A DNA stretch of 64,000 nucleotides from a candidate division FCPU426 bacterium (GTDB lineage Bacteria > Oederibacteriota > PGYV01 > Palsa-1178): positions 64,001-128,000 of the forward strand of contig CAWIXE010000001.1 in NCBI GenBank assembly GCA_963840035.1. Reading direction: 5' to 3'. The position numbers were made by a program, and so were the translations under genes. Shown here piece after piece: positions 1 to 64,000 of the stretch (its first letter is position 1; every line of letters starts with the position of its first letter). The notes under the pieces were generated by a model. That model was not told where the DNA came from and did not search any database. It saw only the letters and a program-made list of their open reading frames with translations.

Positions 1-182
1 CGGTCTTATTGTCAAGGTGATTTGATAGAAATTTACAGGAAGCTTTGCCTAAAAGTTCTATTACATGATATGGGTACCCATGCAAAAAACACGTAATTAG
101 TTCCAATAATTATCTGACTAATTATTTGAACTTTTGAATAAATCTGGGCCTGACGCTTTTGTCATTTCTCCCACTTGTTGAA

Positions 183-1085
183 TTATCTTTTTGATTTTTC
201 AAGACTCGTAATATAAATACACCTATATTCCGAACCTGGTTTATTATTGTTTTGTTGACCGTTTTTCTTATAAAAATAGCATATGATTTTTTGATAATTA
301 TCATCCTCTCTGGCAACTTTCAATATAACTGATAAATCATTTTTATTTTTCCATTTTCCTTCATACTCCATATCTCCTCCCTGTATGTTTACTAAATATT
401 TACCATCTGTTATAAATGTGTCTATACTAGTGTAAGCTTGGTTGATATAATATGCGTTGAAAACATCAAACTTCCACTCTTTTTTAATTTTATTATACCC
501 TTCCAATTCTAATATTTTCCCGACATATGCGTCTCTGTTTTCATATAATTCTTTTAATGTAACATTAAATGTTTTTACACTGCATTCATCTCCTTTATAA
601 TCCCGCTTGTCCTTACCCGTCACTTTTATGTTAATTCCGCATTCATTCTCTTTTCCTGTGAATAATTCCTTTAATAATTCTTCATTTGTTTTTTTATACA
701 AATATTTTATATTGATATAGTATTCCTTGCCGCTTTTTAAACCTGTAATAGACAAACAATTATTTTGTGTAAAAATTGTCTTTATGATTTTTTCACTTAT
801 TAAATCATTAACTACACCTGTTGCTTTATCGCCGATGTTTTTTTCATAAATATTCACCATATATCCTAATTCTTTTATTGAATCTACGGTAACATTGATA
901 TTTGATAAATCTTCTGCGGACATGTCAGCTAATTTGTCCCACGATAAAAGTACAACATTCTTAAATAAATTTGCCGTGATATGTTTTTTTATACTGCCTT
1001 TTTCCGTTTGTTCCGAAATACCACAATACAAAATTTGAGAAAATAGGATAAGCAAAAAAATAATTGTAAATGTTGTTTTTTTCAT
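183..1085 (-). CDS. Hypothetical secreted protein, very AT-rich
   Basis: 300-aa ORF, signal-peptide-like N-terminus (MKKTTFTIIFLLILFSQILYC), GGAG RBS; visibly much lower GC than neighbours. Confidence 0.75.
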   Translation of the reverse strand: MKKTTFTIIFLLILFSQILYCGISEQTEKGSIKKHITANLFKNVVLLSWDKLADMSAEDLSNINVTVDSIKELGYMVNIYEKNIGDKATGVVNDLISEKIIKTIFTQNNCLSITGLKSGKEYYINIKYLYKKTNEELLKELFTGKENECGINIKVTGKDKRDYKGDECSVKTFNVTLKELYENRDAYVGKILELEGYNKIKKEWKFDVFNAYYINQAYTSIDTFITDGKYLVNIQGGDMEYEGKWKNKNDLSVILKVAREDDNYQKIICYFYKKNGQQNNNKPGSEYRCIYITSLEKSKR

Positions 1086-1239
1086 TTGAGCTCCATATAA
1101 GAAAAAGGTGTCAGACTTGGCTTTTAAATTTTATAATTTTTCTTAGTTTTCTTAAGTATCAGACTGATTTCCTTCTGCATCTTTTAATCTTATTTTTCCT
1201 GTCTCCAGTCTCCTGTCTGCTCTTACCTCATACTTATTA

Positions 1240-3027
1240 TTATACGGTGAATTTGTCCGTGGCGTTCTTTAAGGTTTCCGCCGTGCCTGAGAGCGTCTCT
1301 GCCGCGGCGTGGAGTTCTTCCATGGCTGAGGACTGTTCCTGTGACGATGCGGCTGCTTCCTGGGAAGAGGCCGCTATCTGCTGCGATGACGCGGCGATCG
1401 ATTCCACCTGTGAGGCCACGTCATTGACGCTTACCACTATTTCCGCGAAAAGCCCGTGCGCCTCTTTTGAAATTTCCGCGCTTTCCGTAATGGCAGCCGA
1501 GCTTTCCTGTGATATTTCCACGGCAGATATGATGTCATTCCTGACTTCTTTTATCCTGACCCTGATCTTCTTAGCCTGTTCTGTGGATAAATCCGAGAGT
1601 TTCCTTATCTCTTCTGCCACCACTACAAACCCGCGGCCGGACTCGCCGGCGCGCGCCGCTTCAATGGCCGCGTTAAATGAGAGCAGTTTTGTTTCATCAG
1701 CCACAGATTCTATGACCGCGACCATGTTCTGTATCTCCTGTGAATGGCCGCCGAGCACATCCATTTGTTTGCTCGACCTGGCGTAAGAATCGGTAAGATT
1801 ATTCATTTTTTCCATAAGCTGGTCCATCCTGTCAGCGCCGTTCTGGGCGGCTTTCTCCGCCCTAACGCTCGCGGCCGATGCCGCCTGTGAATTTTTCGCG
1901 GCCTCTGAAGTAGCCTGTGATATGGACCCGACTGTTTCCGCCAGCTGGGATATGGTATTCTGGCTCTGCTCCGATATGGCCGCAAGCTCCTTTGAAGAGG
2001 ACGCGATATACCCGGCTTCCATCTGTATCCTTTTTATTAGTTCGCGCAGATTCACCAGCATTGACTCGCTTGCCTTTCCAAGCACGTCGTTATCCGACTT
2101 TGCAGTGAACTGGGCGGAAAGGTCCCCTGAAGCTATTTTCTCGGATATGCCGGCTATCGCGTTAAGGTATTCTATCATACCGGAAAAAGCCCTTCCTATG
2201 GCGTCCCGGCCGGACCTTATTTCTATCTTTTCCCCGATAACGCCCCCGGAAATTTTTTCCGATATAACGGCTATCTTATCCATATAAGCGGCCAAATGGC
2301 TGAAATTCCTGGATAGTTTCTCAACCTCATCCCCCGATTCCACAATGGCTACTTTGCTCCATGTCTCGCCGCTGCTTAATTTTTCGGATATATCCGCTAT
2401 CTTATTGACCGGCCTTATCATGCTTAAATAAAGGAACCCGAATATCATCAGCGCGATGGCCGCGGTTCCGGCTATTCCCAAAAAGACTGAATTCCTGGCG
2501 GTTTTTCCCATGTCCAGGTTCAGGGTTGTCTTGTCAAAAGCCACCGCAATTGATCCGGCATTTTTGTTTTTATAGGCAATCGGCAGCGAAATCTCATAAG
2601 AATCCCTGCCATATCCTTTTACCTGTGAAATGTTGTAACCAAGCATTTCATTTTTCATCTTCACGGTATCCGGCATCGCAAAATCAGTCCTCCCTTCGGA
2701 GTTGTACTTCGCGATTACTTTCCCTTTCAGGTATACAGCCGCGTAAAGCATGTCTTCCCTGGTAACCGCGGCCTCCAGTATGAATGTCAGCTGCCTTATG
2801 TCGGCTTCTTTTAAACCGCCATTGTTTTTTTCAAAATTTGCCCTCACGACAGGCCCGGCCATATACACGCAGAATTCGCCAAGCGACACGACTTTTTCGG
2901 CAAACTTCTGCCCCACTATCCTGCTGTAGTTTGACATGTTGTAATAAGTTATGCCCCACGCCAGTAAAACAGCGCCAATAAAAACGATAAGCGCCGCTTT
3001 AAGCCCGAAAGCCATTTTTAACCGCAT
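1240..3027 (-). CDS. Methyl-accepting chemotaxis protein (2 TM, HAMP domains, MCP signalling domain)
   Basis: [30 protein letters not shown] hairpin signature; start moved to ATG 3027 behind GGGAG. Confidence 0.93.
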   Translation of the reverse strand: MRLKMAFGLKAALIVFIGAVLLAWGITYYNMSNYSRIVGQKFAEKVVSLGEFCVYMAGPVVRANFEKNNGGLKEADIRQLTFILEAAVTREDMLYAAVYLKGKVIAKYNSEGRTDFAMPDTVKMKNEMLGYNISQVKGYGRDSYEISLPIAYKNKNAGSIAVAFDKTTLNLDMGKTARNSVFLGIAGTAAIALMIFGFLYLSMIRPVNKIADISEKLSSGETWSKVAIVESGDEVEKLSRNFSHLAAYMDKIAVISEKISGGVIGEKIEIRSGRDAIGRAFSGMIEYLNAIAGISEKIASGDLSAQFTAKSDNDVLGKASESMLVNLRELIKRIQMEAGYIASSSKELAAISEQSQNTISQLAETVGSISQATSEAAKNSQAASAASVRAEKAAQNGADRMDQLMEKMNNLTDSYARSSKQMDVLGGHSQEIQNMVAVIESVADETKLLSFNAAIEAARAGESGRGFVVVAEEIRKLSDLSTEQAKKIRVRIKEVRNDIISAVEISQESSAAITESAEISKEAHGLFAEIVVSVNDVASQVESIAASSQQIAASSQEAAASSQEQSSAMEELHAAAETLSGTAETLKNATDKFTV

Positions 3028-3050
3028 TCTCCGCTCTCCCGTCACATTTA

Positions 3051-4211
3051 CTATTTATTTTTAGTTCCCGAATATAAACCGGTAACCACCCATGAAGCGG
3101 CATTTATAATGCCGGATTTTTTCTTCCTTACGCCGCGCGCCGCTTCCTTCGCCAGATTTGAGGACCTCTCAAAAAATTCAGGCAGGTTTATCCACGCCAT
3201 GGCTGTTATTTCGGATATCCTTCCGGCCCCTATAAACTTCAGGGGTTTTAACAACCTTCTTAAACCCTCTGCCATCGCCTCACGCGGCAGCAGAGCCGCC
3301 AGCATGGATGAGATGCCGGTCAGGATCAGCACGCGTGACGCGAAAAAACCGCCTTCAGCCATCCCAAAATCTGTTATTGTAACAGGCCCGGCCTGAAAGA
3401 CCGGGTTGCCTCCGCCGTTAAAAACAGCGGGTATAAACACTGAAAACAGCGCCAGATACTTCGCCCTCCATACAGAGATAACAACTTTCTCAAGTTTCCC
3501 TGACGCGGCCGCAATCCCGGCGATGAAAGCCGCGGATACCGCGAGGAACACAAACCTTCCGGCCAGAAGGACCGCGGCTGAGAACACTGCCGCGAATAAT
3601 ATCATGAACACGGCTCTTGCGGCAAGCCTGCCGGGCACCCGCACATGATGCCCGGTTTTAAATCCGGTTGTCCCGGCGCCGCCCCGGGCGGCTATGGCCG
3701 CGCACGCGTCAGAGGCTATAACCCCGTTTAAAAACCCTGACAGCGCGCCCGTTATGGCGAGCAGCGGCATAATCCACAAAACCGCATCGTTCCTTATTAA
3801 AATAAAATATACTATGGCTACCTGCGCCGCGTTATGAGCCACCCCGCCTGCTATTGATATCCCGGCGAGCGAAATAGGCGGCTTTTTCATCGTCTTAAGC
3901 GGAAAATAAAAAGCCGCCATGACAAGCGTGCTGGTAATTGAGGCGCCAAGGCTAAGAATAAAACCGGGCGACATTAATGTGCCGAGCATAAGCGACGCCA
4001 GCAGGCATCTCAGCACAGCCACTTCCATCGCACCCTTAAATCCCAGCTCCACCATGGCTATCATCGTAAAAATATTCGCCAGTCCCAGCTTGATTCCCGG
4101 TACCGGAAGCCTGGGAAGGAAAGATTCAGCAGCCTGGAGTACTGTGGCGCATGTCACAAGCAGGGCTGTTTTTTCCGTTTCCCGTCCGGCCTGGGGCTGC
4201 ATCAGGTTCAA
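3051..4211 (-). CDS. Gx transporter family (EetB-like ECF S component) fused to an EcfT/CbiQ-like domain, copy 1
   Basis: ESFLPRLPVPGIKLGLAN and GGVAHNAAQ Gx motifs; C-terminal half hydrophobic with EGLRRLLKPLK...ARG EcfT-like segment. Confidence 0.8.
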   Translation of the reverse strand: MNLMQPQAGRETEKTALLVTCATVLQAAESFLPRLPVPGIKLGLANIFTMIAMVELGFKGAMEVAVLRCLLASLMLGTLMSPGFILSLGASITSTLVMAAFYFPLKTMKKPPISLAGISIAGGVAHNAAQVAIVYFILIRNDAVLWIMPLLAITGALSGFLNGVIASDACAAIAARGGAGTTGFKTGHHVRVPGRLAARAVFMILFAAVFSAAVLLAGRFVFLAVSAAFIAGIAAASGKLEKVVISVWRAKYLALFSVFIPAVFNGGGNPVFQAGPVTITDFGMAEGGFFASRVLILTGISSMLAALLPREAMAEGLRRLLKPLKFIGAGRISEITAMAWINLPEFFERSSNLAKEAARGVRKKKSGIINAASWVVTGLYSGTKNK

Positions 4212-4582
4212 TATGAAAGAGCGTCAAATCCCGGTTTCTCCCCCGGGGATTCTATTTCTATGAGCACTTTATTGGGCACGCAGACTATTGATTCCCCCGG
4301 GCGGCATATGGCCGCCGCATGCGAGCATATCTGCCTGGGACAATCCGATTTTTTCACGCTTATCCGGCCGTTCTTTGATTCTATGACCATTTTTCCGGTA
4401 TCAACAACAGAATCCTTTTTCATGTCAAGTTCGCCGGTTTTTACGCCCCCTGTATATATGACGGCTTTCCCGGAAGAACCGGAACTTTTTACCATGACAA
4501 AACCCGCGGATATGATAACTACGCTGATTAGCAGGATTATATCCGCGGTTTTTATGATGTACATAGCATCCCTGTTTATCAT
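4208..4582 (-). CDS. NusG domain II-containing (Lin0431/EetA-like) exported protein, copy 1
   Basis: SDCPRQIC...ESIVCVPNKVLIEI motif; N-terminal TM; 4-bp overlap with the Gx gene. Confidence 0.85.
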   Translation of the reverse strand: MINRDAMYIIKTADIILLISVVIISAGFVMVKSSGSSGKAVIYTGGVKTGELDMKKDSVVDTGKMVIESKNGRISVKKSDCPRQICSHAAAICRPGESIVCVPNKVLIEIESPGEKPGFDALSY

Positions 4583-4603
4583 AACACCCCCGCTGATATA
4601 CTA

Positions 4604-4632
4604 AGTATACGCACAGCCAAAGCTTATGTCAA
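4604..4632 (-). promoter_or_regulatory. Sigma70-type promoter for NusG-II/Gx-EcfT/MCP
   Basis: TTGACA-N17-TATACT on minus strand, 22 bp upstream of the start. Confidence 0.6.
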
Positions 4633-4684
4633 TTTTTAACTGGATTTAAAGCGGTTTTTTTGTTAAAACAGCATGGCTTATAAC

Positions 4685-6532
4685 CTAAAGTATAAATTTA
4701 TCAGTGGCTGATTTTAGCGTATTTGCGGTATCGGCAAACTCTGAAACTACGGCGTTTAATTCCTCCATGGATGACGACTGTTCCTGTGACGAGGCTGAAG
4801 CTTCCTGTGAGGACGCCGCGATCTGCTGTGAGGACGCGGCTATTGATTCCATCTGCGCCGCGGTCTCATCTACGGATTTTACTATATCGATGAAAAGCAT
4901 ATTTGTCTCTTTGGCAAGCTCTTCGCCCGCCCTTATTCCTTCATATTCCCTGTTTACAATCTCTATGGCTTCAGCTATATCTTTCAATACCGCCTTTATC
5001 CTCTCGGCTATTTTCACCGCCTGCTCATTGCTCATGTCTGAAAGTTTCCTTATCTCTTCGGCTACGACCACAAAACCCCTTCCCGCCTCACCGGCGCGCG
5101 CGGCTTCAATAGCGGCGTTAAACGAAAGCAGCCTGGTCTCGTCAGCCACGGATTTTATAACCGCGGTCATGTTCTTTATCTCCTCGGAATGCTTCCCGAG
5201 CTTATTCATAGACTGCGTGGACAGCCCTATTTCAGAACTTAACTCCGTCATTTTTTCCAGCAGCATATTCATGCGCTCCGTGCCTTTTTTTGCGGAATTT
5301 TCAGCCTTAATACTGGCATGCGATGCTGTCTGCGAGTTCTTAGCCGCTTCGGATGTGGCGTTGGATATGTTTGAAATGGTCTCTGCCAGCTGCCCTATGG
5401 TAGCCTTGGACTGCTCGGAAATGTTCATCATCTGTTTTGAGGAATCGGCAAGAAAGTTGGACTGGTCCTGTATGCTTGAAACAAGGGTTTTAAGAGAAGC
5501 TGTCATGTCGGCGCAGGCATTGCCAAGCATGTCTTTGTCGGATTTTGCCATGAAACTTGTCGTAAGGTCTCCTTTTGCCACTTTGCCGAGGAACGAAGAA
5601 ATTTCATTGATGTACTTTAACATCTTTATGAAGGAAATTCCGAGCGTGTCCTTGTCGGATTTCGGCTCAAAGGCGTCCACAACCTCGCCGGAGGATACAT
5701 TTTCCGATACCCATGCAATAAAGTTTATATACTCCGACATCTCATGAAAACTCTTCGTTAAAACGCCTATCTCGTCATTGCTTTTTATTACCTCTATATT
5801 TTCGCTGATATCGCCGGTGGCTATCCTGGCTGATATTCTTGACAACTTTTTAATGGGCCTTATCATGTTAAAAAATATAAATAACACGATCAATACGCCG
5901 ATTACTGTCGCGTTCAGCGAGGTAAAAATAAAGGCGGACTGCGTGCCGCTGTTTATCTGTTTTGTAATGCTTTTCATATCAAAGCCAAGGATAAGCTGCC
6001 CGACTTCGTTGCCCATAAGCAGGAGTTCGTCCCCGCCCTTTAATTCTATGGGAATGGTTATTTCATAGCTGCTTTCACCCTTGCCTAATACGGAATACAG
6101 CGGGTATGATGTGAACTTTTTGTCCGTCTTCGTTTTTTCGGGAAGTTTCGCGTTCCCGGAAACAAATGCCGAACTTATTACCGCGTTGTTCTGCTTTATA
6201 GCAGCGTATATGATGTCTTTCCTGGATACGGCCGCCTGGAGGACCTCGTTTATCCTCTGCTTTATCCTGCGTTCCGGGTTTATTTTAAGCTTTGCTTTCT
6301 GGGACGCTGACATATTCTGCAGGTTCTGCAGCTCCAGCATGGATTGGCTTACGAGCGAAGCCGTATTCTCGCCCAGGGTTATAATCCTCTCCTGGAATTC
6401 CTTCATCACGATTTTTTTATAGATATAAGCGTCATATGTAGACCCGGCCAGGCTTATGAGGACCATGGTGGCAAGGACCATAAAGGAAATTTTAAAGCCC
6501 AGTGACATCGCTGCATTTTTTCCTTTTGCCAA
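4685..6532 (-). CDS. Methyl-accepting chemotaxis protein, paralogue of 1240..3027
   Basis: [33 protein letters not shown] start with GAGGTG RBS. Confidence 0.93.
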
Positions 6533-6615
6533 ACCGCACCTCGTTTTTAAGATGAAATGTACCTTTTATTATTATATACCATGACACTTATAATTACAAT
6601 ACTCTATGGCGGTGT

Positions 6616-6873
6616 GATACTGTACGTAATAGTGTGTAAACTCGGAACCGGGCACCTCCCCTCTCCCTCCATGGCTACTTATAGTCCCCCCTTGCGGGGG
6701 AGAGAGGGCTAGGGAGAGGGTGCCGTAGAGGCAATCCGGCTTTTGGGAGAGATATGCATTGCCGATACCTCACCCCCATCCCGTCCTTCCCCCTTCGAGG
6801 GGGAAGGGGGTGCTTATAAATGCCAACATATTTGCCTACTATTATTAATTTACACACTATTAAAGACAATATC
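6616..6873. mobile_element. MITE 1 with IS256-like ends, carrying REP-like G/C palindromes
   Basis: 25-bp imperfect TIR GATACTGTACGTAATAGTGTGTAAA / TTTACACACTATTAAAGACAATATC; flanking direct repeat (t/c)GGCGGTGT. Confidence 0.75.
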
Positions 6874-6881
6874 CGGCGGTG

Positions 6882-7874
6882 TTATTGCGCCTTTGCCTTG
6901 TTTTTTCCCTGCTTAACCACGCTTACAACCCCGGCAAGGCCGTCGGTATAATAGACTTCCTGTCCTTCAGTTACAACCACGGCTTCGGCATTTCCAAGTT
7001 TTTTAAGCATTTCAAAGCCTTTTTCCCTGCCCATGATAAATATTGAGGAGGATAAACCGTCAGCTTCCACCGGATCCTGGCACATGACCGTGACGCTTAT
7101 TAAACCCCTGGCGGGTTTTCCGGTTGCCGGGTCCATAAGGTGATGGTAACGCACGCCGCCCTCCTCAAAAAACCTTTCATAATCCCCTGAAGATATTACA
7201 AGCATGTCTGACACTTCCAGCACGCCTATGACCCCGTTTCCCCTCGGGTCTTTTATTCCGACCTTCCAGTCCCTGCCATAGTTTTTACCGATGGCATAAA
7301 TGTCTCCGCCCGCGTCAATCAGCGCGTTTTTAACCCCCTCTTTTTTCAGGGTATTGGCGCATTCCTCCACCGAGTATAATTTCGCTATGCCGCCGATGTC
7401 CACTGCAGTGCCTTTCCTTAATTTCGTGAGACGGCCGTTTTTTATCACAAGGTTTTTGTACCCGACATCTGCCAGAGCCTTTTTTATGGCCGCGTCCGCG
7501 GGCACCTTCATCGTGTCATAAAACCCCCACAGCTTCATGATGGGATAAATGGTTATGTCAAATTTTCCGCCTGAGAGGACGCTCACATTTATGCCGCGCT
7601 GTATTATTTTAATTATTTCAGGGTCTGTTACCGGTATGTTCTCATTGTTGAATTTATAAAGGATTGCGTCTTTGTCAAGGATGCTGAATTTTTTCCCGAT
7701 CTCTTCCATCCTGTCCAGGGCTTTATCGATAGCCGGCAGGATTTCCCTGCCTCCGGGCACCTGTATCGTGACTATTGTATCCATCATAAAACGCGTCCTC
7801 TTCTGCATCTGCCCCGTACATCCTGAAAGCGCGAATACCAGCATCGCTGCGGCAACACATAAAAGTTTTTTCAT
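6882..7874 (-). CDS. apbE: FAD:protein FMN transferase, lipoprotein
   Basis: Lipobox LSGC; MDT, FDITIYP, DIGGIAK, SSGDYERF, RYHHLMDPATG, ADGLSS motifs. Confidence 0.95.
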   Translation of the reverse strand: MKKLLCVAAAMLVFALSGCTGQMQKRTRFMMDTIVTIQVPGGREILPAIDKALDRMEEIGKKFSILDKDAILYKFNNENIPVTDPEIIKIIQRGINVSVLSGGKFDITIYPIMKLWGFYDTMKVPADAAIKKALADVGYKNLVIKNGRLTKLRKGTAVDIGGIAKLYSVEECANTLKKEGVKNALIDAGGDIYAIGKNYGRDWKVGIKDPRGNGVIGVLEVSDMLVISSGDYERFFEEGGVRYHHLMDPATGKPARGLISVTVMCQDPVEADGLSSSIFIMGREKGFEMLKKLGNAEAVVVTEGQEVYYTDGLAGVVSVVKQGKNKAKAQ

Positions 7875-7988
7875 TTTTCCTCCAAAGCCGGCCTTAAAAA
7901 CCGGTAAATGTTTTATTTTTTAACTTGCAGGCCACATTATAAATGAAAAAGCGGCTTTTTCAAGCCGCCCTTTTTGGATCTCTATTTT

Positions 7989-8438
7989 TTATACAAGTTC
8001 GTATGAGTTCTTACCCGTCTTTTTCATCATGTATTTCTGCCTTAAAAGGAGTTTCGCGAGCGTGTATGAGTCCAGATAATCCATCATAGCAGCCCTTAAT
8101 CCTTCCCACATTTCCCTTGTGGCGCAGGTGTTTGCGTTCGGGCATTCGGAATTTTCAGGAACGCAGCACAACGGCAGGACATCGCCCTCAGCCGTCTGTA
8201 TGACGTCTCCCATCTTGATCTTTTTCGGGTCCATGGCCAGGACAAACCCGCCGCTTTTGCCTTTTGTGCTCTGCACAAAACCGGAATTAATGAAAAGCCT
8301 CATTATGTTTTCCAGGTATTTCACGGATATTTTCTGCGTTATTGAAATCCTTTTCAGGGACACAGGGCCTTTTCCATATTGCGTGGCAAGGCAAAGCAGC
8401 GCTCTGATAGCATATCTTCCTCTTGTTGATATTTTCAT
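7989..8438 (-). CDS. Rrf2 family transcriptional regulator (Cys-containing)
   Basis: STRGRYAIRAL, YLENI, KGKSGGF, C-terminal Cys cluster; ATG 8438 with GGAGG. Confidence 0.92.
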   Translation of the reverse strand: MKISTRGRYAIRALLCLATQYGKGPVSLKRISITQKISVKYLENIMRLFINSGFVQSTKGKSGGFVLAMDPKKIKMGDVIQTAEGDVLPLCCVPENSECPNANTCATREMWEGLRAAMMDYLDSYTLAKLLLRQKYMMKKTGKNSYELV

Positions 8439-8532
8439 AATTTTCCTCCATGAAGCATGATATTTTGATGTGAATATTATCACAATGTATTATAAACAAA
8501 TTGACATTAAAAAGATAGGATTTTTATTTTAA

Positions 8533-8964
8533 TTACCGACTTTTGGTCGACACAATGCCGATTTCTCCGCTTATTAACTGCTGAAGATTTACTGAAGAAA
8601 GGTAATTTTGAACCGCGTCATGATAGCCCTTCCACGCGCTTAAAGCCTGACAGGTTTGATATTTTGGGCAGTCTCCCTGGTTATCGAGGCATGGCACAGG
8701 GGATATGGTGCCTTCCGTTATTTTCAATATTTCTTCCATGGTTATCTTTGATGGTTCCCTGGATAGTATGAATCCGCCTTTGTTTCCTTTGGAACTTATT
8801 ACAAGCCCTATCGCCGAAAACATCCTCATGATGTTTTCCAGGTACTTCTCTGATATGCCTTCGTTTTTAGCTATAGTTCCTATGGTAAGAGGCCCATGCC
8901 CAAAATGCAGGGCAAGTTCTATCATTGCCCTTAATGCGTACCTGCCTCTTGTTGATACCTTCAT
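8533..8964 (-). CDS. Rrf2 family transcriptional regulator (3 Cys)
   Basis: STRGRYALRAM, YLENI, KGNKGGF, C-x6-C-x5-C; ATG 8964 with GGAGG. Confidence 0.92.
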   Translation of the reverse strand: MKVSTRGRYALRAMIELALHFGHGPLTIGTIAKNEGISEKYLENIMRMFSAIGLVISSKGNKGGFILSREPSKITMEEILKITEGTISPVPCLDNQGDCPKYQTCQALSAWKGYHDAVQNYLSSVNLQQLISGEIGIVSTKSR

Positions 8965-9070
8965 TTGATCCTCCAATATAATCATAAAACCCGGGGCTTA
9001 TGGGGCGGCTTTTCAGGGCCGCCCCTATATGCCGTTAATACCCCCGTACTTCATTGCCTTTTAGGCCCGC

Positions 9071-9604
9071 TTACTTTTTAGCTTTTACAGCCGTGAACGC
9101 GTCATATATTATGAGCGCCCTTTTAGCCGCTATAACCACTGCTTTTGAGGAAATTGTAGCGCCTGTTATCGCCCTGACATCTTTGCCTATCTCTATCGTG
9201 TCTGCCGATGACTTGCCCGCGAACTGCTTTACAAAATTAGCCTGTTTGATGCCTGCCCCGCGTTTTTCCGACATTGATATATATCCTATGGAAAGGATCT
9301 TCTTTGTCGCAGCGTCAATGAGTATGCCCATCTTAATCGGGCCCCATTTTCCCATCTGCTCCTCAATTACAACCGCGCCTGTCTTTGATGTATAAATCTC
9401 ATACTCCGTCCTTACCGGCATCTTATTCGCCAGCCCCGCCTGCACCGCCGCTGTCAGGTCGGCGCTTACAGCGAAAACCTGCGCCTTAAGGTCTGAATCC
9501 GGAAGTAGTTCTTTTACCACATTAGTCTTCATGTCTTCCGCCATGACTGAAACCGCCAGCAGCATCACCGCCGCCATTACCGCTACCGCAAATAACTTTT
9601 TCAT
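9071..9604 (-). CDS. Periplasmic FMN-binding protein, copy 1
   Basis: Signal peptide; GKWGPI, E-x-RG, F-x-x-QF-x-GK, ITGATISS flavinylation motif (9146..9169). Confidence 0.88.
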   Translation of the reverse strand: MKKLFAVAVMAAVMLLAVSVMAEDMKTNVVKELLPDSDLKAQVFAVSADLTAAVQAGLANKMPVRTEYEIYTSKTGAVVIEEQMGKWGPIKMGILIDAATKKILSIGYISMSEKRGAGIKQANFVKQFAGKSSADTIEIGKDVRAITGATISSKAVVIAAKRALIIYDAFTAVKAKK

Positions 9605-9712
9605 GATGTCTCCTCCTTTAAAATATTTTATATTTCCTTATCATTTGACGTATGAGTCCGTTTTTGGAGGGGTGGTTTTGCGCACCCCTCCAAATATCAC
9701 ACTGTTAATTTA

Positions 9713-10819
9713 TTAGAATGTTACCCTCACGCCAAGCGACGGCCTCGTGTAGACGAGCGTCGATGTGCCTGAGTTGTTCCTGATATCCACTACGTCGGTT
9801 GCGAACTGCAGGTATGTCGCGTCAGCAAGCGATATTACAGCGCCCGCCGTTGTCTGAACGCCCATGACAGGCATTGCCGTTGTTTTCGTGAAGTTGTCAT
9901 ATTTCCAGTCATGCGCGGCAAAAAGCTTGAGCCACGGCAGCACTTTATACATTGCCTTCACATAATATGTGTCTGAAATTCCGTCCTGTGATGCCGAGAT
10001 AAGCTGTTCCTGTTTTCCCGCGGCGTACTCCGACCTGATGGAAAAATCGCCGATTGAATACATGAACCCGGCTGACCACTTGGTGTTTGCAAGCTTTTCC
10101 TTGGCGCCAGTCCTTGCCGAGTATATCGAGCCAAGAACCGTAAGGCCGTTCCATACCGGCTCAACGTGCAGCATGACTCCCGGCTCGTTGTTTATGTCAA
10201 AAGCTCCGTCCTCTGTTCCGCCGTTAACGACGTACGCGTATACAGGAAGAGTCACATCGCCGATGGAAAATGCCTTGCTTACTTCGATACCGCTGTCATG
10301 CACCGCTCCAATGCCGAGGGCAAATAGGCCTCCGTTAAACTGCTCTTCCCAGAAAAGTTCGTGTCCGTACTCTGCCGTAAACTTAGGGTGTACCTGTCCG
10401 ACTTCCATTGTAACGTCATAAGGAAGGTCGAATATTACCACTGCTTTGCCGTGTCCGAAATCTTTGAACACATAAGCGGAACCTGCTGTAGCTGTCTGCG
10501 TAACCCCGAACTTCGGCGTCGCGCCTGTGCTGCAGGAAAATTTCGGGTCTACTTCAAAGCTTATCCAGTTATTGATTTTTCCCGAGATGAAAAGGTCCAG
10601 TTCCTTAAAGCCAAAACCGTAAGATTTTTCTATAGCTGTCTGAGTGCCGTTATTCCTTACGATTGATGACGGGCGGTCAAACAGCGTCATCTTTATGTGC
10701 CCGCCTACCGATACCGACGGCCCTTCCCCTGTTGCTGCCGCTTCTTCGGCAAATGAAAACACCGCGAAGCCAAGCGCAAGAACCGTTACAACTGCCACCG
10801 CAAAAAATTTCCTGAACAT
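9713..10819 (-). CDS. Outer-membrane beta-barrel (porin-like), copy 1
   Basis: Signal peptide, alternating amphipathic strands, C-terminal LGVRVTF. Confidence 0.8.
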   Translation of the reverse strand: MFRKFFAVAVVTVLALGFAVFSFAEEAAATGEGPSVSVGGHIKMTLFDRPSSIVRNNGTQTAIEKSYGFGFKELDLFISGKINNWISFEVDPKFSCSTGATPKFGVTQTATAGSAYVFKDFGHGKAVVIFDLPYDVTMEVGQVHPKFTAEYGHELFWEEQFNGGLFALGIGAVHDSGIEVSKAFSIGDVTLPVYAYVVNGGTEDGAFDINNEPGVMLHVEPVWNGLTVLGSIYSARTGAKEKLANTKWSAGFMYSIGDFSIRSEYAAGKQEQLISASQDGISDTYYVKAMYKVLPWLKLFAAHDWKYDNFTKTTAMPVMGVQTTAGAVISLADATYLQFATDVVDIRNNSGTSTLVYTRPSLGVRVTF

Positions 10820-10871
10820 GCTGTCCTCCTTGAGTTTTTTCAGGCCGGGTTTAAAGCCCGCCTTTTTTTTG

Positions 10872-11387
10872 TTATGCCTGTACTGTTTTTTCCTTATACA
10901 GCCACATTTCGTATAACGGCACTACGAGCATAATTAGCAGCGAAATACCCAGCAGCATACCCGAGAGCACCATGAATATTGACATCCACGCCGCCACATA
11001 CCTGATTAGCCAGAAAGACGCGTTCGCGATTAAAACCGCGATAAAGCCGTCAACAAGCGCGAATTTTTTTAGCCACTTCGGCACTGACCTTGCGAACATG
11101 AAGATTAAGCCTATTGTGAATGTCATAAGCGTCATCCCGAAGAAATGCGTATGGGTGTGCTGCATGAGGTACGCGGCGTCCGGTGGCTCAATCATTTTAG
11201 CCTCGTTGCCCCTGTAGTGGTCCGCGATTGAATCCGGGTTAAACCCTTCCGTTAAAGCCACCGTGCCTACCGCCGTCAAATAAGCCATACCCATACAGAT
11301 AATAAACAGGGTCAAAAACAGCTTGATGGTCAGCGATAATTTGCTTAAGTTCACCATCTTTTCAATTTCCTGCACTTCGTTTTCCAT
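10872..11387 (-). CDS. His-rich inner-membrane protein, copy 1
   Basis: About four hydrophobic helices; DHYRG and QHTHTHFFGM motifs conserved with 14972..15484. Confidence 0.75.
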   Translation of the reverse strand: MENEVQEIEKMVNLSKLSLTIKLFLTLFIICMGMAYLTAVGTVALTEGFNPDSIADHYRGNEAKMIEPPDAAYLMQHTHTHFFGMTLMTFTIGLIFMFARSVPKWLKKFALVDGFIAVLIANASFWLIRYVAAWMSIFMVLSGMLLGISLLIMLVVPLYEMWLYKEKTVQA

Positions 11388-11414
11388 AAACCCGCCTCCT
11401 TTGTAATGTATATT

Positions 11415-12611
11415 TTATATTGAGACTTCCGCGCTGGTGTAAAGCGCCGCAATTACCGCCGTAAAGTAGGCGATCGCGCTTTTTAAATCCCGCTTTTTCT
11501 CGTTTTTAAAACTTTTTACAAGACCCGCGGCCCTGTCCCAAAAAAGCGGCACAGCGGCCCATGACCTGACTATGATATGCGAGGTCCTGCTGCCGTTTAT
11601 CCCGGCGAACTTAAATGGCCTTAAAAATCCTTCTATTGATTTAAGCAGCCCTTCGGGCGCCGTTGTCTTTATCATCAGGTCGGCCGTAATCATGAGAAGG
11701 ACCATTCTGAATACAAACATCGCTCCCATACTAAGGCCTGTTTCGGTTATACTAACGGGCCCTGCAGCGTATAACACCGCTCCTCCGTGGTTAAAAAACA
11801 GCGGCATAAAGAATGAAAACATCAGAAACCATTTCATCCTTGCAACCCCTGTGAAAATCGCCTTAAAACTTATTCCGGCTGCCATTGCCGTGATCAGTAT
11901 TGCGGCGAGCATGGCCAGGAATAATTCCCTGCTGGAAAAAAATATTATTGCCGCAGCTGCCGCCGCGGTTATAATTATTTTCATTGACGGGTCTGCCGCG
12001 TGAAGAAAAGACTTTCCATTTATATATCCGCGCCACGGCGCGGATGCAGCCTGTTTTTCGCCCGTGAATCCCATGGCCTTCTCATTAGCGCTGCCGGGCA
12101 GAGCGATCTTCGCGCATACTCCGGACGCCACAAGGCCTGTTATCCATCCCGTAACCACCGAACTTATACCCAGCCAGGGCGCGAGCATTAAAACACCCGG
12201 GCTTCTTATAAAGAACGCGTAAATCACCGCCAGCTGGGTCATGTTATGCGCCACAGCGCCAAGCAGGCTGATTCCTATGAGGCTTAAGGCGGGTTTTTTA
12301 AAGTTTTTAAGTATGGAATACACGGCGCCCATGACAACGCTGCTGGCTAATGCCGATGTGAAGCTTAATATAAAGGAAGTGGAAAGGAAAGTTCCGAGTA
12401 AAAGCGAGCTTATTAGCGACCTTAACACGGCTATTTCCACAGCCGCTCCAAACCCCAGGTCCACAAGAGCGACTAAAGTAATCATGTTTGCAAGGCCGAG
12501 TTTTATGCCGGGTATGGGCTGCGGTAAAAAGGATTCCGCCATCTGGAGGATGGAGGCTATCGTGACAAGGAGCGCTGTTTTCTCTGTTTTTACGTCGGGT
12601 TTAAAATTCAT
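11415..12611 (-). CDS. Gx transporter family (EetB-like) fused to an EcfT/CbiQ-like domain, copy 2
   Basis: PIPGIKLGLAN, GAVAHNMTQL; SFLHAADPSMKI is a typical EcfT N-terminus; TTAPEGL...FLRPF. Confidence 0.82.
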   Translation of the reverse strand: MNFKPDVKTEKTALLVTIASILQMAESFLPQPIPGIKLGLANMITLVALVDLGFGAAVEIAVLRSLISSLLLGTFLSTSFILSFTSALASSVVMGAVYSILKNFKKPALSLIGISLLGAVAHNMTQLAVIYAFFIRSPGVLMLAPWLGISSVVTGWITGLVASGVCAKIALPGSANEKAMGFTGEKQAASAPWRGYINGKSFLHAADPSMKIIITAAAAAAIIFFSSRELFLAMLAAILITAMAAGISFKAIFTGVARMKWFLMFSFFMPLFFNHGGAVLYAAGPVSITETGLSMGAMFVFRMVLLMITADLMIKTTAPEGLLKSIEGFLRPFKFAGINGSRTSHIIVRSWAAVPLFWDRAAGLVKSFKNEKKRDLKSAIAYFTAVIAALYTSAEVSI

Positions 12612-12619
12612 ATGCCGCC

Positions 12620-12994
12620 TCAGTAACTGACAGTATCAAACTGTGTGGAATTATTTCTTGGTATTTCTATTATTACCCTGTTTGGCAGGCATACCAGCGA
12701 CTGCCCCGGCTGGGAAATCCATCCGCCATGGCTGCAGATCTTCCTCGGACAGTCCGACTTTAACACCCTTACACTGCCATCTTTGACCTCAATTTCCATG
12801 CCGTTTATAACGGTGATTGAATCTTTTTGAAGGCTGATCTCATGTTTATCGTCATTATTTTTTGTTATTTCGGCCACCTCTGAGCGCTGGCCTGGCAGAA
12901 GCGTTGAAAACAGGGGCGCTGAAAATAACACAAGTATAAGCATGGCCGCGGCGTAATCCATCGGCCTGGCGGAATAAAACCTTGTTTTATCCAT
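12620..12994 (-). CDS. NusG domain II-containing (EetA-like) exported protein, copy 2
   Basis: SDCPRKIC..GWISQPGQSLVCLPNRVIIEI. Confidence 0.87.
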   Translation of the reverse strand: MDKTRFYSARPMDYAAAMLILVLFSAPLFSTLLPGQRSEVAEITKNNDDKHEISLQKDSITVINGMEIEVKDGSVRVLKSDCPRKICSHGGWISQPGQSLVCLPNRVIIEIPRNNSTQFDTVSY

Positions 12995-13027
12995 TTCAAT
13001 CGCCTCCCTGCATTCTAATTGCTACTA

Positions 13028-13074
13028 ATACTATCTCTTTAGTAGTATTATAGCAGGCGGTTAATAAATGTCAA
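13028..13074 (-). promoter_or_regulatory. Sigma70 promoter with overlapping candidate Rrf2 operator
   Basis: TTGACA-N16-TATAAT with TG extension; operator-like ATACTATCTCTTTAGTAGTAT at 13028..13048. Confidence 0.65.
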
Positions 13075-13240
13075 GTATGATTTTTCACAAGCGGGGGTCT
13101 TCCGGACGGATATTTTCGCCTCAACATTCATGTGCGCGCTTTTATTCACATGACGCGGGCGGCGGTTGCCGCATTATATGATTACAAATAAAAAACCGGC
13201 GGCTTTTCAGCCGCCGGCATTATGTCTTTACATGCAGGCG

Positions 13241-13756
13241 CTATTTTTTTTCAGCAAACGCGCCGTATATGACCAGCGCCCTTTTTGCGGCTATTGCCAC
13301 AGCTTTTGACGAAATGGTGGCGCCTGTTATCGCCCTGATGTCCTTGCCTGTCTCGATGCTGTCAGCCGCTGATTTTCCGGCAAACTGCTTGATAAAATTA
13401 GGCTGCTTGATGCCCGCGCCGCGCTTTTCCGACATTGAGATAAACCCTATGTCCCTGATCTTTTTTGTCGCGGGGTCGATGGATATTGCCATCTTGATGG
13501 GACCCCATTTTCCCTTCTGCTCCTCTATGACCACGGCGCCGGTCTTTGAGGAGTATATTTCATACTTCTTACTTACGGGCATTTTGTTATTCAGCGCGGC
13601 CTGCACCCTTGCGGTTACCGCGTCTGTGACTTCAAAGGCCACGGCTTTCAGGTCTGTATCAGGCAGCAGACCCTTGACCACGGTCTCTTTCATGTCCGCG
13701 GCAATGACACCCGCTGCAACCGATAACATAAGCATCAAAAACAATATTTTCTTCAT
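13241..13756 (-). CDS. Periplasmic FMN-binding protein, copy 2
   Basis: Close paralogue of 9071..9604; ITGATISS motif. Confidence 0.88.
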   Translation of the reverse strand: MKKILFLMLMLSVAAGVIAADMKETVVKGLLPDTDLKAVAFEVTDAVTARVQAALNNKMPVSKKYEIYSSKTGAVVIEEQKGKWGPIKMAISIDPATKKIRDIGFISMSEKRGAGIKQPNFIKQFAGKSAADSIETGKDIRAITGATISSKAVAIAAKRALVIYGAFAEKK

Positions 13757-13789
13757 TCACTTCCTCCTTAACATATTGGTCTTTTCTTA

Positions 13790-14887
13790 TTAAAAAGTCA
13801 TCCTTACGGCGAGGGTGGGCCTTACGAATTGAAGGCCGTCCGCCCCGTTATTCTGCATCCAGTCGGCGCAGTCCACCTGAAGCATTACATATGTGCTGTC
13901 CGAAAGGTTCATGTCCAGGACCGCGGTATTTGTTATGTACTTTTCCCCTCCCAGGTTTGCGGTATAGAAAAACCCGTTAAAATTATGCGCGGCCACGTTA
14001 TAATTGTAAACAAGCTTCAGCCACGGCATGAATTTATACGCGGCCTTAATATAGTAGCCGTATGTTGCCGCGTCCTTTCCGGCGCCCATTTTGTTTTCCC
14101 ACCTGCCGTTTGCAATCTCCGCGCGCAGCTGCAGGGCTTCCCAGTTGAACTGGATTCCTCCTGAAGCCCTCTGATACGCATTGTGCCTGCCCGTGTCGTA
14201 CGTCCCCACAGTATAAGACCCCATGACTTTGAACATCCCCATGGCCGGTTCGGTATGTATCATCACCGCGGGCTGCCTGTTGTTGTCATAAGTGTCCTCC
14301 GCGCCGTATCCGTTCATGGCATATAGCCAGACAGGGATGGCCGCATCACCTACAGCAAAGGATTTATATATTTCTATGCCTGTATCCGCCATTTCCCCCA
14401 GCCAGGGATTGGCGGCAAATTTTGATCCGTTGAATTCCTCATCCCAGAATAGCTCCTGCCCGTATTCCACTGTAAAGAGCGGCTTTAAAAGCCCTGCCGA
14501 TATCTCCACCTCCATCGGGGCGGTATATTTTATCAGCGCCTTGTTAAATCCTCCAAACGCCGCCGATTCCGATGAAAGATTATCGCCGATGTTGCTTCCA
14601 AACTTCGGGGTGGCTCCCGTGCTTGCCCTGAATGACGGCTCCACCTCGACAGACAGTACGTCGGATAATGTCTGTGAAATATACAGTATTACCTCGCCAA
14701 AGCTGAATCCGGTAAATTCAGTCGAGCCGTATTTCACGCCGCCCGCCGCCGTCCTTACCCCGTCTGCCGCGTCAAATAAAGTCATTTTTATGTGTCCGCC
14801 TACAGTGGTTCCTGTGTCGGCGCAAAACGACGCGGGCGCAAATGCCATTACAAAAACAGCTGCAAATAACAACATTTTCTTTTTCAT
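13790..14887 (-). CDS. Outer-membrane beta-barrel (porin-like), copy 2
   Basis: Signal peptide; VGGHIKMTLFD, STGATPKFG, EYGxELFWxExFNG shared with copy 1; C-terminal LAVRMTF. Confidence 0.8.
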   Translation of the reverse strand: MKKKMLLFAAVFVMAFAPASFCADTGTTVGGHIKMTLFDAADGVRTAAGGVKYGSTEFTGFSFGEVILYISQTLSDVLSVEVEPSFRASTGATPKFGSNIGDNLSSESAAFGGFNKALIKYTAPMEVEISAGLLKPLFTVEYGQELFWDEEFNGSKFAANPWLGEMADTGIEIYKSFAVGDAAIPVWLYAMNGYGAEDTYDNNRQPAVMIHTEPAMGMFKVMGSYTVGTYDTGRHNAYQRASGGIQFNWEALQLRAEIANGRWENKMGAGKDAATYGYYIKAAYKFMPWLKLVYNYNVAAHNFNGFFYTANLGGEKYITNTAVLDMNLSDSTYVMLQVDCADWMQNNGADGLQFVRPTLAVRMTF

Positions 14888-14971
14888 GTTTTCCTCCCCT
14901 GATTTTAATTCCCCTTATACTGCGCTTTCATTAAAAAGCCTCAATCACCCCCGTAACTGATTATGCTTTTA

Positions 14972-15484
14972 TTACTTAACGGCTTTTTCTTTATAAAGCC
15001 ACATTTCATATAAAGGCACTAGAAGCATGACAGCCAATGAAATACCAAGTAAAATCCCGGACAGGACCATGAGCACCGCCATCCACGAAGCCACATACCT
15101 TATCAGCCAGAACGAGGACGTCGCGATTAACACAGCCACAAAACCGTCGACAAGCGCGAACTTTTTCAGCCATGCGGGTATGGACCTGGCAAACATGAAG
15201 ATAAGCCCTATGGAAAAGACCATAAGGGACATGCCGAACATATGCGTGTGGGTATGCTGCATCAGATACGCGTTATCAGGCGGTTCAATCATTTTTGCCT
15301 CGTTACCCCTGTAATGGTCGGCTATGCTTTCGATGGAAAAACCTTCTGACAACGCCACAGTCCCGACAGCTGACAAATACGCGAACCCCATGCAGATAAG
15401 GAACATGGTAAAAAAATACTTCAGTACTGGCGGAAGCTTGCTTAAGTTTAAAAGTGACAAAAACCCTTCTCTTTCATTTTCCAT
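14972..15484 (-). CDS. His-rich inner-membrane protein, copy 2
   Basis: Paralogue of 10872..11387; QHTHTHMFGM. Confidence 0.75.
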   Translation of the reverse strand: MENEREGFLSLLNLSKLPPVLKYFFTMFLICMGFAYLSAVGTVALSEGFSIESIADHYRGNEAKMIEPPDNAYLMQHTHTHMFGMSLMVFSIGLIFMFARSIPAWLKKFALVDGFVAVLIATSSFWLIRYVASWMAVLMVLSGILLGISLAVMLLVPLYEMWLYKEKAVK

Positions 15485-15684
15485 TTATAACCCCCCGGCG
15501 GTTTTTTAGCGTATTTTAAGCATACCCATGCAAATGCCATAATTTTAGCCATAAAGGCCTTTTAGACAAGATTTTAGTTATTAACCCCAATAAAATAAAG
15601 GAACAACTGCGTTTTTTAAACGGAATTTTTAGATATATATGATATACCATATAATAACGTGAATTTCAACCTGGCGCGGATTTT

Positions 15685-15886
15685 GATATTGTAAATAATA
15701 GTGTGTAAACTCACTTTGGCCTTTAAATATCTTTGTTTTCATTAGAAACGGCTTTCACCCCTCTCCTCTTAGGAGAGGGGCAGGGGTGAGGTGAAACCAA
15801 TTGTCTTATTCCCCTCACCCTACCCTCTCCCAAATGGGAGAGGGATAAAAGAACAAATCAATTTACACACAATTAATGACAGTATC
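15685..15886. mobile_element. MITE 2 with IS256-like ends
   Basis: TIR GATATTGTAAATAATAGTGTGTAAA / TTTACACACAATTAATGACAGTATC; perfect 8-bp TSD CGGATTTT. Confidence 0.8.
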
Positions 15887-15913
15887 CGGATTTTTTTGGC
15901 GTTATGCCCTGAA

Positions 15914-16131
15914 AGATACTGTCGAAAAACCCGGATTTTTATAGGTTTCGACTCAGTCATGCGATGTCTTTGCGAGGAGCGAGTTTCTCAGCTACGAAGC
16001 AATCTCTGTACTTTTGTGGAACCGCGCGTACTTAAATTGCTTATCAATGAAACTGGGATTGCTTCGTCGCCATGGACCAAAAACGGCTCCTCACAATGAC
16101 AATCTAATCAAGGACTTTTTCGACAGTATCT
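15914..16131. mobile_element. Second MITE type enclosing a GCGAGGAGC..GAAGCAATC / GATTGCTTC..CTCCTC palindrome
   Basis: Perfect 16-bp TIR AGATACTGTCGAAAAA / TTTTTCGACAGTATCT; no credible coding capacity. Confidence 0.65.
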
Positions 16132-16173
16132 GCATAACAAAACCCCTCCTGTTAAGGAGGGGTTTTGTTATGC
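16132..16173 (-). terminator. Hairpin terminator downstream of the cupin gene
   Basis: GCATAACAAAACCCCTCCT / AGGAGGGGTTTTGTTATGC inverted repeat. Confidence 0.6.
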
Positions 16174-16180
16174 AGCTTTT

Positions 16181-16489
16181 TTATTCTTTTACCATGGTTA
16201 AAAGCATTTTAAATTTTTCCACAGCGGTCACCGCGTGCGGAACATTTGCCGGCATAATTATAAGCTCCCCTTGCGTCAGCTCTTGGGGCGTCCCGCCAAC
16301 AGTGATTCTTCCCGTCCCGTCCAAAACCTGCACTAGCGCCTCAAAAGGCGCGGTGTGCTCCGAAAGCGCCTGTCCCTTATCAAAGGCAAAAAGCGTAACA
16401 GTCCCTGATTTCTTGTTTAACAGCTGTTTTGAGACTATGGAATCCTTCGCATACTCAACCCCGTCTTTAAGAACAATTTTCTCAGCCAT
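16181..16489 (-). CDS. Cupin domain protein
   Basis: TLFAFDKGQALSEHTAP...MPANVPHAV. Confidence 0.9.
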   Translation of the reverse strand: MAEKIVLKDGVEYAKDSIVSKQLLNKKSGTVTLFAFDKGQALSEHTAPFEALVQVLDGTGRITVGGTPQELTQGELIIMPANVPHAVTAVEKFKMLLTMVKE

Positions 16490-16621
16490 GATGTAACCTC
16501 CGTTTTTTTCGTTGAGTCTCAGAGACAGGAGACTGCAGACAAAAGTAAACCGAAGACTTACTTCTTACTCCTGTCTCCTATCTCTTGTCTCGCTATCCTT
16601 AGACTATTCTCATATCCCCGC

Positions 16622-17671
16622 TTAAAAACACCTTCCCTTTTTATCCCGCCTGCAAGTCTTTTCCCCGCACTGGTAGCATATCTCGTTTTTCAGGGCCCGG
16701 CCCCTGAAATAGTCGTCAATATTCTGAAGCGTGGTCTCGGCGATATTTGTGATGGCCTCTTTTGTGAAAAATCCCTGGTGCGATGTAATAAGGACATTGT
16801 TAAATGTCAGCAGCCTGGCCAGGGTATCGTCGTTCACAATCTTTCCGGAAAAGTCCTCAAAAAAATACTTGTCTTCCTCCTCATAAACATCAAGCCCGGC
16901 ATAGCCTATCTTATCCGTTTTTAGCCCCGCGATCAGTGCCTTTGTGTCTATGAGCCTGCCTCTGCCGGTATTTATTATCATCACGCCTTTTTTCATCATG
17001 CTTATGGCTTTCCTGTCTATCAGGTGGTCGGTTTCTTTCGTCAACGGGCAATGTAACGTGATTATGTCGGATTCCCTGAATAGCTTTTTTAGTTCGACAT
17101 ACTTAATCCCGTTTTTCACGGCGTATTTCCTGTCAGGGTAACTGTCATGGGCAAGTATTTTTACGCCGAATCCTTTCAATATATTTATCAGGATCCGGCC
17201 TATCCTGCCTGTGCCAATGACACCCACTGTTTTTCCGGCCATATCAAAACCCAGAAAACCGTTTATCGAAAAATTATTGTCCCTGGTCCTGTAATATGCC
17301 TTGTGTATTTTCCTGTTTAAGGAGAGCATCAGCGCCAGGGTATGTTCGGCCACGGCATTCGGGGAATATGCGGGGACCCTTGTCACATGAAGCTTTAAGT
17401 AAGCGGACCTCAGGTCGACATTATTATATCCGGCGGACCTTAAGGCGGCCATTCCTATGCCGTATTCATGGAATTTATCAATAACGGCTTTATCCAGTTT
17501 GTCGTTTACAAACGCGCATGCCGTATCAAAACCTTTCGCAAGATATGCCGTATCCTCATTTAAATGCTGCGGAAAATATTTTATTATATAGCCGAACTTT
17601 TTATTTACTTCATTGAAAACTTCAATGTCATAGGGCTTTGCGTCAAAAAAAGCTATTTTTTTGTTTTCCAT
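16622..17671 (-). CDS. ldhA: D-lactate / D-2-hydroxyacid dehydrogenase
   Basis: RSAGYNNVD, VPAYSPNAVAEH, GTGRIG, INTGRG, LDVYEEE, TSHQGF. Confidence 0.9.
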   Translation of the reverse strand: MENKKIAFFDAKPYDIEVFNEVNKKFGYIIKYFPQHLNEDTAYLAKGFDTACAFVNDKLDKAVIDKFHEYGIGMAALRSAGYNNVDLRSAYLKLHVTRVPAYSPNAVAEHTLALMLSLNRKIHKAYYRTRDNNFSINGFLGFDMAGKTVGVIGTGRIGRILINILKGFGVKILAHDSYPDRKYAVKNGIKYVELKKLFRESDIITLHCPLTKETDHLIDRKAISMMKKGVMIINTGRGRLIDTKALIAGLKTDKIGYAGLDVYEEEDKYFFEDFSGKIVNDDTLARLLTFNNVLITSHQGFFTKEAITNIAETTLQNIDDYFRGRALKNEICYQCGEKTCRRDKKGRCF

Positions 17672-17811
17672 GGCAGCACCTCCGGAATTTTATATAAAAC
17701 GTCTTTATGAGTTTCAGAGACAGGAGATAGGAGACAAAAGTGAACCGCGGACCACTTCTTACTCCTGTCTCCAGTCTCTTGTCTCGCTCTTCCTCCACCA
17801 ACCACCCACTT

Positions 17812-18669
17812 CTATGCCCACTCCTCACTTAATATTTCTCCCTTAAGGCCGACAACAATTGCCTTAATGGGGACTTTTCTCTTTGCCTCGGCAACAGCCT
17901 GTTTTGCCATTCCAAGCAGCCCTCCGCAGCACGGCACCTGCATTATCATTACCGTCATTGTGTTTATTTTAGCCTCATCAACCATGGCAGTAAGTTTTTC
18001 CACATACACTTCCATGTCGCTGTCAAGTTTTGGGCATGCAATCGCAAGGGACTTTCCTTTTAAATAATCCCTGTGGAAATTTCCCATGGAAAAAGCCACG
18101 CAGTCAGCGGCTAAGACAAGGTCTTTACCCTGAAAATATGGCGCGGTAGGCGATACAAGATGAAGCTGGACAGGCCATTGCCTCAGTTCTGACGGTTGAT
18201 TCCCTGTATTATCCCCGCTATAAGTATGCACTGCATCTTCATTAAAATCAAGCATCCTGGAGCCGGGGCAGCCCCCTCCTCCATGTTCGTGTCCATGCAT
18301 TTTTTTCGCCTCCTTATAATTTGGGACTTCCATCCCTTTTTCCTTCAGGTATTCAAACGCTTCGCCCAGGTACTTTTTTTCGCCGTGATCGTCAAGGTGC
18401 TTTAAATGGGCTTTAAGGGTGTTGACTCCGGCCTTTACTATGTTTTCCATTACTTTTTTTTCGTCGTAAGGTTTAGCCTCTTTTTTTGTAACCTTAAGCG
18501 CGTCAACCGGGCATTCCTTTATGCAAGCTCCGAGGCCGTCGCATAAAAGGTCCGAGACAAGCCGCACCTTGCCGTCTATAACCTGGAGCGCGCCCTCAGG
18601 GCAGCCTGGCACGCAAACCCCGCACCCGTTGCATTTATCAAGGTCAATCTCTATCATGTCCCGCAGCAT
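17812..18669 (-). CDS. 4Fe-4S dicluster protein with C-terminal Cys-rich domain
   Basis: CNGCGVCVPGCP, CDGLGACIKECP, GCPGS, WPVQL, AADC, CPKLD, VPCC. Confidence 0.88.
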   Translation of the reverse strand: MLRDMIEIDLDKCNGCGVCVPGCPEGALQVIDGKVRLVSDLLCDGLGACIKECPVDALKVTKKEAKPYDEKKVMENIVKAGVNTLKAHLKHLDDHGEKKYLGEAFEYLKEKGMEVPNYKEAKKMHGHEHGGGGCPGSRMLDFNEDAVHTYSGDNTGNQPSELRQWPVQLHLVSPTAPYFQGKDLVLAADCVAFSMGNFHRDYLKGKSLAIACPKLDSDMEVYVEKLTAMVDEAKINTMTVMIMQVPCCGGLLGMAKQAVAEAKRKVPIKAIVVGLKGEILSEEWA

Positions 18670-18722
18670 AACCCACCGCCTTTTTATTATTCATTACTCA
18701 TTGTTAATTATTCATTGCTTGT

Positions 18723-18770
18723 ATATCACCTTCTTAGTGATATATTACCAAATTAGTAGGAAACTGTCAA
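18723..18770 (-). promoter_or_regulatory. Sigma70 promoter with candidate Rrf2 operator
   Basis: TTGACA-N17-TAATAT; palindrome ATATCACCTTCTTAGTGATAT at 18723..18743. Confidence 0.7.
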
Positions 18771-18905
18771 CTGATTATTTCAAATTATATATATAAGGAA
18801 GGTTAATAAGAAATGGTGTTTATGTGGCGTAAAATCCCTCTGTGCGGGCCGCCACATGCGGCGGCCCCTACAGGGTTTATAAAAAAATATTTAAAGCCTG
18901 CGTTA

Positions 18906-19141
18906 CTCACCTCGTTATATTAAAAAAGGCCCGCTAAAATCAGCGGGCCTTTTTTAATCCGAATAGCTCACCTCATTATATTAAAAAAGGCCCGCTAAAA
19001 TCAGCGGGCCTTTTTTAATCCGAATAGCTTACCTCGTTATATTAAAAAAGGCCCGCTAAAATCAGCGGGCCTTTTTTAATCCGAATAGCTCACCTCGTTA
19101 TATTAAAAAAGGCCCGCTAAAATCAGCGGGCCTTTTTTAAT
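18906..19141. repeat. Tandem array of four 61-bp units, each a bidirectional intrinsic terminator
   Basis: Units start at 18906, 18967, 19028, 19089; each has ATTAAAAAAGGCCCGCT-AAAATC-AGCGGGCCTTTTTTAAT; two single-base variants. Confidence 0.92.
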
Positions 19142-19365
19142 ATGGGTGCAGGACGATATAAGGGGTTTTGGGAGGGGGTTAGTTAGGGGGAACCTGCACC
19201 CATATTTTATTAGTTCATCTCTGTGTGTTTTTTAAGAACTTTATAGCATGTCTACTAATAATTGATGTAAAAGTGAGGTTTTTGCGTCATAGCTAGGAAG
19301 TGTTTGTTTCCGGGTTTCCATCTTCCTGGTCTGCTCACTTTTTGTCTTAAAACCCGACTGTTTCA
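19100..19365 (-). ncRNA. Candidate structured small RNA
   Basis: Orphan TTGACA at 19395..19400, nested stems, a 14-bp stem with C-rich loop, then a terminator; no long ORF. Confidence 0.4.
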
Positions 19366-19440
19366 ATAGCATATATACCAAATATAAAAGCCCGTGTCAA
19401 GAAATATAAAATAATTTTAATTTTGATGTTGGCTTACAGG

Positions 19441-19809
19441 TTATACAGAAGTTTTTTTGCCTTTTTTGTAAATTTCAACTTTTTCGGCCGAGCCGTCCTT
19501 GGCGTAACAAATCCACTGGCCTTCTTTTAATCCGGAAACAAAGTTTCCCTTCCTTTTAATCAGCCCTGAATCAATATCATAAAACTCCGTATACTCCCCG
19601 TGCAGCACTCCCATATCATAATTGGCTTCAACATAAAGGCTTGTTTCAGGGTCATAGCTGACGTACATGCCGTGATAAACAACTGACGGCCCTTTACAGC
19701 CTCCTGAACAGCCGCATCCGGATGAACATTTTTCAGCGGATTTTTTTACCGCCTTCTTCTTTTTTGCCGGCTTTGCTTTTGCCTTTACTTTTGTCTTTTT
19801 AACAGCCAT
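19441..19809 (-). CDS. MORN-variant repeat (YwqK-like) protein with Lys-rich N-terminus
   Basis: GVLHGEYTEFY, GLKEGQWICY repeats. Confidence 0.75.
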   Translation of the reverse strand: MAVKKTKVKAKAKPAKKKKAVKKSAEKCSSGCGCSGGCKGPSVVYHGMYVSYDPETSLYVEANYDMGVLHGEYTEFYDIDSGLIKRKGNFVSGLKEGQWICYAKDGSAEKVEIYKKGKKTSV

Positions 19810-19810
19810 T

Positions 19811-20119
19811 TTATTTTGTTTCATCCTCGTCATCGTACATGGTGCGCTCCAAAAGCTCGCCCCTGTTCCATATTTTTACCGACTCGACGCGCCCTTTTTT
19901 ATCAAACTCTGTCCAGACGCCCTGCTTTGTGCCGTTTTCATAATGGCCCTCAGTCTTTATTGCCTTTTTTTCCTCGTCAAAAAACTCCTTGTACACGCCG
20001 TGCATGATGCCGTTCTCGAATTTAGCGAGTTTGCTTGTCTTAGTGTAGGGGTCATAAGCGTCATAGGTGCCGTTCAAAGTGCTTACAATAAAATCGCTGC
20101 CGTGCTTTTTTTCAGCCAT
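19811..20119 (-). CDS. MORN-variant repeat (YwqK-like) protein
   Basis: NGIMHGVYKEFF, YENGTKQGVWTEF. Confidence 0.78.
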   Translation of the reverse strand: MAEKKHGSDFIVSTLNGTYDAYDPYTKTSKLAKFENGIMHGVYKEFFDEEKKAIKTEGHYENGTKQGVWTEFDKKGRVESVKIWNRGELLERTMYDDEDETK

Positions 20120-20211
20120 TTTTTGCGCCTCCAGAGGAATTGTAATTACAGAAAAATTATAACAAAATTACAGGCGGTGTTCAATGATTTTTATAGGGAC
20201 GGCCTTTTGGC

Positions 20212-20550
20212 CTAAAAAGCCTTTACCGCGTTTTCCACATCCTGGTGGTACTGGAAGATGTTCACAAAATCAAGAAGTTCGAATATTTCAAGCACTTCCC
20301 TTTTCATGCTGGCTATTTTTATGTCTCCCTTTGACTTCCTGACCTCGTGCAGGTAGCCCACAAAAAGCCCCCATCCGGCGCTGCTTACATAATCAGTCTT
20401 CTCAAGGTCTATGACTATCTTATACTCCCCGGCTTTAATGGTGTCTTCTATGGCTGTTTTTAGTATTCCGGAATTATCCGAATCAATGAACCCTATGCAC
20501 TTCAGCACAACTACATCCCCGCGCTTATCCTTGTTAAGTGTTAGAGCCAT
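20212..20550 (-). CDS. STAS domain anti-sigma-factor antagonist
   Basis: IVIDLEKTDYVSSAGWG. Confidence 0.9.
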   Translation of the reverse strand: MALTLNKDKRGDVVVLKCIGFIDSDNSGILKTAIEDTIKAGEYKIVIDLEKTDYVSSAGWGLFVGYLHEVRKSKGDIKIASMKREVLEIFELLDFVNIFQYHQDVENAVKAF

Positions 20551-20562
20551 AATCCCCCCTTA

Positions 20563-20904
20563 TTAAAATGCCCTGACAGCCTTTTCCACGTCCCCAAAAT
20601 ATTCAAGTATGTGCGTAAAATCCAGCACCTCATACACCTCAAGCACTTCAGGCTTCATATTCGCGAGCTTAATGTCGCCTTTATTTTTCATCAGGTTCTT
20701 TTTATATCCCACAAATATTCCCCAGCCGGCGCTGCTTATGTAATCAGTCCCCGCAAGGTCTAATATTATCCTGTATTTTTTCGCTTTCAGCGCCTCTTCC
20801 ATGGCAGCCTCGAGGATGGACGAAGTCAGGGTATCTATAAAGCCTTCTGTCTTCATAATACGGACGTTCTGCTTATCCTCTATTTTTATCTTCAAATTTT
20901 CCAT
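20563..20904 (-). CDS. STAS domain anti-sigma-factor antagonist
   Basis: IILDLAGTDYISSAGWG; tandem paralogue. Confidence 0.9.
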   Translation of the reverse strand: MENLKIKIEDKQNVRIMKTEGFIDTLTSSILEAAMEEALKAKKYRIILDLAGTDYISSAGWGIFVGYKKNLMKNKGDIKLANMKPEVLEVYEVLDFTHILEYFGDVEKAVRAF

Positions 20905-20968
20905 GCAATCTCCCCATATTCTTTTTATCGCCGGCCCGGCAGTATACGCTGCCGTTTATAAAATCGCG

Positions 20969-21412
20969 CTAACGCCCCAGAATCTTCAGCATATTCACGC
21001 CGGTTTCAGCGTCCATTTCCTTCATCGCTTTCATCCCTTTTAGCTCTATAAGCATGGCTTCAATTGTAATGAATATTTTTGTGTCTTTCCTGACACAGCC
21101 CGTCATGGTTTTTCCGCCTTTTCCCATGGACGTATGTATGTGAACCTGGGGGCCCTGGGCCCCTGAAAAAACAGAACCCGTTCCGAATACCTCCCACGCG
21201 TCCTTAAAAGAGAGCCATTTCGGGTCCGGAGGAATCACGGGCTTTACCGGACCTGCAACAATTTTTCCTTCCTTAAGCGCCCCGAGAAAAACAAAAAACG
21301 CCGTACTTATCTTTTCTTTTTTCACAAAGTTCAGTATCTCGATGTTAAAATCATCATTATTGTCAAACTTCAGGGTAAATACCCTTCCTATTTTCCCGGC
21401 TGTATATTTCAT
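20969..21412 (-). CDS. PPC/DUF296 domain protein
   Basis: LGAL, WEVFGTG, VHIHTSMG motifs. Confidence 0.85.
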   Translation of the reverse strand: MKYTAGKIGRVFTLKFDNNDDFNIEILNFVKKEKISTAFFVFLGALKEGKIVAGPVKPVIPPDPKWLSFKDAWEVFGTGSVFSGAQGPQVHIHTSMGKGGKTMTGCVRKDTKIFITIEAMLIELKGMKAMKEMDAETGVNMLKILGR

Positions 21413-21606
21413 TTTTCCTCCGGAGCTGCCTGTACTTTTTTGGGCTGCGTCCTGTTAAGTGTTATTGACATGACAAGTATGGCGGCAAGTCCGAAACCCG
21501 CGCCTGTGTAAAAAAGGTTTTCCTGCCCCGAGCCCGCGAGTATAAACCCCGCTATGGCCAGCATAAACGACAGGGCAACGCCGCATATAATTAATATTGT
21601 TTTCAT
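21409..21606 (-). CDS. Small 2-TM membrane protein
   Basis: Two hydrophobic helices; overlaps the next gene by 4 bp; start uncertain (TTG 21618 alternative). Confidence 0.65.
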   Translation of the reverse strand: MKTILIICGVALSFMLAIAGFILAGSGQENLFYTGAGFGLAAILVMSITLNRTQPKKVQAAPEEK

Positions 21607-21618
21607 TAAGCGTCCCAA

Positions 21619-21942
21619 TTATCCTTCGACTTCGCCGACGTTCAATTCCCTTGTTAAAAACATGGAGCCGTCGTCCTGTGCGGACTGTTCCCTTGGATTG
21701 ATTGATCCTTTAAACCTGATTATCACACCGTCCCTGGAGTTGCTTAACGCTTTTGACAGGTCAGAAAGCAGTTTTTTTGCCCTGCCGGGGCTTAAGTATA
21801 TGTTTGGTGTTTCAGGCAGGACCAGAAATGAATTAGGCTTTAAAACGAACATATTGACATCAAGATCTATCACCTGTCTGTCAATCACCTTATCTTTTGA
21901 ACCCGCTTTTTTTTCTGCGGTTTTCTTTTTCTTCAGGGCCAT
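21619..21942 (-). CDS. Hypothetical protein
   Basis: ORF with strong AAAGGAGG RBS before ATG 21942. Confidence 0.7.
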   Translation of the reverse strand: MALKKKKTAEKKAGSKDKVIDRQVIDLDVNMFVLKPNSFLVLPETPNIYLSPGRAKKLLSDLSKALSNSRDGVIIRFKGSINPREQSAQDDGSMFLTRELNVGEVEG

Positions 21943-22028
21943 GACCAACCCTCCTTTACTTTGCTGTTTATTCACATCTACATTATACATTAAATCCGGC
22001 CATTATAAAAGAAAAACCAATAATATTT

Positions 22029-23300
22029 TCAGGCTTTAGCCTCAATATGACTGTTTTCGTCTTCCTTATAGCGCTCCCTGATGGCCTTTATTATTTCATA
22101 GATCTGAAAGAATGAATCCACAACTTCAGGGTCAAAGTGTTTTCCGGCATTTTCCCTTATATACCCGAGGGTCTTTTCCTCTTCCCAGGCGTCCTTATAA
22201 ACCCTTTTCGACATCAACGCGTCATATACATCGGCTAACGCGACTATGCGGCCGGTAATGGGAATCTCTTCCTCTTTTTTCCCGCCGCCTAAGGTAACCT
22301 CTTCGGAGAGCTGAAGGTCCGTCAATTTCCCTGGATATCCGGTGCCGTCCCACTTTTCATGGTGGGAGAGCGCTATCTCCGCGGCCATCGCGTCAAGCTC
22401 GGACTCCTTGGCTGAAAACAGCCTGTACCCGAGTATGGTATGCATCTTCATTTTATTGAATTCAGCCTCATCAAGCTTTCCCGGTTTTTTCAGTATCTGG
22501 TCAGATATGGCCACCTTGCCCGCGTCATGGAGCATGGCCGCTATCCTTAACTTATCCTTATACCTCCTGATAAATTCCGGAGGAAACCCCCTGTTTTCCG
22601 CCCATCTGTGGTATATCTCCACGGCGTAAGCTCCCATCCTGTTAACATGCATCCCGGTTTCTTTAGGGTCGCGGAACTCGACCATCCTTAACATGCGCAG
22701 CACCATCTGTCTTGTTGACTTCGCCCTTTCTATGGCCATGGCCGCGTCATTGGCAAAGTATGATATGAAAATTTTATCCTGCTCGCTGAAGGATGTTACC
22801 TTCCCGGAAGCGTTTTTCGCGTTAATAACCTGCATGACGCCTATTACCTTGTTTCTTATTGTTTTTAGCGGAATGGAAATTATTGATTTTGTCCTGTATT
22901 TGTTAACCGTGTCAAAATCCTTATTAAATGTACAATCGCATTTCGCGTTATTTTTCGGCATCTTATAGACGTCTTTAAACTCCAGTATCTTTCCCATTTT
23001 TACTGTGGCACCGGCTATAGACCCGTCATCTATCGGAATTTCCTTGTTTAAATAATTATAACGCATGGAAGGATTTTTGGAAAAAAGGACCTCGTTCTGG
23101 GTGTAGTTCATCACGAGTTTGTCTTCATCTACGAGGAAAATGGTGCCGCTTTCAGCCTTTGTAAAACGCCGCACTTCAAAAAGCACCTTATCCAGAAGGA
23201 CATCAATGTCAGCTATGTTATTTATCTCCTCGGATATTTTGAGGATTTCCTTTAGTATTTCCCTGTCGGATTTTATTTTTTCCTTCTTTTTTCCGCGCAT
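22029..23300 (-). CDS. GAF + HD-GYP cyclic-dinucleotide phosphodiesterase
   Basis: ETGMHVNRM, LHDAGK, HHEKWDGTGYP, LADVYDAL; N-terminal GAF (GVMQVIN). Confidence 0.92.
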   Translation of the reverse strand: MRGKKKEKIKSDREILKEILKISEEINNIADIDVLLDKVLFEVRRFTKAESGTIFLVDEDKLVMNYTQNEVLFSKNPSMRYNYLNKEIPIDDGSIAGATVKMGKILEFKDVYKMPKNNAKCDCTFNKDFDTVNKYRTKSIISIPLKTIRNKVIGVMQVINAKNASGKVTSFSEQDKIFISYFANDAAMAIERAKSTRQMVLRMLRMVEFRDPKETGMHVNRMGAYAVEIYHRWAENRGFPPEFIRRYKDKLRIAAMLHDAGKVAISDQILKKPGKLDEAEFNKMKMHTILGYRLFSAKESELDAMAAEIALSHHEKWDGTGYPGKLTDLQLSEEVTLGGGKKEEEIPITGRIVALADVYDALMSKRVYKDAWEEEKTLGYIRENAGKHFDPEVVDSFFQIYEIIKAIRERYKEDENSHIEAKA

Positions 23301-23383
23301 GTAGCACCTATAGGATATATTTTTGTACCGATAATAATTATACCATATCTTTTGACCGTTGTCAGGTTTTTTGTTAGTTTTTG

Positions 23384-24433
23384 TTACAGGCTGATAAATC
23401 CGCTTCCAATTACGGCGTTTCCTCTGTAAAACACCGCAAGCTGGCCGGGCGTTACGGCTTCCTGGGCTGTTCCAAATACCGCAATACCTTTTTTCCCTTC
23501 AAGGCGTATTTTAGCGGGCCATCTTTTCTGCATATACCTTATCCTGACATAGGCTGTAAATGACGCCGCTTTAACAGGAATAAACATTTTAACATCCTCA
23601 AGCTTTATTTCTTTGCTTGCCGCTTCAGACCTGTCGCCTAATATTACCCTCTTTTTTTCGGCGTCTATGGCGACGACATAAACAGGTTTGCCCGCTGAAA
23701 CACCCAGCCCCTTGCGCTGCCCTACAGTGTATTTAAAATACGCTCCGTCCTCAATGTCGCGTATTTTATCCCCTCCGGAATAATACAGGCTGCCCTTTTC
23801 CATGGAACTTATATCAGCGCTGCGGGCTATGAATTCATAAGGGGTTTCCTTATCCCTTAAAAAACATATTTCCTGGCTCTCGCGTTTTTCCACATAAATT
23901 GACTTCTTAATTGCCAGCGCCTTTACCTCTTCTTTGGTCCTGTTTCCCAGCGGGAATTTAACGCGCGGCAGCCATTTTTTATCAAGCCTCGCCAGAAAAT
24001 ACTCCTGCGACTTTTTTTTATCCCTGCCCGCGCCGATAAGCAGCGCCCCGTTTTTTTTCACTATCCGCGCGTAATGGCCCGTGGCTATATAGTCAAACTT
24101 AAGTTCCTTCATTTTTTTTATAAGCGCGGCGAATTTTATGGTGTCGTTGCAGACGACGCACGGGTTAGGGGTTAAGCCATTAATGTAACCGGAGATGAAA
24201 GGGTCCACGACTTTCTTTTTGAATTCTTTCTTGAGGTTCAGCACATAGTGCCTGATGCCGAGCTTAAAGCATGCCCGCTTCGCGTCCATGATATCGTCAT
24301 AATTGCAGCAGCGTGAGGCGTCGTCCCAGAGCTTCAATGTAAGGCCGACTACTTCATGGCCCTCATCCTTCAGGATGGAGGCGGCAACTGTCGAATCAAC
24401 GCCGCCTGACATGCCTACGAATATGCGGGACAT
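23384..24433 (-). CDS. mnmA: tRNA 2-thiouridylase
   Basis: MSGGVDS, TPNPCVVCN, ATGHYA, ESQEICF, TVGQRKGL, TPGQ. Confidence 0.95.
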   Translation of the reverse strand: MSRIFVGMSGGVDSTVAASILKDEGHEVVGLTLKLWDDASRCCNYDDIMDAKRACFKLGIRHYVLNLKKEFKKKVVDPFISGYINGLTPNPCVVCNDTIKFAALIKKMKELKFDYIATGHYARIVKKNGALLIGAGRDKKKSQEYFLARLDKKWLPRVKFPLGNRTKEEVKALAIKKSIYVEKRESQEICFLRDKETPYEFIARSADISSMEKGSLYYSGGDKIRDIEDGAYFKYTVGQRKGLGVSAGKPVYVVAIDAEKKRVILGDRSEAASKEIKLEDVKMFIPVKAASFTAYVRIRYMQKRWPAKIRLEGKKGIAVFGTAQEAVTPGQLAVFYRGNAVIGSGFISL

Positions 24434-24481
24434 AAGCTAAGCACATGGCCCAAAGTAAATAGCCCAAGTAAAACAGTTCAC

Positions 24482-24886
24482 TTATCCCTCTTGGGCTTTG
24501 GGCCCTGGGATTTGGGCTTTCTTTGCCCTGTAATCCTCTATCGCCTTCTTAATCCCGTCTTCCGCCAGGACAGAGCAGTGGTGCTTTTCCTTCGGAAGTC
24601 CTCCCAAAAGGTCGACTATCCTTTTATTGGAGACTTCAAGCGCCTCTTCCACTGTCTTGCCGATTACCAGTTCCGTGGCAAGAGAGGATGTGGCAATCGC
24701 GGCCACGCACCCGAACGTTTCAAACTTGCAGTCTGTTATGATGTTGTTCTCCACTTTTATATATATCCACATGACATCCCCGCATACCGGGTTGCCTACT
24801 TTTCCTATTCCGGAGGCATTTTCTATCCTGCCGTTATTTGTCATGTCTTTGAACTGCTTTATCACTTTTTCGCTATACTGTTGCAT
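24482..24886 (-). CDS. iscU: Fe-S cluster scaffold IscU/NifU-N
   Basis: GNPVCGD, FGCVAAIA, KHHCS; ATG 24886 with GGAGG. Confidence 0.92.
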   Translation of the reverse strand: MQQYSEKVIKQFKDMTNNGRIENASGIGKVGNPVCGDVMWIYIKVENNIITDCKFETFGCVAAIATSSLATELVIGKTVEEALEVSNKRIVDLLGGLPKEKHHCSVLAEDGIKKAIEDYRAKKAQIPGPKAQEG

Positions 24887-24987
24887 GGGAGAACCTCCAG
24901 TATGTTGTGCTATGTGATGTGTGCTAAGTGGTATGTGGAAGGGCAGATCCTTCACTTAGCACATATCACGCGCCACTTATCACGCCT

Positions 24988-25896
24988 TTACAGGCTTAGC
25001 ATCTTCTCTATAGGCTTAATCGCCTTTTTCATTATCTCATCGGAAAGTTTTATCTCGTACTGTTCCTTTGTTATGGAGTCGTAAACGTCCTGGATCCTTG
25101 TTTTTTTCATGTTCGGGCATATTTTAGCGTTGCCCAGGGAGAAAAATTCCGCGTCCGGCCTTTCCTTTTTCAGCCTGTGTATGTGCCCCTCTTCGGTCCC
25201 CACTATGAACTTCTTATCAGGGCTTTCCTTTACGTATTTTATCATCGCGGCCGTGGATGCCACAAAATCCGCGAGCTCCAGCACCGACATGTCAGCTTCC
25301 GGGTGCGCCATAACTTTCGCGTCCGGGTGCGCCCTTCTGGTTTTTATTACCTCTTCCTTTGTAAAGCGCTGGTGCACATTGCATCCGCCTTCATGCAGTA
25401 TTATGTCCTTTTCAGGCACGTGTTTTTTTACCCACGCCCCCAGGTTTGAATCCGGAAGGAAAACCACCTGTTTTGTCGGCGCTTTCCTTACCATATCCAC
25501 GGCGTTTGCCGATGTGCAGCATATGTCCAGTGTCGACTTTACTTCCGCGCTGGTGTTTACATAACCCACTATGGTGGCGTCAGGATATTTTTCCCTGTAT
25601 GCCAGCGCTTCTTCCATCGTGATGCAGTCAGCCAGAGGGCATCCCGCGTCCCTCCTTGGTATCAGGACTTTTTTTCCGGGCGAAAGTATCTTCGCCGTCT
25701 CGGCCATAAAAAGCACTCCGCAAAAAATTATTATTTTTTCCTTTGCCGCGGCCGCTTTCCTGGAAAGTTCAAGCGAGTCCCCTGTAAAATCCGCCAGGTC
25801 CTGGACCTGCGGTATCTGGTAATTGTGGGCGATTATGAGGGCGTCTTTTTCCACTTTCAGTTTCTTTATTTCTTCGATCATCTGCGTTTCATTCAT
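24988..25896 (-). CDS. nadA: Quinolinate synthase
   Basis: AHNYQ, GDSL, FCGVLFMAE, AGCPLA, YVNT, CNVH, AHPE, CPNMK. Confidence 0.96.
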   Translation of the reverse strand: MNETQMIEEIKKLKVEKDALIIAHNYQIPQVQDLADFTGDSLELSRKAAAAKEKIIIFCGVLFMAETAKILSPGKKVLIPRRDAGCPLADCITMEEALAYREKYPDATIVGYVNTSAEVKSTLDICCTSANAVDMVRKAPTKQVVFLPDSNLGAWVKKHVPEKDIILHEGGCNVHQRFTKEEVIKTRRAHPDAKVMAHPEADMSVLELADFVASTAAMIKYVKESPDKKFIVGTEEGHIHRLKKERPDAEFFSLGNAKICPNMKKTRIQDVYDSITKEQYEIKLSDEIMKKAIKPIEKMLSL

Positions 25897-25993
25897 GTGA
25901 ACTCCTTTTATTTATTACGTGCTATGTGATATGTGGTAAGCGATATGTGCATTGCCTTACCTTGCCACTTATCACATAACACATATCACTTTT

Positions 25994-27172
25994 CTATTTT
26001 TTCCGTTCATTCCACATCGGCGACATTTTGCGCAGTTTTTCCACGGCTGGAGGCAGCACTTCAAATACTTTATCCACATCTTCGTCGGTGGAATACTTTG
26101 AAAATGAGAACCTGATGGACCCGTGCGCTGTTTCATGGGGCAGCCCGAGGGCTAAAAGCACATGCGACGGGTCAAGAGAGCCTGACGCGCATGCCGAGCC
26201 TGACGATACGCAGATGCCTTCGAAGTCCATGTGTATGAGCATTGCCTCGCCCTCTATATACTTTACACAAATATTGAGGGTGTTGTCCACCCTTTTTTCA
26301 GGATGTCCGTTCATTATTATCTCGGGAATCCTCTCAAAGAGCCCTTTTTCAAGCCTGTCGCGGAGCCCCTTAATGCGCGCCATGTCATTTTTATCATTTA
26401 AATGTTCCCCGGCGATGGTACATGCCTTTGCCATGCCTATTATGCCGGCAACATTCTCAGTACCGGAGCGCTTTGAGCTTTCCTGGTGTCCGCCCTGGGT
26501 GATGGAGTGTATGCGCACGCCTTTTTTCAGGTAAAATATCCCCACGCCTTTGGGGCCGTGGAATTTATGCGCCGAAAGAGAAAGCATGTCTATGTTCATT
26601 TTTTTGACGTCAATTGCCACCTTGCCCGGGACCTGAACCGCGTCAGTGTGGAAGTAAACCTTTGCTTCCCTTGCGATTGCTCCTATCTCCGCCACCGGCT
26701 CTATGGTGCCTATTTCATTATTGGCGAACATTATGGAAATAAGGACCGTGTCCTTCCTTATCGCGTTTTTCAGCTCCTGTAAATCTATCAGGCCGTATTT
26801 ATCCACGCCCAGATAAGTGACTTCCCAGCCGTGTTTCTCCATGTATTTGCAGGTCTCAAGTATGGCCGGATGCTCTATCTTTGAGGTAATGATGTGCTTT
26901 CCTTTATCAGTGTTGGCATATGCTATGCCTTTAATGGCCATGTTATCGGATTCCGTTCCGCCGGATGTGAATATGATCTCCTTCGGGTCGGCATTCAGAA
27001 ATTTCGCCGCTTCCTCGCGCGCGGCCTCCACGTCTTTCCTTATCTCCTGCGCGGCTGAATATACGCCGGAGGCGTTAAAATACTTTTCCGTAAAATAAGG
27101 CTCCATGGCCTTTAACACTTCAGGGTCTGTTTTTGTGGTCGCGTTGTTGTCCAGGTAATATAATTTTGCCAT
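25994..27172 (-). CDS. iscS: Cysteine desulfurase IscS/NifS
   Basis: YLDNNATT, FTSGGTE, HTDAVQ, SAHKFHGPKG, SSGSACAS. Confidence 0.95.
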   Translation of the reverse strand: MAKLYYLDNNATTKTDPEVLKAMEPYFTEKYFNASGVYSAAQEIRKDVEAAREEAAKFLNADPKEIIFTSGGTESDNMAIKGIAYANTDKGKHIITSKIEHPAILETCKYMEKHGWEVTYLGVDKYGLIDLQELKNAIRKDTVLISIMFANNEIGTIEPVAEIGAIAREAKVYFHTDAVQVPGKVAIDVKKMNIDMLSLSAHKFHGPKGVGIFYLKKGVRIHSITQGGHQESSKRSGTENVAGIIGMAKACTIAGEHLNDKNDMARIKGLRDRLEKGLFERIPEIIMNGHPEKRVDNTLNICVKYIEGEAMLIHMDFEGICVSSGSACASGSLDPSHVLLALGLPHETAHGSIRFSFSKYSTDEDVDKVFEVLPPAVEKLRKMSPMWNERKK

Positions 27173-27182
27173 GTCCGTCTCC

Positions 27183-27614
27183 TCACTTTTTTCCCATTGC
27201 CATGTGGGTGTCAGATACCTCAAGCAGGGTTGTTTTCTGTAAAAATCCGTTCACGAGCTTATCAAGCCTTACCCATACGTTCCTGATGCCGCATTTTTTC
27301 GCGTTCCCGCAGTTGTCTATGTCAGCGGCGCATTTCGTGGATGAAGTGCCTTTTTCTACGGCATCAAGTATGTCAAAAACCGTTATTTCCTCAGGCTTTT
27401 TTTCCAGCTTAAAACCGCCTTTTTCGCCCTTTATTGACGCCACTAACCCGGCTTTCCTTAAATTAACGAATATGTTCTCAAGGTAGCGGTTGGATATATT
27501 CTCCTTAACCGATATTTCCTTGATTGATACCGGGGCGTTTCCCCTGGAGTTATATGATACTGCCAGGTGCGTTAAAGCCCTGAGTGCGTACCTTCCTTTT
27601 GTTGATATGTTCAT
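27183..27614 (-). CDS. Rrf2 family regulator (IscR-like) heading the isc operon
   Basis: STKGRYALRA, YLENI, three C-terminal Cys; adjacent to iscS. Confidence 0.9.
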   Translation of the reverse strand: MNISTKGRYALRALTHLAVSYNSRGNAPVSIKEISVKENISNRYLENIFVNLRKAGLVASIKGEKGGFKLEKKPEEITVFDILDAVEKGTSSTKCAADIDNCGNAKKCGIRNVWVRLDKLVNGFLQKTTLLEVSDTHMAMGKK

Positions 27615-27634
27615 TTATACCTCGCTTTGGTGAT

Positions 27635-27682
27635 ATATCACCTTGTTAGTGATATTGTAGCAAAAATGGTGGGGTTTGTCAA
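27635..27682 (-). promoter_or_regulatory. Sigma70 promoter with candidate autoregulatory Rrf2 operator
   Basis: TTGACA-N17-TACAAT; palindrome ATATCACCTTGTTAGTGATAT at 27635..27655. Confidence 0.72.
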
Positions 27683-27845
27683 GTGGGACAAGTATTCATG
27701 AGATAAGAGACAGGAGACTGGAGACAAAAGTAAAACGAAAAGCATACCATTTCGCCGAGTTCTTTTCTCCTGTCTCCTGAACTTATATCTTGACTGTCAT
27801 CTTATATATGAGATATTACTATTATTAAATTTCAGGAGGTTTGTT

Positions 27846-28136
27846 ATGAAAAAAATTTTCCCGTTATTATCCGTGTTGCTTTTTATTTCCTGCGTATCCA
27901 CAGGCCCTTTTAAGCAGGATGTTTCCGGCGGGAGCGCCCTTGTTATCGCATCAGGTGGCGTATCTGAAACCATAGTCAGCAGACAGGTTGATTTAAATGA
28001 GAACTCCATCGTCGCCTCCATCAAAGCCGGTGACATGGTGAAAGTAATCAAAAAAACCGCGGCTGCCGCGCTTGTGCAGCTTCCTGACGGCAAAACAGGC
28101 TGGATGGACATAAAATTCCTGAAGGAAGGAAAATAA
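27846..28136 (+). CDS. Small lipoprotein with SH3-like domain
   Basis: Lipobox FISC; GDMVKV...VQLPDGKTGWM; AGGAGG RBS. Confidence 0.75.
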   Translation: MKKIFPLLSVLLFISCVSTGPFKQDVSGGSALVIASGGVSETIVSRQVDLNENSIVASIKAGDMVKVIKKTAAAALVQLPDGKTGWMDIKFLKEGK

Positions 28137-28142
28137 AATATA

Positions 28143-28170
28143 AAGGGGCGGGATTTCTCCCGCCCCTTTC
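28143..28170. terminator. Bidirectional terminator between convergent genes
   Basis: AAAGGGGCGGGA-TTTC-TCCCGCCCCTTT. Confidence 0.7.
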
Positions 28171-28198
28171 CCGGACTTTTACCTTTCAGTTTTTGCCT

Positions 28199-31100
28199 TT
28201 AATGAACCACCGCTATCTTCTGCGTCGATTTATAATAATCCGTCTCCACCGACACTATATACGTTCCGCTCACGACCTTCTGCCCTTTATCGTTTGTGCC
28301 GTCCCATATAACCTCGTGCTGCGTTCTGGCTGACACCGGCCCGTCAAAAAGCGTCTTTATGAGGGCCCCTGTCCTGCTATAAATTTTTACCGTCGCGTTG
28401 TCATTTTCATACGCGTTAAAGACTATCCTGCTGCGCTCGCCTTTTTCAGGGTTTATTACGCTCTTATATAGTGTCACATCTTTTTCAGATATGGTTTCCT
28501 TTGTGTAGGCGCCGCTGCTTGTTCCCGCGTTTCCGCAGGCGTCAGCCCCGGTTACGGCCACCCTGTCTATGTCGCCCCAGCCTGTCTGTTTTGAGTAAAG
28601 ATAGCGGAAAAACATTCCTGTAGTATCTCCAGGCACAGCAAAGGCAGTGCCGCTTAATACGGGTTTGTTGTCGGTATTGCCATGCGCGTATATTGTCAGC
28701 GATGGCGGTGTGACAAGCGGGTGAGTGCTGGTTATTTCCATTACCACATAATCCAGGTGTTCCGGGTTATAAACAAGGTGCACCGAGAACCCGGGGGTGG
28801 CAGATGTACATGGCTGCGTGGAAGTGGCTGTCGCGGTAGGCGTGGCCGGCTTTGTGGACGTCCTGGTGGGCGTCGCGGTAAACGTGGGAGTTGCCGATAC
28901 CGTATGTGTCAACGTGGCTGTAATTGTCTTCGTAGGCGTAAATGTAAAAGAAACCGCGCACGCGCATGTAAGCGACAGCGTCGGCGTTGGAGTCGATGTG
29001 CGGGTCTGTGTGGCTGAATTTGTCTGCGTCAGGGTCACAGTGGATGTGACAGACGGCGTGGCCGTATTTGTCGCTGTCATGGTCCGCGTCTGCGTTGCCG
29101 TCATTGTTGCGGTCGGCGATACCGTCTTAGATGGAGTGTATGTGAAAGTTGCCGTGGTTGTGGCGGTCACTGTGTGAGGCGGGCACAAATCCTCTATGTT
29201 CCAGAGTATCATGTCGTATTGTTTTGAAGGCACGTAGGAACGGCCTGAAGCTATGGCCCTGCATACAGTCAGGTTCAGTATTGATGTCCCCTCCTCGTCA
29301 TTGCCTGAATCGTAATACCTGCAGCCGCCAATGCCGAAAGTGGTATCAGCCGTCCCGTCAGGCAGGTATTTCCAAACGCATATGTCTTTATTTGCTCCGT
29401 TATGCCTTGTTCCACAGACCCATATGTTGCCCGAAGCGTCGCAAAACGCGTCTTTACCGCACGCGCCGCTCCCGCCTCCCGTGCTTGTGACAACGCCCGT
29501 CCCGTTGAAGGTGGTATCATAGGAGCCGTCGGCATTCATGACTATGACAATCATCTGCTGGCAGGTTAAATCACAGCCTGAACCGTCATCAACAGAGCCT
29601 GTTATGACAATCTTGCCGCCCACGGTTATCGCTATTTTCACGGGTATGCAGTTCTTGTGGTTTATTACGGTGCTGATATACTTTCTGCAGCATGTTCCGT
29701 CGCCTCCAAAAGTATTCACCGGGGTCCCGTCCTCGAGGTAGCACCAGGTGACTATGGCGCGGCATGTGCCGGAACAGCCCGGGTCATTAGAGGCGCTGTA
29801 GCCTGTCACGTATATTTTCCCTCCGCTGCACACTATGGAAGTGCCGCAGTCATCGCCGTTGCCGCCCGCCGCGTTATTCGATTTCACGCACCCGCCCGTG
29901 CCAAAGGAGGTATCCAGCGAACCGTCGTCATTGCATTTGATTATTATACTGTCATAATCCGTTCCGTTCCACGCCTTGCCCGTGCACACAATCTTCCCGC
30001 TTGAGTCAAAAGATATGCCGCAGCCGTATGATGGCCCGGTCCATGCCGCGTTCGCGTAAACTTTCCAGCCGCAGCCGTTAAATGTGGTGTCACATGAGCC
30101 GTCGGCATTGAACCTGTAAATGCACAGGTCAGAGCCTGCGCAGCCCGCCACAACTAATTTTCCGGAAGGGTCGCACTCCATTGTGATGTCATTGTTCCAC
30201 ACGTAATTAGTCATCGGCCCCGGGCACTTTATTTTTCCGTTTTCCCCGAATGTCAGGTCTATGGACCCGTCAGGCAGGTATTTGTAAATGTATATGACAT
30301 AGCATGTGCAGGTATCGTCCCAGATGATGTTCAGGGTGTAAATATTGCCTGAAGCGTCCTTGCATACTTTTTTTGAGGTATCGTCCCCGGGCCCACCTGT
30401 TATGACCGTGTCGTCAGGGAAAAATGACGACTGCGTCTGTGTTATGGTCGGGGTCAGGGTCATTGTCGCGGTTATTGTAGGCGAAAAAGTCGGGGACAGC
30501 GGCGCAGGTGTATTGACCGGCGGGCATGGGTCCAGCCCGTATATTTCAATATCATCCACCATGAAATCAGACACATATGTCTGTCCAAGATTTGGGTCCG
30601 GATTTCTTGACTGAAACGCTATCGCGTACAACTGGCTCAGGCACTGGGCTTTATTCCGCAGCGACCCATAAGTGAGATTCATCATGGAAAAGGGTATGCT
30701 AATCTTCACCCATGTGCCGGCGGGAGTCTGTGCCGGGCCTATAAGATAGCTAAAATAATCCATTGTCGTCGGGTCAGGATTCAAAGAATCCATTAACATG
30801 ACCTTGTATGTGCCGACCGTGTCTGTAATTCCCCTTTTTACCCGGAAACTTATACCGGACGCGCCGGATAAATCCCTTGAAGTTCCTGTAACATTTGTGA
30901 GCATGCATTCCATTCCGATCAATGGATATTTAAAATCCGCCGGCTGTGTTCCGCGTGTTACCGTGCCTGTGATGCCCGCGGCGTATCCCGTCCCGCCGTA
31001 ACCCGGAGCGCTCATTATGAATCCCGATGTCGGGGGCCATACATATGATATTCCATAATTCACCGGCGCGCTGTCGTCGTAAGAACGCCATGCGCCTCCA

Positions 31101-32671
31101 AGGTAATTTACGTCATCACCGTCATTGCAGTCGTCAATTAGGCACGTGGCTGCAATGGTCGGCGTCATGGTGGCGGTATATGTGCGCGTTACCGTGTTGG
31201 TGGCTGTGTTCACCGCGGTCGGCATGACCGGAGTCAGTGTCGGCGTCGGCACGATTGTCCCGCACCCCGTGAGCATAACAACACCATTTGAATCAGCTGT
31301 GATCCCGCCCGGAGTATTCGCTTTTATGGAAGCCACATTTGTAATGTTCACGCATGCGTTGACAATTCCCCACCACGTGAGCGAGCCTTCAACCGCTTCA
31401 GAGCTGTCCCCGAGGCTCCACTTTAAAACCGGCCCGGTTGATGACGGCGGCGTCATTGCTCCGGCATAAGTAATGCCTGCAGGCACAGTGTCATATACTT
31501 CAATCCCGGTAAAGGGCCTTGAGGTTGTCAGGATGAAATTATCAAATGAATTAGTCGCTGATATGTTCCTTTTGAAGAAAATTCCCGGCCGCCAGTCGCT
31601 GTAATTTCCGCCGTACATAAAATCAGGGTCAGCTGCGGCGCCTGTATCCGTCCATGTCATCCAATTATTCGGCTCAGGGTCCCCGCGCTTCCATACTTTT
31701 ACGTTAAATATGTAGTTGCCGGCCGAAGGCGCAATGACGGTCTTTGTCTTAAACCATTTGCCCCCGGTCAAACCCGCGGAATTTACCGTGTCCAGCGCGT
31801 ACCACGCAGGGGTTCCGTCAGATTTTTCTATGCTTATATACCCGGCGGGCGCGTTATCAATGGATAATGTCAGCGCGTAGTACCTCTTATTTGGCGCGGC
31901 CAGCCCGTTGCTTTTTATCAGGACAGATAAATCAGAAGATATGTCGCCGTTAGGGTTTATGAGAACGTCAGCTTCTACCATGGCTGAGTTTCGTATCTGC
32001 ACCAGCGAAGTATCCGCGTTATCAAGGAGCAGCGCGGGATATTTTAATGAACCCGCGATGTCCGCCGTAATAAAACGGTCGCCCGTATTGCACGGCTCAG
32101 AAACAGTCCACGTACCATTCTCCCCGTTAAACGGGTCGAACTTCCAGCCTGCCGGAGGGGAGGCTGAGTATACTCCGGGTGTGATATCATCAAAAGGCCT
32201 GAACGCTTTCAGGACTCCGCCTTCCGCGAGGTAGTCCATGACATAAGTTACCACATCCCCTAAAGACCCGGACAACCGGCTTTGCGCCACATTTATGGTC
32301 AGCGGAAATGCGTCAACCGAAGCAGGAAAATCCACGACAATATCGGAGAGTCCTGTCATCCTGCCGGTGGCCAGCGTGGAAAACGCCGTCCCCGCAGGGA
32401 GCGGATTTACGAGTTTACACTTTACCCACACAGTGCCTGCCGCGTCCCCGGCCATTGATGTCCTGTCCGGAAATATCCAGGTAATGTTCCCGCTTGTTGA
32501 CCCTATTGCCGGCGCAGCCGCCACAATTGAGCCTGTCGGGCCGTATGATTCAAGGCTTAAATTCCCGCCTCCCGGTATGGAACTGATTATTGTCAGAGGG
32601 CCGTTTGCGTATCTATAATCATATGAAAAGACAATTGAATCATTTACCGTCTGTAGAATGCCCGCGGACAC
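28199..32671 (-). CDS. Large secreted multidomain protein, C-terminal part (DUF11-like, CBM11/CIA30-like, delta-60 propeller, Thr/Pro linkers, FlgD-Ig-like C-terminus)
   Basis: DGSLDTSFG repeats; LIDDCNDGD..WRSYDD; WDGTNDKGQKVVSGTY; no signal peptide, probably continues 32644..33261 across a frameshift. Confidence 0.8.
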   Translation of the reverse strand: MSAGILQTVNDSIVFSYDYRYANGPLTIISSIPGGGNLSLESYGPTGSIVAAAPAIGSTSGNITWIFPDRTSMAGDAAGTVWVKCKLVNPLPAGTAFSTLATGRMTGLSDIVVDFPASVDAFPLTINVAQSRLSGSLGDVVTYVMDYLAEGGVLKAFRPFDDITPGVYSASPPAGWKFDPFNGENGTWTVSEPCNTGDRFITADIAGSLKYPALLLDNADTSLVQIRNSAMVEADVLINPNGDISSDLSVLIKSNGLAAPNKRYYALTLSIDNAPAGYISIEKSDGTPAWYALDTVNSAGLTGGKWFKTKTVIAPSAGNYIFNVKVWKRGDPEPNNWMTWTDTGAAADPDFMYGGNYSDWRPGIFFKRNISATNSFDNFILTTSRPFTGIEVYDTVPAGITYAGAMTPPSSTGPVLKWSLGDSSEAVEGSLTWWGIVNACVNITNVASIKANTPGGITADSNGVVMLTGCGTIVPTPTLTPVMPTAVNTATNTVTRTYTATMTPTIAATCLIDDCNDGDDVNYLGGAWRSYDDSAPVNYGISYVWPPTSGFIMSAPGYGGTGYAAGITGTVTRGTQPADFKYPLIGMECMLTNVTGTSRDLSGASGISFRVKRGITDTVGTYKVMLMDSLNPDPTTMDYFSYLIGPAQTPAGTWVKISIPFSMMNLTYGSLRNKAQCLSQLYAIAFQSRNPDPNLGQTYVSDFMVDDIEIYGLDPCPPVNTPAPLSPTFSPTITATMTLTPTITQTQSSFFPDDTVITGGPGDDTSKKVCKDASGNIYTLNIIWDDTCTCYVIYIYKYLPDGSIDLTFGENGKIKCPGPMTNYVWNNDITMECDPSGKLVVAGCAGSDLCIYRFNADGSCDTTFNGCGWKVYANAAWTGPSYGCGISFDSSGKIVCTGKAWNGTDYDSIIIKCNDDGSLDTSFGTGGCVKSNNAAGGNGDDCGTSIVCSGGKIYVTGYSASNDPGCSGTCRAIVTWCYLEDGTPVNTFGGDGTCCRKYISTVINHKNCIPVKIAITVGGKIVITGSVDDGSGCDLTCQQMIVIVMNADGSYDTTFNGTGVVTSTGGGSGACGKDAFCDASGNIWVCGTRHNGANKDICVWKYLPDGTADTTFGIGGCRYYDSGNDEEGTSILNLTVCRAIASGRSYVPSKQYDMILWNIEDLCPPHTVTATTTATFTYTPSKTVSPTATMTATQTRTMTATNTATPSVTSTVTLTQTNSATQTRTSTPTPTLSLTCACAVSFTFTPTKTITATLTHTVSATPTFTATPTRTSTKPATPTATATSTQPCTSATPGFSVHLVYNPEHLDYVVMEITSTHPLVTPPSLTIYAHGNTDNKPVLSGTAFAVPGDTTGMFFRYLYSKQTGWGDIDRVAVTGADACGNAGTSSGAYTKETISEKDVTLYKSVINPEKGERSRIVFNAYENDNATVKIYSRTGALIKTLFDGPVSARTQHEVIWDGTNDKGQKVVSGTYIVSVETDYYKSTQKIAVVH

Positions 32672-33261
32672 TCTCCCGTCGAACGAAAAACTTTTTGCCT
32701 TAACAGGAGCAGCCAGGAAGTGCCGCTGTAAGTACAGTCAGCCGGCGGCACCCATTCGGTTTCGTTTAAATTAGAGTCCTTCATCACAACGTGCAGGTAA
32801 AGCATGTTGTTTGAACATCCTGGAAAATTAAAGCCCCCCGGTATGTGTACCTGATAAACTTTCACAAAAGTTTTTCCGTCCCCGGTGCCGATGCATGTAT
32901 CACAGTCAGCAATGCCGCCGCCCGGACTTGGATTTGCCATATAGCCGATTGCCCCTCCGCCGCCCGGCAGCGCTGCCGGCTGCATGGCCGCAATATCAAT
33001 GCCTTTGGCGCTTACCACAAAAACCTGCCCCGTGGCTGAAACAGCCGGATTTTGCCTTGCCGGATTGGTGCTTATGGCTATGGCAATCTGATGGCTGTTA
33101 AATAGCTGGCCGCAATATGACACAGTGATGTTAACAAGGTCCCCGAAGTCCGGGTTTGGCTGGTCCATTGTAACGCTTAATATCCTCGGATTTGCAAAAA
33201 GAGATGCCGCTGATAATAGCATAATCAGCGCAGCAACTAACGAGCTTTTTATTGTTTTCAT
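32644..33261 (-). CDS. N-terminal part (signal peptide) of the probably frameshifted large secreted protein
   Basis: Signal peptide; N-domain resembles that of 34418..36370 (NITVSYC..IAIAIS vs TVNFTYC..LALAIS); overlaps the downstream frame. Confidence 0.7.
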   Translation of the reverse strand: MKTIKSSLVAALIMLLSAASLFANPRILSVTMDQPNPDFGDLVNITVSYCGQLFNSHQIAIAISTNPARQNPAVSATGQVFVVSAKGIDIAAMQPAALPGGGGAIGYMANPSPGGGIADCDTCIGTGDGKTFVKVYQVHIPGGFNFPGCSNNMLYLHVVMKDSNLNETEWVPPADCTYSGTSWLLLLRQKVFRSTGECPRAFYRR

Positions 33262-33292
33262 TTTATTCTCCTTATATTATTCCCTCACTGCA

Positions 33293-33321
33293 TATGACAG
33301 AAAAAACCGCGTATTAGTTCC
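33293..33321 (-). promoter_or_regulatory. Candidate ECF sigma promoter
   Basis: GGAACT-N14-TCTGTCATA. Confidence 0.7.
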
Positions 33322-33327
33322 ATGTTT

Positions 33328-34230
33328 TTACAACTGCATATCCAGGGTTATCCTGTGCGCCGTTCCCAGGTTTCCAAAAGGCTGGTAAGCGTAGGAAAAC
33401 CTTATTTTATCGAGTAAAACGCCGATTCCCGTGCTTAAACCGCTCAAATCATGCCTGAAGCCGTATCCGGCCCTTGCCACAAATATGTCATATATCTGCG
33501 CCTCTGCCCCAAAATCCAGCGTAGGAACCTCGTCCTTTCCAAAGAGCCTGTTAACATCGACAGAAAAAAGCAGGGATGCAACCCCTAATACCTTGAATTT
33601 TGTGCTCAGTCCGGCTTTAATATTTGAAGGCAGAGGGTCGCTTATTTCCACATACGCGCTCTGAAACCCTATGTTCTGTATCACGGCCCCGGCCCTGGTG
33701 TCGGGATTACTGCCGAGTTCCACAAAAACACCCGCATCCGCGGCCACGCCCGCTTTCTGGTAAATGTAAAGCCTGCTGTAAAACCCTTTTATGCTTGCGC
33801 CCAGCGCCACTTTCGGCATGATATAAAAACCATATGACCCCGCTATTACAAGGTCGCAATTATCCACCCTGCCTGTTTCAACACCAAATTCATCAATATC
33901 GTTAAAATCCATTGTGCAGACAAACTGTATCGAAGCTGCCGCGGTTCCGGCACCCACAGGCATGGCCCCGCCAATGTACTCGCAGTTTGTATCGGCAAAC
34001 GAGGAAAAATGAGTGAGGGAAATTGAGGTTTTTGTCACCTGGACTAACCCGGCCGGGTTAAATATCATGGCTGAGAGGTCGTCGGCCACGCCGCAAAAAG
34101 CGCTGCCCATTCCCGATGTCCTCGCGGAAGGTTCCATTCGCAGAAAATCCGCGTCAACCCTTCCAGCCCCGCAAATGATTGAGGGGATAAGCAGAAGCAA
34201 AAGTATTTTAGACATTGTAAAGTAATTCAA
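33328..34230 (-). CDS. PorV/PorQ-like (FadL superfamily) outer-membrane barrel
   Basis: FLRMEPSARTSGMG..ADD..IFNPAGL; YAYQPFGNLGTAHRI. Confidence 0.85.
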   Translation of the reverse strand: MNYFTMSKILLLLLIPSIICGAGRVDADFLRMEPSARTSGMGSAFCGVADDLSAMIFNPAGLVQVTKTSISLTHFSSFADTNCEYIGGAMPVGAGTAAASIQFVCTMDFNDIDEFGVETGRVDNCDLVIAGSYGFYIMPKVALGASIKGFYSRLYIYQKAGVAADAGVFVELGSNPDTRAGAVIQNIGFQSAYVEISDPLPSNIKAGLSTKFKVLGVASLLFSVDVNRLFGKDEVPTLDFGAEAQIYDIFVARAGYGFRHDLSGLSTGIGVLLDKIRFSYAYQPFGNLGTAHRITLDMQL

Positions 34231-34417
34231 CCCCGTTTCACCCGCTCCCGTGATAATCTGAACCCGGATCCCTGTTTCCTGATTTACTGTATTATATAAT
34301 AGTTTATGGACATTACAAGCGGCTTATGCAAAAGTTAAATAAAAAAGCGGGGGTTTTACCCCCGCCTTTTATTTAACGCTGTCCGGTCCGCCGAAACCTT
34401 AATTTTTCAGGATTGCT

Positions 34418-36370
34418 TTATCTTATTACCGCCACTTTGATGGTTTTTTTCTTTCCGCAGGCGTCGATTACTATGTTATATATCCCCGAGACCACGTCTT
34501 TTTCATCGCTGTTTTTAGCGTACCAGGTGAAGTCGTGCAATCCCGCTTCCACGTCCCTGTCATTTATAACCTTGATTAATTTTCCGTTTTTGTTGAAGAC
34601 TTTTATCTGAACCTTGCATTTTTTCTCAACCCTGTACTTCACATGGCAGCCTTCACCCGGTTTGTCCACGACATTGTCGTCGATTTCATCTATAAAATCG
34701 TCATCGTTCATATCCGGCGTTGAAGTGGCTGTCACTGTCGGAGTGCCGAAATACGGTGTCAATGTCGGTGTGGCCGTATAGGTATTTGCCGGAATGTGCG
34801 GCGTAAGAGTCTCTGTGAATGTCTTTGTCACGGCCGGCGTGACAACGGTTACGGTTCGCGTAACGGTCTGCGTGGCAGTAACAGAAGATATGCACGCGCA
34901 TGTCGGCGTAAATGTAGACAATACCGGTGTCCTTGTCAATGTCTCTGTAAATGTCATTGTAGTTCCCGGCGTCACAGCGGTTATGGTCCGCGTAACGGTC
35001 TGCGTGGCTGTCTCCGTACATATCACCGGCGGCGCTACCGGGTTCGGGGTAAATATGACTGTATTATTTACCTCATCAGATTCCGCCACCTGTGAATCCT
35101 TATCAACTATGACCTGCGTTGACGTAAGCGGTGTATATTGGTTATAAAATACCACTGTCGTGCTTGCGCCGGCTCCAAGCCCTGCTACAACCACTGTATT
35201 GCCTTCCAAATCCACTACAAAAGATCCGGCTGCTGATGATCCGGTATTTTGCACAAAAACCCTCGCCACTGTCGGGTCAGTCACCAGGTTGCAGGCCGCG
35301 ATTGGCAGCCTTACATAGTCCATGCTGGTAGCCGCAAGCTCAGGCAGGCCGGGGTCAGGTGTGGAAGTGTATGTTACCGTCTCAGTAAATGTCGGAGTGA
35401 TTATTACAGCAGTTCTGGTAGGTGTGATGGTAGAAGACCCGGAGCATAACAAATTTGCGGACACAGTATTTGAAAATGTCTTCGCGTAGTACGAATCGGC
35501 TGCCGCCGCGCTTGTAACGCTCATTCCGCAGTTAATCACTTTTGCCACCCATGTAAGCGCGCCTGATGTATTGCTGACGGTCCCCAGATACCACTGCACA
35601 ATTCCGGGGCCAGCAATAGTCGCCGCGGGGCTTGATGTTACATATGTCATGTTAGCAGGCACTGTATCATATACGGATACTTCAAATACGTTGCCCACAG
35701 CCGTATAATTAATTACATACGCGATTTCGTCGTTTACCGCAAAATCCGTCCCGTTCTGGAGTTTTGTGATGGTAAAAGTATCCAGCACGGCTGTCATTGT
35801 GGCGGTGCAGGTAAAAGTAGGTGTGGCGGCAGGCGCGGTGGATGTCTGTGTCGCTGTCACAGTAAACGTAGGGGTTCCCGTTAAAGTCGGAAAAGGCGTA
35901 AGCAATATGATATTCAAAGGTATGGATGCCTGGCTTTGTACTGATGTGCAGCTGGTTAAAAACGAGCTGCCTCCAACCACCACATAATACTGTGTGTACG
36001 GTTCAATCGGCCCGGTCGGGACATTAATCACCCATTCCACTGTCTCGCAATGCGCTGACGCCTGTGAGTCTCCCATATCATAACCGCTGGAGAAACTTGT
36101 CTCCGGGGCTATATTTATACCCGATTCCGAAACCTTTATCAGCTGTCCTGAAGTATTGCACGGCTGAAATGTCGTAAATTTTGATATTGCGAGCGCAAGG
36201 TGGCTTGTATCAGAAGCGTCCGCACAGTAAGTGAAGTTCACGGTAATTGCCTGGCCCACGACCTGTGACGGCGAACTTATGGAATTAATTACAACCCCTG
36301 ATAATACCGCATGAGCCGCAGCTGAAAAAAGCATCAGGATTATGAGGACTGCTATTTTTTGTTTTTTCAT
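34418..36370 (-). CDS. Secreted Thr-rich protein with DUF11-like, CARDB-like and FlgD-Ig-like domains
   Basis: Signal peptide; VYDTVPANMTY; VDKDSQVAESDEVNN; C-terminal SGIYNIVI..KVAVIR. Confidence 0.82.
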   Translation of the reverse strand: MKKQKIAVLIILMLFSAAAHAVLSGVVINSISSPSQVVGQAITVNFTYCADASDTSHLALAISKFTTFQPCNTSGQLIKVSESGINIAPETSFSSGYDMGDSQASAHCETVEWVINVPTGPIEPYTQYYVVVGGSSFLTSCTSVQSQASIPLNIILLTPFPTLTGTPTFTVTATQTSTAPAATPTFTCTATMTAVLDTFTITKLQNGTDFAVNDEIAYVINYTAVGNVFEVSVYDTVPANMTYVTSSPAATIAGPGIVQWYLGTVSNTSGALTWVAKVINCGMSVTSAAAADSYYAKTFSNTVSANLLCSGSSTITPTRTAVIITPTFTETVTYTSTPDPGLPELAATSMDYVRLPIAACNLVTDPTVARVFVQNTGSSAAGSFVVDLEGNTVVVAGLGAGASTTVVFYNQYTPLTSTQVIVDKDSQVAESDEVNNTVIFTPNPVAPPVICTETATQTVTRTITAVTPGTTMTFTETLTRTPVLSTFTPTCACISSVTATQTVTRTVTVVTPAVTKTFTETLTPHIPANTYTATPTLTPYFGTPTVTATSTPDMNDDDFIDEIDDNVVDKPGEGCHVKYRVEKKCKVQIKVFNKNGKLIKVINDRDVEAGLHDFTWYAKNSDEKDVVSGIYNIVIDACGKKKTIKVAVIR

Positions 36371-36403
36371 ATTATTCTCCTTGTTTTTTATCCCTTACAA
36401 AAC

Positions 36404-36432
36404 TATGACAGAAAACGCCTTAATAAAGTTCC
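36404..36432 (-). promoter_or_regulatory. Candidate ECF sigma promoter
   Basis: GGAACT-N14-TCTGTCATA. Confidence 0.7.
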
Positions 36433-36434
36433 AG

Positions 36435-37448
36435 TTATTTTTCTTCCTGCGGCTTTCCATCATATATCTCTATGTCCAGGCTAATCCTGTGCGCCGCTCC
36501 CAGCATCTCAAAAGGCTGGTAGGAGTAGGAAAACCTCACCTTTTCCATGTTCACTCCGATTCCCAGCGAAAGGTTGCCTGTGTCATGCCTGAAGCCATAA
36601 CCTGCCCTGATTGAAATCATCTGAAAAACATCCGCTTCCGCGCCGATATCCAGGGTGGGAAGCTCGTCTTTCATCACCAGCCTGTTCACGTCGACGCCGA
36701 GGGTAATAATGGCGGCGCTGCCCGCGTGTATCCTGGCGCCTATTCCCGCCTTTAAATTTATGGGCATGGGGTCTGCTATTGATATGTAAGCCCCCTGTAC
36801 TCCCGCGTTTTGAAGGACGAATCCCGCGTAAATGTCAGGGTTGCAGCCTAACTGCATGCGTCCGCCTATATCAAAGGCAAAACCCTGCTTTGAATACTTA
36901 TAAAGGACGCTCCTGAATAATTTCGCGTTTACGCCAAGGCTTATGTCCGGCGTAACAGGGTAAGCGTATGAAAATGTCCCGACTATGTCCATATTATCCA
37001 CGCTTCCGTTCTCCACGCCGTAGGAATCATATACGGGAAAATCAAATGTATAGTTGACAAGCAGCGAAGCGCCGAAGACGCCTTTAATGCCGTCAAAACC
37101 CATGGCGCCGCAGAGGTATTCGCTGTTGTTGTCGGCGAACGAGGAATAGTGCGTAAAAGAAACAACGGGTTTTTTTATTGATACAAGGCCGGCCGGATTA
37201 TAAAGGATCGCATTTATATCGTCGCTTATGCCCGCGAACACATTTGACATGGCCGCTGTTTTGGCGGGCGGTTCAAGGCGTAAAAAATCCGCGCCAACCC
37301 CTCCCGCGCCAAAAGCCGGCATCACAGTTAACACGATTAAACAGGCAGACAAAAAAAATGACCTGACCGCTTTTGTTCCCACAATGTGCCCCCACATTAA
37401 AATAATCACAGATTCCAAATCACATATCCCAAAGGTGGTACGAATCAC
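36435..37448 (-). CDS. PorV/PorQ-like outer-membrane barrel (true start probably downstream, near 37397)
   Basis: FLRLEPPAKTAAM..SDDINAILYNPAGL; paralogue of 33328..34230; the track N-terminus runs through a heptamer repeat. Confidence 0.82.
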   Translation of the reverse strand: MIRTTFGICDLESVIILMWGHIVGTKAVRSFFLSACLIVLTVMPAFGAGGVGADFLRLEPPAKTAAMSNVFAGISDDINAILYNPAGLVSIKKPVVSFTHYSSFADNNSEYLCGAMGFDGIKGVFGASLLVNYTFDFPVYDSYGVENGSVDNMDIVGTFSYAYPVTPDISLGVNAKLFRSVLYKYSKQGFAFDIGGRMQLGCNPDIYAGFVLQNAGVQGAYISIADPMPINLKAGIGARIHAGSAAIITLGVDVNRLVMKDELPTLDIGAEADVFQMISIRAGYGFRHDTGNLSLGIGVNMEKVRFSYSYQPFEMLGAAHRISLDIEIYDGKPQEEK

Positions 37449-37533
37449 AAATCTCTGATTACAAGTCCCAAATTTAAACCAAACCCTTTTATATCTTCAG
37501 TCCTCTTTGGGATTTGGGATTTGGGATCTGTGA

Positions 37534-38475
37534 TTACTTTACTATCGCCGCTTTTATCTTCTGCTCTGTCAGTCCGGTCTTAATATAAATAATGTATTTA
37601 CCTGACGGAAGGTTCATGCCTGACGTGTTCCTGCCGTCCCATTTTTCCTCGTATATTCCCGTTGTTTTATCCGCGTTAACCATTTCATTAACCGGTTCGC
37701 CGCGGAAATTATATATTATGATTGTAACCTTTGCCGTTTCCAGAACTTCATATTTTATATGCATTGTCTCTCCCAGCGAAGGGTTAAAGACATTGTTGAG
37801 TATTATTACCGGTTTGTCCAGGCGCGGGGTCTGCGATTTTACAACCGCGGCGGCGATGACTTTGTTTTCCTTTTTTTCCTCCTGCGCCTGCGGTTTTACT
37901 TCAAAAACGGTAACAGGCTTTACCTCATGCGCCGGGCCTTTGCCTGGCCCGTCATACGCGGCCTGGTTCTCCTCCGGTTTTGACGCCACTTCCACAGCAG
38001 CCTGCGGCGCTTCCTGCGTGGCGTGTTTTACGGCCGCTCCGTCATTTTTTATCAGCTTAGGATAGGTGGCCTGCTTTGCCGGCGGTGCGTATGCCACAAT
38101 TGATTTTTCATTTTTATTTGACGCCATTGATCCATCTGTTTTTATTGTTATCTTACCCGCCATAAGCACCAGGAACATGAATGCGGCAAAAGCGCCTGCC
38201 GCGCTTAATACGGCGGCCGGGGTCAGCTTAAAAGAAAAAATCGTGTCCATTATTGAAGGCGGCTGTACGCCCGCTTTTTTCCATACTTTAGAGTTGAAAT
38301 CAGCTGGTATCTTTATCTCAGCCGGATTTTCCACAGCTGTTTTTATTATCTTATAGGCCATGTATTCGGCCGAGCATTTTTTACATCCGCGGGCATGCTC
38401 CAGGAATTCCGCTCCCGGCGCCGCCTTGCCTTCTTCAGCCTCTTTTAATGTTTTTTTAAACTCTGCGCACTTCAT
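37534..38475 (-). CDS. Anti-sigma factor (ZAS HxxxCxxC, TM, periplasmic FlgD-Ig-like domain)
   Basis: MKC..EHARGCKKC; TM; WDGRNTSGMNLPSGKY; coupled to the ECF sigma gene. Confidence 0.82.
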   Translation of the reverse strand: MKCAEFKKTLKEAEEGKAAPGAEFLEHARGCKKCSAEYMAYKIIKTAVENPAEIKIPADFNSKVWKKAGVQPPSIMDTIFSFKLTPAAVLSAAGAFAAFMFLVLMAGKITIKTDGSMASNKNEKSIVAYAPPAKQATYPKLIKNDGAAVKHATQEAPQAAVEVASKPEENQAAYDGPGKGPAHEVKPVTVFEVKPQAQEEKKENKVIAAAVVKSQTPRLDKPVIILNNVFNPSLGETMHIKYEVLETAKVTIIIYNFRGEPVNEMVNADKTTGIYEEKWDGRNTSGMNLPSGKYIIYIKTGLTEQKIKAAIVK

Positions 38476-39056
38476 GATTTTTCACCCATCATTTTTATAA
38501 GTTTCTTTTTAAGGCTTTCCCTCGCGCGGGAAAGCTTTGACTTCACGCTTCCCAGAGGCATTTTAAGCACCGCGCTTATTTCCTCGTACTCGAGCCCCTG
38601 CATGTCCCGCAGTATTAATATGTTCCTTGAATCCTCGTCAAAACCTTCCATGGCCAGGTTTATCATCCTGCGGGACTCTTCCGCTTCCAGCTGGTCGTCC
38701 ACGCCGGATTTTTTATCCCTTATGTCTATTTCAATCTTTCCTGTTTCTTCGTCGCCGTGTATGGACTCGGTATCAAAGTAGTGGCGCCTGTTTAAGGCAT
38801 CCAGCCTGTTTATGCACATGTTCACAGCCACCCTGTAGAGCCATGTCGAGAACTTTGATTTGTGCTCAAAACTTTTAATGTTTGAGTAAGCCGCGCAGAA
38901 GACTTCCTGCGCCATATCCAGGGCCTCCTCGGAGTTGCGCATGTACTTTAAGCACAGCCCCGCGATTACCTGCCTGTATGCGGTGATGATCCTGTCAAAA
39001 GCCCCCCTGTCGCCTGCCTGGGCTTTACGGACGAGTTCCGCGTCAATTTCCTGCAT
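38472..39056 (-). CDS. ECF RNA polymerase sigma factor (RpoE/SigW-like)
   Basis: DMAQEVF, FSTWLYRVAVN, LEYEEIS..GSVKSKLSRAR. Confidence 0.93.
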   Translation of the reverse strand: MQEIDAELVRKAQAGDRGAFDRIITAYRQVIAGLCLKYMRNSEEALDMAQEVFCAAYSNIKSFEHKSKFSTWLYRVAVNMCINRLDALNRRHYFDTESIHGDEETGKIEIDIRDKKSGVDDQLEAEESRRMINLAMEGFDEDSRNILILRDMQGLEYEEISAVLKMPLGSVKSKLSRARESLKKKLIKMMGEKS

Positions 39057-39073
39057 CGTTCTCCCTCATAACA

Positions 39074-39102
39074 TTAGTCAGATTATGTTGCAAAAAAGTT
39101 CC
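39074..39102 (-). promoter_or_regulatory. Candidate autoregulatory ECF promoter
   Basis: GGAACT-N14-TCTGACTAA directly upstream of the sigma gene. Confidence 0.7.
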
Positions 39103-39515
39103 AATAAAAAATTGAAGATAGTGGATTTAAGATTGCGGATTAATAAAAGACCTAAAAATGCCTTTTTATCAGGTTTTGGTATATTAATCCGCAATCCCCA
39201 ATCAACAATCTTCAATGGTTTTCCCTAACCCTCAGTATTATATAAGGAAAGCCGCTTCTTTTCAAGAATAAACCGCTTTACCTTCCTTATATATACAGGA
39301 TGCCCTTTAAGGGTTATTTATATCTAATATCGCATATCCAATATTCCCCGTTTCGCTTGGCGGAACAAGGCATTAAAATTATCCTTTTAACCTGAATATG
39401 TTTATGTTAAGATATTGGAACTATTAGTCATAATTTGGATATCAATAGTGCTATTAGACGCGCTTATATCTAATATCTAACCGCGCATATCCGAAATACT
39501 ATCAGGAGGATTTTG

Positions 39516-42077
39516 ATGAAATTTAAAGAGTTTAACGTAGTACCGAACCTGCCGGAGAAGCTCAAACCGCTTTTAAGCCTGGCAAGCAACATATGGTGGG
39601 CATGGGACGCCGAAGCTTTTGGCCTTTTCAGGGACATTGACTCTGACCTGTGGTCCGAGACCTCCCATAACCCTGTAAAACTCCTTTATAACGCGTCACA
39701 GGAGAAGCTCAACCAGCTCGCTGCTGACGAGGGTTTCCTCTTCAGGATAGACAGCGTCATAAAACGCCGCGACCAGTATATTTCCAGGCCGTCGTGGTAC
39801 GACAAAGTAAAAAAATCAATGCCTGACGATTTCCTTATAGCTTACTTTTCAGCGGAATACGGCCTTGCAGAGTGCCTTCCTGTGTATTCAGGCGGCCTTG
39901 GCGTATTATCAGGCGACCATTTAAAGTCAGCCTCTGACCTCGGCCTTCCTTTTATAGCGGTCGGCCTTTTATACGGACAGGGCTATTTCCACCAGTATTT
40001 AACAAGCGAGGGCTGGCAGCAGGAACGCTATGTCAACCACGATTACCACATCGCCCCTATAGCCCTTATTAAGGATAAAAATAACCAGCCTATAATCCTT
40101 TCCATACAAATGCCCCACGCCAATGTAAAATTCCAGCTGTGGAAAGTATCGGTTGGCCGCATATCGCTGTATCTGATGGACACGAACATACCGGAAAACA
40201 CCCCGGCAGACCGCGAGATTACCGCTCTTTTATACGGCGGCGACACGGATATGAGGATCAAACAGGAATACCTTCTTGGCATAGGCGGCATGATAGCTTT
40301 AACCGCCTTGAACCTAAACCCCACGGTAACACACATGAACGAAGGACATTCGGCATTCTTAGCCCTCGAACGCACAAAAATGTTCATGCACAATAAGGGC
40401 ATGTCGTTCGCGGAAGCGCGCGAGGCAGTGGCCGGGTCTTCAATGTTTACCACACACACGCCTGTTCCTGCCGGAAACGACCGCTTTACATATGACGTCA
40501 TGGAAAAATACTTCAAGGCATATGTGGAACAAAATTTAAAGATACCTTTTAACGACTTCTTCAGGATGGGCCGCGTAAACCCGGACGACGAGAACGAAAC
40601 GTTCTGCGTCACCGTACTCGCCCTTAAAATGTCAGACTTTAATAACGGCGTCTCAAAACTCCACGGCCACGTATCGCGCGACATGTGGAAAGACATATGG
40701 AAAGGCGTGCCTTTGGATGAAGTGCCCATCACGCACATCACAAACGGAATCCACATGAATTCCTGGATATCAAAGGAAATGGCTGATTTATTCATGCGCT
40801 ACCTCGGCACGCGCTGGGTTGACGCTCCGGACGACCATACCATCTGGTCAAGGATCAGCGAAATACCCGACACAGAACTTTGGAGGACGCACGAGCGCAG
40901 GAAAGAACGCCTTGTGGCCTTTGTCCGCAGGACGCTGAAGAAATCCCTTAAAGGACGCGGCGCCACAAAGGAAGAGCTCGACAGGACAAACGAGATATTG
41001 AACCCGGAAATACTCACAATAGGTTTTGCCAGAAGGTTTGCCACTTACAAAAGGGGCACGCTTATATTCAGGGACATAGAGCGCATCAAAAAGATACTTT
41101 CAAACAAGGAAATGCCGGTGCAGATCATATTTGCCGGAAAAGCCCACCCCAAGGACAATATGGGCAAGGATTTCATCAAACAGGTATATCAGATAGCCCA
41201 GAAGGAAGAGTTCCGCAACAACATAGTTTTTGTCGAGGACTACGACCTTCACACGGCGCATTACCTGGTACAGGGCGTTGACGTATGGCTCAATAACCCG
41301 ATAAGGCCGCTTGAGGCCTCGGGCACCTCCGGAATGAAAGTAAACTTCAACGGCGGATTGAACTGCTCGATTCTTGACGGCTGGTGGGACGAGAAATCAG
41401 AGGACGACAACGGCTGGAACATAGGCCGCGGCGAGGAATACGAGGACCCGGAATACCGCGACAGCGTGGAAGCCAGCCAGTTATATGACATCCTCGAAAC
41501 AGACATGGTCCCGCTTTATTACAAGCGCGGCAAAGACGGCCTCCCGCATGACTGGGTCAAGAAAATGAAGACCTCCATGCAGACTCTCTGCCCTGTTTTC
41601 AACACCAACAGGATGGTCATGGAATACACGGAAAAGTTCTACATCCCGGGCGGACAGCAGTTTTTCAACCTCTCGGCCAATAACTTTGCCAAGGCAAGGG
41701 GCCTGGCAAAGTGGAAGGAAGAACTGCGCAAGAACTGGAACGGCGTAAAGGTAAACCAGATATCAGCCGAAACAACAGGCGACATAAAAGTAGGCACTTC
41801 CATAAAAGTGCAGGCCATGATAGACGGCTCATGGTTAAAACACGAGGACCTGCTTGTGGAGATATACTACGGCTACTCAAGGGGCAAGAAAGACCTGGAA
41901 TGCACGGCAGCCGTAAAGATGGAATACAAAGGCAACAGGGACAAGGATTTCATCTTTGAAGGCTTGATAAAAACAGAAGCCTCCGGAACGATAAACTACA
42001 CAGTAAGGGTCCTCCCGAAAAACGGGGACCTAAACGTAAAGTTCCAGCCAAACATGATAAAGTGGAGTGAAGTATAA
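39516..42077 (+). CDS. glgP: Alpha-glucan (glycogen) phosphorylase
   Basis: YSGGLGVL, HMNEGH, ARRFATYKR, EASGTSGMK PLP site. Confidence 0.96.
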   Translation: MKFKEFNVVPNLPEKLKPLLSLASNIWWAWDAEAFGLFRDIDSDLWSETSHNPVKLLYNASQEKLNQLAADEGFLFRIDSVIKRRDQYISRPSWYDKVKKSMPDDFLIAYFSAEYGLAECLPVYSGGLGVLSGDHLKSASDLGLPFIAVGLLYGQGYFHQYLTSEGWQQERYVNHDYHIAPIALIKDKNNQPIILSIQMPHANVKFQLWKVSVGRISLYLMDTNIPENTPADREITALLYGGDTDMRIKQEYLLGIGGMIALTALNLNPTVTHMNEGHSAFLALERTKMFMHNKGMSFAEAREAVAGSSMFTTHTPVPAGNDRFTYDVMEKYFKAYVEQNLKIPFNDFFRMGRVNPDDENETFCVTVLALKMSDFNNGVSKLHGHVSRDMWKDIWKGVPLDEVPITHITNGIHMNSWISKEMADLFMRYLGTRWVDAPDDHTIWSRISEIPDTELWRTHERRKERLVAFVRRTLKKSLKGRGATKEELDRTNEILNPEILTIGFARRFATYKRGTLIFRDIERIKKILSNKEMPVQIIFAGKAHPKDNMGKDFIKQVYQIAQKEEFRNNIVFVEDYDLHTAHYLVQGVDVWLNNPIRPLEASGTSGMKVNFNGGLNCSILDGWWDEKSEDDNGWNIGRGEEYEDPEYRDSVEASQLYDILETDMVPLYYKRGKDGLPHDWVKKMKTSMQTLCPVFNTNRMVMEYTEKFYIPGGQQFFNLSANNFAKARGLAKWKEELRKNWNGVKVNQISAETTGDIKVGTSIKVQAMIDGSWLKHEDLLVEIYYGYSRGKKDLECTAAVKMEYKGNRDKDFIFEGLIKTEASGTINYTVRVLPKNGDLNVKFQPNMIKWSEV

Positions 42078-42236
42078 TAAAAGGTTCACCTACCTCTCCC
42101 CTCCCCTTATTCCATAAGGGGAGGGTCAGGGTGGGGATCAAGGTTTAAGACTTAAGGTCTAAGTTCTAAAATCTAAGGATAAGAATAAGGGTAAGGGTTA
42201 AGGAAGGTCAGAATCTAACGTCGGAGGGGAAAACAC

Positions 42237-42620
42237 ATGGCAATGCGCTCACCTAAGGAAATGAAAATGCACGATACCATCATCAGATCGCTGGCCGGAA
42301 TTTATGAATCAAAGAACGCCCAGCAGGTCATGACAAACCTGGAAAAACAGGACGCGGTCATCAAAGGTGTCTCCGTTGACGTGATAGTAAAAAATCCCAT
42401 CACCTACATCTTCAAAGTGGAAACCGACACCTCGGTCACCGAGGGAGAAGCCATAGCCTGGAAAGGCATTTCAGACCAGCTGGGCACATTCTTCCTGCTG
42501 ATCCCGGAGCCGCTGAAAGCGGAAGCAAACAGGATCCTGGCAAAAGTGGGCCTTAAAAACGTAAGGCTGTGCTACTACAAAATAGCGGACAACAAACTGA
42601 AGTTCATAAACCTGCCGTAA
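42237..42620 (+). CDS. Hypothetical protein whose 3' end is reiterated downstream
   Basis: 127-aa ORF, GGAGG RBS, terminator at 42638..42666. Confidence 0.8.
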   Translation: MAMRSPKEMKMHDTIIRSLAGIYESKNAQQVMTNLEKQDAVIKGVSVDVIVKNPITYIFKVETDTSVTEGEAIAWKGISDQLGTFFLLIPEPLKAEANRILAKVGLKNVRLCYYKIADNKLKFINLP

Positions 42621-42865
42621 TCAAAACCTAATATGCCAAAGGCCGCGTGATAACGCGGCCTTTTTTGTTACCTGCGCCTTTTAACTTGTAGGGGTGATTC
42701 ATGTATCACTCGTTTTAAAACACCGACGAAATACCACCCTAAAAAATATAACTCTTTGAAATTATTATTTTGCAGATTTGCTATTTAAAACATAAAAAGT
42801 ACCTGTTAAAAAAAATAATCGCTATTGTTACTCCAAGATTCCAAGCCATTATAGTTTTGATTTCT

Positions 42866-43150
42866 TCATTCGATGACGATAAATCCTGCATGGCTAAATA
42901 TGAATTGTATTTTTAGCCCGGCTTTTCCTCTAATTATGGCGAATTCGCCATAATTAGAATCAGGGTTATTTATACTCTCCCAAATGCCTAAAAACTCCAC
43001 TGTATTCCTGTTCCTTAACCAATCGGATATAAAAAAATCACCTTCTTTGGCTCTTAACATGTCTGTAAGCGATATATAATCCTCATTGCCGGATTTAATA
43101 ATTGATATTTTAACGCCTTTAACCAATATTGTTTTCTTCATTTTCATCAT
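42866..43150 (-). pseudogene. Truncated KilA-N domain protein
   Basis: DYISLTDM..WLRNRNTVEFLGIWE..NP..NYGEF then an early end; consensus TTGACA-N16-TATAAT promoter at 43188..43215. Confidence 0.7.
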
Positions 43151-43231
43151 CGCCCCCCTGACATAGGTGTATGCTTTTATGCAAATAATTATACATTATG
43201 TATACTTATTGTCAAGCATATGAGGATTGGG

Positions 43232-43432
43232 GTTATTGTATATAATCGTGTGTAAATTCATATTCGCTTATATTAAACGTGTTAATTTTCTTCTACCACT
43301 GCTCCCCCTCTCCTCTTAGGAGAGGGGCTGGGGTGAGGTGAAACCAATTGTCTTATTCCCCTCACCCTACCCTCTCCCAAGGGGAGAGGGAAAAAAGAAC
43401 AAAACAATTTACACACAATTCTTGACAATATC
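43232..43432. mobile_element. MITE 3 with IS256-like ends
   Basis: TIR GTTATTGTATATAATCGTGTGTAAA / TTTACACACAATTCTTGACAATATC; perfect 9-bp TSD AGGATTGGG; right half nearly identical to MITE 2. Confidence 0.8.
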
Positions 43433-43503
43433 AGGATTGGGATTGCGGTAGGTTTGCTTGTTTCAATGATATTTAAACCTAATCCAACATTAAGCCGCAG
43501 CAA

Positions 43504-43648
43504 GCGGCGGCTCTACAAAAATCGGTGTGTGCGGTGGGTGTTTGAACTGTCTATAGTATGCTTGCTTCAATGCCATGAATAAGCGCAGGCCGGTGGAACG
43601 CAGGCCTGCGACTACTAAATCGTTGCCTTCGGGCCGCCACAAAGGCGG
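43504..43648. repeat. Dispersed ~150-bp REP-containing repeat, copy A
   Basis: Shares GCGGCGGCTCTAC and CGCAGGCCTGCGACTAC blocks with 45344..45492 and 46917..47077. Confidence 0.7.
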
Positions 43649-43650
43649 AC

Positions 43651-43750
43651 CTGTGCTACTACAAGATAGCGGATAACAAACTGAAGTTCATAAACCTCCC
43701 GTAATCAAAACCTAATATACCAAAGGCCGCGTGAAAACGCGGCCTTTTTT
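43651..43750 (+). pseudogene. Displaced 3' end plus terminator of gene 42237..42620 (copy 2)
   Basis: Aligns with 42567..42666; encodes LCYYKIADNKLKFINLP*. Confidence 0.85.
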
Positions 43751-43752
43751 AT

Positions 43753-44874
43753 TTATTCATACTTCATCACTGTTGCTTTTAAACCCAATGCCCCGTCTCC
43801 GAATATCACATATGGCACTGAATTATAGGTATAGAATCCGACGCTTTCAACACCCGAATGCTCAGCAAAATCCGTCCTGCCCACATCAACCCAGTTGTTG
43901 TTGACAAGCTTCATCACCATTACCCTGCGTATGGTTGTAGTCGTATACCTCTGGGATTCGCCGTAACAGTATAATGTGCCGTTGTCATTAAATATGCCCG
44001 CGTCTGTACCGTTGTATGATATGTCGGATGATATGCCTCTGGCCCCCACATACTGCCATGAACCGCCTTCGTATTTCATGACCGTCATCTTTTGGTCCCC
44101 TGATATCATGTCGGGAAAAGCGACATATGGCACTGTCCCGACAAATGTAAGGTCCGTCATATATGCGACATCCGGCGTAAACCCGGCTGCCCCGATATTT
44201 TGCCATGCTCCGGTAACCAATTTGACCAGTGAGCCGTGGTTGCCCTGCGCCATATCCATAAAGTTCACGTAGGGCACACCCGATTCAAAGGCGAGGGAAG
44301 GATTTCTGGCCCCTGTGATATCAGGCCCCACCTGTGTCCATGAACTCCCGTTAAATGTCATTACCCTGGCTATGTTTGTGGTGTTGTCAGCAAACGCTAC
44401 ATACAATATGTTATTGTCCGCACAAAAAGATACCGCACCTATATCGCCTGTGGCAAACCTCGCTGCTCCGGCTGCGCTCCAAGCTGAGCCGCTGTATTTC
44501 ATAACAGTTACACCGGCCGTGGCCTGGCTCATATCACTGAACGCGACATATATCTCTCCCGAACATTTCAGCAGCTTGGGGAACCTTCCCACGGCAAAAC
44601 CCGATGGACCCAACGCAGCCCATGATGTCCCGTTAAACTCCATTACTGTTACGTTATCGGGAGTCGGCCTCGGAGATGGAAACGAGGAAAAAGCAGCGTA
44701 TATCTGGCCGTTATCAATAAGAAGCGCCGGCGACACATATGTATCCGTGGGTGAAAACCCGGCCGTTCCTACGAGCTTCCAGTCCACAGTGGATAACGGC
44801 GCTGTCGGAATCTTTTTTGAACAAGCGCATAATAAGACCAGCATAACAGCAAATACTAATATTATTTTTTTCAT
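43753..44874 (-). CDS. Lipoprotein with beta-propeller-like repeats
   Basis: Lipobox LCAC; repeated VMK(Y/F)xGxxWxxVG and PYVAFxD units. Confidence 0.85.
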   Translation of the reverse strand: MKKIILVFAVMLVLLCACSKKIPTAPLSTVDWKLVGTAGFSPTDTYVSPALLIDNGQIYAAFSSFPSPRPTPDNVTVMEFNGTSWAALGPSGFAVGRFPKLLKCSGEIYVAFSDMSQATAGVTVMKYSGSAWSAAGAARFATGDIGAVSFCADNNILYVAFADNTTNIARVMTFNGSSWTQVGPDITGARNPSLAFESGVPYVNFMDMAQGNHGSLVKLVTGAWQNIGAAGFTPDVAYMTDLTFVGTVPYVAFPDMISGDQKMTVMKYEGGSWQYVGARGISSDISYNGTDAGIFNDNGTLYCYGESQRYTTTTIRRVMVMKLVNNNWVDVGRTDFAEHSGVESVGFYTYNSVPYVIFGDGALGLKATVMKYE

Positions 44875-44958
44875 ATGCCCTCCCTTATATCGTACAATAT
44901 TTAGACGCTTTTCCCCTGAAAATCGGTTACGTAATTATACCACTAATTTGACATATTA

Positions 44959-45208
44959 AAACAGACACCTCAGTCACCGAGGGCAAAGCCATAGCCTGGA
45001 AGTAAGGCATCTCAGACCAGCTCGGCGCATTCTTCCTGCTGGTACCGGAGCCGCTGAAGGCTGAGGCAAACAGGATCCTGACAAAAGTTGGGCTTAAGAA
45101 CGTCATGCTGTGCTGCTACAAGATAGCGGATAACAAACTGAAGTTCATAAATATCCCGTAATCAAAACCTAAAATACCAAAGGCCGCGTGATAATGCGGC
45201 CTTTTTTT
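44959..45208 (+). pseudogene. Displaced 3' half plus terminator of gene 42237..42620 (copy 3)
   Basis: Aligns with 42421..42666, mostly synonymous changes, 3-nt insertion creating an in-frame TAA. Confidence 0.87.
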
Positions 45209-45343
45209 ATTCCTTCTGCCTTTGAATTCGTAGGGGCGATTCACGAATCGCCCGCCTTTGAATTTGCTTTTGTATAAATACGGTAGTCGCACCCTCTACG
45301 TACCATCGGGGTGCGTACACGGTTGCGTAGGCTTTCTATATTT

Positions 45344-45492
45344 TGCTTGCTTCAATACCTTGAATAGGCGCAGGCTGTTCGATACGTATATGGCATGAGA
45401 ATATTATAGGACTCATGACATATACCGGTGGAACGCAGGCCTGCGACTACTAAATCACTGTCTTCGGGCCGACACACAGGTCGGCCCCTACA
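45344..45492. repeat. Dispersed REP-containing repeat, copy B
   Basis: Near-identical to 46970..47077; ends in GGGCCGAC..GTCGGCCCCTAC hairpin. Confidence 0.7.
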
Positions 45493-45542
45493 AGGTATTA
45501 ATTGTAAATCTATCTTTCAATATCTGATTGCACATGCTATCT

Positions 45543-46811
45543 CTACGGCTTATTCCATCCTATCCCTACATTGTTGCCAAAAATATCGTGGTATGACACA
45601 TCTATAGAGACTACGCTGCTCCATGCTATGGATTGGTTCGTAAGCGTATGCGACGTGGCTGTTTTGGCAAGCGTTGGAGAATCATACAGCTGATAATACA
45701 CCGGGTTGCCCGTATTTCCCGGGTCCGCGGAAACCGTCAGGAAAACGTCACCTATGACCGCCAGCGGGTCAACTGTGGAGGACCCGTCGCTGAGCTTATA
45801 TTCCCAGGTTATCTTATTTATGGTGCCGTTCCCGTTAAGGTATACGGTCGGAATGGGTATTGCCAGATATTTGACTATATCTGCCTCGCTCGCCACATTG
45901 AATGTGAGGGTTTTTGTCTTATAAGATACCGTATAAACCCCCGCGGGCGGCAGTACGGGCGAGGGAACTGCAGGTGAATAGTATGTCTTCATATAGTCCT
46001 GGGTGCCGGCGTAAAATTCGCTTGATACCGACTCAATTCCCGAACCGGCTGCGCCGCTGAAACCTATAGAGGCGGGAAAGTTCTTGTCCGAGTCGAATAT
46101 TTTAATTCCCAGTCTGTAATAGGCGGGACTTACGGGAGGTGAAAACACAGGCGTAAGACCGGAACCGAAATTTCCCGCGTTCACCGAATACAACATGGTA
46201 TAGGTATAAAACCTGCCATTTACAACGTCCACAACGCCGTCCCCATCCGCGTCCGGCGCTTTAAGGGCCGCGCCCAGAGGGCCGTTGCTGAAAGCATAGG
46301 ACGATATGTCGCCGGCCGTCATGGGTATTTCGTTGCCGATGGGATTATGGCCGGGTTCCACGATCGTTCCGTTGGAAGACAGTGTCTGAAGGTCTATGGA
46401 ATTGGATCCGCTTTCAAGCATGTTCAAAGGCAGTGATTCAACCCCGCTGCCCAGGGTCAGGTATCCGAGATAGCTCCCGCCGTCGCCGATGAATATAAGC
46501 CCCGCTGGCCAGCCTTCCTGAGCGTTCACCTGAAAACCGCCGTTAACAACGTCAAACAAAAGAAAGGAACCGGTGGTTATAACCGCCACCTTTTTTACAA
46601 GCGTATAATCCAGCGCATAAGCGACGGACTCCCCGAGCAGTGAGGCTAAAAATCCGGAGATTGAAATGCCATTAGCGTTGACACCGCCCGTAAAGTTCCC
46701 CTTTATTGTAACGCTGGAACTGTTTGCCCGCGGAGCAGTCGGGGCGTTTTTGCATGACACAAAACAAAGACAGACGCATAAAAAAAACACTGATACAAAT
46801 ATTTTTTTCAT
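45543..46811 (-). CDS. Hypothetical lipoprotein
   Basis: Lipobox FVSC; GGGAGG RBS; DADGDGVVD Ca-binding-like motif. Confidence 0.82.
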   Translation of the reverse strand: MKKIFVSVFFLCVCLCFVSCKNAPTAPRANSSSVTIKGNFTGGVNANGISISGFLASLLGESVAYALDYTLVKKVAVITTGSFLLFDVVNGGFQVNAQEGWPAGLIFIGDGGSYLGYLTLGSGVESLPLNMLESGSNSIDLQTLSSNGTIVEPGHNPIGNEIPMTAGDISSYAFSNGPLGAALKAPDADGDGVVDVVNGRFYTYTMLYSVNAGNFGSGLTPVFSPPVSPAYYRLGIKIFDSDKNFPASIGFSGAAGSGIESVSSEFYAGTQDYMKTYYSPAVPSPVLPPAGVYTVSYKTKTLTFNVASEADIVKYLAIPIPTVYLNGNGTINKITWEYKLSDGSSTVDPLAVIGDVFLTVSADPGNTGNPVYYQLYDSPTLAKTATSHTLTNQSIAWSSVVSIDVSYHDIFGNNVGIGWNKP

Positions 46812-46916
46812 AATGCCTCCCTTTAGATCTCGAGCATATTATATACCTTTTAATCTGTTATTTCCATAAAGGTTTACAGCCGTAAACTTCGACTGATATG
46901 ATTTTTTTATTTGAGC

Positions 46917-47077
46917 GCGGCGGCTCTACCAAAAGGTGTGTGCGGCGGGTGTTTGAACTGTCAATAGTTTGGCTTCCTTCAATACCTTGAATAGGCGCAG
47001 GCCGTTCGATACGTATATGGCATGAGAATATTATAGGACTCATGACATCTACCGGTGGAGCGCAGGCCTGCGACTAC
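46917..47077. repeat. Dispersed REP-containing repeat, copy C
   Basis: Aligns with copies A and B. Confidence 0.7.
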
Positions 47078-47141
47078 AAAAAAACAAAGCCGCTGCCCCA
47101 ACAGTGTCTTAATTGTAAATCGTAAATTGTAAATAGTAAAT

Positions 47142-50100
47142 TTACTTTAAGAATTCCTCTATCACACCCTCCGCGTCTTTCCTTCCTTCCACCTTTATCT
47201 CCATCTTATTCCCGTTCAGCTTTGCCTTTTTAAAGTTGGCGTTCACGTATTTCCTCGCCTGGTCCACGGGCTTTTCATCCCAGTAAACCACTATCACGCT
47301 TTCTGTGGCCCTTATCTCGTATGCTTTCAGTTTTCTTCCAAGTGACTTTAGCCCGGCTACAAAGACTATGTTCTTAACCTCCTGCGGCAGGTCGCCCCAG
47401 GCGTCTTTCATGTAGGATTCTATTTCCCTTATCTCTTCCATGGTGCGGGCTACGAAGAGCCTTCTGTAGATGCGGAGCTTCTCTCCCGAATCCCAGATGT
47501 AATCTTCGGGTATATACGCCTTAAACTCTGTCTTTATTTTTGTGTCTACTTCATCCTCAAAATCCACGCCTGAGAGGTTCGCGACCGCGGCTTCAAGCAT
47601 TTTGCAGTAGAGCTCAAAGCCTATCTTTTCCATGTTGCCGTGCTGTCTTGTGCCCAACAAATTTCCCGCGCCGCGCAGTTCCATGTCCTTCATGGCTATC
47701 TTAAAGCCCGCTCCCGGGTCTACATAGCTTTCTATGGTGTGAAGCCTTTCCTTTGCTATTCCTGATAAGTATTTTACATCTTTTACCAGCAGGTACGCGT
47801 ATGCCTGCTTGTCGCGCCTGCCTACCCTGCCGCGCAGCTGGTAAAGCTGGGATAAGCCGAACCTGTCTGCCGAGCTTACTATGATGGTATTAACATCCGG
47901 CATATCCAGGCCTGATTCTATGATAGTGGTGGTGATAAGCACGTCGTACTTCCTGTTTAATAAATCCACCATTATCTTTTCCAGCGCTTCCTTTTTCATC
48001 CTGCCGTGTGCCACGCGGAAACGTATCTCAGGCAGCGCCTCCTGAAGCATTTCCTTTGTCTTAAATATTGTGGTGATGTTGTTGTGGACGTAAAAAACCT
48101 GGCCCTTGCGCAGCACTTCCCTGAGTATTATTTCCTTTATGGTCTTTATCTTTTCCTCCGCCACATATGTTTCTATGGTCCTTTTATTCGGCGGCGGCGT
48201 GACTATCGTCGAGATATTCCTGATTCCTGACATGGCAAAGTAAAGCGTCCTGGGTATAGGAGTGGCCGTTAAGGTCAACACGTCAGCCTTAGGATATTTA
48301 TCGCGGAGGAATTCCTTATTCTTAACGCCAAAGTGCTGCTCTTCATCTATAATTACCAGCCCGGCATCCTTAAAATCAATCCTGGCGCTTAGGACCGCGC
48401 TTGTGCCTATCAATATGTCCACCCTGCCGCTTTTTATGCCGGCTAACGCCTCTTCCTTTTCCTTCGCGCTTATCAGCCTTGATATCATCCTTATGGTTAT
48501 GGGATAATCCGCCATTCTCTCCTTAAATGTAAAGAAATGCTGCTGCGCAAGAAGCGTTGTTGCGGTTAATACAAGAACCTGTTTGCCGGCGTTAACCGCC
48601 TTAAACGCCGCGCGCATGGCTACTTCTGTTTTTCCGAAACCGGCATCGCCGCACACCAGCCTGTCCATAGGCTTTGGCATCATCATGTCGCGCTTTACGT
48701 CTTCAATAGCTTTATCCTGGTCCTCTGTTTCCTCATGTATAAAAGCCTCTTCAAAGGCCAGCTGTTCTTTGTCATCGGCAGGATATTTTATGCCGCCTGC
48801 CACTTCGCGCTTTGCGAATATCTTCAGGAGCTCTTCCGCCATTAATGCCAGCTGTTTTCTTATCTCTTCCTTTGTCCTTTTCCAAGACCCGCCGCCTAAC
48901 TTTGAAAGCGATGGATTTCCTTCGCCCCCGATATACTTATCAATCATTGCTATCTTATAAATCGGGATGTATAGCTTGTCGTCCCCGGCATAACGCAGGT
49001 ATATGAAATCTGAGTTTGTGTCGTCTATGTCCATGGTCTTTATGCCTTCAAAAACGCCTATGCCATGCTCGCGGTGCACCACAAAATCCTTTTCCTTGAG
49101 TTCCATATAATGTTTGATTGGCTTTAAATTCTTTTCCTTGCGCCTTACCGCGACCTTTCCCTTATACCTTTCAAATATCTCCCTGTTGGATATGAAGGAA
49201 AGCCTGATATCAGGCAGCACGCAGCCTGAGTATGTATTCGCGTTTATGAATTTGGTGTTTTTAAACAGGTTTACCTTGTGAAGTTTGTCATATTCCTCCA
49301 CGGTTTCTTTCAGGTGTTTTGTCTCGCCGTCATTGTCGGATATGATGTAATTCTTATAACCCTTTTCCTCAAGATCGTTTAAATATTGAAAAAATACCTT
49401 TACATCCCTTTTAAACGGAGGATTTGACTGTATCTTAAAGCGTATGCCCTTTAAATTTTTCATTACGGAATAAGTCTTTAGCTTCTGAAAAAGCGCGAGC
49501 TTCCTGAATATAGCCGGCAGCTTGAATATGTTTTCCTTAACTTCCTCGCTTTCTATATACCTCTCCACCTTGTTTATCTTGTCTATTATCTCGGCTTTCA
49601 GCGCGTCCACTTCGTCCATAATTACAAGAGTCTTAAACGGAGCGAAATAGTCAATAATCGACGAGGTCTCGCCTTTATTCTTGCTGCCCGGGTTAAAAAG
49701 CAGCAGTTCCACCTTTTCTATGTGCTTTGTCGTTGAGTAGGTGTCCAGCGAAAAGAAGCGCAGCGACTCTATGGTGTCCCCGAAGAGCTCGATCCTTACC
49801 GGATAATCATGACCCGGCAGGAATATGTCAATGATGCTTCCCCTGATGGAGTACTGGAAAACGTTCTCGACCTTTAACACCCGCTCATACCTGTTTTCCG
49901 CGAGCATTTCAGATATCTTATCGGGATTTAAAGTATCTCCCTTTTTTAGTATCAGGTTTAAGTGCTTTACCTTGTCCGGGCCCGGTATCTTTTCAACAAG
50001 CGCGTTAATGTCAGTTATCACTATCTTGCGCCCTTTTTTAAGCAGCCCTTCATACACTTTTGCGCGCGACTTGGATATCTCGGCTGATGCCTGTATGGAA

Positions 50101-50372
50101 TGGTATATCAGGGAGTCGTCCTCGGGGTAAAAGAGAATCTGCGCGTCATTGCTGAAAAGGTCTTTTAAGCTTTCCATCTCTGAGTAAAGCGCGAAGATGT
50201 TTTCGGACGATGTTATGATAAAAATATCTTTGTCTGTTTCCGAGGTTAAAAACGAGTATAGTATTCCCTTGAAGCAGTCAGCCAGGCTTTCTGCAGTGAT
50301 GTTTTTTTGCCCTTGTTTTATAAGGGTTAACAGGCTCTGTATTTCAGCTGATTTTGACAGATGCTCTTTCAT
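47142..50372 (-). CDS. mfd: Transcription-repair coupling factor
   Basis: VVHREHGIG, MDRLVCGDAGFGKTEVA, IDEEQHFG, TATPIPRT, QLRGRVGR; start moved to ATG 50372 (track start lies inside MITE 4). Confidence 0.96.
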   Translation of the reverse strand: MKEHLSKSAEIQSLLTLIKQGQKNITAESLADCFKGILYSFLTSETDKDIFIITSSENIFALYSEMESLKDLFSNDAQILFYPEDDSLIYHSIQASAEISKSRAKVYEGLLKKGRKIVITDINALVEKIPGPDKVKHLNLILKKGDTLNPDKISEMLAENRYERVLKVENVFQYSIRGSIIDIFLPGHDYPVRIELFGDTIESLRFFSLDTYSTTKHIEKVELLLFNPGSKNKGETSSIIDYFAPFKTLVIMDEVDALKAEIIDKINKVERYIESEEVKENIFKLPAIFRKLALFQKLKTYSVMKNLKGIRFKIQSNPPFKRDVKVFFQYLNDLEEKGYKNYIISDNDGETKHLKETVEEYDKLHKVNLFKNTKFINANTYSGCVLPDIRLSFISNREIFERYKGKVAVRRKEKNLKPIKHYMELKEKDFVVHREHGIGVFEGIKTMDIDDTNSDFIYLRYAGDDKLYIPIYKIAMIDKYIGGEGNPSLSKLGGGSWKRTKEEIRKQLALMAEELLKIFAKREVAGGIKYPADDKEQLAFEEAFIHEETEDQDKAIEDVKRDMMMPKPMDRLVCGDAGFGKTEVAMRAAFKAVNAGKQVLVLTATTLLAQQHFFTFKERMADYPITIRMISRLISAKEKEEALAGIKSGRVDILIGTSAVLSARIDFKDAGLVIIDEEQHFGVKNKEFLRDKYPKADVLTLTATPIPRTLYFAMSGIRNISTIVTPPPNKRTIETYVAEEKIKTIKEIILREVLRKGQVFYVHNNITTIFKTKEMLQEALPEIRFRVAHGRMKKEALEKIMVDLLNRKYDVLITTTIIESGLDMPDVNTIIVSSADRFGLSQLYQLRGRVGRRDKQAYAYLLVKDVKYLSGIAKERLHTIESYVDPGAGFKIAMKDMELRGAGNLLGTRQHGNMEKIGFELYCKMLEAAVANLSGVDFEDEVDTKIKTEFKAYIPEDYIWDSGEKLRIYRRLFVARTMEEIREIESYMKDAWGDLPQEVKNIVFVAGLKSLGRKLKAYEIRATESVIVVYWDEKPVDQARKYVNANFKKAKLNGNKMEIKVEGRKDAEGVIEEFLK

Positions 50373-50444
50373 TGTTCCGCTCTTTCCTGATGCATTACAA
50401 TTGTATCTTAGAAAAAGACGGAATTCAATGTTATTATGCTGCCG

Positions 50445-50660
50445 TTTATTGTTTACAAAAGTGTGTAATCTATATGACGCACTTTTATTCCCTCTCCCCT
50501 TGGGAGAGGGGTAGGGGTGAGGGGAACAAAACAAGGATTAATAACCCCTCATCCTGACCTTCTCTCCCCCGCAAGGGGGGACTAAATTGAGCCGAGGGAG
50601 AAGAAAATAATTTCATTTATTTAAAGTATATTTTAAATCTACACAATTAATGACAGTATC
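50445..50660. mobile_element. MITE 4 with degenerate IS256-like ends
   Basis: TTTATTGTTTACAAAAGTGTGTAA / TACACAATTAATGACAGTATC; 9-bp TSD ATGCTGCCG / ATACTGCCG; internal CCCTCTCCC..GGGAGAGGG palindromes. Confidence 0.7.
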
Positions 50661-50779
50661 ATACTGCCGGCCTTCCTTTTAAACCGGATATATTCCACCC
50701 GCTTTGAAAATATGCTTTCTGATTAGCCAGCCTGTCTTTAAAAAAACAGATAAGGCCAGGGACCGCGATAGTTTAATGT

Positions 50780-51067
50780 TTATCCAAATGTTTGAGGCGG
50801 CCCCTGGCTTATGTTCCGGCCTATAGCGCCATTTATAATTTCTAGATTGGTTTTTTGCGATAAAAGAAGTTGTTCCATTTCGTGGATTATTGACATAATC
50901 GCGTCGGTTTTTTCGCTGTTTTTCTTTTCCTTTATCATGCCCCGGAAAAATTCCGACATATTCTCGCCGTTTTTCCTGGACATCCTTTCAACATCTTTTT
51001 TTTCTTTTTCACTGACGCGTATAAGTATCTTACAGCTTTTTAATCCCCCGGCGTTCTTTTCCCTCAT
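50780..51067 (-). CDS. Ribbon-helix-helix / MobC-like small protein
   Basis: ILIRVSEKEK..NMSEFFR pattern. Confidence 0.6.
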   Translation of the reverse strand: MREKNAGGLKSCKILIRVSEKEKKDVERMSRKNGENMSEFFRGMIKEKKNSEKTDAIMSIIHEMEQLLLSQKTNLEIINGAIGRNISQGPPQTFG

Positions 51068-51235
51068 ATATCACCCCACTGATATATTGATGTTTTAAAT
51101 CGGCGGCTTTATTGCTATCATGTCTACTTTATATCACATGTTCTGCTGTATGTCAAGTATATAATATCCGCTATGATGTATGTATTTGACGGCGGTACAA
51201 ATAGTATATTTATTCTGTAAAAAAGGAGGCGGTAG

Positions 51236-51577
51236 ATGGACATATATTCTTCATTGGGAAAAAAGATACGTGAAGCCAGAAAAAATTCCGGCATTACGCA
51301 GGAAATGCTGGCCGAGGCAGCCGGCATATCGCCTCATTTTCTGAGCACAATTGAAACCGGAAAAGAAAAAGCTTCGCTTGATACGATCAATAAAATATCG
51401 GGCGCGCTTGAAGTTCCGTTGTGGCAGCTTTTTAAGTTTGAAAACAGCATAATAAAAAAACACGGCAGGAAATACAAGCTGGATATGATGTTTGATAATA
51501 CGGGAAAAAACAAACAGGAATTCCTGGAAGAAACAATCAAGGATATCTATTCAAACCTGAGAAAATATATTAAGTAA
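51236..51577 (+). CDS. XRE family HTH regulator
   Basis: LGKKIREAR..ITQEMLAE..LSTIETG; AGGAGG RBS. Confidence 0.9.
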   Translation: MDIYSSLGKKIREARKNSGITQEMLAEAAGISPHFLSTIETGKEKASLDTINKISGALEVPLWQLFKFENSIIKKHGRKYKLDMMFDNTGKNKQEFLEETIKDIYSNLRKYIK

Positions 51578-51691
51578 GCCGTCCTCTGTTGTATTCATGC
51601 GCACCCAGAAGTACTCACGCACACTCCCGGAGTTTGCCCCTGAAAAAGCTTTGTCCCATTGATTTATAATGGCAACTATCCGCGGCAGCCG

Positions 51692-52363
51692 CTATTTTGT
51701 AAAATAGAGTGTTTTCTGATTCATTACCACAAGCGCGCTACCGACGTTTGCCCCTGAAAAGGCGTTTGTAAACTGATTGATAATGGTCGCCTGCACCATG
51801 TATGATCCCGCGCCTTTTGAAAGTATCCCTGTTCCCGTAATGTTAGCCGGGGAATTGGCGTTCCCTGACCCTGACGGCGGTATTGATACCATGGAACTAT
51901 CCGGCGCCATTGCCGAAATTATATCGCTGTTGCCTTCCACAGTCCATGTAACCAGCGATCCGTCAGCCGCTATGGTGATGTTTCCCGGCGCCACGGATGA
52001 TGCCGTATATGTTTTTCCGCCAATTGTTATATCCACGGTGTATGTCTGGTTAAACTGGTAATATGTGGCCACATCCGCTCCGAGAAGCTGCAGTCCATAT
52101 ATGCCTGCCGCATTTTCAGGCACTGTGACTATACCGGTGGGTCCGGTAACTGTTACCTCCGCGCCGGATATCCCTGCCATTGTGCCTGAATCAATAAGCA
52201 TCACATCATAAACTGTCTGCCCGAGTGAAGCCGAACTTTCCTGGCGCGAAATCTGGGCTGATATGACGAGCGTACTCGCGGGAATTGTCGGCGACCAGGT
52301 GGTTTTTTTATTGCATCCCGCCATTACCAAAGCAATCAGTATTATTACGGATATTTTTCTCAT
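51692..52363 (-). CDS. Hypothetical lipoprotein
   Basis: Lipobox MAGC; beta-rich. Confidence 0.8.
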   Translation of the reverse strand: MRKISVIILIALVMAGCNKKTTWSPTIPASTLVISAQISRQESSASLGQTVYDVMLIDSGTMAGISGAEVTVTGPTGIVTVPENAAGIYGLQLLGADVATYYQFNQTYTVDITIGGKTYTASSVAPGNITIAADGSLVTWTVEGNSDIISAMAPDSSMVSIPPSGSGNANSPANITGTGILSKGAGSYMVQATIINQFTNAFSGANVGSALVVMNQKTLYFTK

Positions 52364-52396
52364 TATTGCCCCCCTTAGGACGCACTCAGTGCGTCC

Positions 52397-52852
52397 CTAC
52401 AAAACCTTAAAGTAAATCAGAATCCACATCAGCGCCAGGCCCTGGAAGCCTGAGATTGCGTCGTCCAGCATTATGCCGTTGCCGCCGCGGAATGACTGTG
52501 CCTGATAAGCAGGCCACGGTTTTATGATATCAAGTATCCTTGCCACAAAGAAACCCACTATGAGCCTTTTCCATGTGAAGGGTATGAGGAACATGGTGAT
52601 TAAAAATCCCACCACCTCGTCTATGACCACTTTTGACGGGTCCTCGTCGTCAAAAATTACAGCGGCGTAATTGGACGCCCAGACCCCTATAAAATAAAGA
52701 CCGATGGTAATTGACGCGTAAAGCCACGGGTTCATGTCACGGAATATAAAGTAGTAAAAAGGAAGGAAACAGAATGTGGCAAAGGTGCCGGAGCCTTTGG
52801 GGAAGTAGCCTGTGTAGAAAAACGTGGAGATTATGATGTAAACATTGCGCAT
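52397..52852 (-). CDS. pgpA: Phosphatidylglycerophosphatase A
   Basis: GYFPKGSGT, DPSKVVIDEVVG, DIIKPWP, GIMLDD. Confidence 0.93.
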   Translation of the reverse strand: MRNVYIIISTFFYTGYFPKGSGTFATFCFLPFYYFIFRDMNPWLYASITIGLYFIGVWASNYAAVIFDDEDPSKVVIDEVVGFLITMFLIPFTWKRLIVGFFVARILDIIKPWPAYQAQSFRGGNGIMLDDAISGFQGLALMWILIYFKVL

Positions 52853-53004
52853 GTAAACCGTCCTTCATATAATTACTAATTTATAATTACTAATTACTAA
52901 TAAAGGTGGCGCTTCGCGCGCACTATTATAATATTGCAGGGGCGTCAGCCCGCAGCAATAGACGATAATTTGTAATTAGTAATTATAAATTAGTAATTGT
53001 TTTT

Positions 53005-53655
53005 TTAGATCTCTTTATCGAAAATCCTCTTGTTCTTAAAAAAGTACTCCAGCCCCGATATGAGCGATATGGACGCGGCGCAGAACATCAGCCAGTAAGG
53101 GGCGTAGTATACGAACTGCACCATAAAATCCCCGGCGTTGCCGAACTTCATTAATATGACTTCCCATTTTTGCTTTTCATTGAAGTATTCTATGGTATCC
53201 TGAAGGACTTTAAGCAGGAGTACTGTTGTAATGGCGGTCATCTCGACAACCGTCTTTATCTTCCCGAGCATGGAGGCCATTATTATCTTGCCTTCCTGGG
53301 CAGCCATGATGCGGATGCCGTTTACCATGAATTCCCTTCCTATTATTATCACCACCATCCAGGCAGGCACGGTCCCCAGCTGGACAAAACATAACAGCGT
53401 GGAAATAACCAGAATCTTATCGGCCAGCGGGTCCATGACTTTTCCGAAATCGCTGATAATGTTCAGTTTCCTCGCTATGTATCCGTCAAGCCAGTCGGAT
53501 ATGGCAGCTATGGCGAAAAGTATTAGTGCGATGTAATTAAAGACTATGTTGGCGGCAAGCAGCGCCGGTATGTATATGATTATTATGAGGAGCCTGAACA
53601 TCGTTATCCTGTTGGGCAGTTTTACGAGCCAGACAGGCAGTGACTTTTTTGCCAT
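53005..53655 (-). CDS. pgsA: CDP-DAG-glycerol-3-phosphate 3-phosphatidyltransferase
   Basis: LPNRITMFR, SDWLDGYIAR..FGKVMDPLADK. Confidence 0.94.
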   Translation of the reverse strand: MAKKSLPVWLVKLPNRITMFRLLIIIIYIPALLAANIVFNYIALILFAIAAISDWLDGYIARKLNIISDFGKVMDPLADKILVISTLLCFVQLGTVPAWMVVIIIGREFMVNGIRIMAAQEGKIIMASMLGKIKTVVEMTAITTVLLLKVLQDTIEYFNEKQKWEVILMKFGNAGDFMVQFVYYAPYWLMFCAASISLISGLEYFFKNKRIFDKEI

Positions 53656-54942
53656 TTAACATTCCCCTATAAGGTCAAATTTGTTAAAACCGGTTATCTT
53701 AACGTCATAAAATTCACCGGTCTTAAGATTCTTTTTGCTTTTAACAAGTATGTAATTATCTATGTCCGGCGCGTTATCCCCGGTCCTTCCGAGAAAGAGG
53801 TTTTTTGAGCGCCTGCCTATAACGAGCGTTTTTTTGGTTTGCCCTTTTTCCTTACTGTTATTATAATAGCAAACATCCGCCGAGGCAAGGGCTAAACTTT
53901 CCTGCCTGCGCTTTATAACGGCAAAGGCCGTCTTTGGCTTAATGCCTGCAGCATAAGTACCCTGCTCGTCAGAATAAGGGAATATGCCGGATTTTTCGAC
54001 ATAACCGGCGCTGATAAAGTTTAAGAGTTCCTCAAATTCAGCGTTTGTCTCGCCAGGATACCCCGTGATAAAAGAGGTGCGCAGCGACATTCCCGGCGCT
54101 TGGGCCTTTACATAGCTGATAATATCGGTTATGTCCATCTTTCCGTATCCCCTTTTCATGGATTTGAGCACCCTGTCGCTTACGTGCTGGAAAGGTATGT
54201 CCATGTAACGGCATATCCTTTTATCGTTTTTCATGGCTTTTACTATGTCCTTAATAACCGCAAAATCCGGATAAAGGTAAAGCAGCCTCAGCCAGAAATC
54301 CTTTTTTACTTTTTTGGTTATGGCCGCCAGCAGTTTTCCAAGCACTGGTTTGCCGTAATTATCGCGGCCGTAGTATGTGAGGTCCTGGCTTATGAGGTTT
54401 ACTTCCTTCACGCCGCTTTTTACAAGCGTGTTAATTTCATCCGCGATGTCCTCTATCTTCCTCGACCTGTAGCGCCCTTTTATGGAAGGAATGGTGCAGA
54501 AGGAACAGCGGTGGTTGCATCCGTCGGATATTTTTACGTAGGCTGAGTACGGGTTAAGCAGGGTCACATGTTCTTTCCCCTTGTAAACGCATGGCGCTGA
54601 ATCAAGGTATAGACCGCCTTTTTCCACGGCCTTCCTTATGTTTGACATGTCGTTTACGCCGACCCACGCGTGGACGTTTTTAAAGCGTTTTTTCAGGTTT
54701 TTTATATCCTTGGTTACAAAGCAGCCTGCGACAATTACTTTCGCGTTTTTATTTTCAAGCATGTCGGAAATAGCGCCGGTGGATTCATCCCTGGAAGCCT
54801 TTAAAAATCCGCAGGTATTAATAAGGATATAATCGGCTTCAGCCGGGTTTGATGTAAGGTGAAAGTCGCTAAGGTAGGAAATCATAACCTCGGTGTCGAC
54901 GGTGTTCTTGGGGCAGCCGAGGTTTATTACGCCGAGTTTCAT
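53656..54942 (-). CDS. rimO: Ribosomal protein S12 methylthiotransferase
   Basis: LGCPKNTVD, NTCGF, GCNHRCSFCTIP, APDID; context with rodZ and pgsA. Confidence 0.93.
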   Translation of the reverse strand: MKLGVINLGCPKNTVDTEVMISYLSDFHLTSNPAEADYILINTCGFLKASRDESTGAISDMLENKNAKVIVAGCFVTKDIKNLKKRFKNVHAWVGVNDMSNIRKAVEKGGLYLDSAPCVYKGKEHVTLLNPYSAYVKISDGCNHRCSFCTIPSIKGRYRSRKIEDIADEINTLVKSGVKEVNLISQDLTYYGRDNYGKPVLGKLLAAITKKVKKDFWLRLLYLYPDFAVIKDIVKAMKNDKRICRYMDIPFQHVSDRVLKSMKRGYGKMDITDIISYVKAQAPGMSLRTSFITGYPGETNAEFEELLNFISAGYVEKSGIFPYSDEQGTYAAGIKPKTAFAVIKRRQESLALASADVCYYNNSKEKGQTKKTLVIGRRSKNLFLGRTGDNAPDIDNYILVKSKKNLKTGEFYDVKITGFNKFDLIGEC

Positions 54943-55029
54943 TGGATTAGTCTCATGACCCAAGACCCAGGACCCAGATTACCTGGAAGGTTCCAGCTTG
55001 GGTCATGGGTCTTGGGTTTTGTGACATGT

Positions 55030-55530
55030 TTACCTATAGTTCGTAAACTGCGTGTCTATGCCGAAGTCGTGCGCCCTTATTGCCTGCATTGCTTCCTGAA
55101 GGTCGTCTTTTTTCGGGGCCGATACCCTTACAACGTCTTTTTGTATGGATGCCTGTATTTTTTTGAGCCCCAGGTCTTTTATAAATTTCACTATTTCCTT
55201 GGCCTTTTCCTGGGGTATGCCTTCCTGTATCTTCATCTTCATTATCATCTTGTTCATGCCGGACTGGTAAGGCGCCTCGCTTGTTAAAGCTTTCATGGGC
55301 ACGCCCCTTTTAATAAACTTGCCCCTTAATACTTCCTCTGAAGCCTTCACCTTATAATCATCAGTTGTGGTTATGGTTATGGTGCGCTCTTCCTGGTTTA
55401 ACTCTATGGTGGTGTTTGTGTCCCTGAAATCATACCTGTTTGTTATTTCCCTGGTAGCCTGGTCTATGCCGTTGACCACTTCCTGCATTTCTATCTTGGA
55501 TACAATGTCAAATGAGCTGTCTGATGCCAT
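55030..55530 (-). CDS. yajQ: YajQ family nucleotide-binding protein
   Basis: SFDIVS, RYDF, SIQ..VRV..KKDDLQ, FTNYR. Confidence 0.94.
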   Translation of the reverse strand: MASDSSFDIVSKIEMQEVVNGIDQATREITNRYDFRDTNTTIELNQEERTITITTTDDYKVKASEEVLRGKFIKRGVPMKALTSEAPYQSGMNKMIMKMKIQEGIPQEKAKEIVKFIKDLGLKKIQASIQKDVVRVSAPKKDDLQEAMQAIRAHDFGIDTQFTNYR

Positions 55531-55628
55531 ATATAACCTCCAAACAATTTTAAATTTTCAATTTTATATTTTCAATTAAGATCTAAAACACCAATTGAAA
55601 ATTGAAAATTCTAAATTGAAAATTGTAT

Positions 55629-56486
55629 TTACTGCGCTGCCGGCGTTACCGTCACCGCTGCCGGCGCCGTTCCTGCCGGGGTGTCTTCCGCCATGGGCTT
55701 CGGATTTTCCCTTTTAAAGCCCTGCGCCTTGTCTATGTACCAGTTCTTGCCTGTCTCAAAAACAAGACCGTTTATGACTTCTCCCGGCTCTCCGATGACC
55801 CCTATGGGATCACTGTTCTGGGTGAACTCGACGCCGCCCGCGTTGCCGACTAAGAATACTATCCTGTTAATGTCCTTCCATTTCCTCTCTTCGCCTTTTT
55901 TCATGAGGAAATCCTCTTCGCCGTTATCATGCCTTGCCTTCATCCACACGTCGTCTTTTGCCTTTACCGTTATCTTCAGGCCTGTAGGCGCCGTGACTGT
56001 GGCTACGTATACGTTATTATTTGTTTCCTGGACCCCGCCTTTTCCCCTGAAAGCGAAAACAATAAAGAGCACGAGAAATATGGCCGCCACTACAGATACT
56101 GCAATTATAATGTTGTTTTTTGTCATCATGGTAAGTTCAAGCTTTGTGCCTTTTGCCGCTTCCAGCTCCCTCGGTTCTGTTTCCTTTATGATGTCGCCCA
56201 GGGACATATGATTGTGGTGCTTTTCCGTTTTCTTCGCGGCTTCCTGTACCTCAGGCGAGAAATCATAAAGCCTCATGACCTCTTTTAGGTCCACCTTTAA
56301 ATGCTTCGCGTAAGTCTTTAAGAAGAACCTCATGTAAACAGGCTTCTCAAATATTACCAGATTTTCCTCTTCGAGGGCCTTTAAGTATGAAGGGTCCATC
56401 TTGAGGATCTTATGCAGTTCAACGTGCGTTAAATCCTTCGCTTCCCTTGCCTTTTTTAATATCTCTCCGTAGCCTTTTGCCGCCAT
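55629..56486 (-). CDS. rodZ: RodZ-like HTH/TM/DUF4115 protein
   Basis: N-terminal HTH (YLKALEE..FLKTYA), TM, VWM..GNAGGV. Confidence 0.85.
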   Translation of the reverse strand: MAAKGYGEILKKAREAKDLTHVELHKILKMDPSYLKALEEENLVIFEKPVYMRFFLKTYAKHLKVDLKEVMRLYDFSPEVQEAAKKTEKHHNHMSLGDIIKETEPRELEAAKGTKLELTMMTKNNIIIAVSVVAAIFLVLFIVFAFRGKGGVQETNNNVYVATVTAPTGLKITVKAKDDVWMKARHDNGEEDFLMKKGEERKWKDINRIVFLVGNAGGVEFTQNSDPIGVIGEPGEVINGLVFETGKNWYIDKAQGFKRENPKPMAEDTPAGTAPAAVTVTPAAQ

Positions 56487-56512
56487 TGTCTTCTCCTTTT
56501 ACAATTCCTGTT

Positions 56513-57454
56513 TTATTTTATCGCGCCTTCGAGTTCAGCCGCGTCAATCACTTCCACACCTTCAGGTACGGTGAATTTAAAATTGGACTCCGCCAGTTCC
56601 TTATTGCCCGCGATTTCTGATTCCTTGTAATTAACCGTGTCAAGGAACTCTATCTCGGTTATTGTGCCCTGTGTCTTCATGGACATGTAAAAAGGCACCA
56701 GGTCTTTTTTTGTGACCTTTATTATTATCTCGTCGTAGCCGATGGCGTTCTTATCGCGCGGCGACATGGTTAAAGTGTATGAAGTCTCATCCTCGCCAAG
56801 GACGGTGTCGCTGTTTTTCACATAGTGGCTGATGGAACTTGAAAAATCAGAGTAAAACTGCGTGCCGTTGTTTGACCCTTTTACCGACTGCTTCATGACC
56901 TGGGAAAGCGCCGGGGTGTATATCCAGATCGTCTTTCCGTCGGAAATTATATCCTGCTCGCTCGGCTCGGTATAATGAACCCTGAATTTATCTTTTTTCT
57001 TTATAATGGCCTCGCCCTTAATGAACTGAGGCGCGCCTCCGCCGGCGAAGGTCTTCATGGAAATCTTTGTTTTGGAAGCCGCCACATCAGCCTGGCCTTT
57101 CCTTATCTTTTCCACCAGCTCGGAAACCTTATCCGGGACCGGTGTTGCCTTTGCTTCATTCACGGCAGCTGCCTTCGGCGTCTTCTTTTTGACCGGAGTT
57201 ACCGCGGAAGTTGCTGCGGGCGTTATTTCCTGTTTAACTTCCTTTACAGCTTCTGTCGGGACTGCCGTGGCCGTGGTCCCCGTGGCGGTCGCGGCCGCTG
57301 TCGGAGCGCTGTCCGCGGTCTTTGTGTTTATGACCTCATCCGAAGCAATGGTATTGTTTGCCGTATTTGTTACTTTTCCGAAAAGACAGCTGCATGAAAA
57401 TGATACAAATATGAGTGATGATATGATTAGCAGTATTTTAAACTTTTTGTTCAT
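56513..57454 (-). CDS. lolA: LolA family lipoprotein carrier with long Ala/Thr-rich N-terminal extension
   Basis: KFRVHYTEPSEQDIISDGKTIWIYTP..QV; FKFTVPEGVEVID; follows the ftsK 3' remnant. Confidence 0.82.
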   Translation of the reverse strand: MNKKFKILLIISSLIFVSFSCSCLFGKVTNTANNTIASDEVINTKTADSAPTAAATATGTTATAVPTEAVKEVKQEITPAATSAVTPVKKKTPKAAAVNEAKATPVPDKVSELVEKIRKGQADVAASKTKISMKTFAGGGAPQFIKGEAIIKKKDKFRVHYTEPSEQDIISDGKTIWIYTPALSQVMKQSVKGSNNGTQFYSDFSSSISHYVKNSDTVLGEDETSYTLTMSPRDKNAIGYDEIIIKVTKKDLVPFYMSMKTQGTITEIEFLDTVNYKESEIAGNKELAESNFKFTVPEGVEVIDAAELEGAIK

Positions 57455-57659
57455 AACCCTCTCCTTAATATATATACATGCGTGCGCCCAAAATGGCACG
57501 GGTTTATATTTTAATTAGAATTTGGGAGAAATGCAAGGGAAAAAAGCAGGAAATAGCTACAAAAACAAGCCCAGAGCCCATAGCTCAAAGCTCAAGGAAG
57601 TCAAAAGCAACAGCAAAAATATACCGGTTTTACTTGTGCTATGGGCTTTGGGCTTGTAC

Positions 57660-57809
57660 TTACTCGCCCTTCCATTCCCTGGGTTTATTCCCGTCAGCCG
57701 ACGTTATCAGCCCCTTTTCCTCTATCATGTCTATGACCCTGGCCGCCCTTGAGTAGCCTATGCCGAGCTTCCGCTGGAGGAAGGAGGTGGATATCTTGCC
57801 CTTTTCGCG
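57660..57809 (-). pseudogene. Orphan duplicate of the ftsK 3' end (gamma domain, 49 codons plus stop)
   Basis: Colinear with 63421..63570; by hand count about 20 substitutions, one non-synonymous. Confidence 0.9.
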
Positions 57810-57922
57810 AACCAGGTATGCAATAAATTAGAACATATTGAAGTTTATGCCGTCGGTTTTAATTCAAATTTAAATTGAATGTTTTACAATGAAATCAGCC
57901 TTGGAATTTGACTTTCTCCTTG

Positions 57923-60900
57923 TTATCTAATGATCATGAATACTTTTGTTGCCTTATAAATAACTCTGCCATTTGCTTTCAGGATCACCTTTGCAAGATA
58001 GCTCCCGTTTGCCATGCTTTTTGTGTCCAAATTACACGCACCGCTGGCATTGATAGTGTGTGTGAATCGCCGGATCAGTCTTAAGTTTACTGTGTAAATG
58101 TCTATCTCTGCCGTTTGCGCTGATAATGAATTCTTTATGGAAATAGAAAGCATATCTCCCCGGGAAGGAACTGGATAAATAACCACGCTGTCAGACTGGT
58201 ATTCAGACAATGACGTGGTTTTTGTTGCGGTTGGTGAAACAATTGGGGTTGACTGTTTTGTGACAGTCTGTGAAGGTGTACAAGTGGCTGTGCGTGTTTT
58301 AGACAGTGTCGCCGTGGGAGTTAATGATATAGTTCCTGACGCTGTAACAGTGATGGTCGCGGTTTTCGTGATAGTCAACGTCTTAGTAAATGTGATAGAC
58401 AAACTTGCGGTTATCGTTTCTGTAAAAGTACAGGTACCAGTTGATGTGCCTGTCTGGATGTTTGTAGCAGTAACTGTAGGCGACTCCGTTTCGGCCACAG
58501 TAGAGGATGCCGTTATCGTGAATGTTTGTGTTAGTGTTTCGGCAATTGTACAGGTTGGTGACATTGTCGGGGTACATGTCATTGTCATTGTTATGGTATT
58601 TGTTCCGGTCCATATCATTGTAGCCGATGAAGTTGCAGAAATTGAACTTGTAGGACTTGACGTTAAAGTCGTCGTTAATGTTTGTGTGCAAGTTTCTGTA
58701 GGAACTGAACATGTAACCGAAAAGCGGGATACCTGGAAATAGGAGTTTGAAAGTAAGGTAACGCAGGAACCGATAACTAATCTGCCCGCGCTATCAAGCA
58801 TCCCTGCCACTGAAACGGGGTTCTGCGTGCCATAGTCATCGTAAACACCTGTCCCGTTGAAGTTAAAGTCGGCATTTCCATCGCTGTTGAACCTATTTAT
58901 AAAATAATGGGTATTATTGCTTGAAGCGCCGTCCATGCCAAAAGCTGTTATCTGCGTTCCTGGTCCAGCGAAAATATTTGAAAAATAAAAATTATCCCCC
59001 GGCGTGGTTCCATAGGGACGGTTGTTGAATACATTATACCCACACCCATTGAATGAATAGTCAAGATTACCGTTATCAAGGAACCTCCAGACACAGGCAT
59101 ACCCGGATGACTGCGCCCCGGAAAGACCTGCGCTTCCCCCAACAAGAACTCTGCCTTCCATATCAACGCCCACTGAATATCCCAGGCTGCCCGTGACACC
59201 AGCTGTGTTTTCAAATGTAACGTAACCTTTTCCGTTAAATGAACCATCAATGGTCCCGTTATGGTTAAACCTCCAGACAGCCATAGAATTACCCTTTTTC
59301 CCGGTGACCAAGATCCTTCCGTTATTGTCTATTGAAGCTCCGTAAGCTGTCCCTATAGTCGGCATACCCTGTATGTTCGGCAGAATGAAACCACACCCAT
59401 TAAACGATGTGTCCAGCGTACCGTTCTGATTGAGCCTCCAGATAGTTACTACCGGGGCCCCACCATAAGTTGTGCTGTTTCCTGCAACTACTATTTTCCC
59501 GCCGCTGTCAAGGATTACCGCAACGGCATAATCGTCGCCACCAACTCCAGCGGTGTTCTTTATTACAAAATAACCCGTTCCGTTAAATGACGTGTCAAGT
59601 AAGCCTGTTGTGCCATACCTCCAAACCGCCATGCTATAATTAGAATATGAATTTGCGCTTTTTCCTGCAGCAATAACCCTCCCGGAACTATCAGTAGTAA
59701 CTGCTTTTGCTTCATCATACCAGTTCCCACCCCCGGCGTTATTATGGGTCACATACCCGGTACCGTTAAATGAAGTGTCAGGGCTGCCGTCAGGCTTTAT
59801 TTTCAAAATAATCATATCCATATTATTATAGGAAATACCCGCAGTAATAATATTTCCTGACATATCCGCCGCGCATGCCAGGAGCTTGCTGCTATTGTTA
59901 ATCATATATTCTTCCCTGCCGCCTGCGCCAAACGACCCGTCAGGATGTACGCAGCCTGTTGTAGGTGAAACTGCCGGCGTCTGAGTATTTGTTAGTGTTG
60001 GGGAATGTGTATAGGTAGTCGTCATTGTCCTGGTATCATCATCGGTTGCCGTCATTGTAAAAGTTGCCGAGATAGTCGGAGTCTGAGTGATTGACGGGGT
60101 AGGCTGGATGGTAAATGTTTCAGTCCTCGTTAACGTTATAGTAGGGGTACAGGTGCTTGTGTACCAGACAGAAAGACATGTAAATCTGGCGGCATTTATT
60201 CCTGAATTAGGGTCGTTCCATCCCATAAAAACTTCACCTGCTCCGGAAATGGCAAGCGATGACTCCCCATAAAGGCACGAATCACCTGCGCATAAGTTCA
60301 CATAATCTTTGCTGATACCGTGAATATCAGTCCATGTACTGCCATTAAGTTTTAAGTATTCAAGCCCGCCGCTGTCATTCCACGATATATGACATGTGCC
60401 GCCGCCATCAATATCAAGTTTTAATCCGGCGCATTCTCCCTGCACCGGATAAATTGCCGCTGATTCCATACCTGTTCCGTCAGAATCAACCCAATTGCTG
60501 CCGTTCCATCGGATGAAATAAATGGACTTCACCAAATGGCTGAGGTCCCACCCCTGCCACGCAATGCATGCGTTGCCGGTATTATCCAGGGCAAGTACCG
60601 GTTTTGAAGAAGAATTTGATATTACAGCAGAGATAAATTCGGATTCCTTGCCTGTCCCGTCAGCATCGACCCATTCACTGCCATTCCATTTTAAATATGA
60701 TATACCGGAAACAGCGTCGCACCAAACAACATGCGGCAGTCCTGTTCCATCACTCCGGATATACGGTTGGGACGAATCTGCTGAAATATCCGATATTATT
60801 TGGCTGCCGGACGTTATGCCATCCGCATTAGTCCAGGAATTACCATTCCACCTTATTATTGAAATAACATGGCTGGACTGCATGTCATCCCATACTATCC

Positions 60901-63307
60901 ACGGGAAATTATCAATATCAAGTGAAAATGCCACATTTTCAACAGCATCATAAATTGTGGCAGGGACTTCCATATCATTGATATCAATCCCGGTACAATC
61001 AACCCATCCGGCATCTTTCCCACGAAGATATTTTATACTCGGATAAAGATTATTTCCTGCCCAAACCACAGCCGGTTCACCTGTCGTTAGGTATTCAAGA
61101 CTGAACCCGCTCGAAAAGTCCTGCCCATATTCATAAATCACACTATTGCCTGAAGAGCCCCCAAAGCTGACCCAATTACTGCCATTCCAACCAAGATAAT
61201 TCAGAACACCTTTTTTATCCGGCCAAAGAAGGCCAGGATTTCCGTCGGGTCCGGACTTAATCTGAGGCGTATTAACAAATAAATTACTTTGCACCGCCAG
61301 TGTGCCGGATAAAGAAGTTCCGTGCATTCCCTCCCAACATGCTTCAAGCGGATTTGAAGGACAAATATCCGGGCATAAAACCATATATGCATCCATGGCA
61401 AAATAGCCTGATAAAGTGGCAGGCATTGACGTTGGAAAAACCCAATATGTGGACCCCATCCATAATCTGGAAGAATCCCCTGTGTTTCCCAAAACGATGT
61501 TCTTATATTCTAAAGCAAGCCAATAATTGCCTTTTGCAAGATGGGTGTCAGGAAACCTTATACTATTCCATCCAACAGATGCGGTTGTGCTGACTGAAAC
61601 AGCTATAAGGCTATCAGGTTGGTTGTTGTTATCACTGTAAATCCCGGCCTTGATAAAACCGGATCCTGAAATACCGCGTACCTCTATATCCGAAGTCGCG
61701 CTGTCCAGAGGCACAATAACCTTTTGGAGGGACATGTATGTAGACAACGAATACGGAGTGACAACGGGCGCCATTACACCCGCGACTTTCATACAAACGC
61801 AAGGCAGCGGAGTAGACGTACGGGTTGTTGTGGCTGTATACGATGTGGTTCTGGTGGGTGTCACCGTAAATGTCGGGGATATAGTAACTGTATTTGTTAT
61901 GGTCGGAGAGACCGACCAAGTCGGACTGATAGTCGGAGTGGCTGTGCTTGTTCCAGGTGGGTCTATCCATTTGACATAATGAATCCCGTCGTACGACTCC
62001 CATGCTATATGCGGGTTACCAAAGCTGTCAAGATCAAGCGAAGGGCCCCAGTTGTCGCACTGTAAAATAGAAATATTTGAGCCTTCAGTGCCCGTGCCGT
62101 CGGCATCGACCCAGGTGCCATTTTTAAGCCACATATAATAAATAGCATAATTACCATCCGGATTCGCACACCAGGCAATGTGTGGGTTGCCGTAACTATC
62201 AGCCTTGATTGCAATCCTATCAATACCTAACTGCGGTAAATACAAAATCTGCATTGATTCCTGGCCGGTTCCATCACCATCAACCCATTCACTGCCATTC
62301 CATTTCAGGAAGTTCATTCTCCTGGGATACGGTAAAACGTTTGAAATCTCGGTCCATAATACCATCGGCCTGTCCTGGGAATCAAAGGCAAGTTTACCCT
62401 GATCCGGACCATAAACTGCAGATTGTATAATTATTTTACCGGTTACTGCTGCAGAAATTGTTGCTCCTGACGCGTCAACCCATGCGCTCCCGCTCCATTT
62501 ATAATAATATAGATTCCCCATATACATGAATACCAGCCCGGGTTTTCCCTGTGAGTCAGCTACCATGTCCAGATTGAAAGCATTTGCGGCCTTAATCTGG
62601 CTGATTCCAGAGCCGGTGATATCCGTCCATGACGTACCGTTCCATTTTATATAATCCAGATCGAAATTCTCAAAATATGCTATATTTGGCCTGCCTCCCG
62701 AGTCAAGGAACATGGGGCACAGTGCGACATTTGACCATCCTGACGCACTGATGGTATTAGTCAGCCGTGCGGATTCTATTCCTGACCCATCAACATCAAC
62801 CCATGTTCCTCCGTCCCATTTCATAAAAAAAAGTTCAAAGTTGTATTGGTTGTCGATTTGCTGGGTATATGTTACATTTGGATGTCCATTCGCGTCAAAT
62901 TTAATGCTACCCGCCTCAATATAATAAGTGCTGTCCATTAATTTATAACCGGTCGTTCCCCCATTGATATCCACCCAGGATGCGCCATCCCATTTTTTAT
63001 AATACATCGAGTACGTGGGGCTCGTAGAACGTGAGAACATGATATTTGCATTATCTGCCTGGTCAAGTTCCAACACGGGAACAAAATCCGGGTTCATCAC
63101 AGTCTGGTCAACAAGTTCCTGGCTGCGGAATGAACCGTATGCGTCCACCCATATGGCGTTTAATCCGGGTATAAATGTGAGGATTAGAAAAAATTGGAAA
63201 ATAACTTTGATGATTCCTCGAGTCAGGTAAGAAGCAGGCACCCAAAGCCTCCCTTTGCATATCGTCATGTTCCCCATATTAGAATATAATAACACCAAAA
63301 ACTGCAA
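57923..63307 (-). CDS. Very large secreted protein: two W-x-G-x-x-W-x-D repeat propellers, delta-60 propeller, Thr-rich stalks, T9SS type A-like C-terminal domain
   Basis: KWNGSEWVDADGTG-like repeats, LDTSFNGTG repeats, C-terminal IYPVP..IDIYTVN..ANGSY..KVFMIIR; start uncertain. Confidence 0.85.
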   Translation of the reverse strand: MQFLVLLYSNMGNMTICKGRLWVPASYLTRGIIKVIFQFFLILTFIPGLNAIWVDAYGSFRSQELVDQTVMNPDFVPVLELDQADNANIMFSRSTSPTYSMYYKKWDGASWVDINGGTTGYKLMDSTYYIEAGSIKFDANGHPNVTYTQQIDNQYNFELFFMKWDGGTWVDVDGSGIESARLTNTISASGWSNVALCPMFLDSGGRPNIAYFENFDLDYIKWNGTSWTDITGSGISQIKAANAFNLDMVADSQGKPGLVFMYMGNLYYYKWSGSAWVDASGATISAAVTGKIIIQSAVYGPDQGKLAFDSQDRPMVLWTEISNVLPYPRRMNFLKWNGSEWVDGDGTGQESMQILYLPQLGIDRIAIKADSYGNPHIAWCANPDGNYAIYYMWLKNGTWVDADGTGTEGSNISILQCDNWGPSLDLDSFGNPHIAWESYDGIHYVKWIDPPGTSTATPTISPTWSVSPTITNTVTISPTFTVTPTRTTSYTATTTRTSTPLPCVCMKVAGVMAPVVTPYSLSTYMSLQKVIVPLDSATSDIEVRGISGSGFIKAGIYSDNNNQPDSLIAVSVSTTASVGWNSIRFPDTHLAKGNYWLALEYKNIVLGNTGDSSRLWMGSTYWVFPTSMPATLSGYFAMDAYMVLCPDICPSNPLEACWEGMHGTSLSGTLAVQSNLFVNTPQIKSGPDGNPGLLWPDKKGVLNYLGWNGSNWVSFGGSSGNSVIYEYGQDFSSGFSLEYLTTGEPAVVWAGNNLYPSIKYLRGKDAGWVDCTGIDINDMEVPATIYDAVENVAFSLDIDNFPWIVWDDMQSSHVISIIRWNGNSWTNADGITSGSQIISDISADSSQPYIRSDGTGLPHVVWCDAVSGISYLKWNGSEWVDADGTGKESEFISAVISNSSSKPVLALDNTGNACIAWQGWDLSHLVKSIYFIRWNGSNWVDSDGTGMESAAIYPVQGECAGLKLDIDGGGTCHISWNDSGGLEYLKLNGSTWTDIHGISKDYVNLCAGDSCLYGESSLAISGAGEVFMGWNDPNSGINAARFTCLSVWYTSTCTPTITLTRTETFTIQPTPSITQTPTISATFTMTATDDDTRTMTTTYTHSPTLTNTQTPAVSPTTGCVHPDGSFGAGGREEYMINNSSKLLACAADMSGNIITAGISYNNMDMIILKIKPDGSPDTSFNGTGYVTHNNAGGGNWYDEAKAVTTDSSGRVIAAGKSANSYSNYSMAVWRYGTTGLLDTSFNGTGYFVIKNTAGVGGDDYAVAVILDSGGKIVVAGNSTTYGGAPVVTIWRLNQNGTLDTSFNGCGFILPNIQGMPTIGTAYGASIDNNGRILVTGKKGNSMAVWRFNHNGTIDGSFNGKGYVTFENTAGVTGSLGYSVGVDMEGRVLVGGSAGLSGAQSSGYACVWRFLDNGNLDYSFNGCGYNVFNNRPYGTTPGDNFYFSNIFAGPGTQITAFGMDGASSNNTHYFINRFNSDGNADFNFNGTGVYDDYGTQNPVSVAGMLDSAGRLVIGSCVTLLSNSYFQVSRFSVTCSVPTETCTQTLTTTLTSSPTSSISATSSATMIWTGTNTITMTMTCTPTMSPTCTIAETLTQTFTITASSTVAETESPTVTATNIQTGTSTGTCTFTETITASLSITFTKTLTITKTATITVTASGTISLTPTATLSKTRTATCTPSQTVTKQSTPIVSPTATKTTSLSEYQSDSVVIYPVPSRGDMLSISIKNSLSAQTAEIDIYTVNLRLIRRFTHTINASGACNLDTKSMANGSYLAKVILKANGRVIYKATKVFMIIR

Positions 63308-63420
63308 AAATCAATTGCTTGGTGGCAATATTACTTGGTGGCAATAAATGTGCCTGTAAAAAAAAAGGCGGCCTTTCAGCCGCCTATATATGTTTTTGGA
63401 ACCTTAGACCACGAGCGATT

Positions 63421-63999
63421 CTACTCGCCTTTCCACTCCCTCGGTTTATTCCCGTCCGCGGAGGTTATAAGCCCTTTTTCTTCCATCATATCTATGACCC
63501 TGGCAGCCCTTGAGTAGCCTATGCCTAACTTCCTCTGGAGGAATGAAGTGGATATCTTTCCTTTTTCGCGCGCCAGATCCAGCGCCCTCTTATACATATC
63601 CGGGTCCATGTCGTCATCGTCGGAAAAACCCGAACCCGTGGGCATTTCATCGTCTTTAATGTCAAACTCATCCGAGTAGACTGCCTTGCGCTGTTTTTTG
63701 ATAAATGAAACTATTTTAGGTATCTCATCCCTGACAAAAGCGGCCTGGCCCCTGGTGGGCTTTACCATGTTCGCGGGATTATATAGCATATCGCCTTTTC
63801 CCAGCAGCGCCTCGGCGCCTTTGGTGTCCATGATTGTGCGCGAGTCTATCTGTGACTTTACCTTGAAAGCTATCCTTGAAGGGAAGTTCGCCTTGATTAC
63901 GCCGGTGATGACATCCACCGAGGGCCTCTGAGTGGCTATGATGATGTGTATGCCGACCGCGCGGGCAAGCTGCGCGAGCCTCTGCAGCGATTCTTCCAC
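63421..63999 (-). CDS. ftsK: DNA translocase FtsK, 3' part (runs off the window)
   Basis: ARAVGIH..ATQRPSVDVITG, DSRTI..GAEALLGKGDML, SFLQRKLGIGYSRAAR. Confidence 0.96.
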   Translation of the reverse strand: MEESLQRLAQLARAVGIHIIIATQRPSVDVITGVIKANFPSRIAFKVKSQIDSRTIMDTKGAEALLGKGDMLYNPANMVKPTRGQAAFVRDEIPKIVSFIKKQRKAVYSDEFDIKDDEMPTGSGFSDDDDMDPDMYKRALDLAREKGKISTSFLQRKLGIGYSRAARVIDMMEEKGLITSADGNKPREWKGE

Positions 64000-64000
64000 G

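Follow-up and report, generated by a model that had tools for sequence, protein, structure and literature searches.

Multihaem cytochromes are commonly regarded as a requirement for moving electrons across an outer membrane, and the flavin-based EET known so far is that of monoderm bacteria. In MtrAB-type porin-cytochrome conduits, a dedicated barrel is encoded together with periplasmic and inner-membrane redox partners. DUF3570 proteins are predicted to be barrels. DUF3570 is a ~400-residue exported ApbE substrate of the DsbD system, distinct from FMN_bind, that carries [S/T]GA[S/T] (PMC8238504). The EET locus of Listeria monocytogenes comprises FmnB (its ApbE), PplA, EetA, EetB, FmnA, Ndh2 and DmkA/B (PMC9973259), and the DUF4405 family has been shown to bind haem b (PMC11334425). 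The first-pass annotation had read the locus studied here as a candidate trans-envelope electron conduit without haem c, serving, for example, metal or sulfur assimilation and built from the Listeria toolkit. The conduit idea gains strength from a motif in the barrels themselves, which that annotation had missed, whereas the assimilation purpose and the full likeness to Listeria were not supported.

Gene content and layout of the locus

The cluster occupies positions 1240..15484 of the window (the whole 64,000-nucleotide stretch of DNA analysed), and an ORF check gave 15 ORFs, every one on the minus strand. Pfam searches of the 15 proteins identified two MCPs (PF00015 plus HAMP), two PF07456+PF02361 fusions, two NusG_II proteins, ApbE, two Rrf2 proteins and two FMN_bind proteins. 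Gene content, order and families agree with the first-pass annotation, and the profile searches that it had proposed returned matches for ApbE, FMN_bind, NusG_II, PF07456 and PF02361. The core genes, encoding a barrel, an FMN_bind protein, a PF27139 membrane protein and ApbE, are all present together. We refer to a barrel with a flavin-attachment motif, an exported FMN_bind protein predicted to carry flavin and a PF27139 membrane protein as the triad, of which the cluster holds two sets:

1240..3045, minus strand: MCP1, chemoreceptor; its orthologues in loci L031 and L079 lie directly after the FMN gene
3051..4211, minus strand: GxT1, second S-T fusion, sister to the fusion of the chemoreceptor-type cassette L079
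4208..4582, minus strand: NusG1, second NusG_II protein
4685..6532, minus strand: MCP2, chemoreceptor, periplasmic domain related to that of MCP1
6882..7874, minus strand: ApbE flavin transferase, lipobox-like signal, the only copy found in the genome
7989..8483, minus strand: Rrf2a regulator, true start probably about 8438
8533..8985, minus strand: Rrf2b regulator with three Cys close to its C-terminus; translation probably begins near 8964
9071..9604, minus strand: FMN1, exported FMN_bind protein, TGAT at residues 147-150
9713..10819, minus strand: Por1, second barrel, Porin_O_P match, of a subclade other than that of Por2
10872..11387, minus strand: TM1, second PF27139 protein, 75% identical to TM2
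11415..12611, minus strand: GxT2, EetB-type S component (PF07456) fused to a shortened EcfT/FmnA-type part, predicted FAD exporter
12620..12994, minus strand: NusG2, membrane-anchored NusG_II domain protein, which we take to be EetA-like
13195..13218, minus strand: terminator-like hairpin (by pattern match only) closing the first triad
13241..13756, minus strand: FMN2, exported FMN_bind protein, TGAT at residues 144-147
13790..14887, minus strand: Por2, predicted 16-strand outer-membrane barrel, signal peptide, C-terminal Phe
14972..15484, minus strand: TM2, four-helix membrane protein PF27139 (Aq_1264_TM), invariant H79-x-H81 at the end of helix 2 predicted to face the periplasm

The two sets had been described as a duplication. 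TM1 and TM2 (75% identical) and FMN1 and FMN2 (71% identical) are indeed sister pairs in FastTree, midpoint-rooted trees; however, the trees place the barrels Por1 and Por2 in different subclades, and they put GxT1 with the chemoreceptor-type cassette of another family. The trees rule out a recent duplication of the whole cassette. Because the two barrels belong to separate subclades, the locus is, as judged from its sequences, a mosaic rather than a clean duplication.

The genes for exported ApbE and FMN_bind proteins lie no more than five genes apart, the cluster criterion of Meheust 2021, and [S/T]GA[S/T] is present in both FMN proteins and both barrels. We found one ApbE and two FMN_bind genes in the genome, which is 98% complete, and no hits for other ApbE clients. 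The likeness of the predicted flavin exporter to that of Listeria holds for its EetB-type S component but not for its T part, which is short (the CbiQ model could be aligned up to position 139 or 177 of 216), nor for an ECF ATPase, none of which passed the cut-off in the genome (best score, 164.5 vs 315). The [AS]RG word occurs in 3 of the 21 S-T fusions surveyed.

The membrane proteins belong to PF27139, the precomputed Pfam label of 17/17 matches (Atlas score 0.95). "His-rich", the earlier description, overstated the case: each 170-171-residue protein has four histidines, and only H79 and H81 are invariant, in 150/150 PF27139 sequences. Five of these 150 members have a CxxCH insert within the periplasmic loop, and in one protein, P0135, PF27139 is fused to ApbE. 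When the TM model was used for a fold search, the structures retrieved were four-helix bundles of a general kind, the best with Z 9.4 and an rmsd of 3.2 over 115 aligned residues. The PF27139 cofactor may be scavenged haem b or a metal ion.

The host is a diderm, with a BamA-type match. The first-pass annotation had noticed no CxxCH in these proteins, and haem c motifs are absent: 0/15 proteins contain CxxCH or Cx2-4CH. Genome-wide, 11 ORFs have a single CxxCH and none has more, and no multihaem cytochrome was found. PF03116 (Rnf/Nqr) had no match in the genome, and the ferredoxin at 17812-18669 scored 30.8 against an RnfB cut-off of 68.7. No obvious electron donor emerges: we found no HemA over the cut-off, no HemB and no MqnA/D in the 98%-complete genome; HemB was found in only 11/25 PF27139-bearing genomes.

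A conserved TGAT motif in the barrels

Both barrels carry one copy of the motif:

14609..14620, minus strand: Por2 TGAT, residues 90-93, where predicted outer loop 2 begins; candidate site of flavinylation by ApbE
10517..10528, minus strand: Por1 TGAT, residues 98-101, aligned with the Por2 motif

Por1 matched Porin_O_P (PF07396) with 25.9 bits, above the 20.9 cut-off; Por2 had no Pfam match, yet it is 36% identical to Por1. The predicted model of Por2 has 16 strands (pLDDT 84) and places the motif in the loop after strand 3, on the same side as the length-variable loops. The best PDB sequence match of the barrel was a weak one to OprO (E 0.08), and the PDB sequence searches returned nothing significant. 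PF12094 (DUF3570) gave no match in the barrels at E 0.05.

Among 40 barrel homologues the motif reads TGAT in 27, SGAT in 9, TSAT in 3 and AGAT in 1, such that 36/40 have a strict ApbE-type motif and A-T is invariant. By contrast, [ST]GA[ST] arises by chance elsewhere in these homologues only 3 times in 14,574 residues. The last motif residue in 25 GTDB loci is Thr (21) or Ser (4) and never another, which fits an ApbE site, since ApbE tolerates this exchange. In five loci, all of one clade and hence representing about one event, the first motif residue is Ala in the barrel and the FMN protein together; a sixth barrel has the Ala switch without a matching switch in its FMN protein. Counting against such a site, an Asp upstream of the motif is found in only 6/40 barrels, although most FMN proteins lack it as well (present in 6/33). 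The barrel motif is a candidate ApbE flavinylation site.

The motif might instead be structural or a non-covalent flavin site, with the barrel serving only as a pore for flavins or small oxidants and redox chemistry staying in the periplasm. A-T-P could be a conserved loop anchor; the Pro after the motif Thr is invariant in barrels and not seen in FMN proteins; moreover, motif-bearing barrels can stand alone, as in L034, where 8 kb around the barrel hold none of the cassette genes, and another locus (L042) is placed after riboflavin synthesis genes. However, an ApbE site explains the exchange of Thr for Ser and the parallel switch to Ala better than a structural turn would, and a seven-residue tag is sufficient for ApbE, in loops too (PMC12052999). 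We regard a purely structural or non-covalent role as improbable, and a covalent flavin site as the preferred reading of the barrel motif.

Regulation, distribution and chemoreceptors

Two control elements precede NusG2:

13047..13074, minus strand: sigma-70-type promoter before NusG2, 12/12 consensus, extended TG
13027..13049, no strand assigned: palindromic operator that shares its edge with the end of the -10 box (consensus AATACTAC-N7-GTAGTATT)

The promoter is in the same position in relatives. The operator is likely an Rrf2 site, and Rrf2a is the cluster's closest protein to the cassette-linked Rrf2 of relatives. The operator before one triad recurs upstream of a hydrogenase operon and of a third barrel with TGAT, which is accompanied by DOMON lipoproteins. 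Operator sites also lie upstream of redox genes, namely hydrogenases, an operon for a Mo-oxidoreductase and NrfD, and polyprenyl synthase with nuo, and many lie upstream of uncharacterised lipoproteins rather than redox enzymes. An SGAT word in one DOMON protein was dismissed as chance, since three other DOMONs lack it.

A rival reading is reductive uptake of iron or another metal, in which the barrel admits or binds a chelate, flavins reduce it within the envelope, and the HxH protein donates electrons or binds metal. Published ApbE systems are often iron-linked (PMC8238504); His32, Met209 and His211 are kept in the barrels; a TonB receptor adjoins the distant cassette L024; and the three-Cys Rrf2 proteins may sense Fe-S status. 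However, there is no local evidence for metal or sulfur assimilation. On sequence grounds we rejected Fur control of the locus, the best Fur-box match being 13/19 over 10 window and 17 relative regions. FeoB and Fur are encoded on other contigs, no iron transporter adjoins the locus, no operator precedes the genome's FeoB, and the genes behind the operator sites inspected showed none either (36 proteins scanned by Pfam). In addition, the three distant barrels checked are of another type and lack the motif. We consider metal uptake unlikely.

We surveyed 25 GTDB loci anchored on the barrel, a design outside which cassettes with other barrels fall. The neighbours of these 25 barrels include FMN proteins (21), PF27139 (19), ApbE (18), S-T fusions (14) and NusG_II (14), counts taken from loci of which many are cut by contig ends. 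The membrane protein, FMN protein and ApbE occur beside the barrel in 15/25 loci from several phyla, consistent with the proposed association of triad and apbE; a phylum tally by a narrow profile gave 13/99, an undercount. All three distant PF27139 cassettes checked use motif-less barrels (motif in 0/3), so the triad does not need the barrel motif. In several loci (L031, which is cut upstream, L051 and L079) PF27139 is missing and a chemoreceptor is present instead. A DUF4405-like protein (24.1 bits, below the cut-off) is encoded upstream of the barrel in L051. We found no published description of the gene set in the main texts of the open papers searched.

A chemoreceptor or HAMP protein is encoded directly after the FMN gene in four loci: L031, L044, L051 and L079. 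MCP1 has orthologues in two of them, L031 (40% over the first 260 residues) and L079 (34% over the same stretch), and the periplasmic domain of MCP1 and MCP2 is confined to these two genes of the genome. These arrangements would suit redox sensing, in which a barrel and a flavoprotein, both flavinylated, come to redox equilibrium with external acceptors and report to chemoreceptors with no bulk electron flow. However, an MCP match occurs in just 2/25 GTDB loci, none occurs in the cassette of the other family members inspected, and the genome has no flagellin match. A purely sensory role seems to us improbable.

Proposed electron path and comparison with known systems

We propose that the locus encodes a flavin relay across both membranes for cytochrome c-free electron export, a reading to which we give about even weight. 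The S-T fusions would export FAD, and ApbE would attach FMN to TGAT both in the exported FMN-binding proteins and in the barrels, at their predicted outer loop 2, modifying each barrel in the periplasm ahead of its insertion. Electrons would then pass outward, first from the two-histidine membrane protein to the flavoprotein in the periplasm, next to the flavin carried by the barrel and finally to an outside acceptor; the likely purpose is to let an anaerobe dispose of reducing equivalents. Where the third barrel is encoded, the stalked DOMON lipoproteins of its operon may extend the relay at the surface. A flavin on the outer loop would sit ~25-30 Å from the periplasm, which is beyond a single electron hop; loop 2 would have to fold into the pore, or free flavin would have to shuttle. 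More tentatively, we raise as possible a complete all-flavin wire over two membranes, made of barrels with covalent FMN at the pore mouth, a periplasmic flavoprotein, an ATPase-free FAD exporter and surface DOMON lipoproteins, in anaerobes making no haem, and rewired to chemoreceptors in some lineages. If the relay exists, cytochrome-free diderm anaerobes gain a route missed by multihaem genome surveys.

The locus shares with Listeria EET ApbE, a motif-bearing FMN_bind protein, the PF07456 S component, an EcfT-type part and NusG_II, and L030 extends the likeness with extra UbiA-family and polyprenyl synthase genes, thereby having both prenyl-transferase-type genes. Unlike Listeria EET, it belongs to a diderm, its S and T parts are fused with T shortened, no ECF ATPase accompanies it over the cut-off, and it includes PF27139, Rrf2, chemoreceptors and a barrel with the motif as further components. 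The membrane-anchored NADH dehydrogenase Ndh2 was absent among the 20 proteins from 183 to 19833.

In the same scan of 20 proteins, NosZ, PF13486, PF12801, PF01794, PF03929/PF16357 and PF02683, markers of the Nos, Pce, NapH-like, MsrQ-like, PepSY-like and DsbD systems, had no match, and with 0 marker genes of the ten Meheust systems the cluster does not map wholly to a described ApbE type. Small His-bearing membrane proteins also accompany apbE, a flavoprotein and a flavin exporter in the DUF4405/PepSY/MsrQ cytochromes (PMC11334425), and the DUF4405-like gene takes the membrane-protein place in L051. However, the invariant histidines of PF27139 form a single HxH pair on one helix, where those cytochromes have four conserved central ones, and TM1 and TM2 had no Pfam match to their families.

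Among barrels, the locus resembles OprO/OprP in its 16 strands, its long loop 3 with a helix and the PF07396 match of Por1, but the match is weak and the loop-2 motif is conserved in the locus barrels. Unlike MtrAB, the 16-strand barrel has no multihaem insert. DUF3570, if a barrel itself, would be the nearest precedent for a motif-bearing barrel; the locus barrels differ in lacking a PF12094 match, in having one motif rather than two, and in their partners, which are PF27139 and FMN_bind rather than DsbD, thioredoxin and DUF4266. If the proposed relay is correct, the barrels would be a new class of ApbE substrate, with PF27139 as a membrane partner, outside the ten published systems.

Organisation and conservation of the cluster

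The first-pass annotation proposed a minus-strand cluster at 1240–15484 that combines membrane, barrel, FMN-binding, ApbE, flavin-export, Rrf2 and chemoreceptor genes. The sequence confirmed the order of its 15 ORFs, and Pfam searches confirmed their families; as claimed, none of the 15 proteins contains CxxCH. Genes for a cupin, a D-2-hydroxyacid dehydrogenase and a 4Fe-4S protein lie upstream (16181–18669), with a weak operator-like site (11 bits) at 18741; cupin and 4Fe-4S genes are likewise found upstream of the cassette in relatives. GC-rich imperfect palindromic repeats occur in the intergenic regions before the chemoreceptor gene MCP2 (6533–6881) and the membrane-protein gene TM2 (15760–15900), share the flanking word GAGTTTACACACTA, and may represent a small repeat element.

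We confirmed 25 barrel loci in GTDB out of 44 pattern matches. Within 6 kb of these barrels we found genes for FMN-binding proteins (21), PF27139 membrane proteins (19), ApbE (18), fusions of an EetB-type S component with an EcfT-type T part (14), NusG_II (14), Rrf2 (8) and chemoreceptors (2), with PF27139, FMN and ApbE genes jointly present at 15 of the 25. By record title, the phyla represented include Elusimicrobia, Latescibacterota, Fibrobacterota, KSB1, Cloacimonadota, Planctomycetota and Armatimonadota. We conclude that the cluster is real and conserved. The alternative that it serves redox sensing through its chemoreceptors, two of which are encoded in the window, we consider improbable.

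The source genome has two PF27139 genes; six of the seven other genomes of the host family have one. In our trees the two membrane proteins are sisters, as are the two FMN proteins, and the two barrels, Por1 and Por2, fall in separate subclades; by these sequences, two barrel types are paired with near-identical partners. The S-T fusion GxT1 groups with that of locus L079, whose cassette ends in an MCP1 orthologue. These placements indicate a mosaic window, in which a membrane-protein type is combined with a chemoreceptor type.

The barrel motif

TGAT is present in Por1, Por2 and a third paralogue (G000:C1:28242-29333). Among 40 barrel homologues the motif reads TGAT in 27, SGAT in 9, TSAT in 3 and AGAT in 1, with three chance matches in their other 14,574 residues; A92, T93 and P94 (Por2 numbering) are invariant. 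The 25 GTDB loci overlap the 40 homologues, and some are close kin of one another; 17 of their barrels carry the strict motif, and all 25 end it in Thr or Ser. One clade contributes five loci with Ala at the first position in barrel and FMN protein alike; at a sixth locus this change is confined to the barrel. That the motif is merely structural seems to us a poor prospect.

The textbook ApbE motif includes an upstream Asp. This residue is rare here (6/40 barrels, 6/33 FMN proteins), and its loss has minor effects according to the accessible part of PMC12052999. The Por2 model has 16 strands, and the motif sits in the loop following strand 3. With segment boundaries drawn by eye, one face has short turns of fixed length and the other long variable loops; the motif is on the latter and is therefore predicted to face outward. 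The three barrels checked beside distant PF27139 genes lack the motif, so that motif-bearing barrels form a distinct subfamily. At L080:2418-3518 (genome G021) the cassette is complete except that a TAG interrupts the barrel gene close to the motif region.

The membrane protein and predicted flavin export

The protein initially described as a His-rich TM protein is indeed a membrane protein; it belongs to PF27139 (Aq_1264_TM), and only H79 and H81 (TM2 numbering) are invariant across 150 sequences. Its predicted fold is a four-helix bundle (pLDDT 95.8), and the positive-inside pattern places the loop preceding H79 in the periplasm. With 1102 representatives matched by the profile at E 0.001, the family is a wide one. 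One member, P0135, is a PF27139–ApbE fusion, and in 5 of 150 the periplasmic loop contains a CxxCH insert. At L051, a DUF4405-like gene (score below cut-off) and a DUF2271-like gene lie upstream of the barrel; haem b binding has been demonstrated for DUF4405 (PMC11334425, accessible part). At L042:3855-4331, L080:1783-2259 and L083:2771-3244 the slot expected for PF27139 is filled by another membrane protein, of ~158 residues with one His and a weak CopD match. The ApbE fusion, CxxCH inserts and slot replacements point to an electron-transfer role.

HemB, and HemA above the cut-off, were not found in the 98%-complete source genome, and HemB was found in only 11 of 25 PF27139-bearing genomes, many of them incomplete; the few haem synthesis matches argue against a simple haem model for the PF27139 protein. 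The source genome encodes a NarI-type domain, so haem may be scavenged. In Latescibacterota (L033, L035, L045) PF27139 is preceded by a protein with a single CxxCH, and genes for HemA and multihaem cytochromes lie nearby; some forms of the cassette are thus not free of haem c.

The source genome has Omp85 matches, and therefore an outer membrane, together with one ApbE gene, two FMN_bind genes and RibA and RibH homologues. Rnf/Nqr, cytochrome bd, MqnA/D and flagellin had no match there; 11 of its 3039 ORFs contain one CxxCH and none contains more. The T part of both S-T fusions (3051–4211, 11415–12611) is shortened and no ECF ATPase reached the cut-off in this genome, so flavin export may proceed without an ATPase or depend on one that escaped recognition. 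The genome has five chemoreceptors overall, and chemotaxis-like and flagellar basal-body-like genes, judged from the sequence only, at C1:553000-563300 and C2:1066600-1072800; the genome gave no Flagellin_N match.

Operator, proposed mechanism and known systems

A palindrome at 13027–13049 overlaps a perfect promoter before NusG2 and occupies the same position in five relatives. A matrix built on these six sites gave 6 matches of at least 15 bits in the source genome versus 0 in shuffled contig 1. The best match of all, at a site that was not in the training set, precedes the first of these operons:

G000:C1:28242-31483 (L001:8240-11484), two DOMON lipoproteins, of which one sits on a Thr-rich stalk, plus a small protein and the third TGAT barrel
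L022:1156-10171 (genome G098), triad with two FMN genes, directly followed by a Mo-oxidoreductase, NrfD, 4Fe-4S and TorD-type operon, with an operator site at each unit

Other matches in the source genome lie before the genes of two lipoproteins, before an [FeFe]-hydrogenase operon and before a gene that itself precedes the ATP synthase genes. Across eight family genomes the pattern occurs at 31 sites (6 being the training sites) versus 4 for the reversed control. Some of them lie ahead of rrf2 genes, which suggests autoregulation; neither the TM2 triad nor the rrf2 genes of the window have such a site. In G098 sites precede the Mo-oxidoreductase/NrfD operon adjoining the triad and a DOMON-FMN-barrel operon (L077), the same DOMON-barrel set with an inserted FMN_bind gene. 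Further sites in the family stand before genes for an NAD-linked hydrogenase, a HydG-like protein, isocitrate dehydrogenase, polyprenyl synthase with nuo, proteins of the outer membrane and numerous stalked lipoproteins; a few sites appear unrelated. Reductive metal uptake is an unlikely function: no iron transporter was seen downstream of operator sites (Pfam on 36 proteins), and no Fur box was found (best match 13/19). At L049, L050 and L052 a different palindrome (GGACA-N5-TGTCC-like) lies near the promoter upstream of the NusG_II gene, just after rrf2.

DOMON domains bind haem or sugar ligands (PMC4846438, accessible part). The four DOMONs here retain a His towards the C-terminus, and close to the place of the Met ligand they carry His or Lys; that they bind haem is only a guess. 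At L001:11783-17795, next to the DOMON-barrel operon and in a genome without haem synthesis hits, lie a DsrE-like gene, a gene for a membrane protein with 4Fe-4S and NarI-type parts, and genes for two HdrA-like flavoproteins; L079 has a similar set downstream of its cassette.

We propose, with moderate confidence, that FAD would be exported, that ApbE would attach FMN to the FMN proteins and to nascent barrels, and that electrons would pass from the HxH protein through periplasmic FMN and barrel FMN to an outside acceptor. This flavin relay is weakest at its electron donor and at the distance to be bridged in the outer membrane. DUF3570 may be a barrel. It is a proven non-FMN_bind ApbE substrate (PMC8238504, accessible part), and a flavinylated barrel may therefore have precedent. 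The cassette is not described in the accessible main text of PMC11334425 or PMC9973259, nor did searches of literature listings find a description; it is apparently unpublished. The cluster contains none of the marker genes of the ten systems in the accessible part of PMC8238504. It would work like the flavin branch of Listeria extracellular electron transfer, without Ndh2 and the ATPases, as a variant of extracytosolic electron transfer based on ApbE, in which a porin is a candidate for covalent flavinylation.

Follow-up and report, generated by a model that had tools for sequence, protein, structure and literature searches.

The two porins encoded in the window (the whole 64,000-nucleotide stretch of DNA analyzed here) are probably flavoproteins, as their sequences and structure models lead us to predict that the co-encoded ApbE flavinylates each of them at a conserved loop threonine. 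Both belong to a single undescribed clade of porins, predicted to be 16-strand barrels, and members of this family with apbE alongside were found in several little-studied bacterial phyla. Because the motif lies on a predicted outer loop and apbE stands alongside, the pores likely carry bound flavin, which would relay electrons at the cell surface with no need of haem proteins. Electrons are known to cross the outer membrane either through multihaem cytochromes housed in porins or on soluble shuttles; if the prediction is true, a porin bearing covalent FMN of its own would add a third route, a flavinylated chain would be capable of folding into the outer membrane, and surface redox activity would be predicted in lineages scored inactive for want of cytochromes. 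We found no paper on a flavinylated porin in the literature.

Table 1. Features of the porin locus (a dot marks a feature without strand)
Feature	Position	Strand	Remarks
Porin B, 365 aa, predicted 16-strand barrel	13790..14887	-	Signal peptide, C-terminal Phe; AlphaFold pLDDT 95; nearest folds PorB, Omp32, OprP
STGATPKFG of porin B, residues 89-97, start of loop L2	14597..14623	-	Predicted FMN acceptor Thr93 (codon 14609-14611)
Porin A, 368 aa, paralogue of porin B	9713..10819	-	Porin_O_P 25.9 bits, residues 237-303
STGATPKFG of porin A, residues 97-105	10505..10531	-	Predicted acceptor Thr101 (codon 10517-10519)
FMN_bind protein directly after porin B, ITGAT site	13241..13756	-	PF04205; GAT invariant in 42/42; cleavable-looking signal peptide by eye; likely soluble periplasmic carrier
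FMN_bind protein directly after porin A	9071..9604	-	PF04205
Four-helix membrane protein before porin B	14972..15484	-	PF27139 (Aq_1264_TM); one invariant His79
Second PF27139 membrane protein, before porin A	10872..11387	-	
PF07456 + CbiQ fusion, EetB-like ECF-S joined to FmnA-like ECF-T	11415..12611	-	Predicted FAD exporter; PF07456 is EetB in PMC9973259
NusG_II protein, EetA-like	12620..12994	-	
Operator-like palindrome upstream of EetA-like gene	13026..13050	.	8-base arms, 9-base spacer
ApbE flavin transferase with lipobox	6882..7874	-	Only apbE in the genome
Two Rrf2 regulators	7989..8985	-	7989-8483 and 8533-8985
Second NusG_II + PF07456/CbiQ pair	3051..4582	-	
Two chemoreceptors	1240..6532	-	1240-3045 and 4685-6532

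The original prediction started from an identical nonapeptide, STGATPKFG, in two diverged barrels, and both copies were confirmed at their coordinates in proteins that are 36% identical. Its observation that the TGAT core recurs in the neighboring FMN_bind proteins also held, both of these carrying ITGAT. The two-copy match is weak by itself because an 11-residue run in strand 1 (VGGHIKMTLFD), longer than STGATPKFG, is likewise identical in both paralogues, and because [ST]GA[ST] is present in 111 of the 1798 long ORFs of the genome (shadow frames counted). It rises above chance because of conservation across the family: among 89 proteins, 85 retain A92, 83 retain T93, and 86 retain P94 (porin B numbering). 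Three others have Ser in place of the Thr, which brings the number with a Thr or Ser acceptor to 86, and Ala, Tyr, or Asn occupies the position in the remaining three. Positions 102-109 of L2 showed at most 44% conservation in the same set. The whole nonapeptide, proposed as the conserved motif, is not conserved, and the part that stands is the core x-[GS]-A-[TS]-P. The acceptor was also Thr or Ser in 32 of 32 sequences from a metagenome scan, the patterns of which did not include the motif, and in all 10 of a further set of loci that includes some repeats. The change from Thr to Ser at the acceptor occurs in two separate subclades, and in one locus (G021) a stop codon lies just ahead of the motif.

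AlphaFold returned a 16-strand barrel for porin B, bearing out the expected fold, and the model places Thr93 at the start of a well-ordered L2 (pLDDT 91-94). This loop, and hence the acceptor Thr, is predicted to lie on the extracellular face. The export traits of the porins are an N-terminal signal peptide (by eye), the C-terminal Phe, and the barrel model. The nearest folds (TM 0.58-0.66, 10-15% identity), together with OprO, have the 16-strand barrel in common with the window porins, but the window family has its own 22-residue L2 with the motif and its own conserved L3 (Y142, W148); flavin is mentioned in none of the titles of the solved structural relatives. Sequence likeness of the family to OprO is weak (E 6e-5), and Porin_O_P (PF07396) matched 22 of the 89 members, including porin A over 67 residues (cut-off 20.9 bits) and excluding porin B. 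Pair prediction for porin and FMN_bind protein gave weak support, with a score of 0.41 versus 0.00 for the best control; the mark for this score was reached by 116 of 157 solved pairs and 2 of 215 mismatched pairs, with only 18 of the solved pairs and both mismatches at or below 0.60. The porin and FMN_bind runs agreed in at least 2% of contacts, with a partner pLDDT of at least 85.

Gene context in relatives confirmed the expected association of porin and apbE. Among 32 loci having 3 kb of downstream DNA, apbE lay within 6.5 kb in 30 and an FMN_bind gene was present in all; within the window's own order, porin and apbE co-occur in the same 10 of 24 genomes. The PF27139 membrane protein was in view in 47 of 79 loci and thus missing from about 40%. 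Respiratory and cofactor genes adjoin the porin in relatives, namely those for polyprenyl synthetase, UbiA, FAD synthetase, lumazine synthase, and HemA, along with Nqr/Rnf, Nuo, and NrfD with a molybdopterin oxidoreductase. Polyprenyl synthetase and UbiA genes stand beside the cluster in some relatives only, and in this genome they are located elsewhere. Neither HemA nor RnfD/NqrB was found in the genome (98% complete), which also has no real multihaem cytochromes, as its ORFs with at least two CxxCH were low-complexity shadow frames only. A check proposed at the outset, whether TGAT is kept only beside apbE, works in one direction: of 13 sister porins with an FMN_bind gene next to them, 12 lack the motif (the sister porins have a short acidic L2 and form a different porin clade), so porin-FMN_bind modules work without it, whereas the other direction was uninformative because no family member was found in a complete genome without apbE. 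ITGAT is retained as well in a third porin paralogue, which lies beyond the window (G000:C1:28239-29333) and 42 kb away from apbE.

In the periplasm, ApbE attaches FMN to proteins at x-G-A-T motifs, and the EetB-FmnA-like fusion is predicted to export FAD. In the mechanism that we propose, the fusion would supply FAD and ApbE would place FMN on the porin motif while the porin is still unfolded in the periplasm; subsequent insertion would bring the FMN on L2 to the outer mouth of the pore. The inner membrane (PF27139 protein, quinone pool) would hand electrons to the soluble FMN_bind protein whose gene follows each porin gene. The electrons would then reach the porin FMN, perhaps aided by loop flexibility or by some small mediator inside the pore, before leaving for an acceptor outside the cell. 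We regard it as plausible, though with less than even confidence, that the flavinylated porin is such a surface electron relay, the outermost link of a haem-free chain across the envelope. Several points speak against it: the motif site would lie on the outer face, whereas ApbE acts in the periplasm; a single FMN on L2, a loop that is well ordered in the model, would be separated from the periplasm by the thickness of the membrane, a distance beyond the reach of direct tunneling; and the PF27139 protein has one invariant His only. It is more doubtful that the PF27139 protein, the soluble FMN carrier, and the flavinylated porin together constitute a haem-free, all-flavin wire that is the diderm counterpart of the Listeria pathway in uncultured anaerobes without multihaem cytochromes, with DUF3570 as a second such barrel family and flavinylated barrels as a general, unrecognized route of extracellular electron transfer (EET).

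Porin-cytochrome conduits of the MtrAB type pair a barrel with a periplasmic redox partner, as may the window locus, but the genome of the latter has no multihaem cytochrome or HemA and its barrel is much smaller and has an L3 loop. The Listeria flavin EET locus (FmnA, FmnB, PplA, EetA, EetB, Ndh2, DmkA, DmkB) resembles the window in its clustering of EetB-like (PF07456), ECF-T, ApbE, FMN_bind, and EetA-like genes (we take PF07009 to be EetA), with quinone-synthesis genes alongside in several relatives of the window locus. It differs in that the window locus belongs to a two-membrane host with a porin, fuses EetB with ECF-T, adds the PF27139 protein, has an FMN_bind carrier that looks soluble rather than lipid-anchored, and lacks Ndh2 and DmkA/DmkB in its cluster. 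The DUF3570 precedent held. Flavinylation of DUF3570 (PF12094) motifs has been shown, these proteins being ApbE substrates of DsbD/thioredoxin clusters (PMC8238504), but that paper never calls them barrels or porins. When we modeled a DUF3570 protein, we obtained a barrel of the outer-membrane type with about 16 strands, in which both motifs sit in the loop that follows strand 3, the place of the single motif in the window porins; DUF3570, a proven ApbE substrate, would thereby be recast as a barrel of the outer membrane. Alignment of the two family profiles was confined to strands 1-3 and the motif, which are in register (probability 39.5, E 3e-4), and PF12094 matched none of the 89 family members and neither window porin. 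Whereas DUF3570 has two motifs with upstream Asp and has DsbD, thioredoxin, and DUF4266 as partners, the porin family has one motif, mostly without Asp, and is partnered by FMN_bind, PF27139, and EetA/EetB-FmnA-like proteins; no DsbD, thioredoxin-like, or DUF4266 protein was present among the 21 window proteins scanned.

The motif could instead be an inherited structural turn of L2, the loop that forms the trimer latch of general porins, and the porin an unmodified, simple channel through which the substrate of the periplasmic flavoprotein enters. In keeping with this, the family is one clade in the tree, so that conservation of the motif counts as one inherited event, and the longer identical run in strand 1, the outer-face location, and the sister modules, mostly without the motif, point the same way. 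Only 46 of 74 family ORFs have strict [ST]GA[ST], many members having relaxed first positions (AGAT, ASAT, GGAT, SRAT), and Asp precedes the acceptor by six residues in just 12 of 86 members. This Asp of the extended motif (D-x-x-[S/T]-G-A-[S/T]) is absent from both window porins, which have Arg (porin B) or Ser (porin A) in its place, and from the neighboring FMN_bind sites. We nevertheless consider an unmodified porin quite unlikely, because the acceptor is only Thr or Ser in all 74 locus-derived ORFs spanning the loop, its position is that of the DUF3570 motifs, and the relaxed form AGAT recurs in FMN_bind proteins encoded by these operons. Locus L087, moreover, has the sole tandem duplication among the 74, in the complete textbook form (VDAVSSAT followed by VDATTGAT). 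A peptide of seven residues suffices for ApbE, even within a loop, and the enzyme tolerates loss of the upstream Asp, which affected one tested substrate only slightly (PMC12052999).

Flavinylation might also serve reductive nutrient uptake, with the pore-mouth FMN reducing Fe(III) complexes or another oxidized nutrient and the product entering the same pore, in a variant of a Fur-linked porin-FMN_bind-ApbE module. The only one of 35 distant barrels with the motif at L2 (G218) sits in a cluster of Fur, FMN_bind, PepSY, ApbE, and FeoB genes, and Fur or FeoB adjoins sister porins in L188 and L202. Many Rrf2 regulators sense iron or Fe-S, and such regulators were in view in 12 of 79 loci. PepSY-like ApbE clusters, which have a similar gene set around ApbE, are tied to iron assimilation (PMC8238504). 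This function is unlikely for the window porins, as the family genes tested had no Fur box in their upstream regions (5 mismatches in 19 at best), feoB is on another contig of the genome, and no iron transporter was present among the 36 or so family neighbors scanned; the Fur-linked module combines Fur and FeoB with the mostly motif-less porin clade, whereas the window operon has its own operator and Rrf2. We consider it very unlikely that the porin is instead the outer-membrane leg of flavin traffic, releasing or recapturing free flavin shuttles from the EetB-FmnA-like transporter, with the motif marking a flavin-handling site only. The exporter-like gene, visible in 41 of the 79 loci, and the FAD synthetase or lumazine synthase genes adjoining the porin in L037, L038, L040, L041, and L085 would suit such traffic, but the motif is a covalent-attachment signal and not a known free-flavin site. 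Loss of eetB in Listeria also left extracellular flavin levels unchanged, and the authors of that study suggest that flavin is delivered specifically to ApbE (PMC9973259).

The palindrome upstream of the EetA-like gene recurs in nearly perfect form at a single other place in the genome, ahead of the operon of the third porin, which thus has its operator in common with the window operon. The same site was also present in L030, L031/L064, L067, and L092. The chemoreceptors are a lineage-limited neighbor of the locus, and they also adjoin the porin in L009/L151, L042, and L060.

The nonapeptide STGATPKFG is encoded in both predicted outer-membrane porins of the window, porins A and B (see the table), and their substantial divergence, as originally noted, is borne out by an identity of 36%. 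This two-copy match is weak on its own because an 11-residue run in strand 1 is likewise identical, and the ApbE flavinylation motif [ST]GA[ST], whose last residue accepts FMN, occurs in 111 of the 1798 long ORFs of the genome. Sequence searches yielded 23 and 93 proteins, of which 89 near full-length homologues were aligned, leaving out 23 short representatives and four proteins that the set already contained. Conservation (porin B numbering) was 85/89 for A92, 83/89 for the acceptor T93, and 86/89 for P94; the other six proteins had Ser (three) or Ala, Tyr or Asn (three) at position 93. Pooling 33 genome loci with 34 metagenome loci and the genome-search matches gave 104 family ORFs in 79 distinct rows, which count two interrupted or split genes twice. 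All 74 locus-derived ORFs covering the loop had Thr or Ser as acceptor, with the strict motif in 46 and AGAT, ASAT, GGAT, TSAT, TSAS, AGAS or SRAT in the others. The motif was contained in one of three genome-scan patterns and in none of those for the metagenome scan, where Thr or Ser occupied the acceptor in 32/32 loop-covering ORFs; ten later loci, some of them repeats, likewise all had Thr or Ser there. An Asp six residues upstream of the acceptor was present in 12/86 family proteins and mostly absent also from FMN_bind sites in family operons. In one relative, a tandem duplication in loop L2 carries two textbook flavinylation motifs. The motif observation is real and conserved, and the motif is probably functional. 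In one genome (L011/L034), a TAG codon in frame interrupts the porin three positions ahead of the motif, so that the gene is either a pseudogene or an assembly error; the apbE of another (G024) also contains a stop.

Coordinates of porins, related loci and shared elements (G000, genome of the window; C1 to C3, its contigs; other loci are relatives)
Feature	Position	Strand	Remark
Porin A	9713-10819	-	ORF; STGATPKFG at 10505-10531
Porin B	13790-14887	-	ORF; STGATPKFG at 14597-14623
Palindrome	13026-13050		window copy
Palindrome	G000:C1:31482		only other near-perfect copy in genome
Palindrome, weaker copies	G000:C2:863297, C2:711194		
Third porin operon	G000:C1:28239-31444		L004
Rrf2, IscS-like desulfurase, NadA, NifU-like genes	24482-27614		ORF list, by eye
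Cys/Arg/Leu-rich ORFs	G000:C3:412315-424880		
Porin with duplicated motif	L087:1237-2412		
GGAT porin cluster	L145:4264-11403		G218
Porin-FMN_bind operon, respiratory genes	L148:9156-14701		
Porin-FMN_bind operon, respiratory genes	L149:2488-7059		
His-bearing membrane protein, ~158 aa	L011:866-1342		replaces PF27139
His-bearing membrane protein, ~158 aa	L016:763-1239		replaces PF27139
His-bearing membrane protein, ~158 aa	L041:3855-4331		replaces PF27139
His-bearing membrane protein, ~158 aa	L094:5833-6318		replaces PF27139

In a quick tree (nine distant rows as outgroup), the family formed one clade of 67 rows (SH-aLRT 100) with Thr-to-Ser acceptor changes in two subclades; its records are labelled Spirochaetia, Ca. 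Goldiibacteriota, Elusimicrobiota, Latescibacterota, KSB1, Omnitrophota, Fibrobacterota, Planctomycetota, Cloacimonadota, and Armatimonadota. The proposed tie between motif and adjacent apbE held within this family, where apbE lay within 6.5 kb of the porin in 30, and FMN_bind near it in all, of the 32 loci whose downstream flank spans 3 kb or more. It did not extend to sister porins. Of 35 distant barrels, each 300 residues or longer, that of G218 alone had a motif at the same loop (GGAT at L2). Its 31 examined relatives (the 30 top-ranking among 116 places, together with the G218 barrel) include 13 that adjoin an FMN_bind gene, 12 of these without the motif; adjacency of flavinylation genes alone therefore does not bring the motif, which on sequence grounds is a trait of the family porin clade. 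Strong porin matches occurred in 18 of the 99 genomes of the window's phylum, with apbE in 17/18 vs 41/99 overall, and in the window's own order both genes were confined to one set of 10 genomes out of 24; these counts are descriptive, related genomes not being independent. The one porin genome lacking apbE has a completeness of 80%, and there the contig breaks off within the porin gene. Planctomycetota sister porins adjoin single ORFs matching both FMN_bind and ApbE (L180, L188, L192-L196, L198, L199, L205), apparently fusions.

Mature porin B was modelled as a barrel of 16 strands (pLDDT 95, pTM 0.90), with the acceptor sixth in a 22-residue loop after strand 3. Short turns at model residues 51-54 and 101-103 and a long L3 identify this loop as L2, which by usual porin topology would lie on the outer face. 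The nearest folds were PorB, Omp32, OmpT, and OprP (10-15% identity); Porin_O_P matched 22/89 family members and the DUF3570 profile (PF12094) none of the 89. Of 25 DUF3570 proteins collected, we modelled one, a Fibrobacterota member rather than the tested Chlorobium protein (pLDDT 82.6, ~16 strands); its nearest folds were outer-membrane barrels, in keeping with the original description of DUF3570 as a predicted barrel family, and both its motifs fell in the poorly ordered loop after strand 3. In a comparison of family and DUF3570 profiles, only strands 1-3 and the motif aligned, in register (probability 39.5). The family porins place their likely flavinylation site as DUF3570 proteins do but are not members of that family. 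In Fibrobacterota, the DUF3570 proteins (set L152-L176) adjoin cytochrome-like, thioredoxin, and DsbD/CcdA-like genes.

On the minus strand, the window cluster reads PF27139 membrane protein, porin B, FMN_bind, NusG_II (which we take to be EetA), PF07456+CbiQ fusion, second PF27139 protein, porin A, FMN_bind, two Rrf2, ApbE, chemoreceptor, second NusG_II and PF07456+CbiQ pair, and chemoreceptor. According to the accessible text of PMC9973259, PF07456 is EetB, an FAD-binding subunit that with the ECF-T protein FmnA exports FAD for ApbE in Listeria. The supply genes resemble the Listeria flavin electron transfer locus, but the cluster is not a member of that system. The single apbE and both FMN_bind genes of the 98% complete genome lie in this cluster, and searches of that genome found no RnfD/NqrB, HemA or real multihaem protein; long Cys/Arg/Leu-rich ORFs with many CxxCH are not cytochrome genes, having proved to be shadow frames of a repetitive one. 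Rrf2, IscS-like desulfurase, NadA, and NifU-like genes lie 9 kb from the cluster.

ApbE recognizes a seven-residue peptide, loops included, and can do without the Asp (PMC12052999, parts available), and DUF3570 was flavin-modified despite ending in the insoluble pellet (PMC8238504, likewise), which makes periplasmic modification of the unfolded porin plausible; the porin would quite probably receive its flavin there before insertion. Each window porin gene follows its own membrane-protein gene and precedes its own FMN_bind gene, which suggests a three-part chain of membrane protein, porin, and FMN_bind. The PF27139 protein has a single invariant His; at four loci it is replaced before the porin by another His-bearing membrane protein without a Pfam match. 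Complex prediction gave weak support for porin B with FMN_bind (0.41 vs 0.00 for the best control), on a scale whose mark was reached by 116/157 solved and 2/215 mismatched pairs, with only 18 solved pairs and both mismatches at or below 0.60; at least 2% of contacts were shared between runs, with partner pLDDT of at least 85.

Among 41 neighbours in relatives, picked by hand from several hundred and scanned, are genes for respiratory complexes and for the synthesis of quinones, flavins, and haem, and in two phyla a porin-FMN_bind operon leads into a 4Fe-4S protein, NrfD, and molybdopterin oxidoreductase, with TatC. These neighbours favour energy metabolism as the flavinylated porin's role, a tentative reading that we rank first at somewhat below an even chance. 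Reductive iron uptake is less likely. In its favour, the G218 cluster combines Fur, the GGAT porin, FMN_bind, PepSY, ApbE, FeoB, and DtxR-FeoA; against it, no Fur box was found upstream of the family genes tested. We give slightly less credence to an unmodified channel, and a part in flavin traffic appears the most doubtful. What chiefly speaks against an electron relay in energy metabolism is distance: the membrane is too wide for a single FMN on L2, which would need the help of a loop that moves, a partner that enters the pore, or a small mediator.

The family forms a new clade of porins, which probably bear covalently bound FMN. Neither "porin" nor "barrel" occurs in the available parts of PMC8238504, including three small supplements (its large tables may list such clusters), or of PMC12052999, and the accessible text of PMC11334425 mentions the outer membrane a single time, as a place where substrates occur, and no barrel. 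A literature search, largely outside subscription journals, returned nothing relevant on a flavinylated porin or this gene cluster.

A third porin paralogue, 42 kb from apbE, carries ITGAT and follows DOMON, TPR, and DOMON lipoprotein genes, with an HdrA/DsrE cluster upstream. Porins also adjoin DOMON genes in L013/L147 and L093; in the DOMON proteins beside porins, His residues are retained whereas the Met that usually binds haem is missing. An operator-like palindrome is found both at the EetA/EetB-like pair and ahead of the operon of the third porin, where the only other near-perfect genomic copy lies. Four related loci (L030, L031/L064, L067, L092) have this site in front of the operon as well. 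It is possibly a site of the local Rrf2 proteins. Two weaker copies precede lipoprotein genes.

Follow-up and report, generated by a model that had tools for sequence, protein, structure and literature searches.

In the window (the whole 64,000-nucleotide stretch of DNA analysed), a 5.4-kb gene lies between the intact 3′ end of ftsK and a second, orphan copy of that end. We put at roughly two in three the probability that the orphan is the recipient's old ftsK end, displaced as a fragment from a related species, bearing ftsK and a cargo gene, recombined homologously on one side and illegitimately on the other. The best reading is likely homology-facilitated illegitimate recombination (HFIR) with displacement of the 3′ end, a mechanism that is already known, and the scar is fairly ordinary.

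A repeat search of the window aligned positions 57661–57815 with 63422–63576, ungapped over 155 nt and with 86% identity, and a chance match was excluded by a blastn search of the genome (E = 2e-47). The only additional coding copy returned by ftsK from its own genome was this orphan end (57660–57815, minus strand), which by similarity to ftsK comprises the last 51 codons of the gamma domain and a TAA stop, with no start codon. The intact end (63421–63576, minus strand) closes with TAG a gene of 785 aa that continues past the end of the window (contig C1, C1:127421–129778). The initial annotation had reported, from a hand count, about 20 substitutions and one amino-acid change (M to I) between 57660–57809 and the last 150 nt of ftsK; exactly 20 were counted, with the same single change. 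Over 156 nt, 22 differences and two amino-acid changes (A to V and M to I) were found. The differences were split 2/1/18 among the codon positions (155 nt), and the orphan contained no frameshift or internal stop.

In 20,000 simulations of neutral divergence over the 156-nt span, the number of amino-acid changes averaged 15.1 and never fell below 7, compared with the two observed. Because two changes stand against about 15 under neutral decay, both ends diverged inside working ftsK genes, about as far as species within a genus do: their 86% identity compares with 84–88% among three species of the sister genus g4 and 78–81% between genera. The earlier proposal that both ends evolved as functional ftsK alleles is thus upheld by the codon positions and the simulations. 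An old local duplication, in which two full ftsK copies diverged under selection before cargo entered between them and the second copy was mostly deleted, also predicts a synonymous bias. A weak patch of 15 matches in 24 positions, on the same diagonal just upstream of the orphan boundary, might then be decayed ftsK; 0.7% of other diagonals score as high. Heavy decay right beside the orphan is unlikely, however, because the orphan itself is intact in frame, without frameshift or stop. In addition, no second allelic ftsK end was found in any of the 98 other genomes of the phylum (a second match in genome G002 has 57% identity and lies in a prophage-like region), and the same history would need repeating at four other genes. 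We regard the duplication as improbable.

The surroundings of the orphan were consistent with a joint made without homology. Similarity to ftsK occurs on the upstream side of the insert only. On its far side, a spacer of 107 nt (57816–57922, minus strand), unique in the genome, runs from the cargo stop to the putative illegitimate joint, where it meets ftsK in mid-gene. Similarity to ftsK begins at CTGG; the upstream bases of the old allele are lost, so that any microhomology is indistinguishable from the orphan itself. A lolA-family gene (56513–57454, minus strand; Pfam LolA), of 313 aa from an ATG or 328 aa from a GTG at 57499, lies about 200 nt further downstream of the orphan, and a multi-copy intergenic hairpin (57560–57659, minus strand) occupies the space between the orphan stop and lolA. 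The stop of the intact ftsK is followed by an intrinsic-terminator-like hairpin (63366–63385, minus strand) with similar copies elsewhere in the genome. No dif-like site was found near ftsK; the best match to a dif pattern was on contig C2.

These joints also bear on the possibility of an assembly chimera, in which sequences of two co-occurring species were merged at the ftsK repeat. Foreign DNA is indeed present in the assembly: C2 from 1.67 Mb onwards and C3:1–21,000 have 63–72% GC, as against 47% overall. Neither junction is bridged by a mapped read or contig. One DNA run over 50500–64000 gave six pieces of 151–156 nt without differences, three of them in the cargo; it is possibly the source sample, so this evidence is neutral. 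However, spacer and orphan meet without homology, which an overlap chimera would not produce, and GC content is even, at 44–48%, across 55–64 kb. In Logan (short-read) data, a protein identical to the cargo and a copy of lolA each occur on an 8379-nt contig, longer than their combined span of 6765 nt. These lengths imply, without showing it, independent assembly across the orphan, although perhaps from the same sample. A chimera is considered very improbable.

The junction was then compared among relatives. The lolA gene is presumably the ancestral downstream neighbour of ftsK: the two sit side by side in 5 of 23 relatives from the order. In three others they are split by 6.2, 18.5 and 22 kb of unrelated genes, while in 12 they lie on different contigs and in the last three one gene gave no match. 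Variable cargo, for which a survey of ftsK–lolA junctions had been proposed, was thus present in 3 of 23 relatives as unrelated genes over 6–22 kb. These cargos (in G002, G005 and G007) follow the ftsK stop, with no repeat and no orphan end. No orphan ftsK end was found by self-blastn and tblastn among 97 loci of relatives, where the searches returned two short matches, one of 70 nt in L043 that lies mostly beyond the stop and one of 37 nt in L058, nor upstream of lolA in 39 loci besides the window's own. No strain with an empty site was found; genus g1 consists of this genome only, the FtsK 90% cluster has one member, and the best metagenome loci reach 91–92% at the amino-acid level.

The interval between the ftsK copies is filled by one long gene and two short spacers. 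The cargo gene (57923–63277, minus strand) encodes 1784 aa from an ATG at 63277, or 1794 aa from a TTG at 63307; the database gene call starts at 63268. Residues ~40–440 (61958–63160, minus strand) contain BNR_4-like WxGxxWxD repeats, predicted to form a beta-propeller, for which the best solved-structure matches were the Photorhabdus PLL/PHL lectins at 9–12% identity. A second WxGxxWxD-type domain (residues ~650–1035; 60173–61330, minus strand) has no Pfam match alone and matched the same paralogue as the first. It is followed by a delta-60/DUF5122 repeat domain (residues ~1105–1525; 58703–59965, minus strand), whose repeats exceed the NCBIfam cut-off. At the C-terminus, a profile match indicates a T9SS type A-like sorting domain (Por_Secre_tail; 57926–58210, minus strand): the last 95 aa matched PF18962 at 31.8 bits (cut-off 27), a match missed by a scan of the whole protein. 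Thr-rich linkers separate the domains, and a hydrophobic stretch was judged by eye at about residues 20–40, the start codon being uncertain. A sigma-70-like promoter match, TTGATT-17-TATTAT with a TG extension (63286–63314, minus strand; consensus match only), lies just upstream of the ATG, one of two such matches against 0.9 expected. The structural model of the cargo is alignment-based, a single-sequence model (pLDDT 36) having been set aside; matches in the ESM Atlas gave BNR_4 leads only, below 0.9. The cargo product is predicted to be exported to the cell surface, to comprise several propellers and possibly to bind glycans, and its gene is predicted to have its own promoter.

The codon use of the cargo is foreign. 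Among 1264 genes of at least 300 aa, its codon score lies at the 2.5th percentile and its GC3 (0.40) at the 2.1st, and both values are the lowest among 51 Thr-rich proteins that bear the tail; ftsK and lolA fall in the middle of the range. Its best homologues are at most 42% identical, in local alignments.

A profile search of the genome gave no match to PF00589, PF07508 or PF01797 within 100 kb of the ftsK site. The tyrosine recombinase matches were two XerC/D-sized genes lying over 440 kb from the site and one split gene inside a 70%-GC foreign block, and the single serine recombinase was about 450 kb away. With one long ORF in the interval and all recombinase matches distant, the initial description of a 1794-aa gene alone, without recombinase, was confirmed. 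The genes recA, comEC and dprA are present; RecA dependence and DNA uptake are putative. Competence genes are widespread (comEC occurs in 10 of 14 control genomes), and their presence does not prove transformation. We infer that the orphan is the displaced resident allele and the intact ftsK end the incoming one. The claim that incoming DNA replaced the end of ftsK and brought the cargo is favoured by the allelic ends, the foreign codon use and the lack of a local recombinase. It stands only in part: a 153-nt tree did not resolve gene end, orphan and locus L050, and so did not separate resident from incoming allele, and sliding identity and GC3 along ftsK gave no crossover signal upstream against eight relatives, all of them at least 15% diverged.

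Scars of this kind were found at four genes besides ftsK, all five on one contig. The same signature had been noted at 42–47 kb, and two orphan ends were indeed present there, both from a conserved 127-aa gene of no known family (42237–42620, plus strand) that is usually near mfd and is matched in 23 of the order's 24 genomes. The first (43651–43753, plus strand) holds 54 coding nt and a terminator, 94% identical with three third-position changes. The second (44959–45254, plus strand) holds ~200 coding nt, a terminator and a REP-like hairpin at ~86% identity, and a 3-nt insertion in it creates a stop codon. The others were a riboflavin synthase end (90 nt, 82%; 98 bp and no gene between copies), the end of a gene for a 290-aa membrane protein (97 nt, 74%) and a 5′ orphan of queH (45 nt; 90 bp and no gene between copies). 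An ORF6N-like scar (48 nt, 79%, differences 4/1/5) was doubtful and left out of the five; other weak candidates were set aside as heptamer repeats between genes, starts of signal peptides, paralogues or wrongly called genes. Among three core genes compared across the order, ftsK, the 127-aa gene and riboflavin synthase, each was scarred only in this genome. The suggestion of a general route for acquiring surface proteins was overstated, as the riboflavin synthase and queH scars enclose no gene, and it is further weakened by the relatives in which large ftsK–lolA cargo is unaccompanied by an orphan end. The scar mechanism is not specific to surface proteins.

The break points varied. Orphans of the 127-aa gene start 54 and ~200 nt before its stop, edge sequences differ at the five genes, and no long common core was found; identical runs from the 5′ edge of the repeats were 4, 8, 2 and 11 nt. 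At the six 3′ edges two candidate motifs occur, CTG(T)G at the start of three and AAAC at the start of the others. In this lineage the non-homologous joint might be non-random: a host enzyme, for example a Y1/HUH (RAYT-like) nuclease near REP hairpins, might cut core genes near their ends, giving an integrase-free route by which congeneric species repeatedly swap the ends of housekeeping genes and drag in adjoining surface-protein genes. Hints in this direction are the five scarred genes on one contig, the restriction of the scars to this genome, the edge motifs, and the Y1 genes and REP-like hairpins. Eight Y1 transposase matches occur in the genome, and some of these or of the REP-like hairpins adjoin scars; no REP was found at the ftsK joint. 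We hold the idea to be decidedly doubtful.

The variation in break points is also relevant to a site-specific origin, in which a phage or island entered the 3′ end of ftsK, supplied a new end, and was afterwards stripped of its integrase and of every gene but the cargo. The geometry is identical to that described in PMC13626634 for E. coli icd, e14 and icdC. Tyrosine-integrase ICEs are described in PMC4701971 as targeting the ends of housekeeping genes including ftsK, though at its 5′ end, and an 8-bp identical run, CGCGAAAA, near the orphan 5′ edge could serve as a tyrosine-integrase overlap. Against this, neither an integrase nor a remnant of one lies in the interval, neither the relatives' junctions nor the 98 other genomes show a comparable end, and the ICE repeats given in PMC4701971 are 12–54 bp. 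One att site would not yield scars that start at different positions in the 127-aa gene, nor the two that enclose 90–98 bp; the varied break points and these short scars argue against an att site. Such a relic therefore seems unlikely.

Alternatively, a circle carrying the 155-nt ftsK end and the cargo could have integrated by a RecA-dependent single crossover inside the repeat, in which case both copies would be mosaics. Circular intermediates were proposed for displaced rhs tips by Jackson et al. (PMC2935791), and PMC3240628 records that linear DNA in E. coli may circularise and then integrate by a single crossover. The homology is merely 155 nt at 86%, however, and the longest identical run is 20 nt. 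A sequence of this length and identity is a poor RecA substrate. The circle would better explain the spread of an existing structure than its origin, and we judge it rather unlikely here.

Recombination anchored by homology on one side could have proceeded in three steps. A congeneric donor would already have held the foreign gene behind its ftsK terminator, at a junction where cargo varies across the family; judging by the 14% synonymous divergence, this donor would be a different species of the same genus. The donor fragment would then have paired through ftsK, with RecA, and crossed over somewhere upstream; as the downstream part of the gene would be replaced in frame by that of the donor, ftsK stays whole. 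Finally, the far end of the fragment, which lacked homology and lay 107 nt beyond the stop of the cargo, would have joined the recipient ftsK 155 nt before its stop, probably at a short microhomology, and the remaining 155 nt, the hairpin and lolA would have been shifted downstream.

The locus may show, in a clean natural case, how a foreign gene of 5.4 kb enters a chromosome with ftsK as the recombination anchor and no mobile-element machinery. Interspecies transfer in uncultured lineages could be traced through orphan ends of core genes, for which genomes are easily scanned; these ends also call for care in annotation, because they resemble att repeats or misassemblies. In a literature search whose coverage excluded most subscription papers, no description of ftsK 3′-end scars, or survey of such scars at housekeeping genes, was found.

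Several known systems resemble the site in part. In E. coli, a housekeeping gene is likewise completed by an incoming allelic 3′ end, and the C-terminal pseudogene icdC lies beyond the insert; however, e14, a 15-kb prophage, is described as excising through site-specific recombination that the SOS response induces (PMC13626634), whereas the ftsK site has no phage genes or integrase and break points vary at the other scars. The cargo shares its tail, delta-60 repeats and Thr-rich linkers with T9SS type A cargo proteins bearing delta-60 (TIGR02608/DUF5122) and BNR_4 repeats, but the closest named records, labelled uncultured Spirochaetia, place the present host outside the Bacteroidota. In the Vibrio T6SS effector–immunity arrays (PMC5361080, PMC9711863) and in rhs C-terminal displacement (PMC2935791), as these sources describe them, an incoming 3′ module shifts the resident one downstream as an orphan, and repeated events stack orphans, as at the 42–47 kb site. 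Unlike in those systems, the anchor at ftsK is a housekeeping gene of cell division, what arrives is a near-identical allele of the gene end and not a new toxin tip, and no function is evident for the orphan.

The closest likeness is to HFIR, as defined in PMC3240628 and described there in S. pneumoniae, A. baylyi and P. stutzeri; displaced 3′ ends are attributed to it in PMC5361080. The shared features are one homologous anchor, one non-homologous joint, a gain of foreign DNA, no dedicated recombinase, and host recA, comEC and dprA. According to PMC3240628, HFIR is 10^2 to 10^6 times rarer than homologous recombination, and its experimental products average ~1 kb, usually with a similar length of host DNA deleted. 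The ftsK case differs in being deduced from a single genome and in its larger insert, a gain of ~5.6 kb that counts against HFIR given that average. It differs also in that the joint lies inside the anchor gene, and therefore the old end survives as a diverged direct repeat.

Analysis of the ftsK region showed that the 3′ end of the gene is present twice. Intact ftsK (785 aa) ends at 63421, and a genome search (three contigs, C1–C3, 3.46 Mb; listed completeness 98%, contamination 0.5%) found only one other copy of its coding sequence. The window corresponds to G000:C1:64001-128000. The second copy, here called the orphan (57660–57815), lies between a 1784-aa gene on the minus strand (57923..63277, the cargo) and lolA, which is followed by rodZ, a DUF520 (yajQ) gene and a radical-SAM/TRAM (rimO-type) gene. 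The two ends (57661–57815 and 63422–63576) align without gaps at 86% identity. The initial annotation had counted the differences by hand, and its count was exact, with 20 in the last 150 nt and a single amino-acid change (M to I); over 156 nt there were 22 differences, and A to V was added. Counted from the orphan 5′ edge, the identical runs measured 4, 8, 2 and 11 nt; the repeat's longest identical run was 20 nt. Within 57816–57922, 22–46 nt upstream of that edge, a 15-of-24 match to ftsK was seen on the same diagonal. An equal score occurred in only 0.7% of other diagonals, and the patch could be a chance match, an older relic or a trace of extended but patchy pairing at the joint.

Differences between the ftsK end and the orphan were distributed 2/1/18 across codon positions. 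In 20,000 trials, 22 substitutions placed at random on the gene end caused 15.1 amino-acid changes on average, with a minimum of 7; only 2 were observed, so the orphan is not a decayed recent duplicate. These data indicate that both ends once belonged to working alleles. Across the final 153 nt, the ends were 86% identical to each other, while three species of a sister genus (g4) were 84–88% identical among themselves and 78–81% identical to either end. Most likely, therefore, a congeneric species was the source of the second allele. A tree of the 153 nt did not distinguish the resident from the incoming end; we took the orphan as the resident allele on the grounds of its continuity with lolA.

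Chimerism was a concern, since the assembly contains foreign-looking genes in high-GC stretches (G000:C2:1670000-1707679 and G000:C3:1-21000; 63–72% GC versus 47% for the genome). These blocks, which close C2 and open C3, are probably contaminant or chimeric DNA joined to the contig ends. In one sequencing run, no read bridged either junction of the cargo insert. A Logan protein identical to the cargo product and the Logan copy of lolA were each on a contig of 8379 nt, which implies that cargo, orphan and lolA were assembled together a second time, possibly from the same sample; this support does not extend to the ftsK-to-cargo junction.

The cargo begins with ATG at 63277. Upstream are a terminator-like hairpin that follows ftsK and a match, by consensus only, to a sigma-70-like promoter, so the gene probably has its own promoter. 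The predicted protein has a Por_Secre_tail at its C-terminus and combines two domains of WxGxxWxD repeats (BNR_4-like) with one delta-60/DUF5122 repeat domain and with Thr-rich linkers. When the first repeat domain was modelled from an alignment (pLDDT 78, pTM 0.85), the result resembled solved beta-propellers, best of all Photorhabdus PLL/PHL lectins at 9–12% identity. Because similar scores are obtained with propellers of diverse function, glycan binding is no more than a lead. Of 24 genomes of the order, 15 encoded related repeat domains (about 27–57% local identity); a 1787-aa frame in G001 has a different neighbourhood from that of the cargo. Codon use in the cargo is foreign to the genome: its codon score and GC3 fell at the 2.5th and 2.1st percentiles of 1264 genes of at least 300 aa, and were the lowest among 51 Thr-rich, tail-bearing proteins. 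The codon use of ftsK and lolA was typical. The cargo was thus probably a recent arrival in the donor lineage too.

Gene coordinates from another 23 genomes of the order were used to survey the ftsK–lolA junction. The two genes were directly adjacent in five (G004, G009, G013, G016, G019), shared a contig at separations of 6.2 kb (G005), 18.5 kb (G002) and 22 kb (G007) in three, and were on different contigs in 12; one of the two was not found in three. They also adjoin directly in L050, the metagenome locus with the closest ftsK end found (85%). No tblastn match to the cargo was obtained for the genes inserted at the junction in G002, G003, G005 and G007. The spacings and these unrelated inserts indicate that the junction is a variable-cargo site in the family. 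The G007 insert (L224/L033, G007:C105:15000-37000) contains a run of lipoprotein genes; it also encodes an 857-aa protein that, together with small membrane proteins encoded nearby, looks by eye like a conjugation-type (VirB4-like) module. The orphan end was absent from all relatives' junctions examined. When 99 genomes of the phylum were queried with the last 54 aa of FtsK, 92 matched, and a second allelic copy was present only in the source genome. A second match in G002, 57% identical and among phage-like genes, is an FtsK gamma-like domain in a 139-aa frame (L037, G002:C79:4340-4501).

The most economical account of the scar is homology-facilitated illegitimate recombination (HFIR), which PMC3240628 describes as homologous exchange at one end and an illegitimate joint at the other, usually with 3–10 bp of microhomology. 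One end of an incoming fragment would have exchanged within ftsK as the anchor, and its other end would have joined illegitimately inside the recipient's copy of ftsK, displacing the old end behind the cargo. Against this, HFIR is described as rare in the same source, and the insert exceeds the size of typical experimental products. Site-specific integration at the ftsK end, which at icd/e14/icdC is described as producing identical geometry (PMC13626634), was judged a less likely possibility for this one site. ftsK can be an ICE target, but the account in PMC4701971 places such integration at the 5′ end, with repeats of 12–54 bp. The genome has two XerC/D-sized PF00589 genes (C1:572 kb and C1:708 kb), a third PF00589 match in a split gene within the 70%-GC foreign block on C3, one serine recombinase (C1:582 kb) and eight scattered Y1 transposase matches (nearest C1:7 kb). 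recA, comEC and dprA were also found.

To identify similar scars, 2922 genes were called with a custom hexamer model, and gene ends were sought as repeats in non-coding DNA. Clear 3′ orphans were found at ftsK, a 127-aa gene (42237–42620, plus strand; two orphans), riboflavin synthase (C1:1078633; 90 nt, 82%, codon-position differences 1/1/14) and a 290-aa membrane protein gene (C1:228407; 97 nt, 74%, 6/2/17). All lie downstream of their gene on the same strand and extend to the stop. A 5′ orphan of queH lies upstream of that gene (C1:305708; 45 nt, 2/1/6). One scan gave eight downstream, same-strand, non-coding matches, four of which were clear orphans; of the rest, three were heptamer repeats and an ORF6N-like case was doubtful. 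The riboflavin synthase orphan came from separate searches. The five genes with clear scars all lie on C1 (at 106–128, 228, 305 and 1079 kb), a contig that makes up 36% of the genome, and the genome-wide gene-end scan found no clear scar on C2 or C3. Orphan 5′ edges start with CTG(T)G at ftsK, the first 127-aa gene orphan and riboflavin synthase, and with AAAC at the second 127-aa gene orphan, the 290-aa gene and the ORF6N-like case. An AT-rich block (G000:C1:221000-225500) whose start directly follows the 290-aa gene's orphan includes, by eye, an ATP-dependent nuclease-like gene, and is possibly a defence islet.

The initial annotation was right to link ftsK with 42–47 kb, where the 127-aa gene has its two orphan ends. 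This gene has no Pfam or NCBIfam match and is usually convergent with mfd; matches to it occur in 23 of 24 genomes in the order. In 20 of 22 loci from relatives it was no more than 1.5 kb away from the end of mfd, and none of the loci had an orphan of it. A REP-like intergenic unit of the mfd-side flank occurs in three copies (43490–43645, 45332–45480 and 46915–47107), one per cargo unit, which suggests stacking from both sides of the 127-aa gene/mfd junction. A KilA-N fragment lies at 42866–43150, and tandem 61-nt repeats, each with a terminator-like palindrome, at 18906–19202. The further proposal of a general route for acquiring surface proteins was overstated. The riboflavin synthase scar, whose orphan end occurs in this genome alone among 24, and the queH scar enclose just 98 and 90 bp and no gene, and the two 127-aa gene orphans have different starting points. 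Both facts speak against a system devoted to surface proteins.

The ftsK scar is genuine and well formed, a good example of a recombination scar of an already known kind. Displaced old ends have been proposed in PMC5361080, PMC9711863 and PMC2935791 for T6SS effector–immunity and Rhs arrays, which would resemble the ftsK site in that the old end is moved behind incoming DNA.
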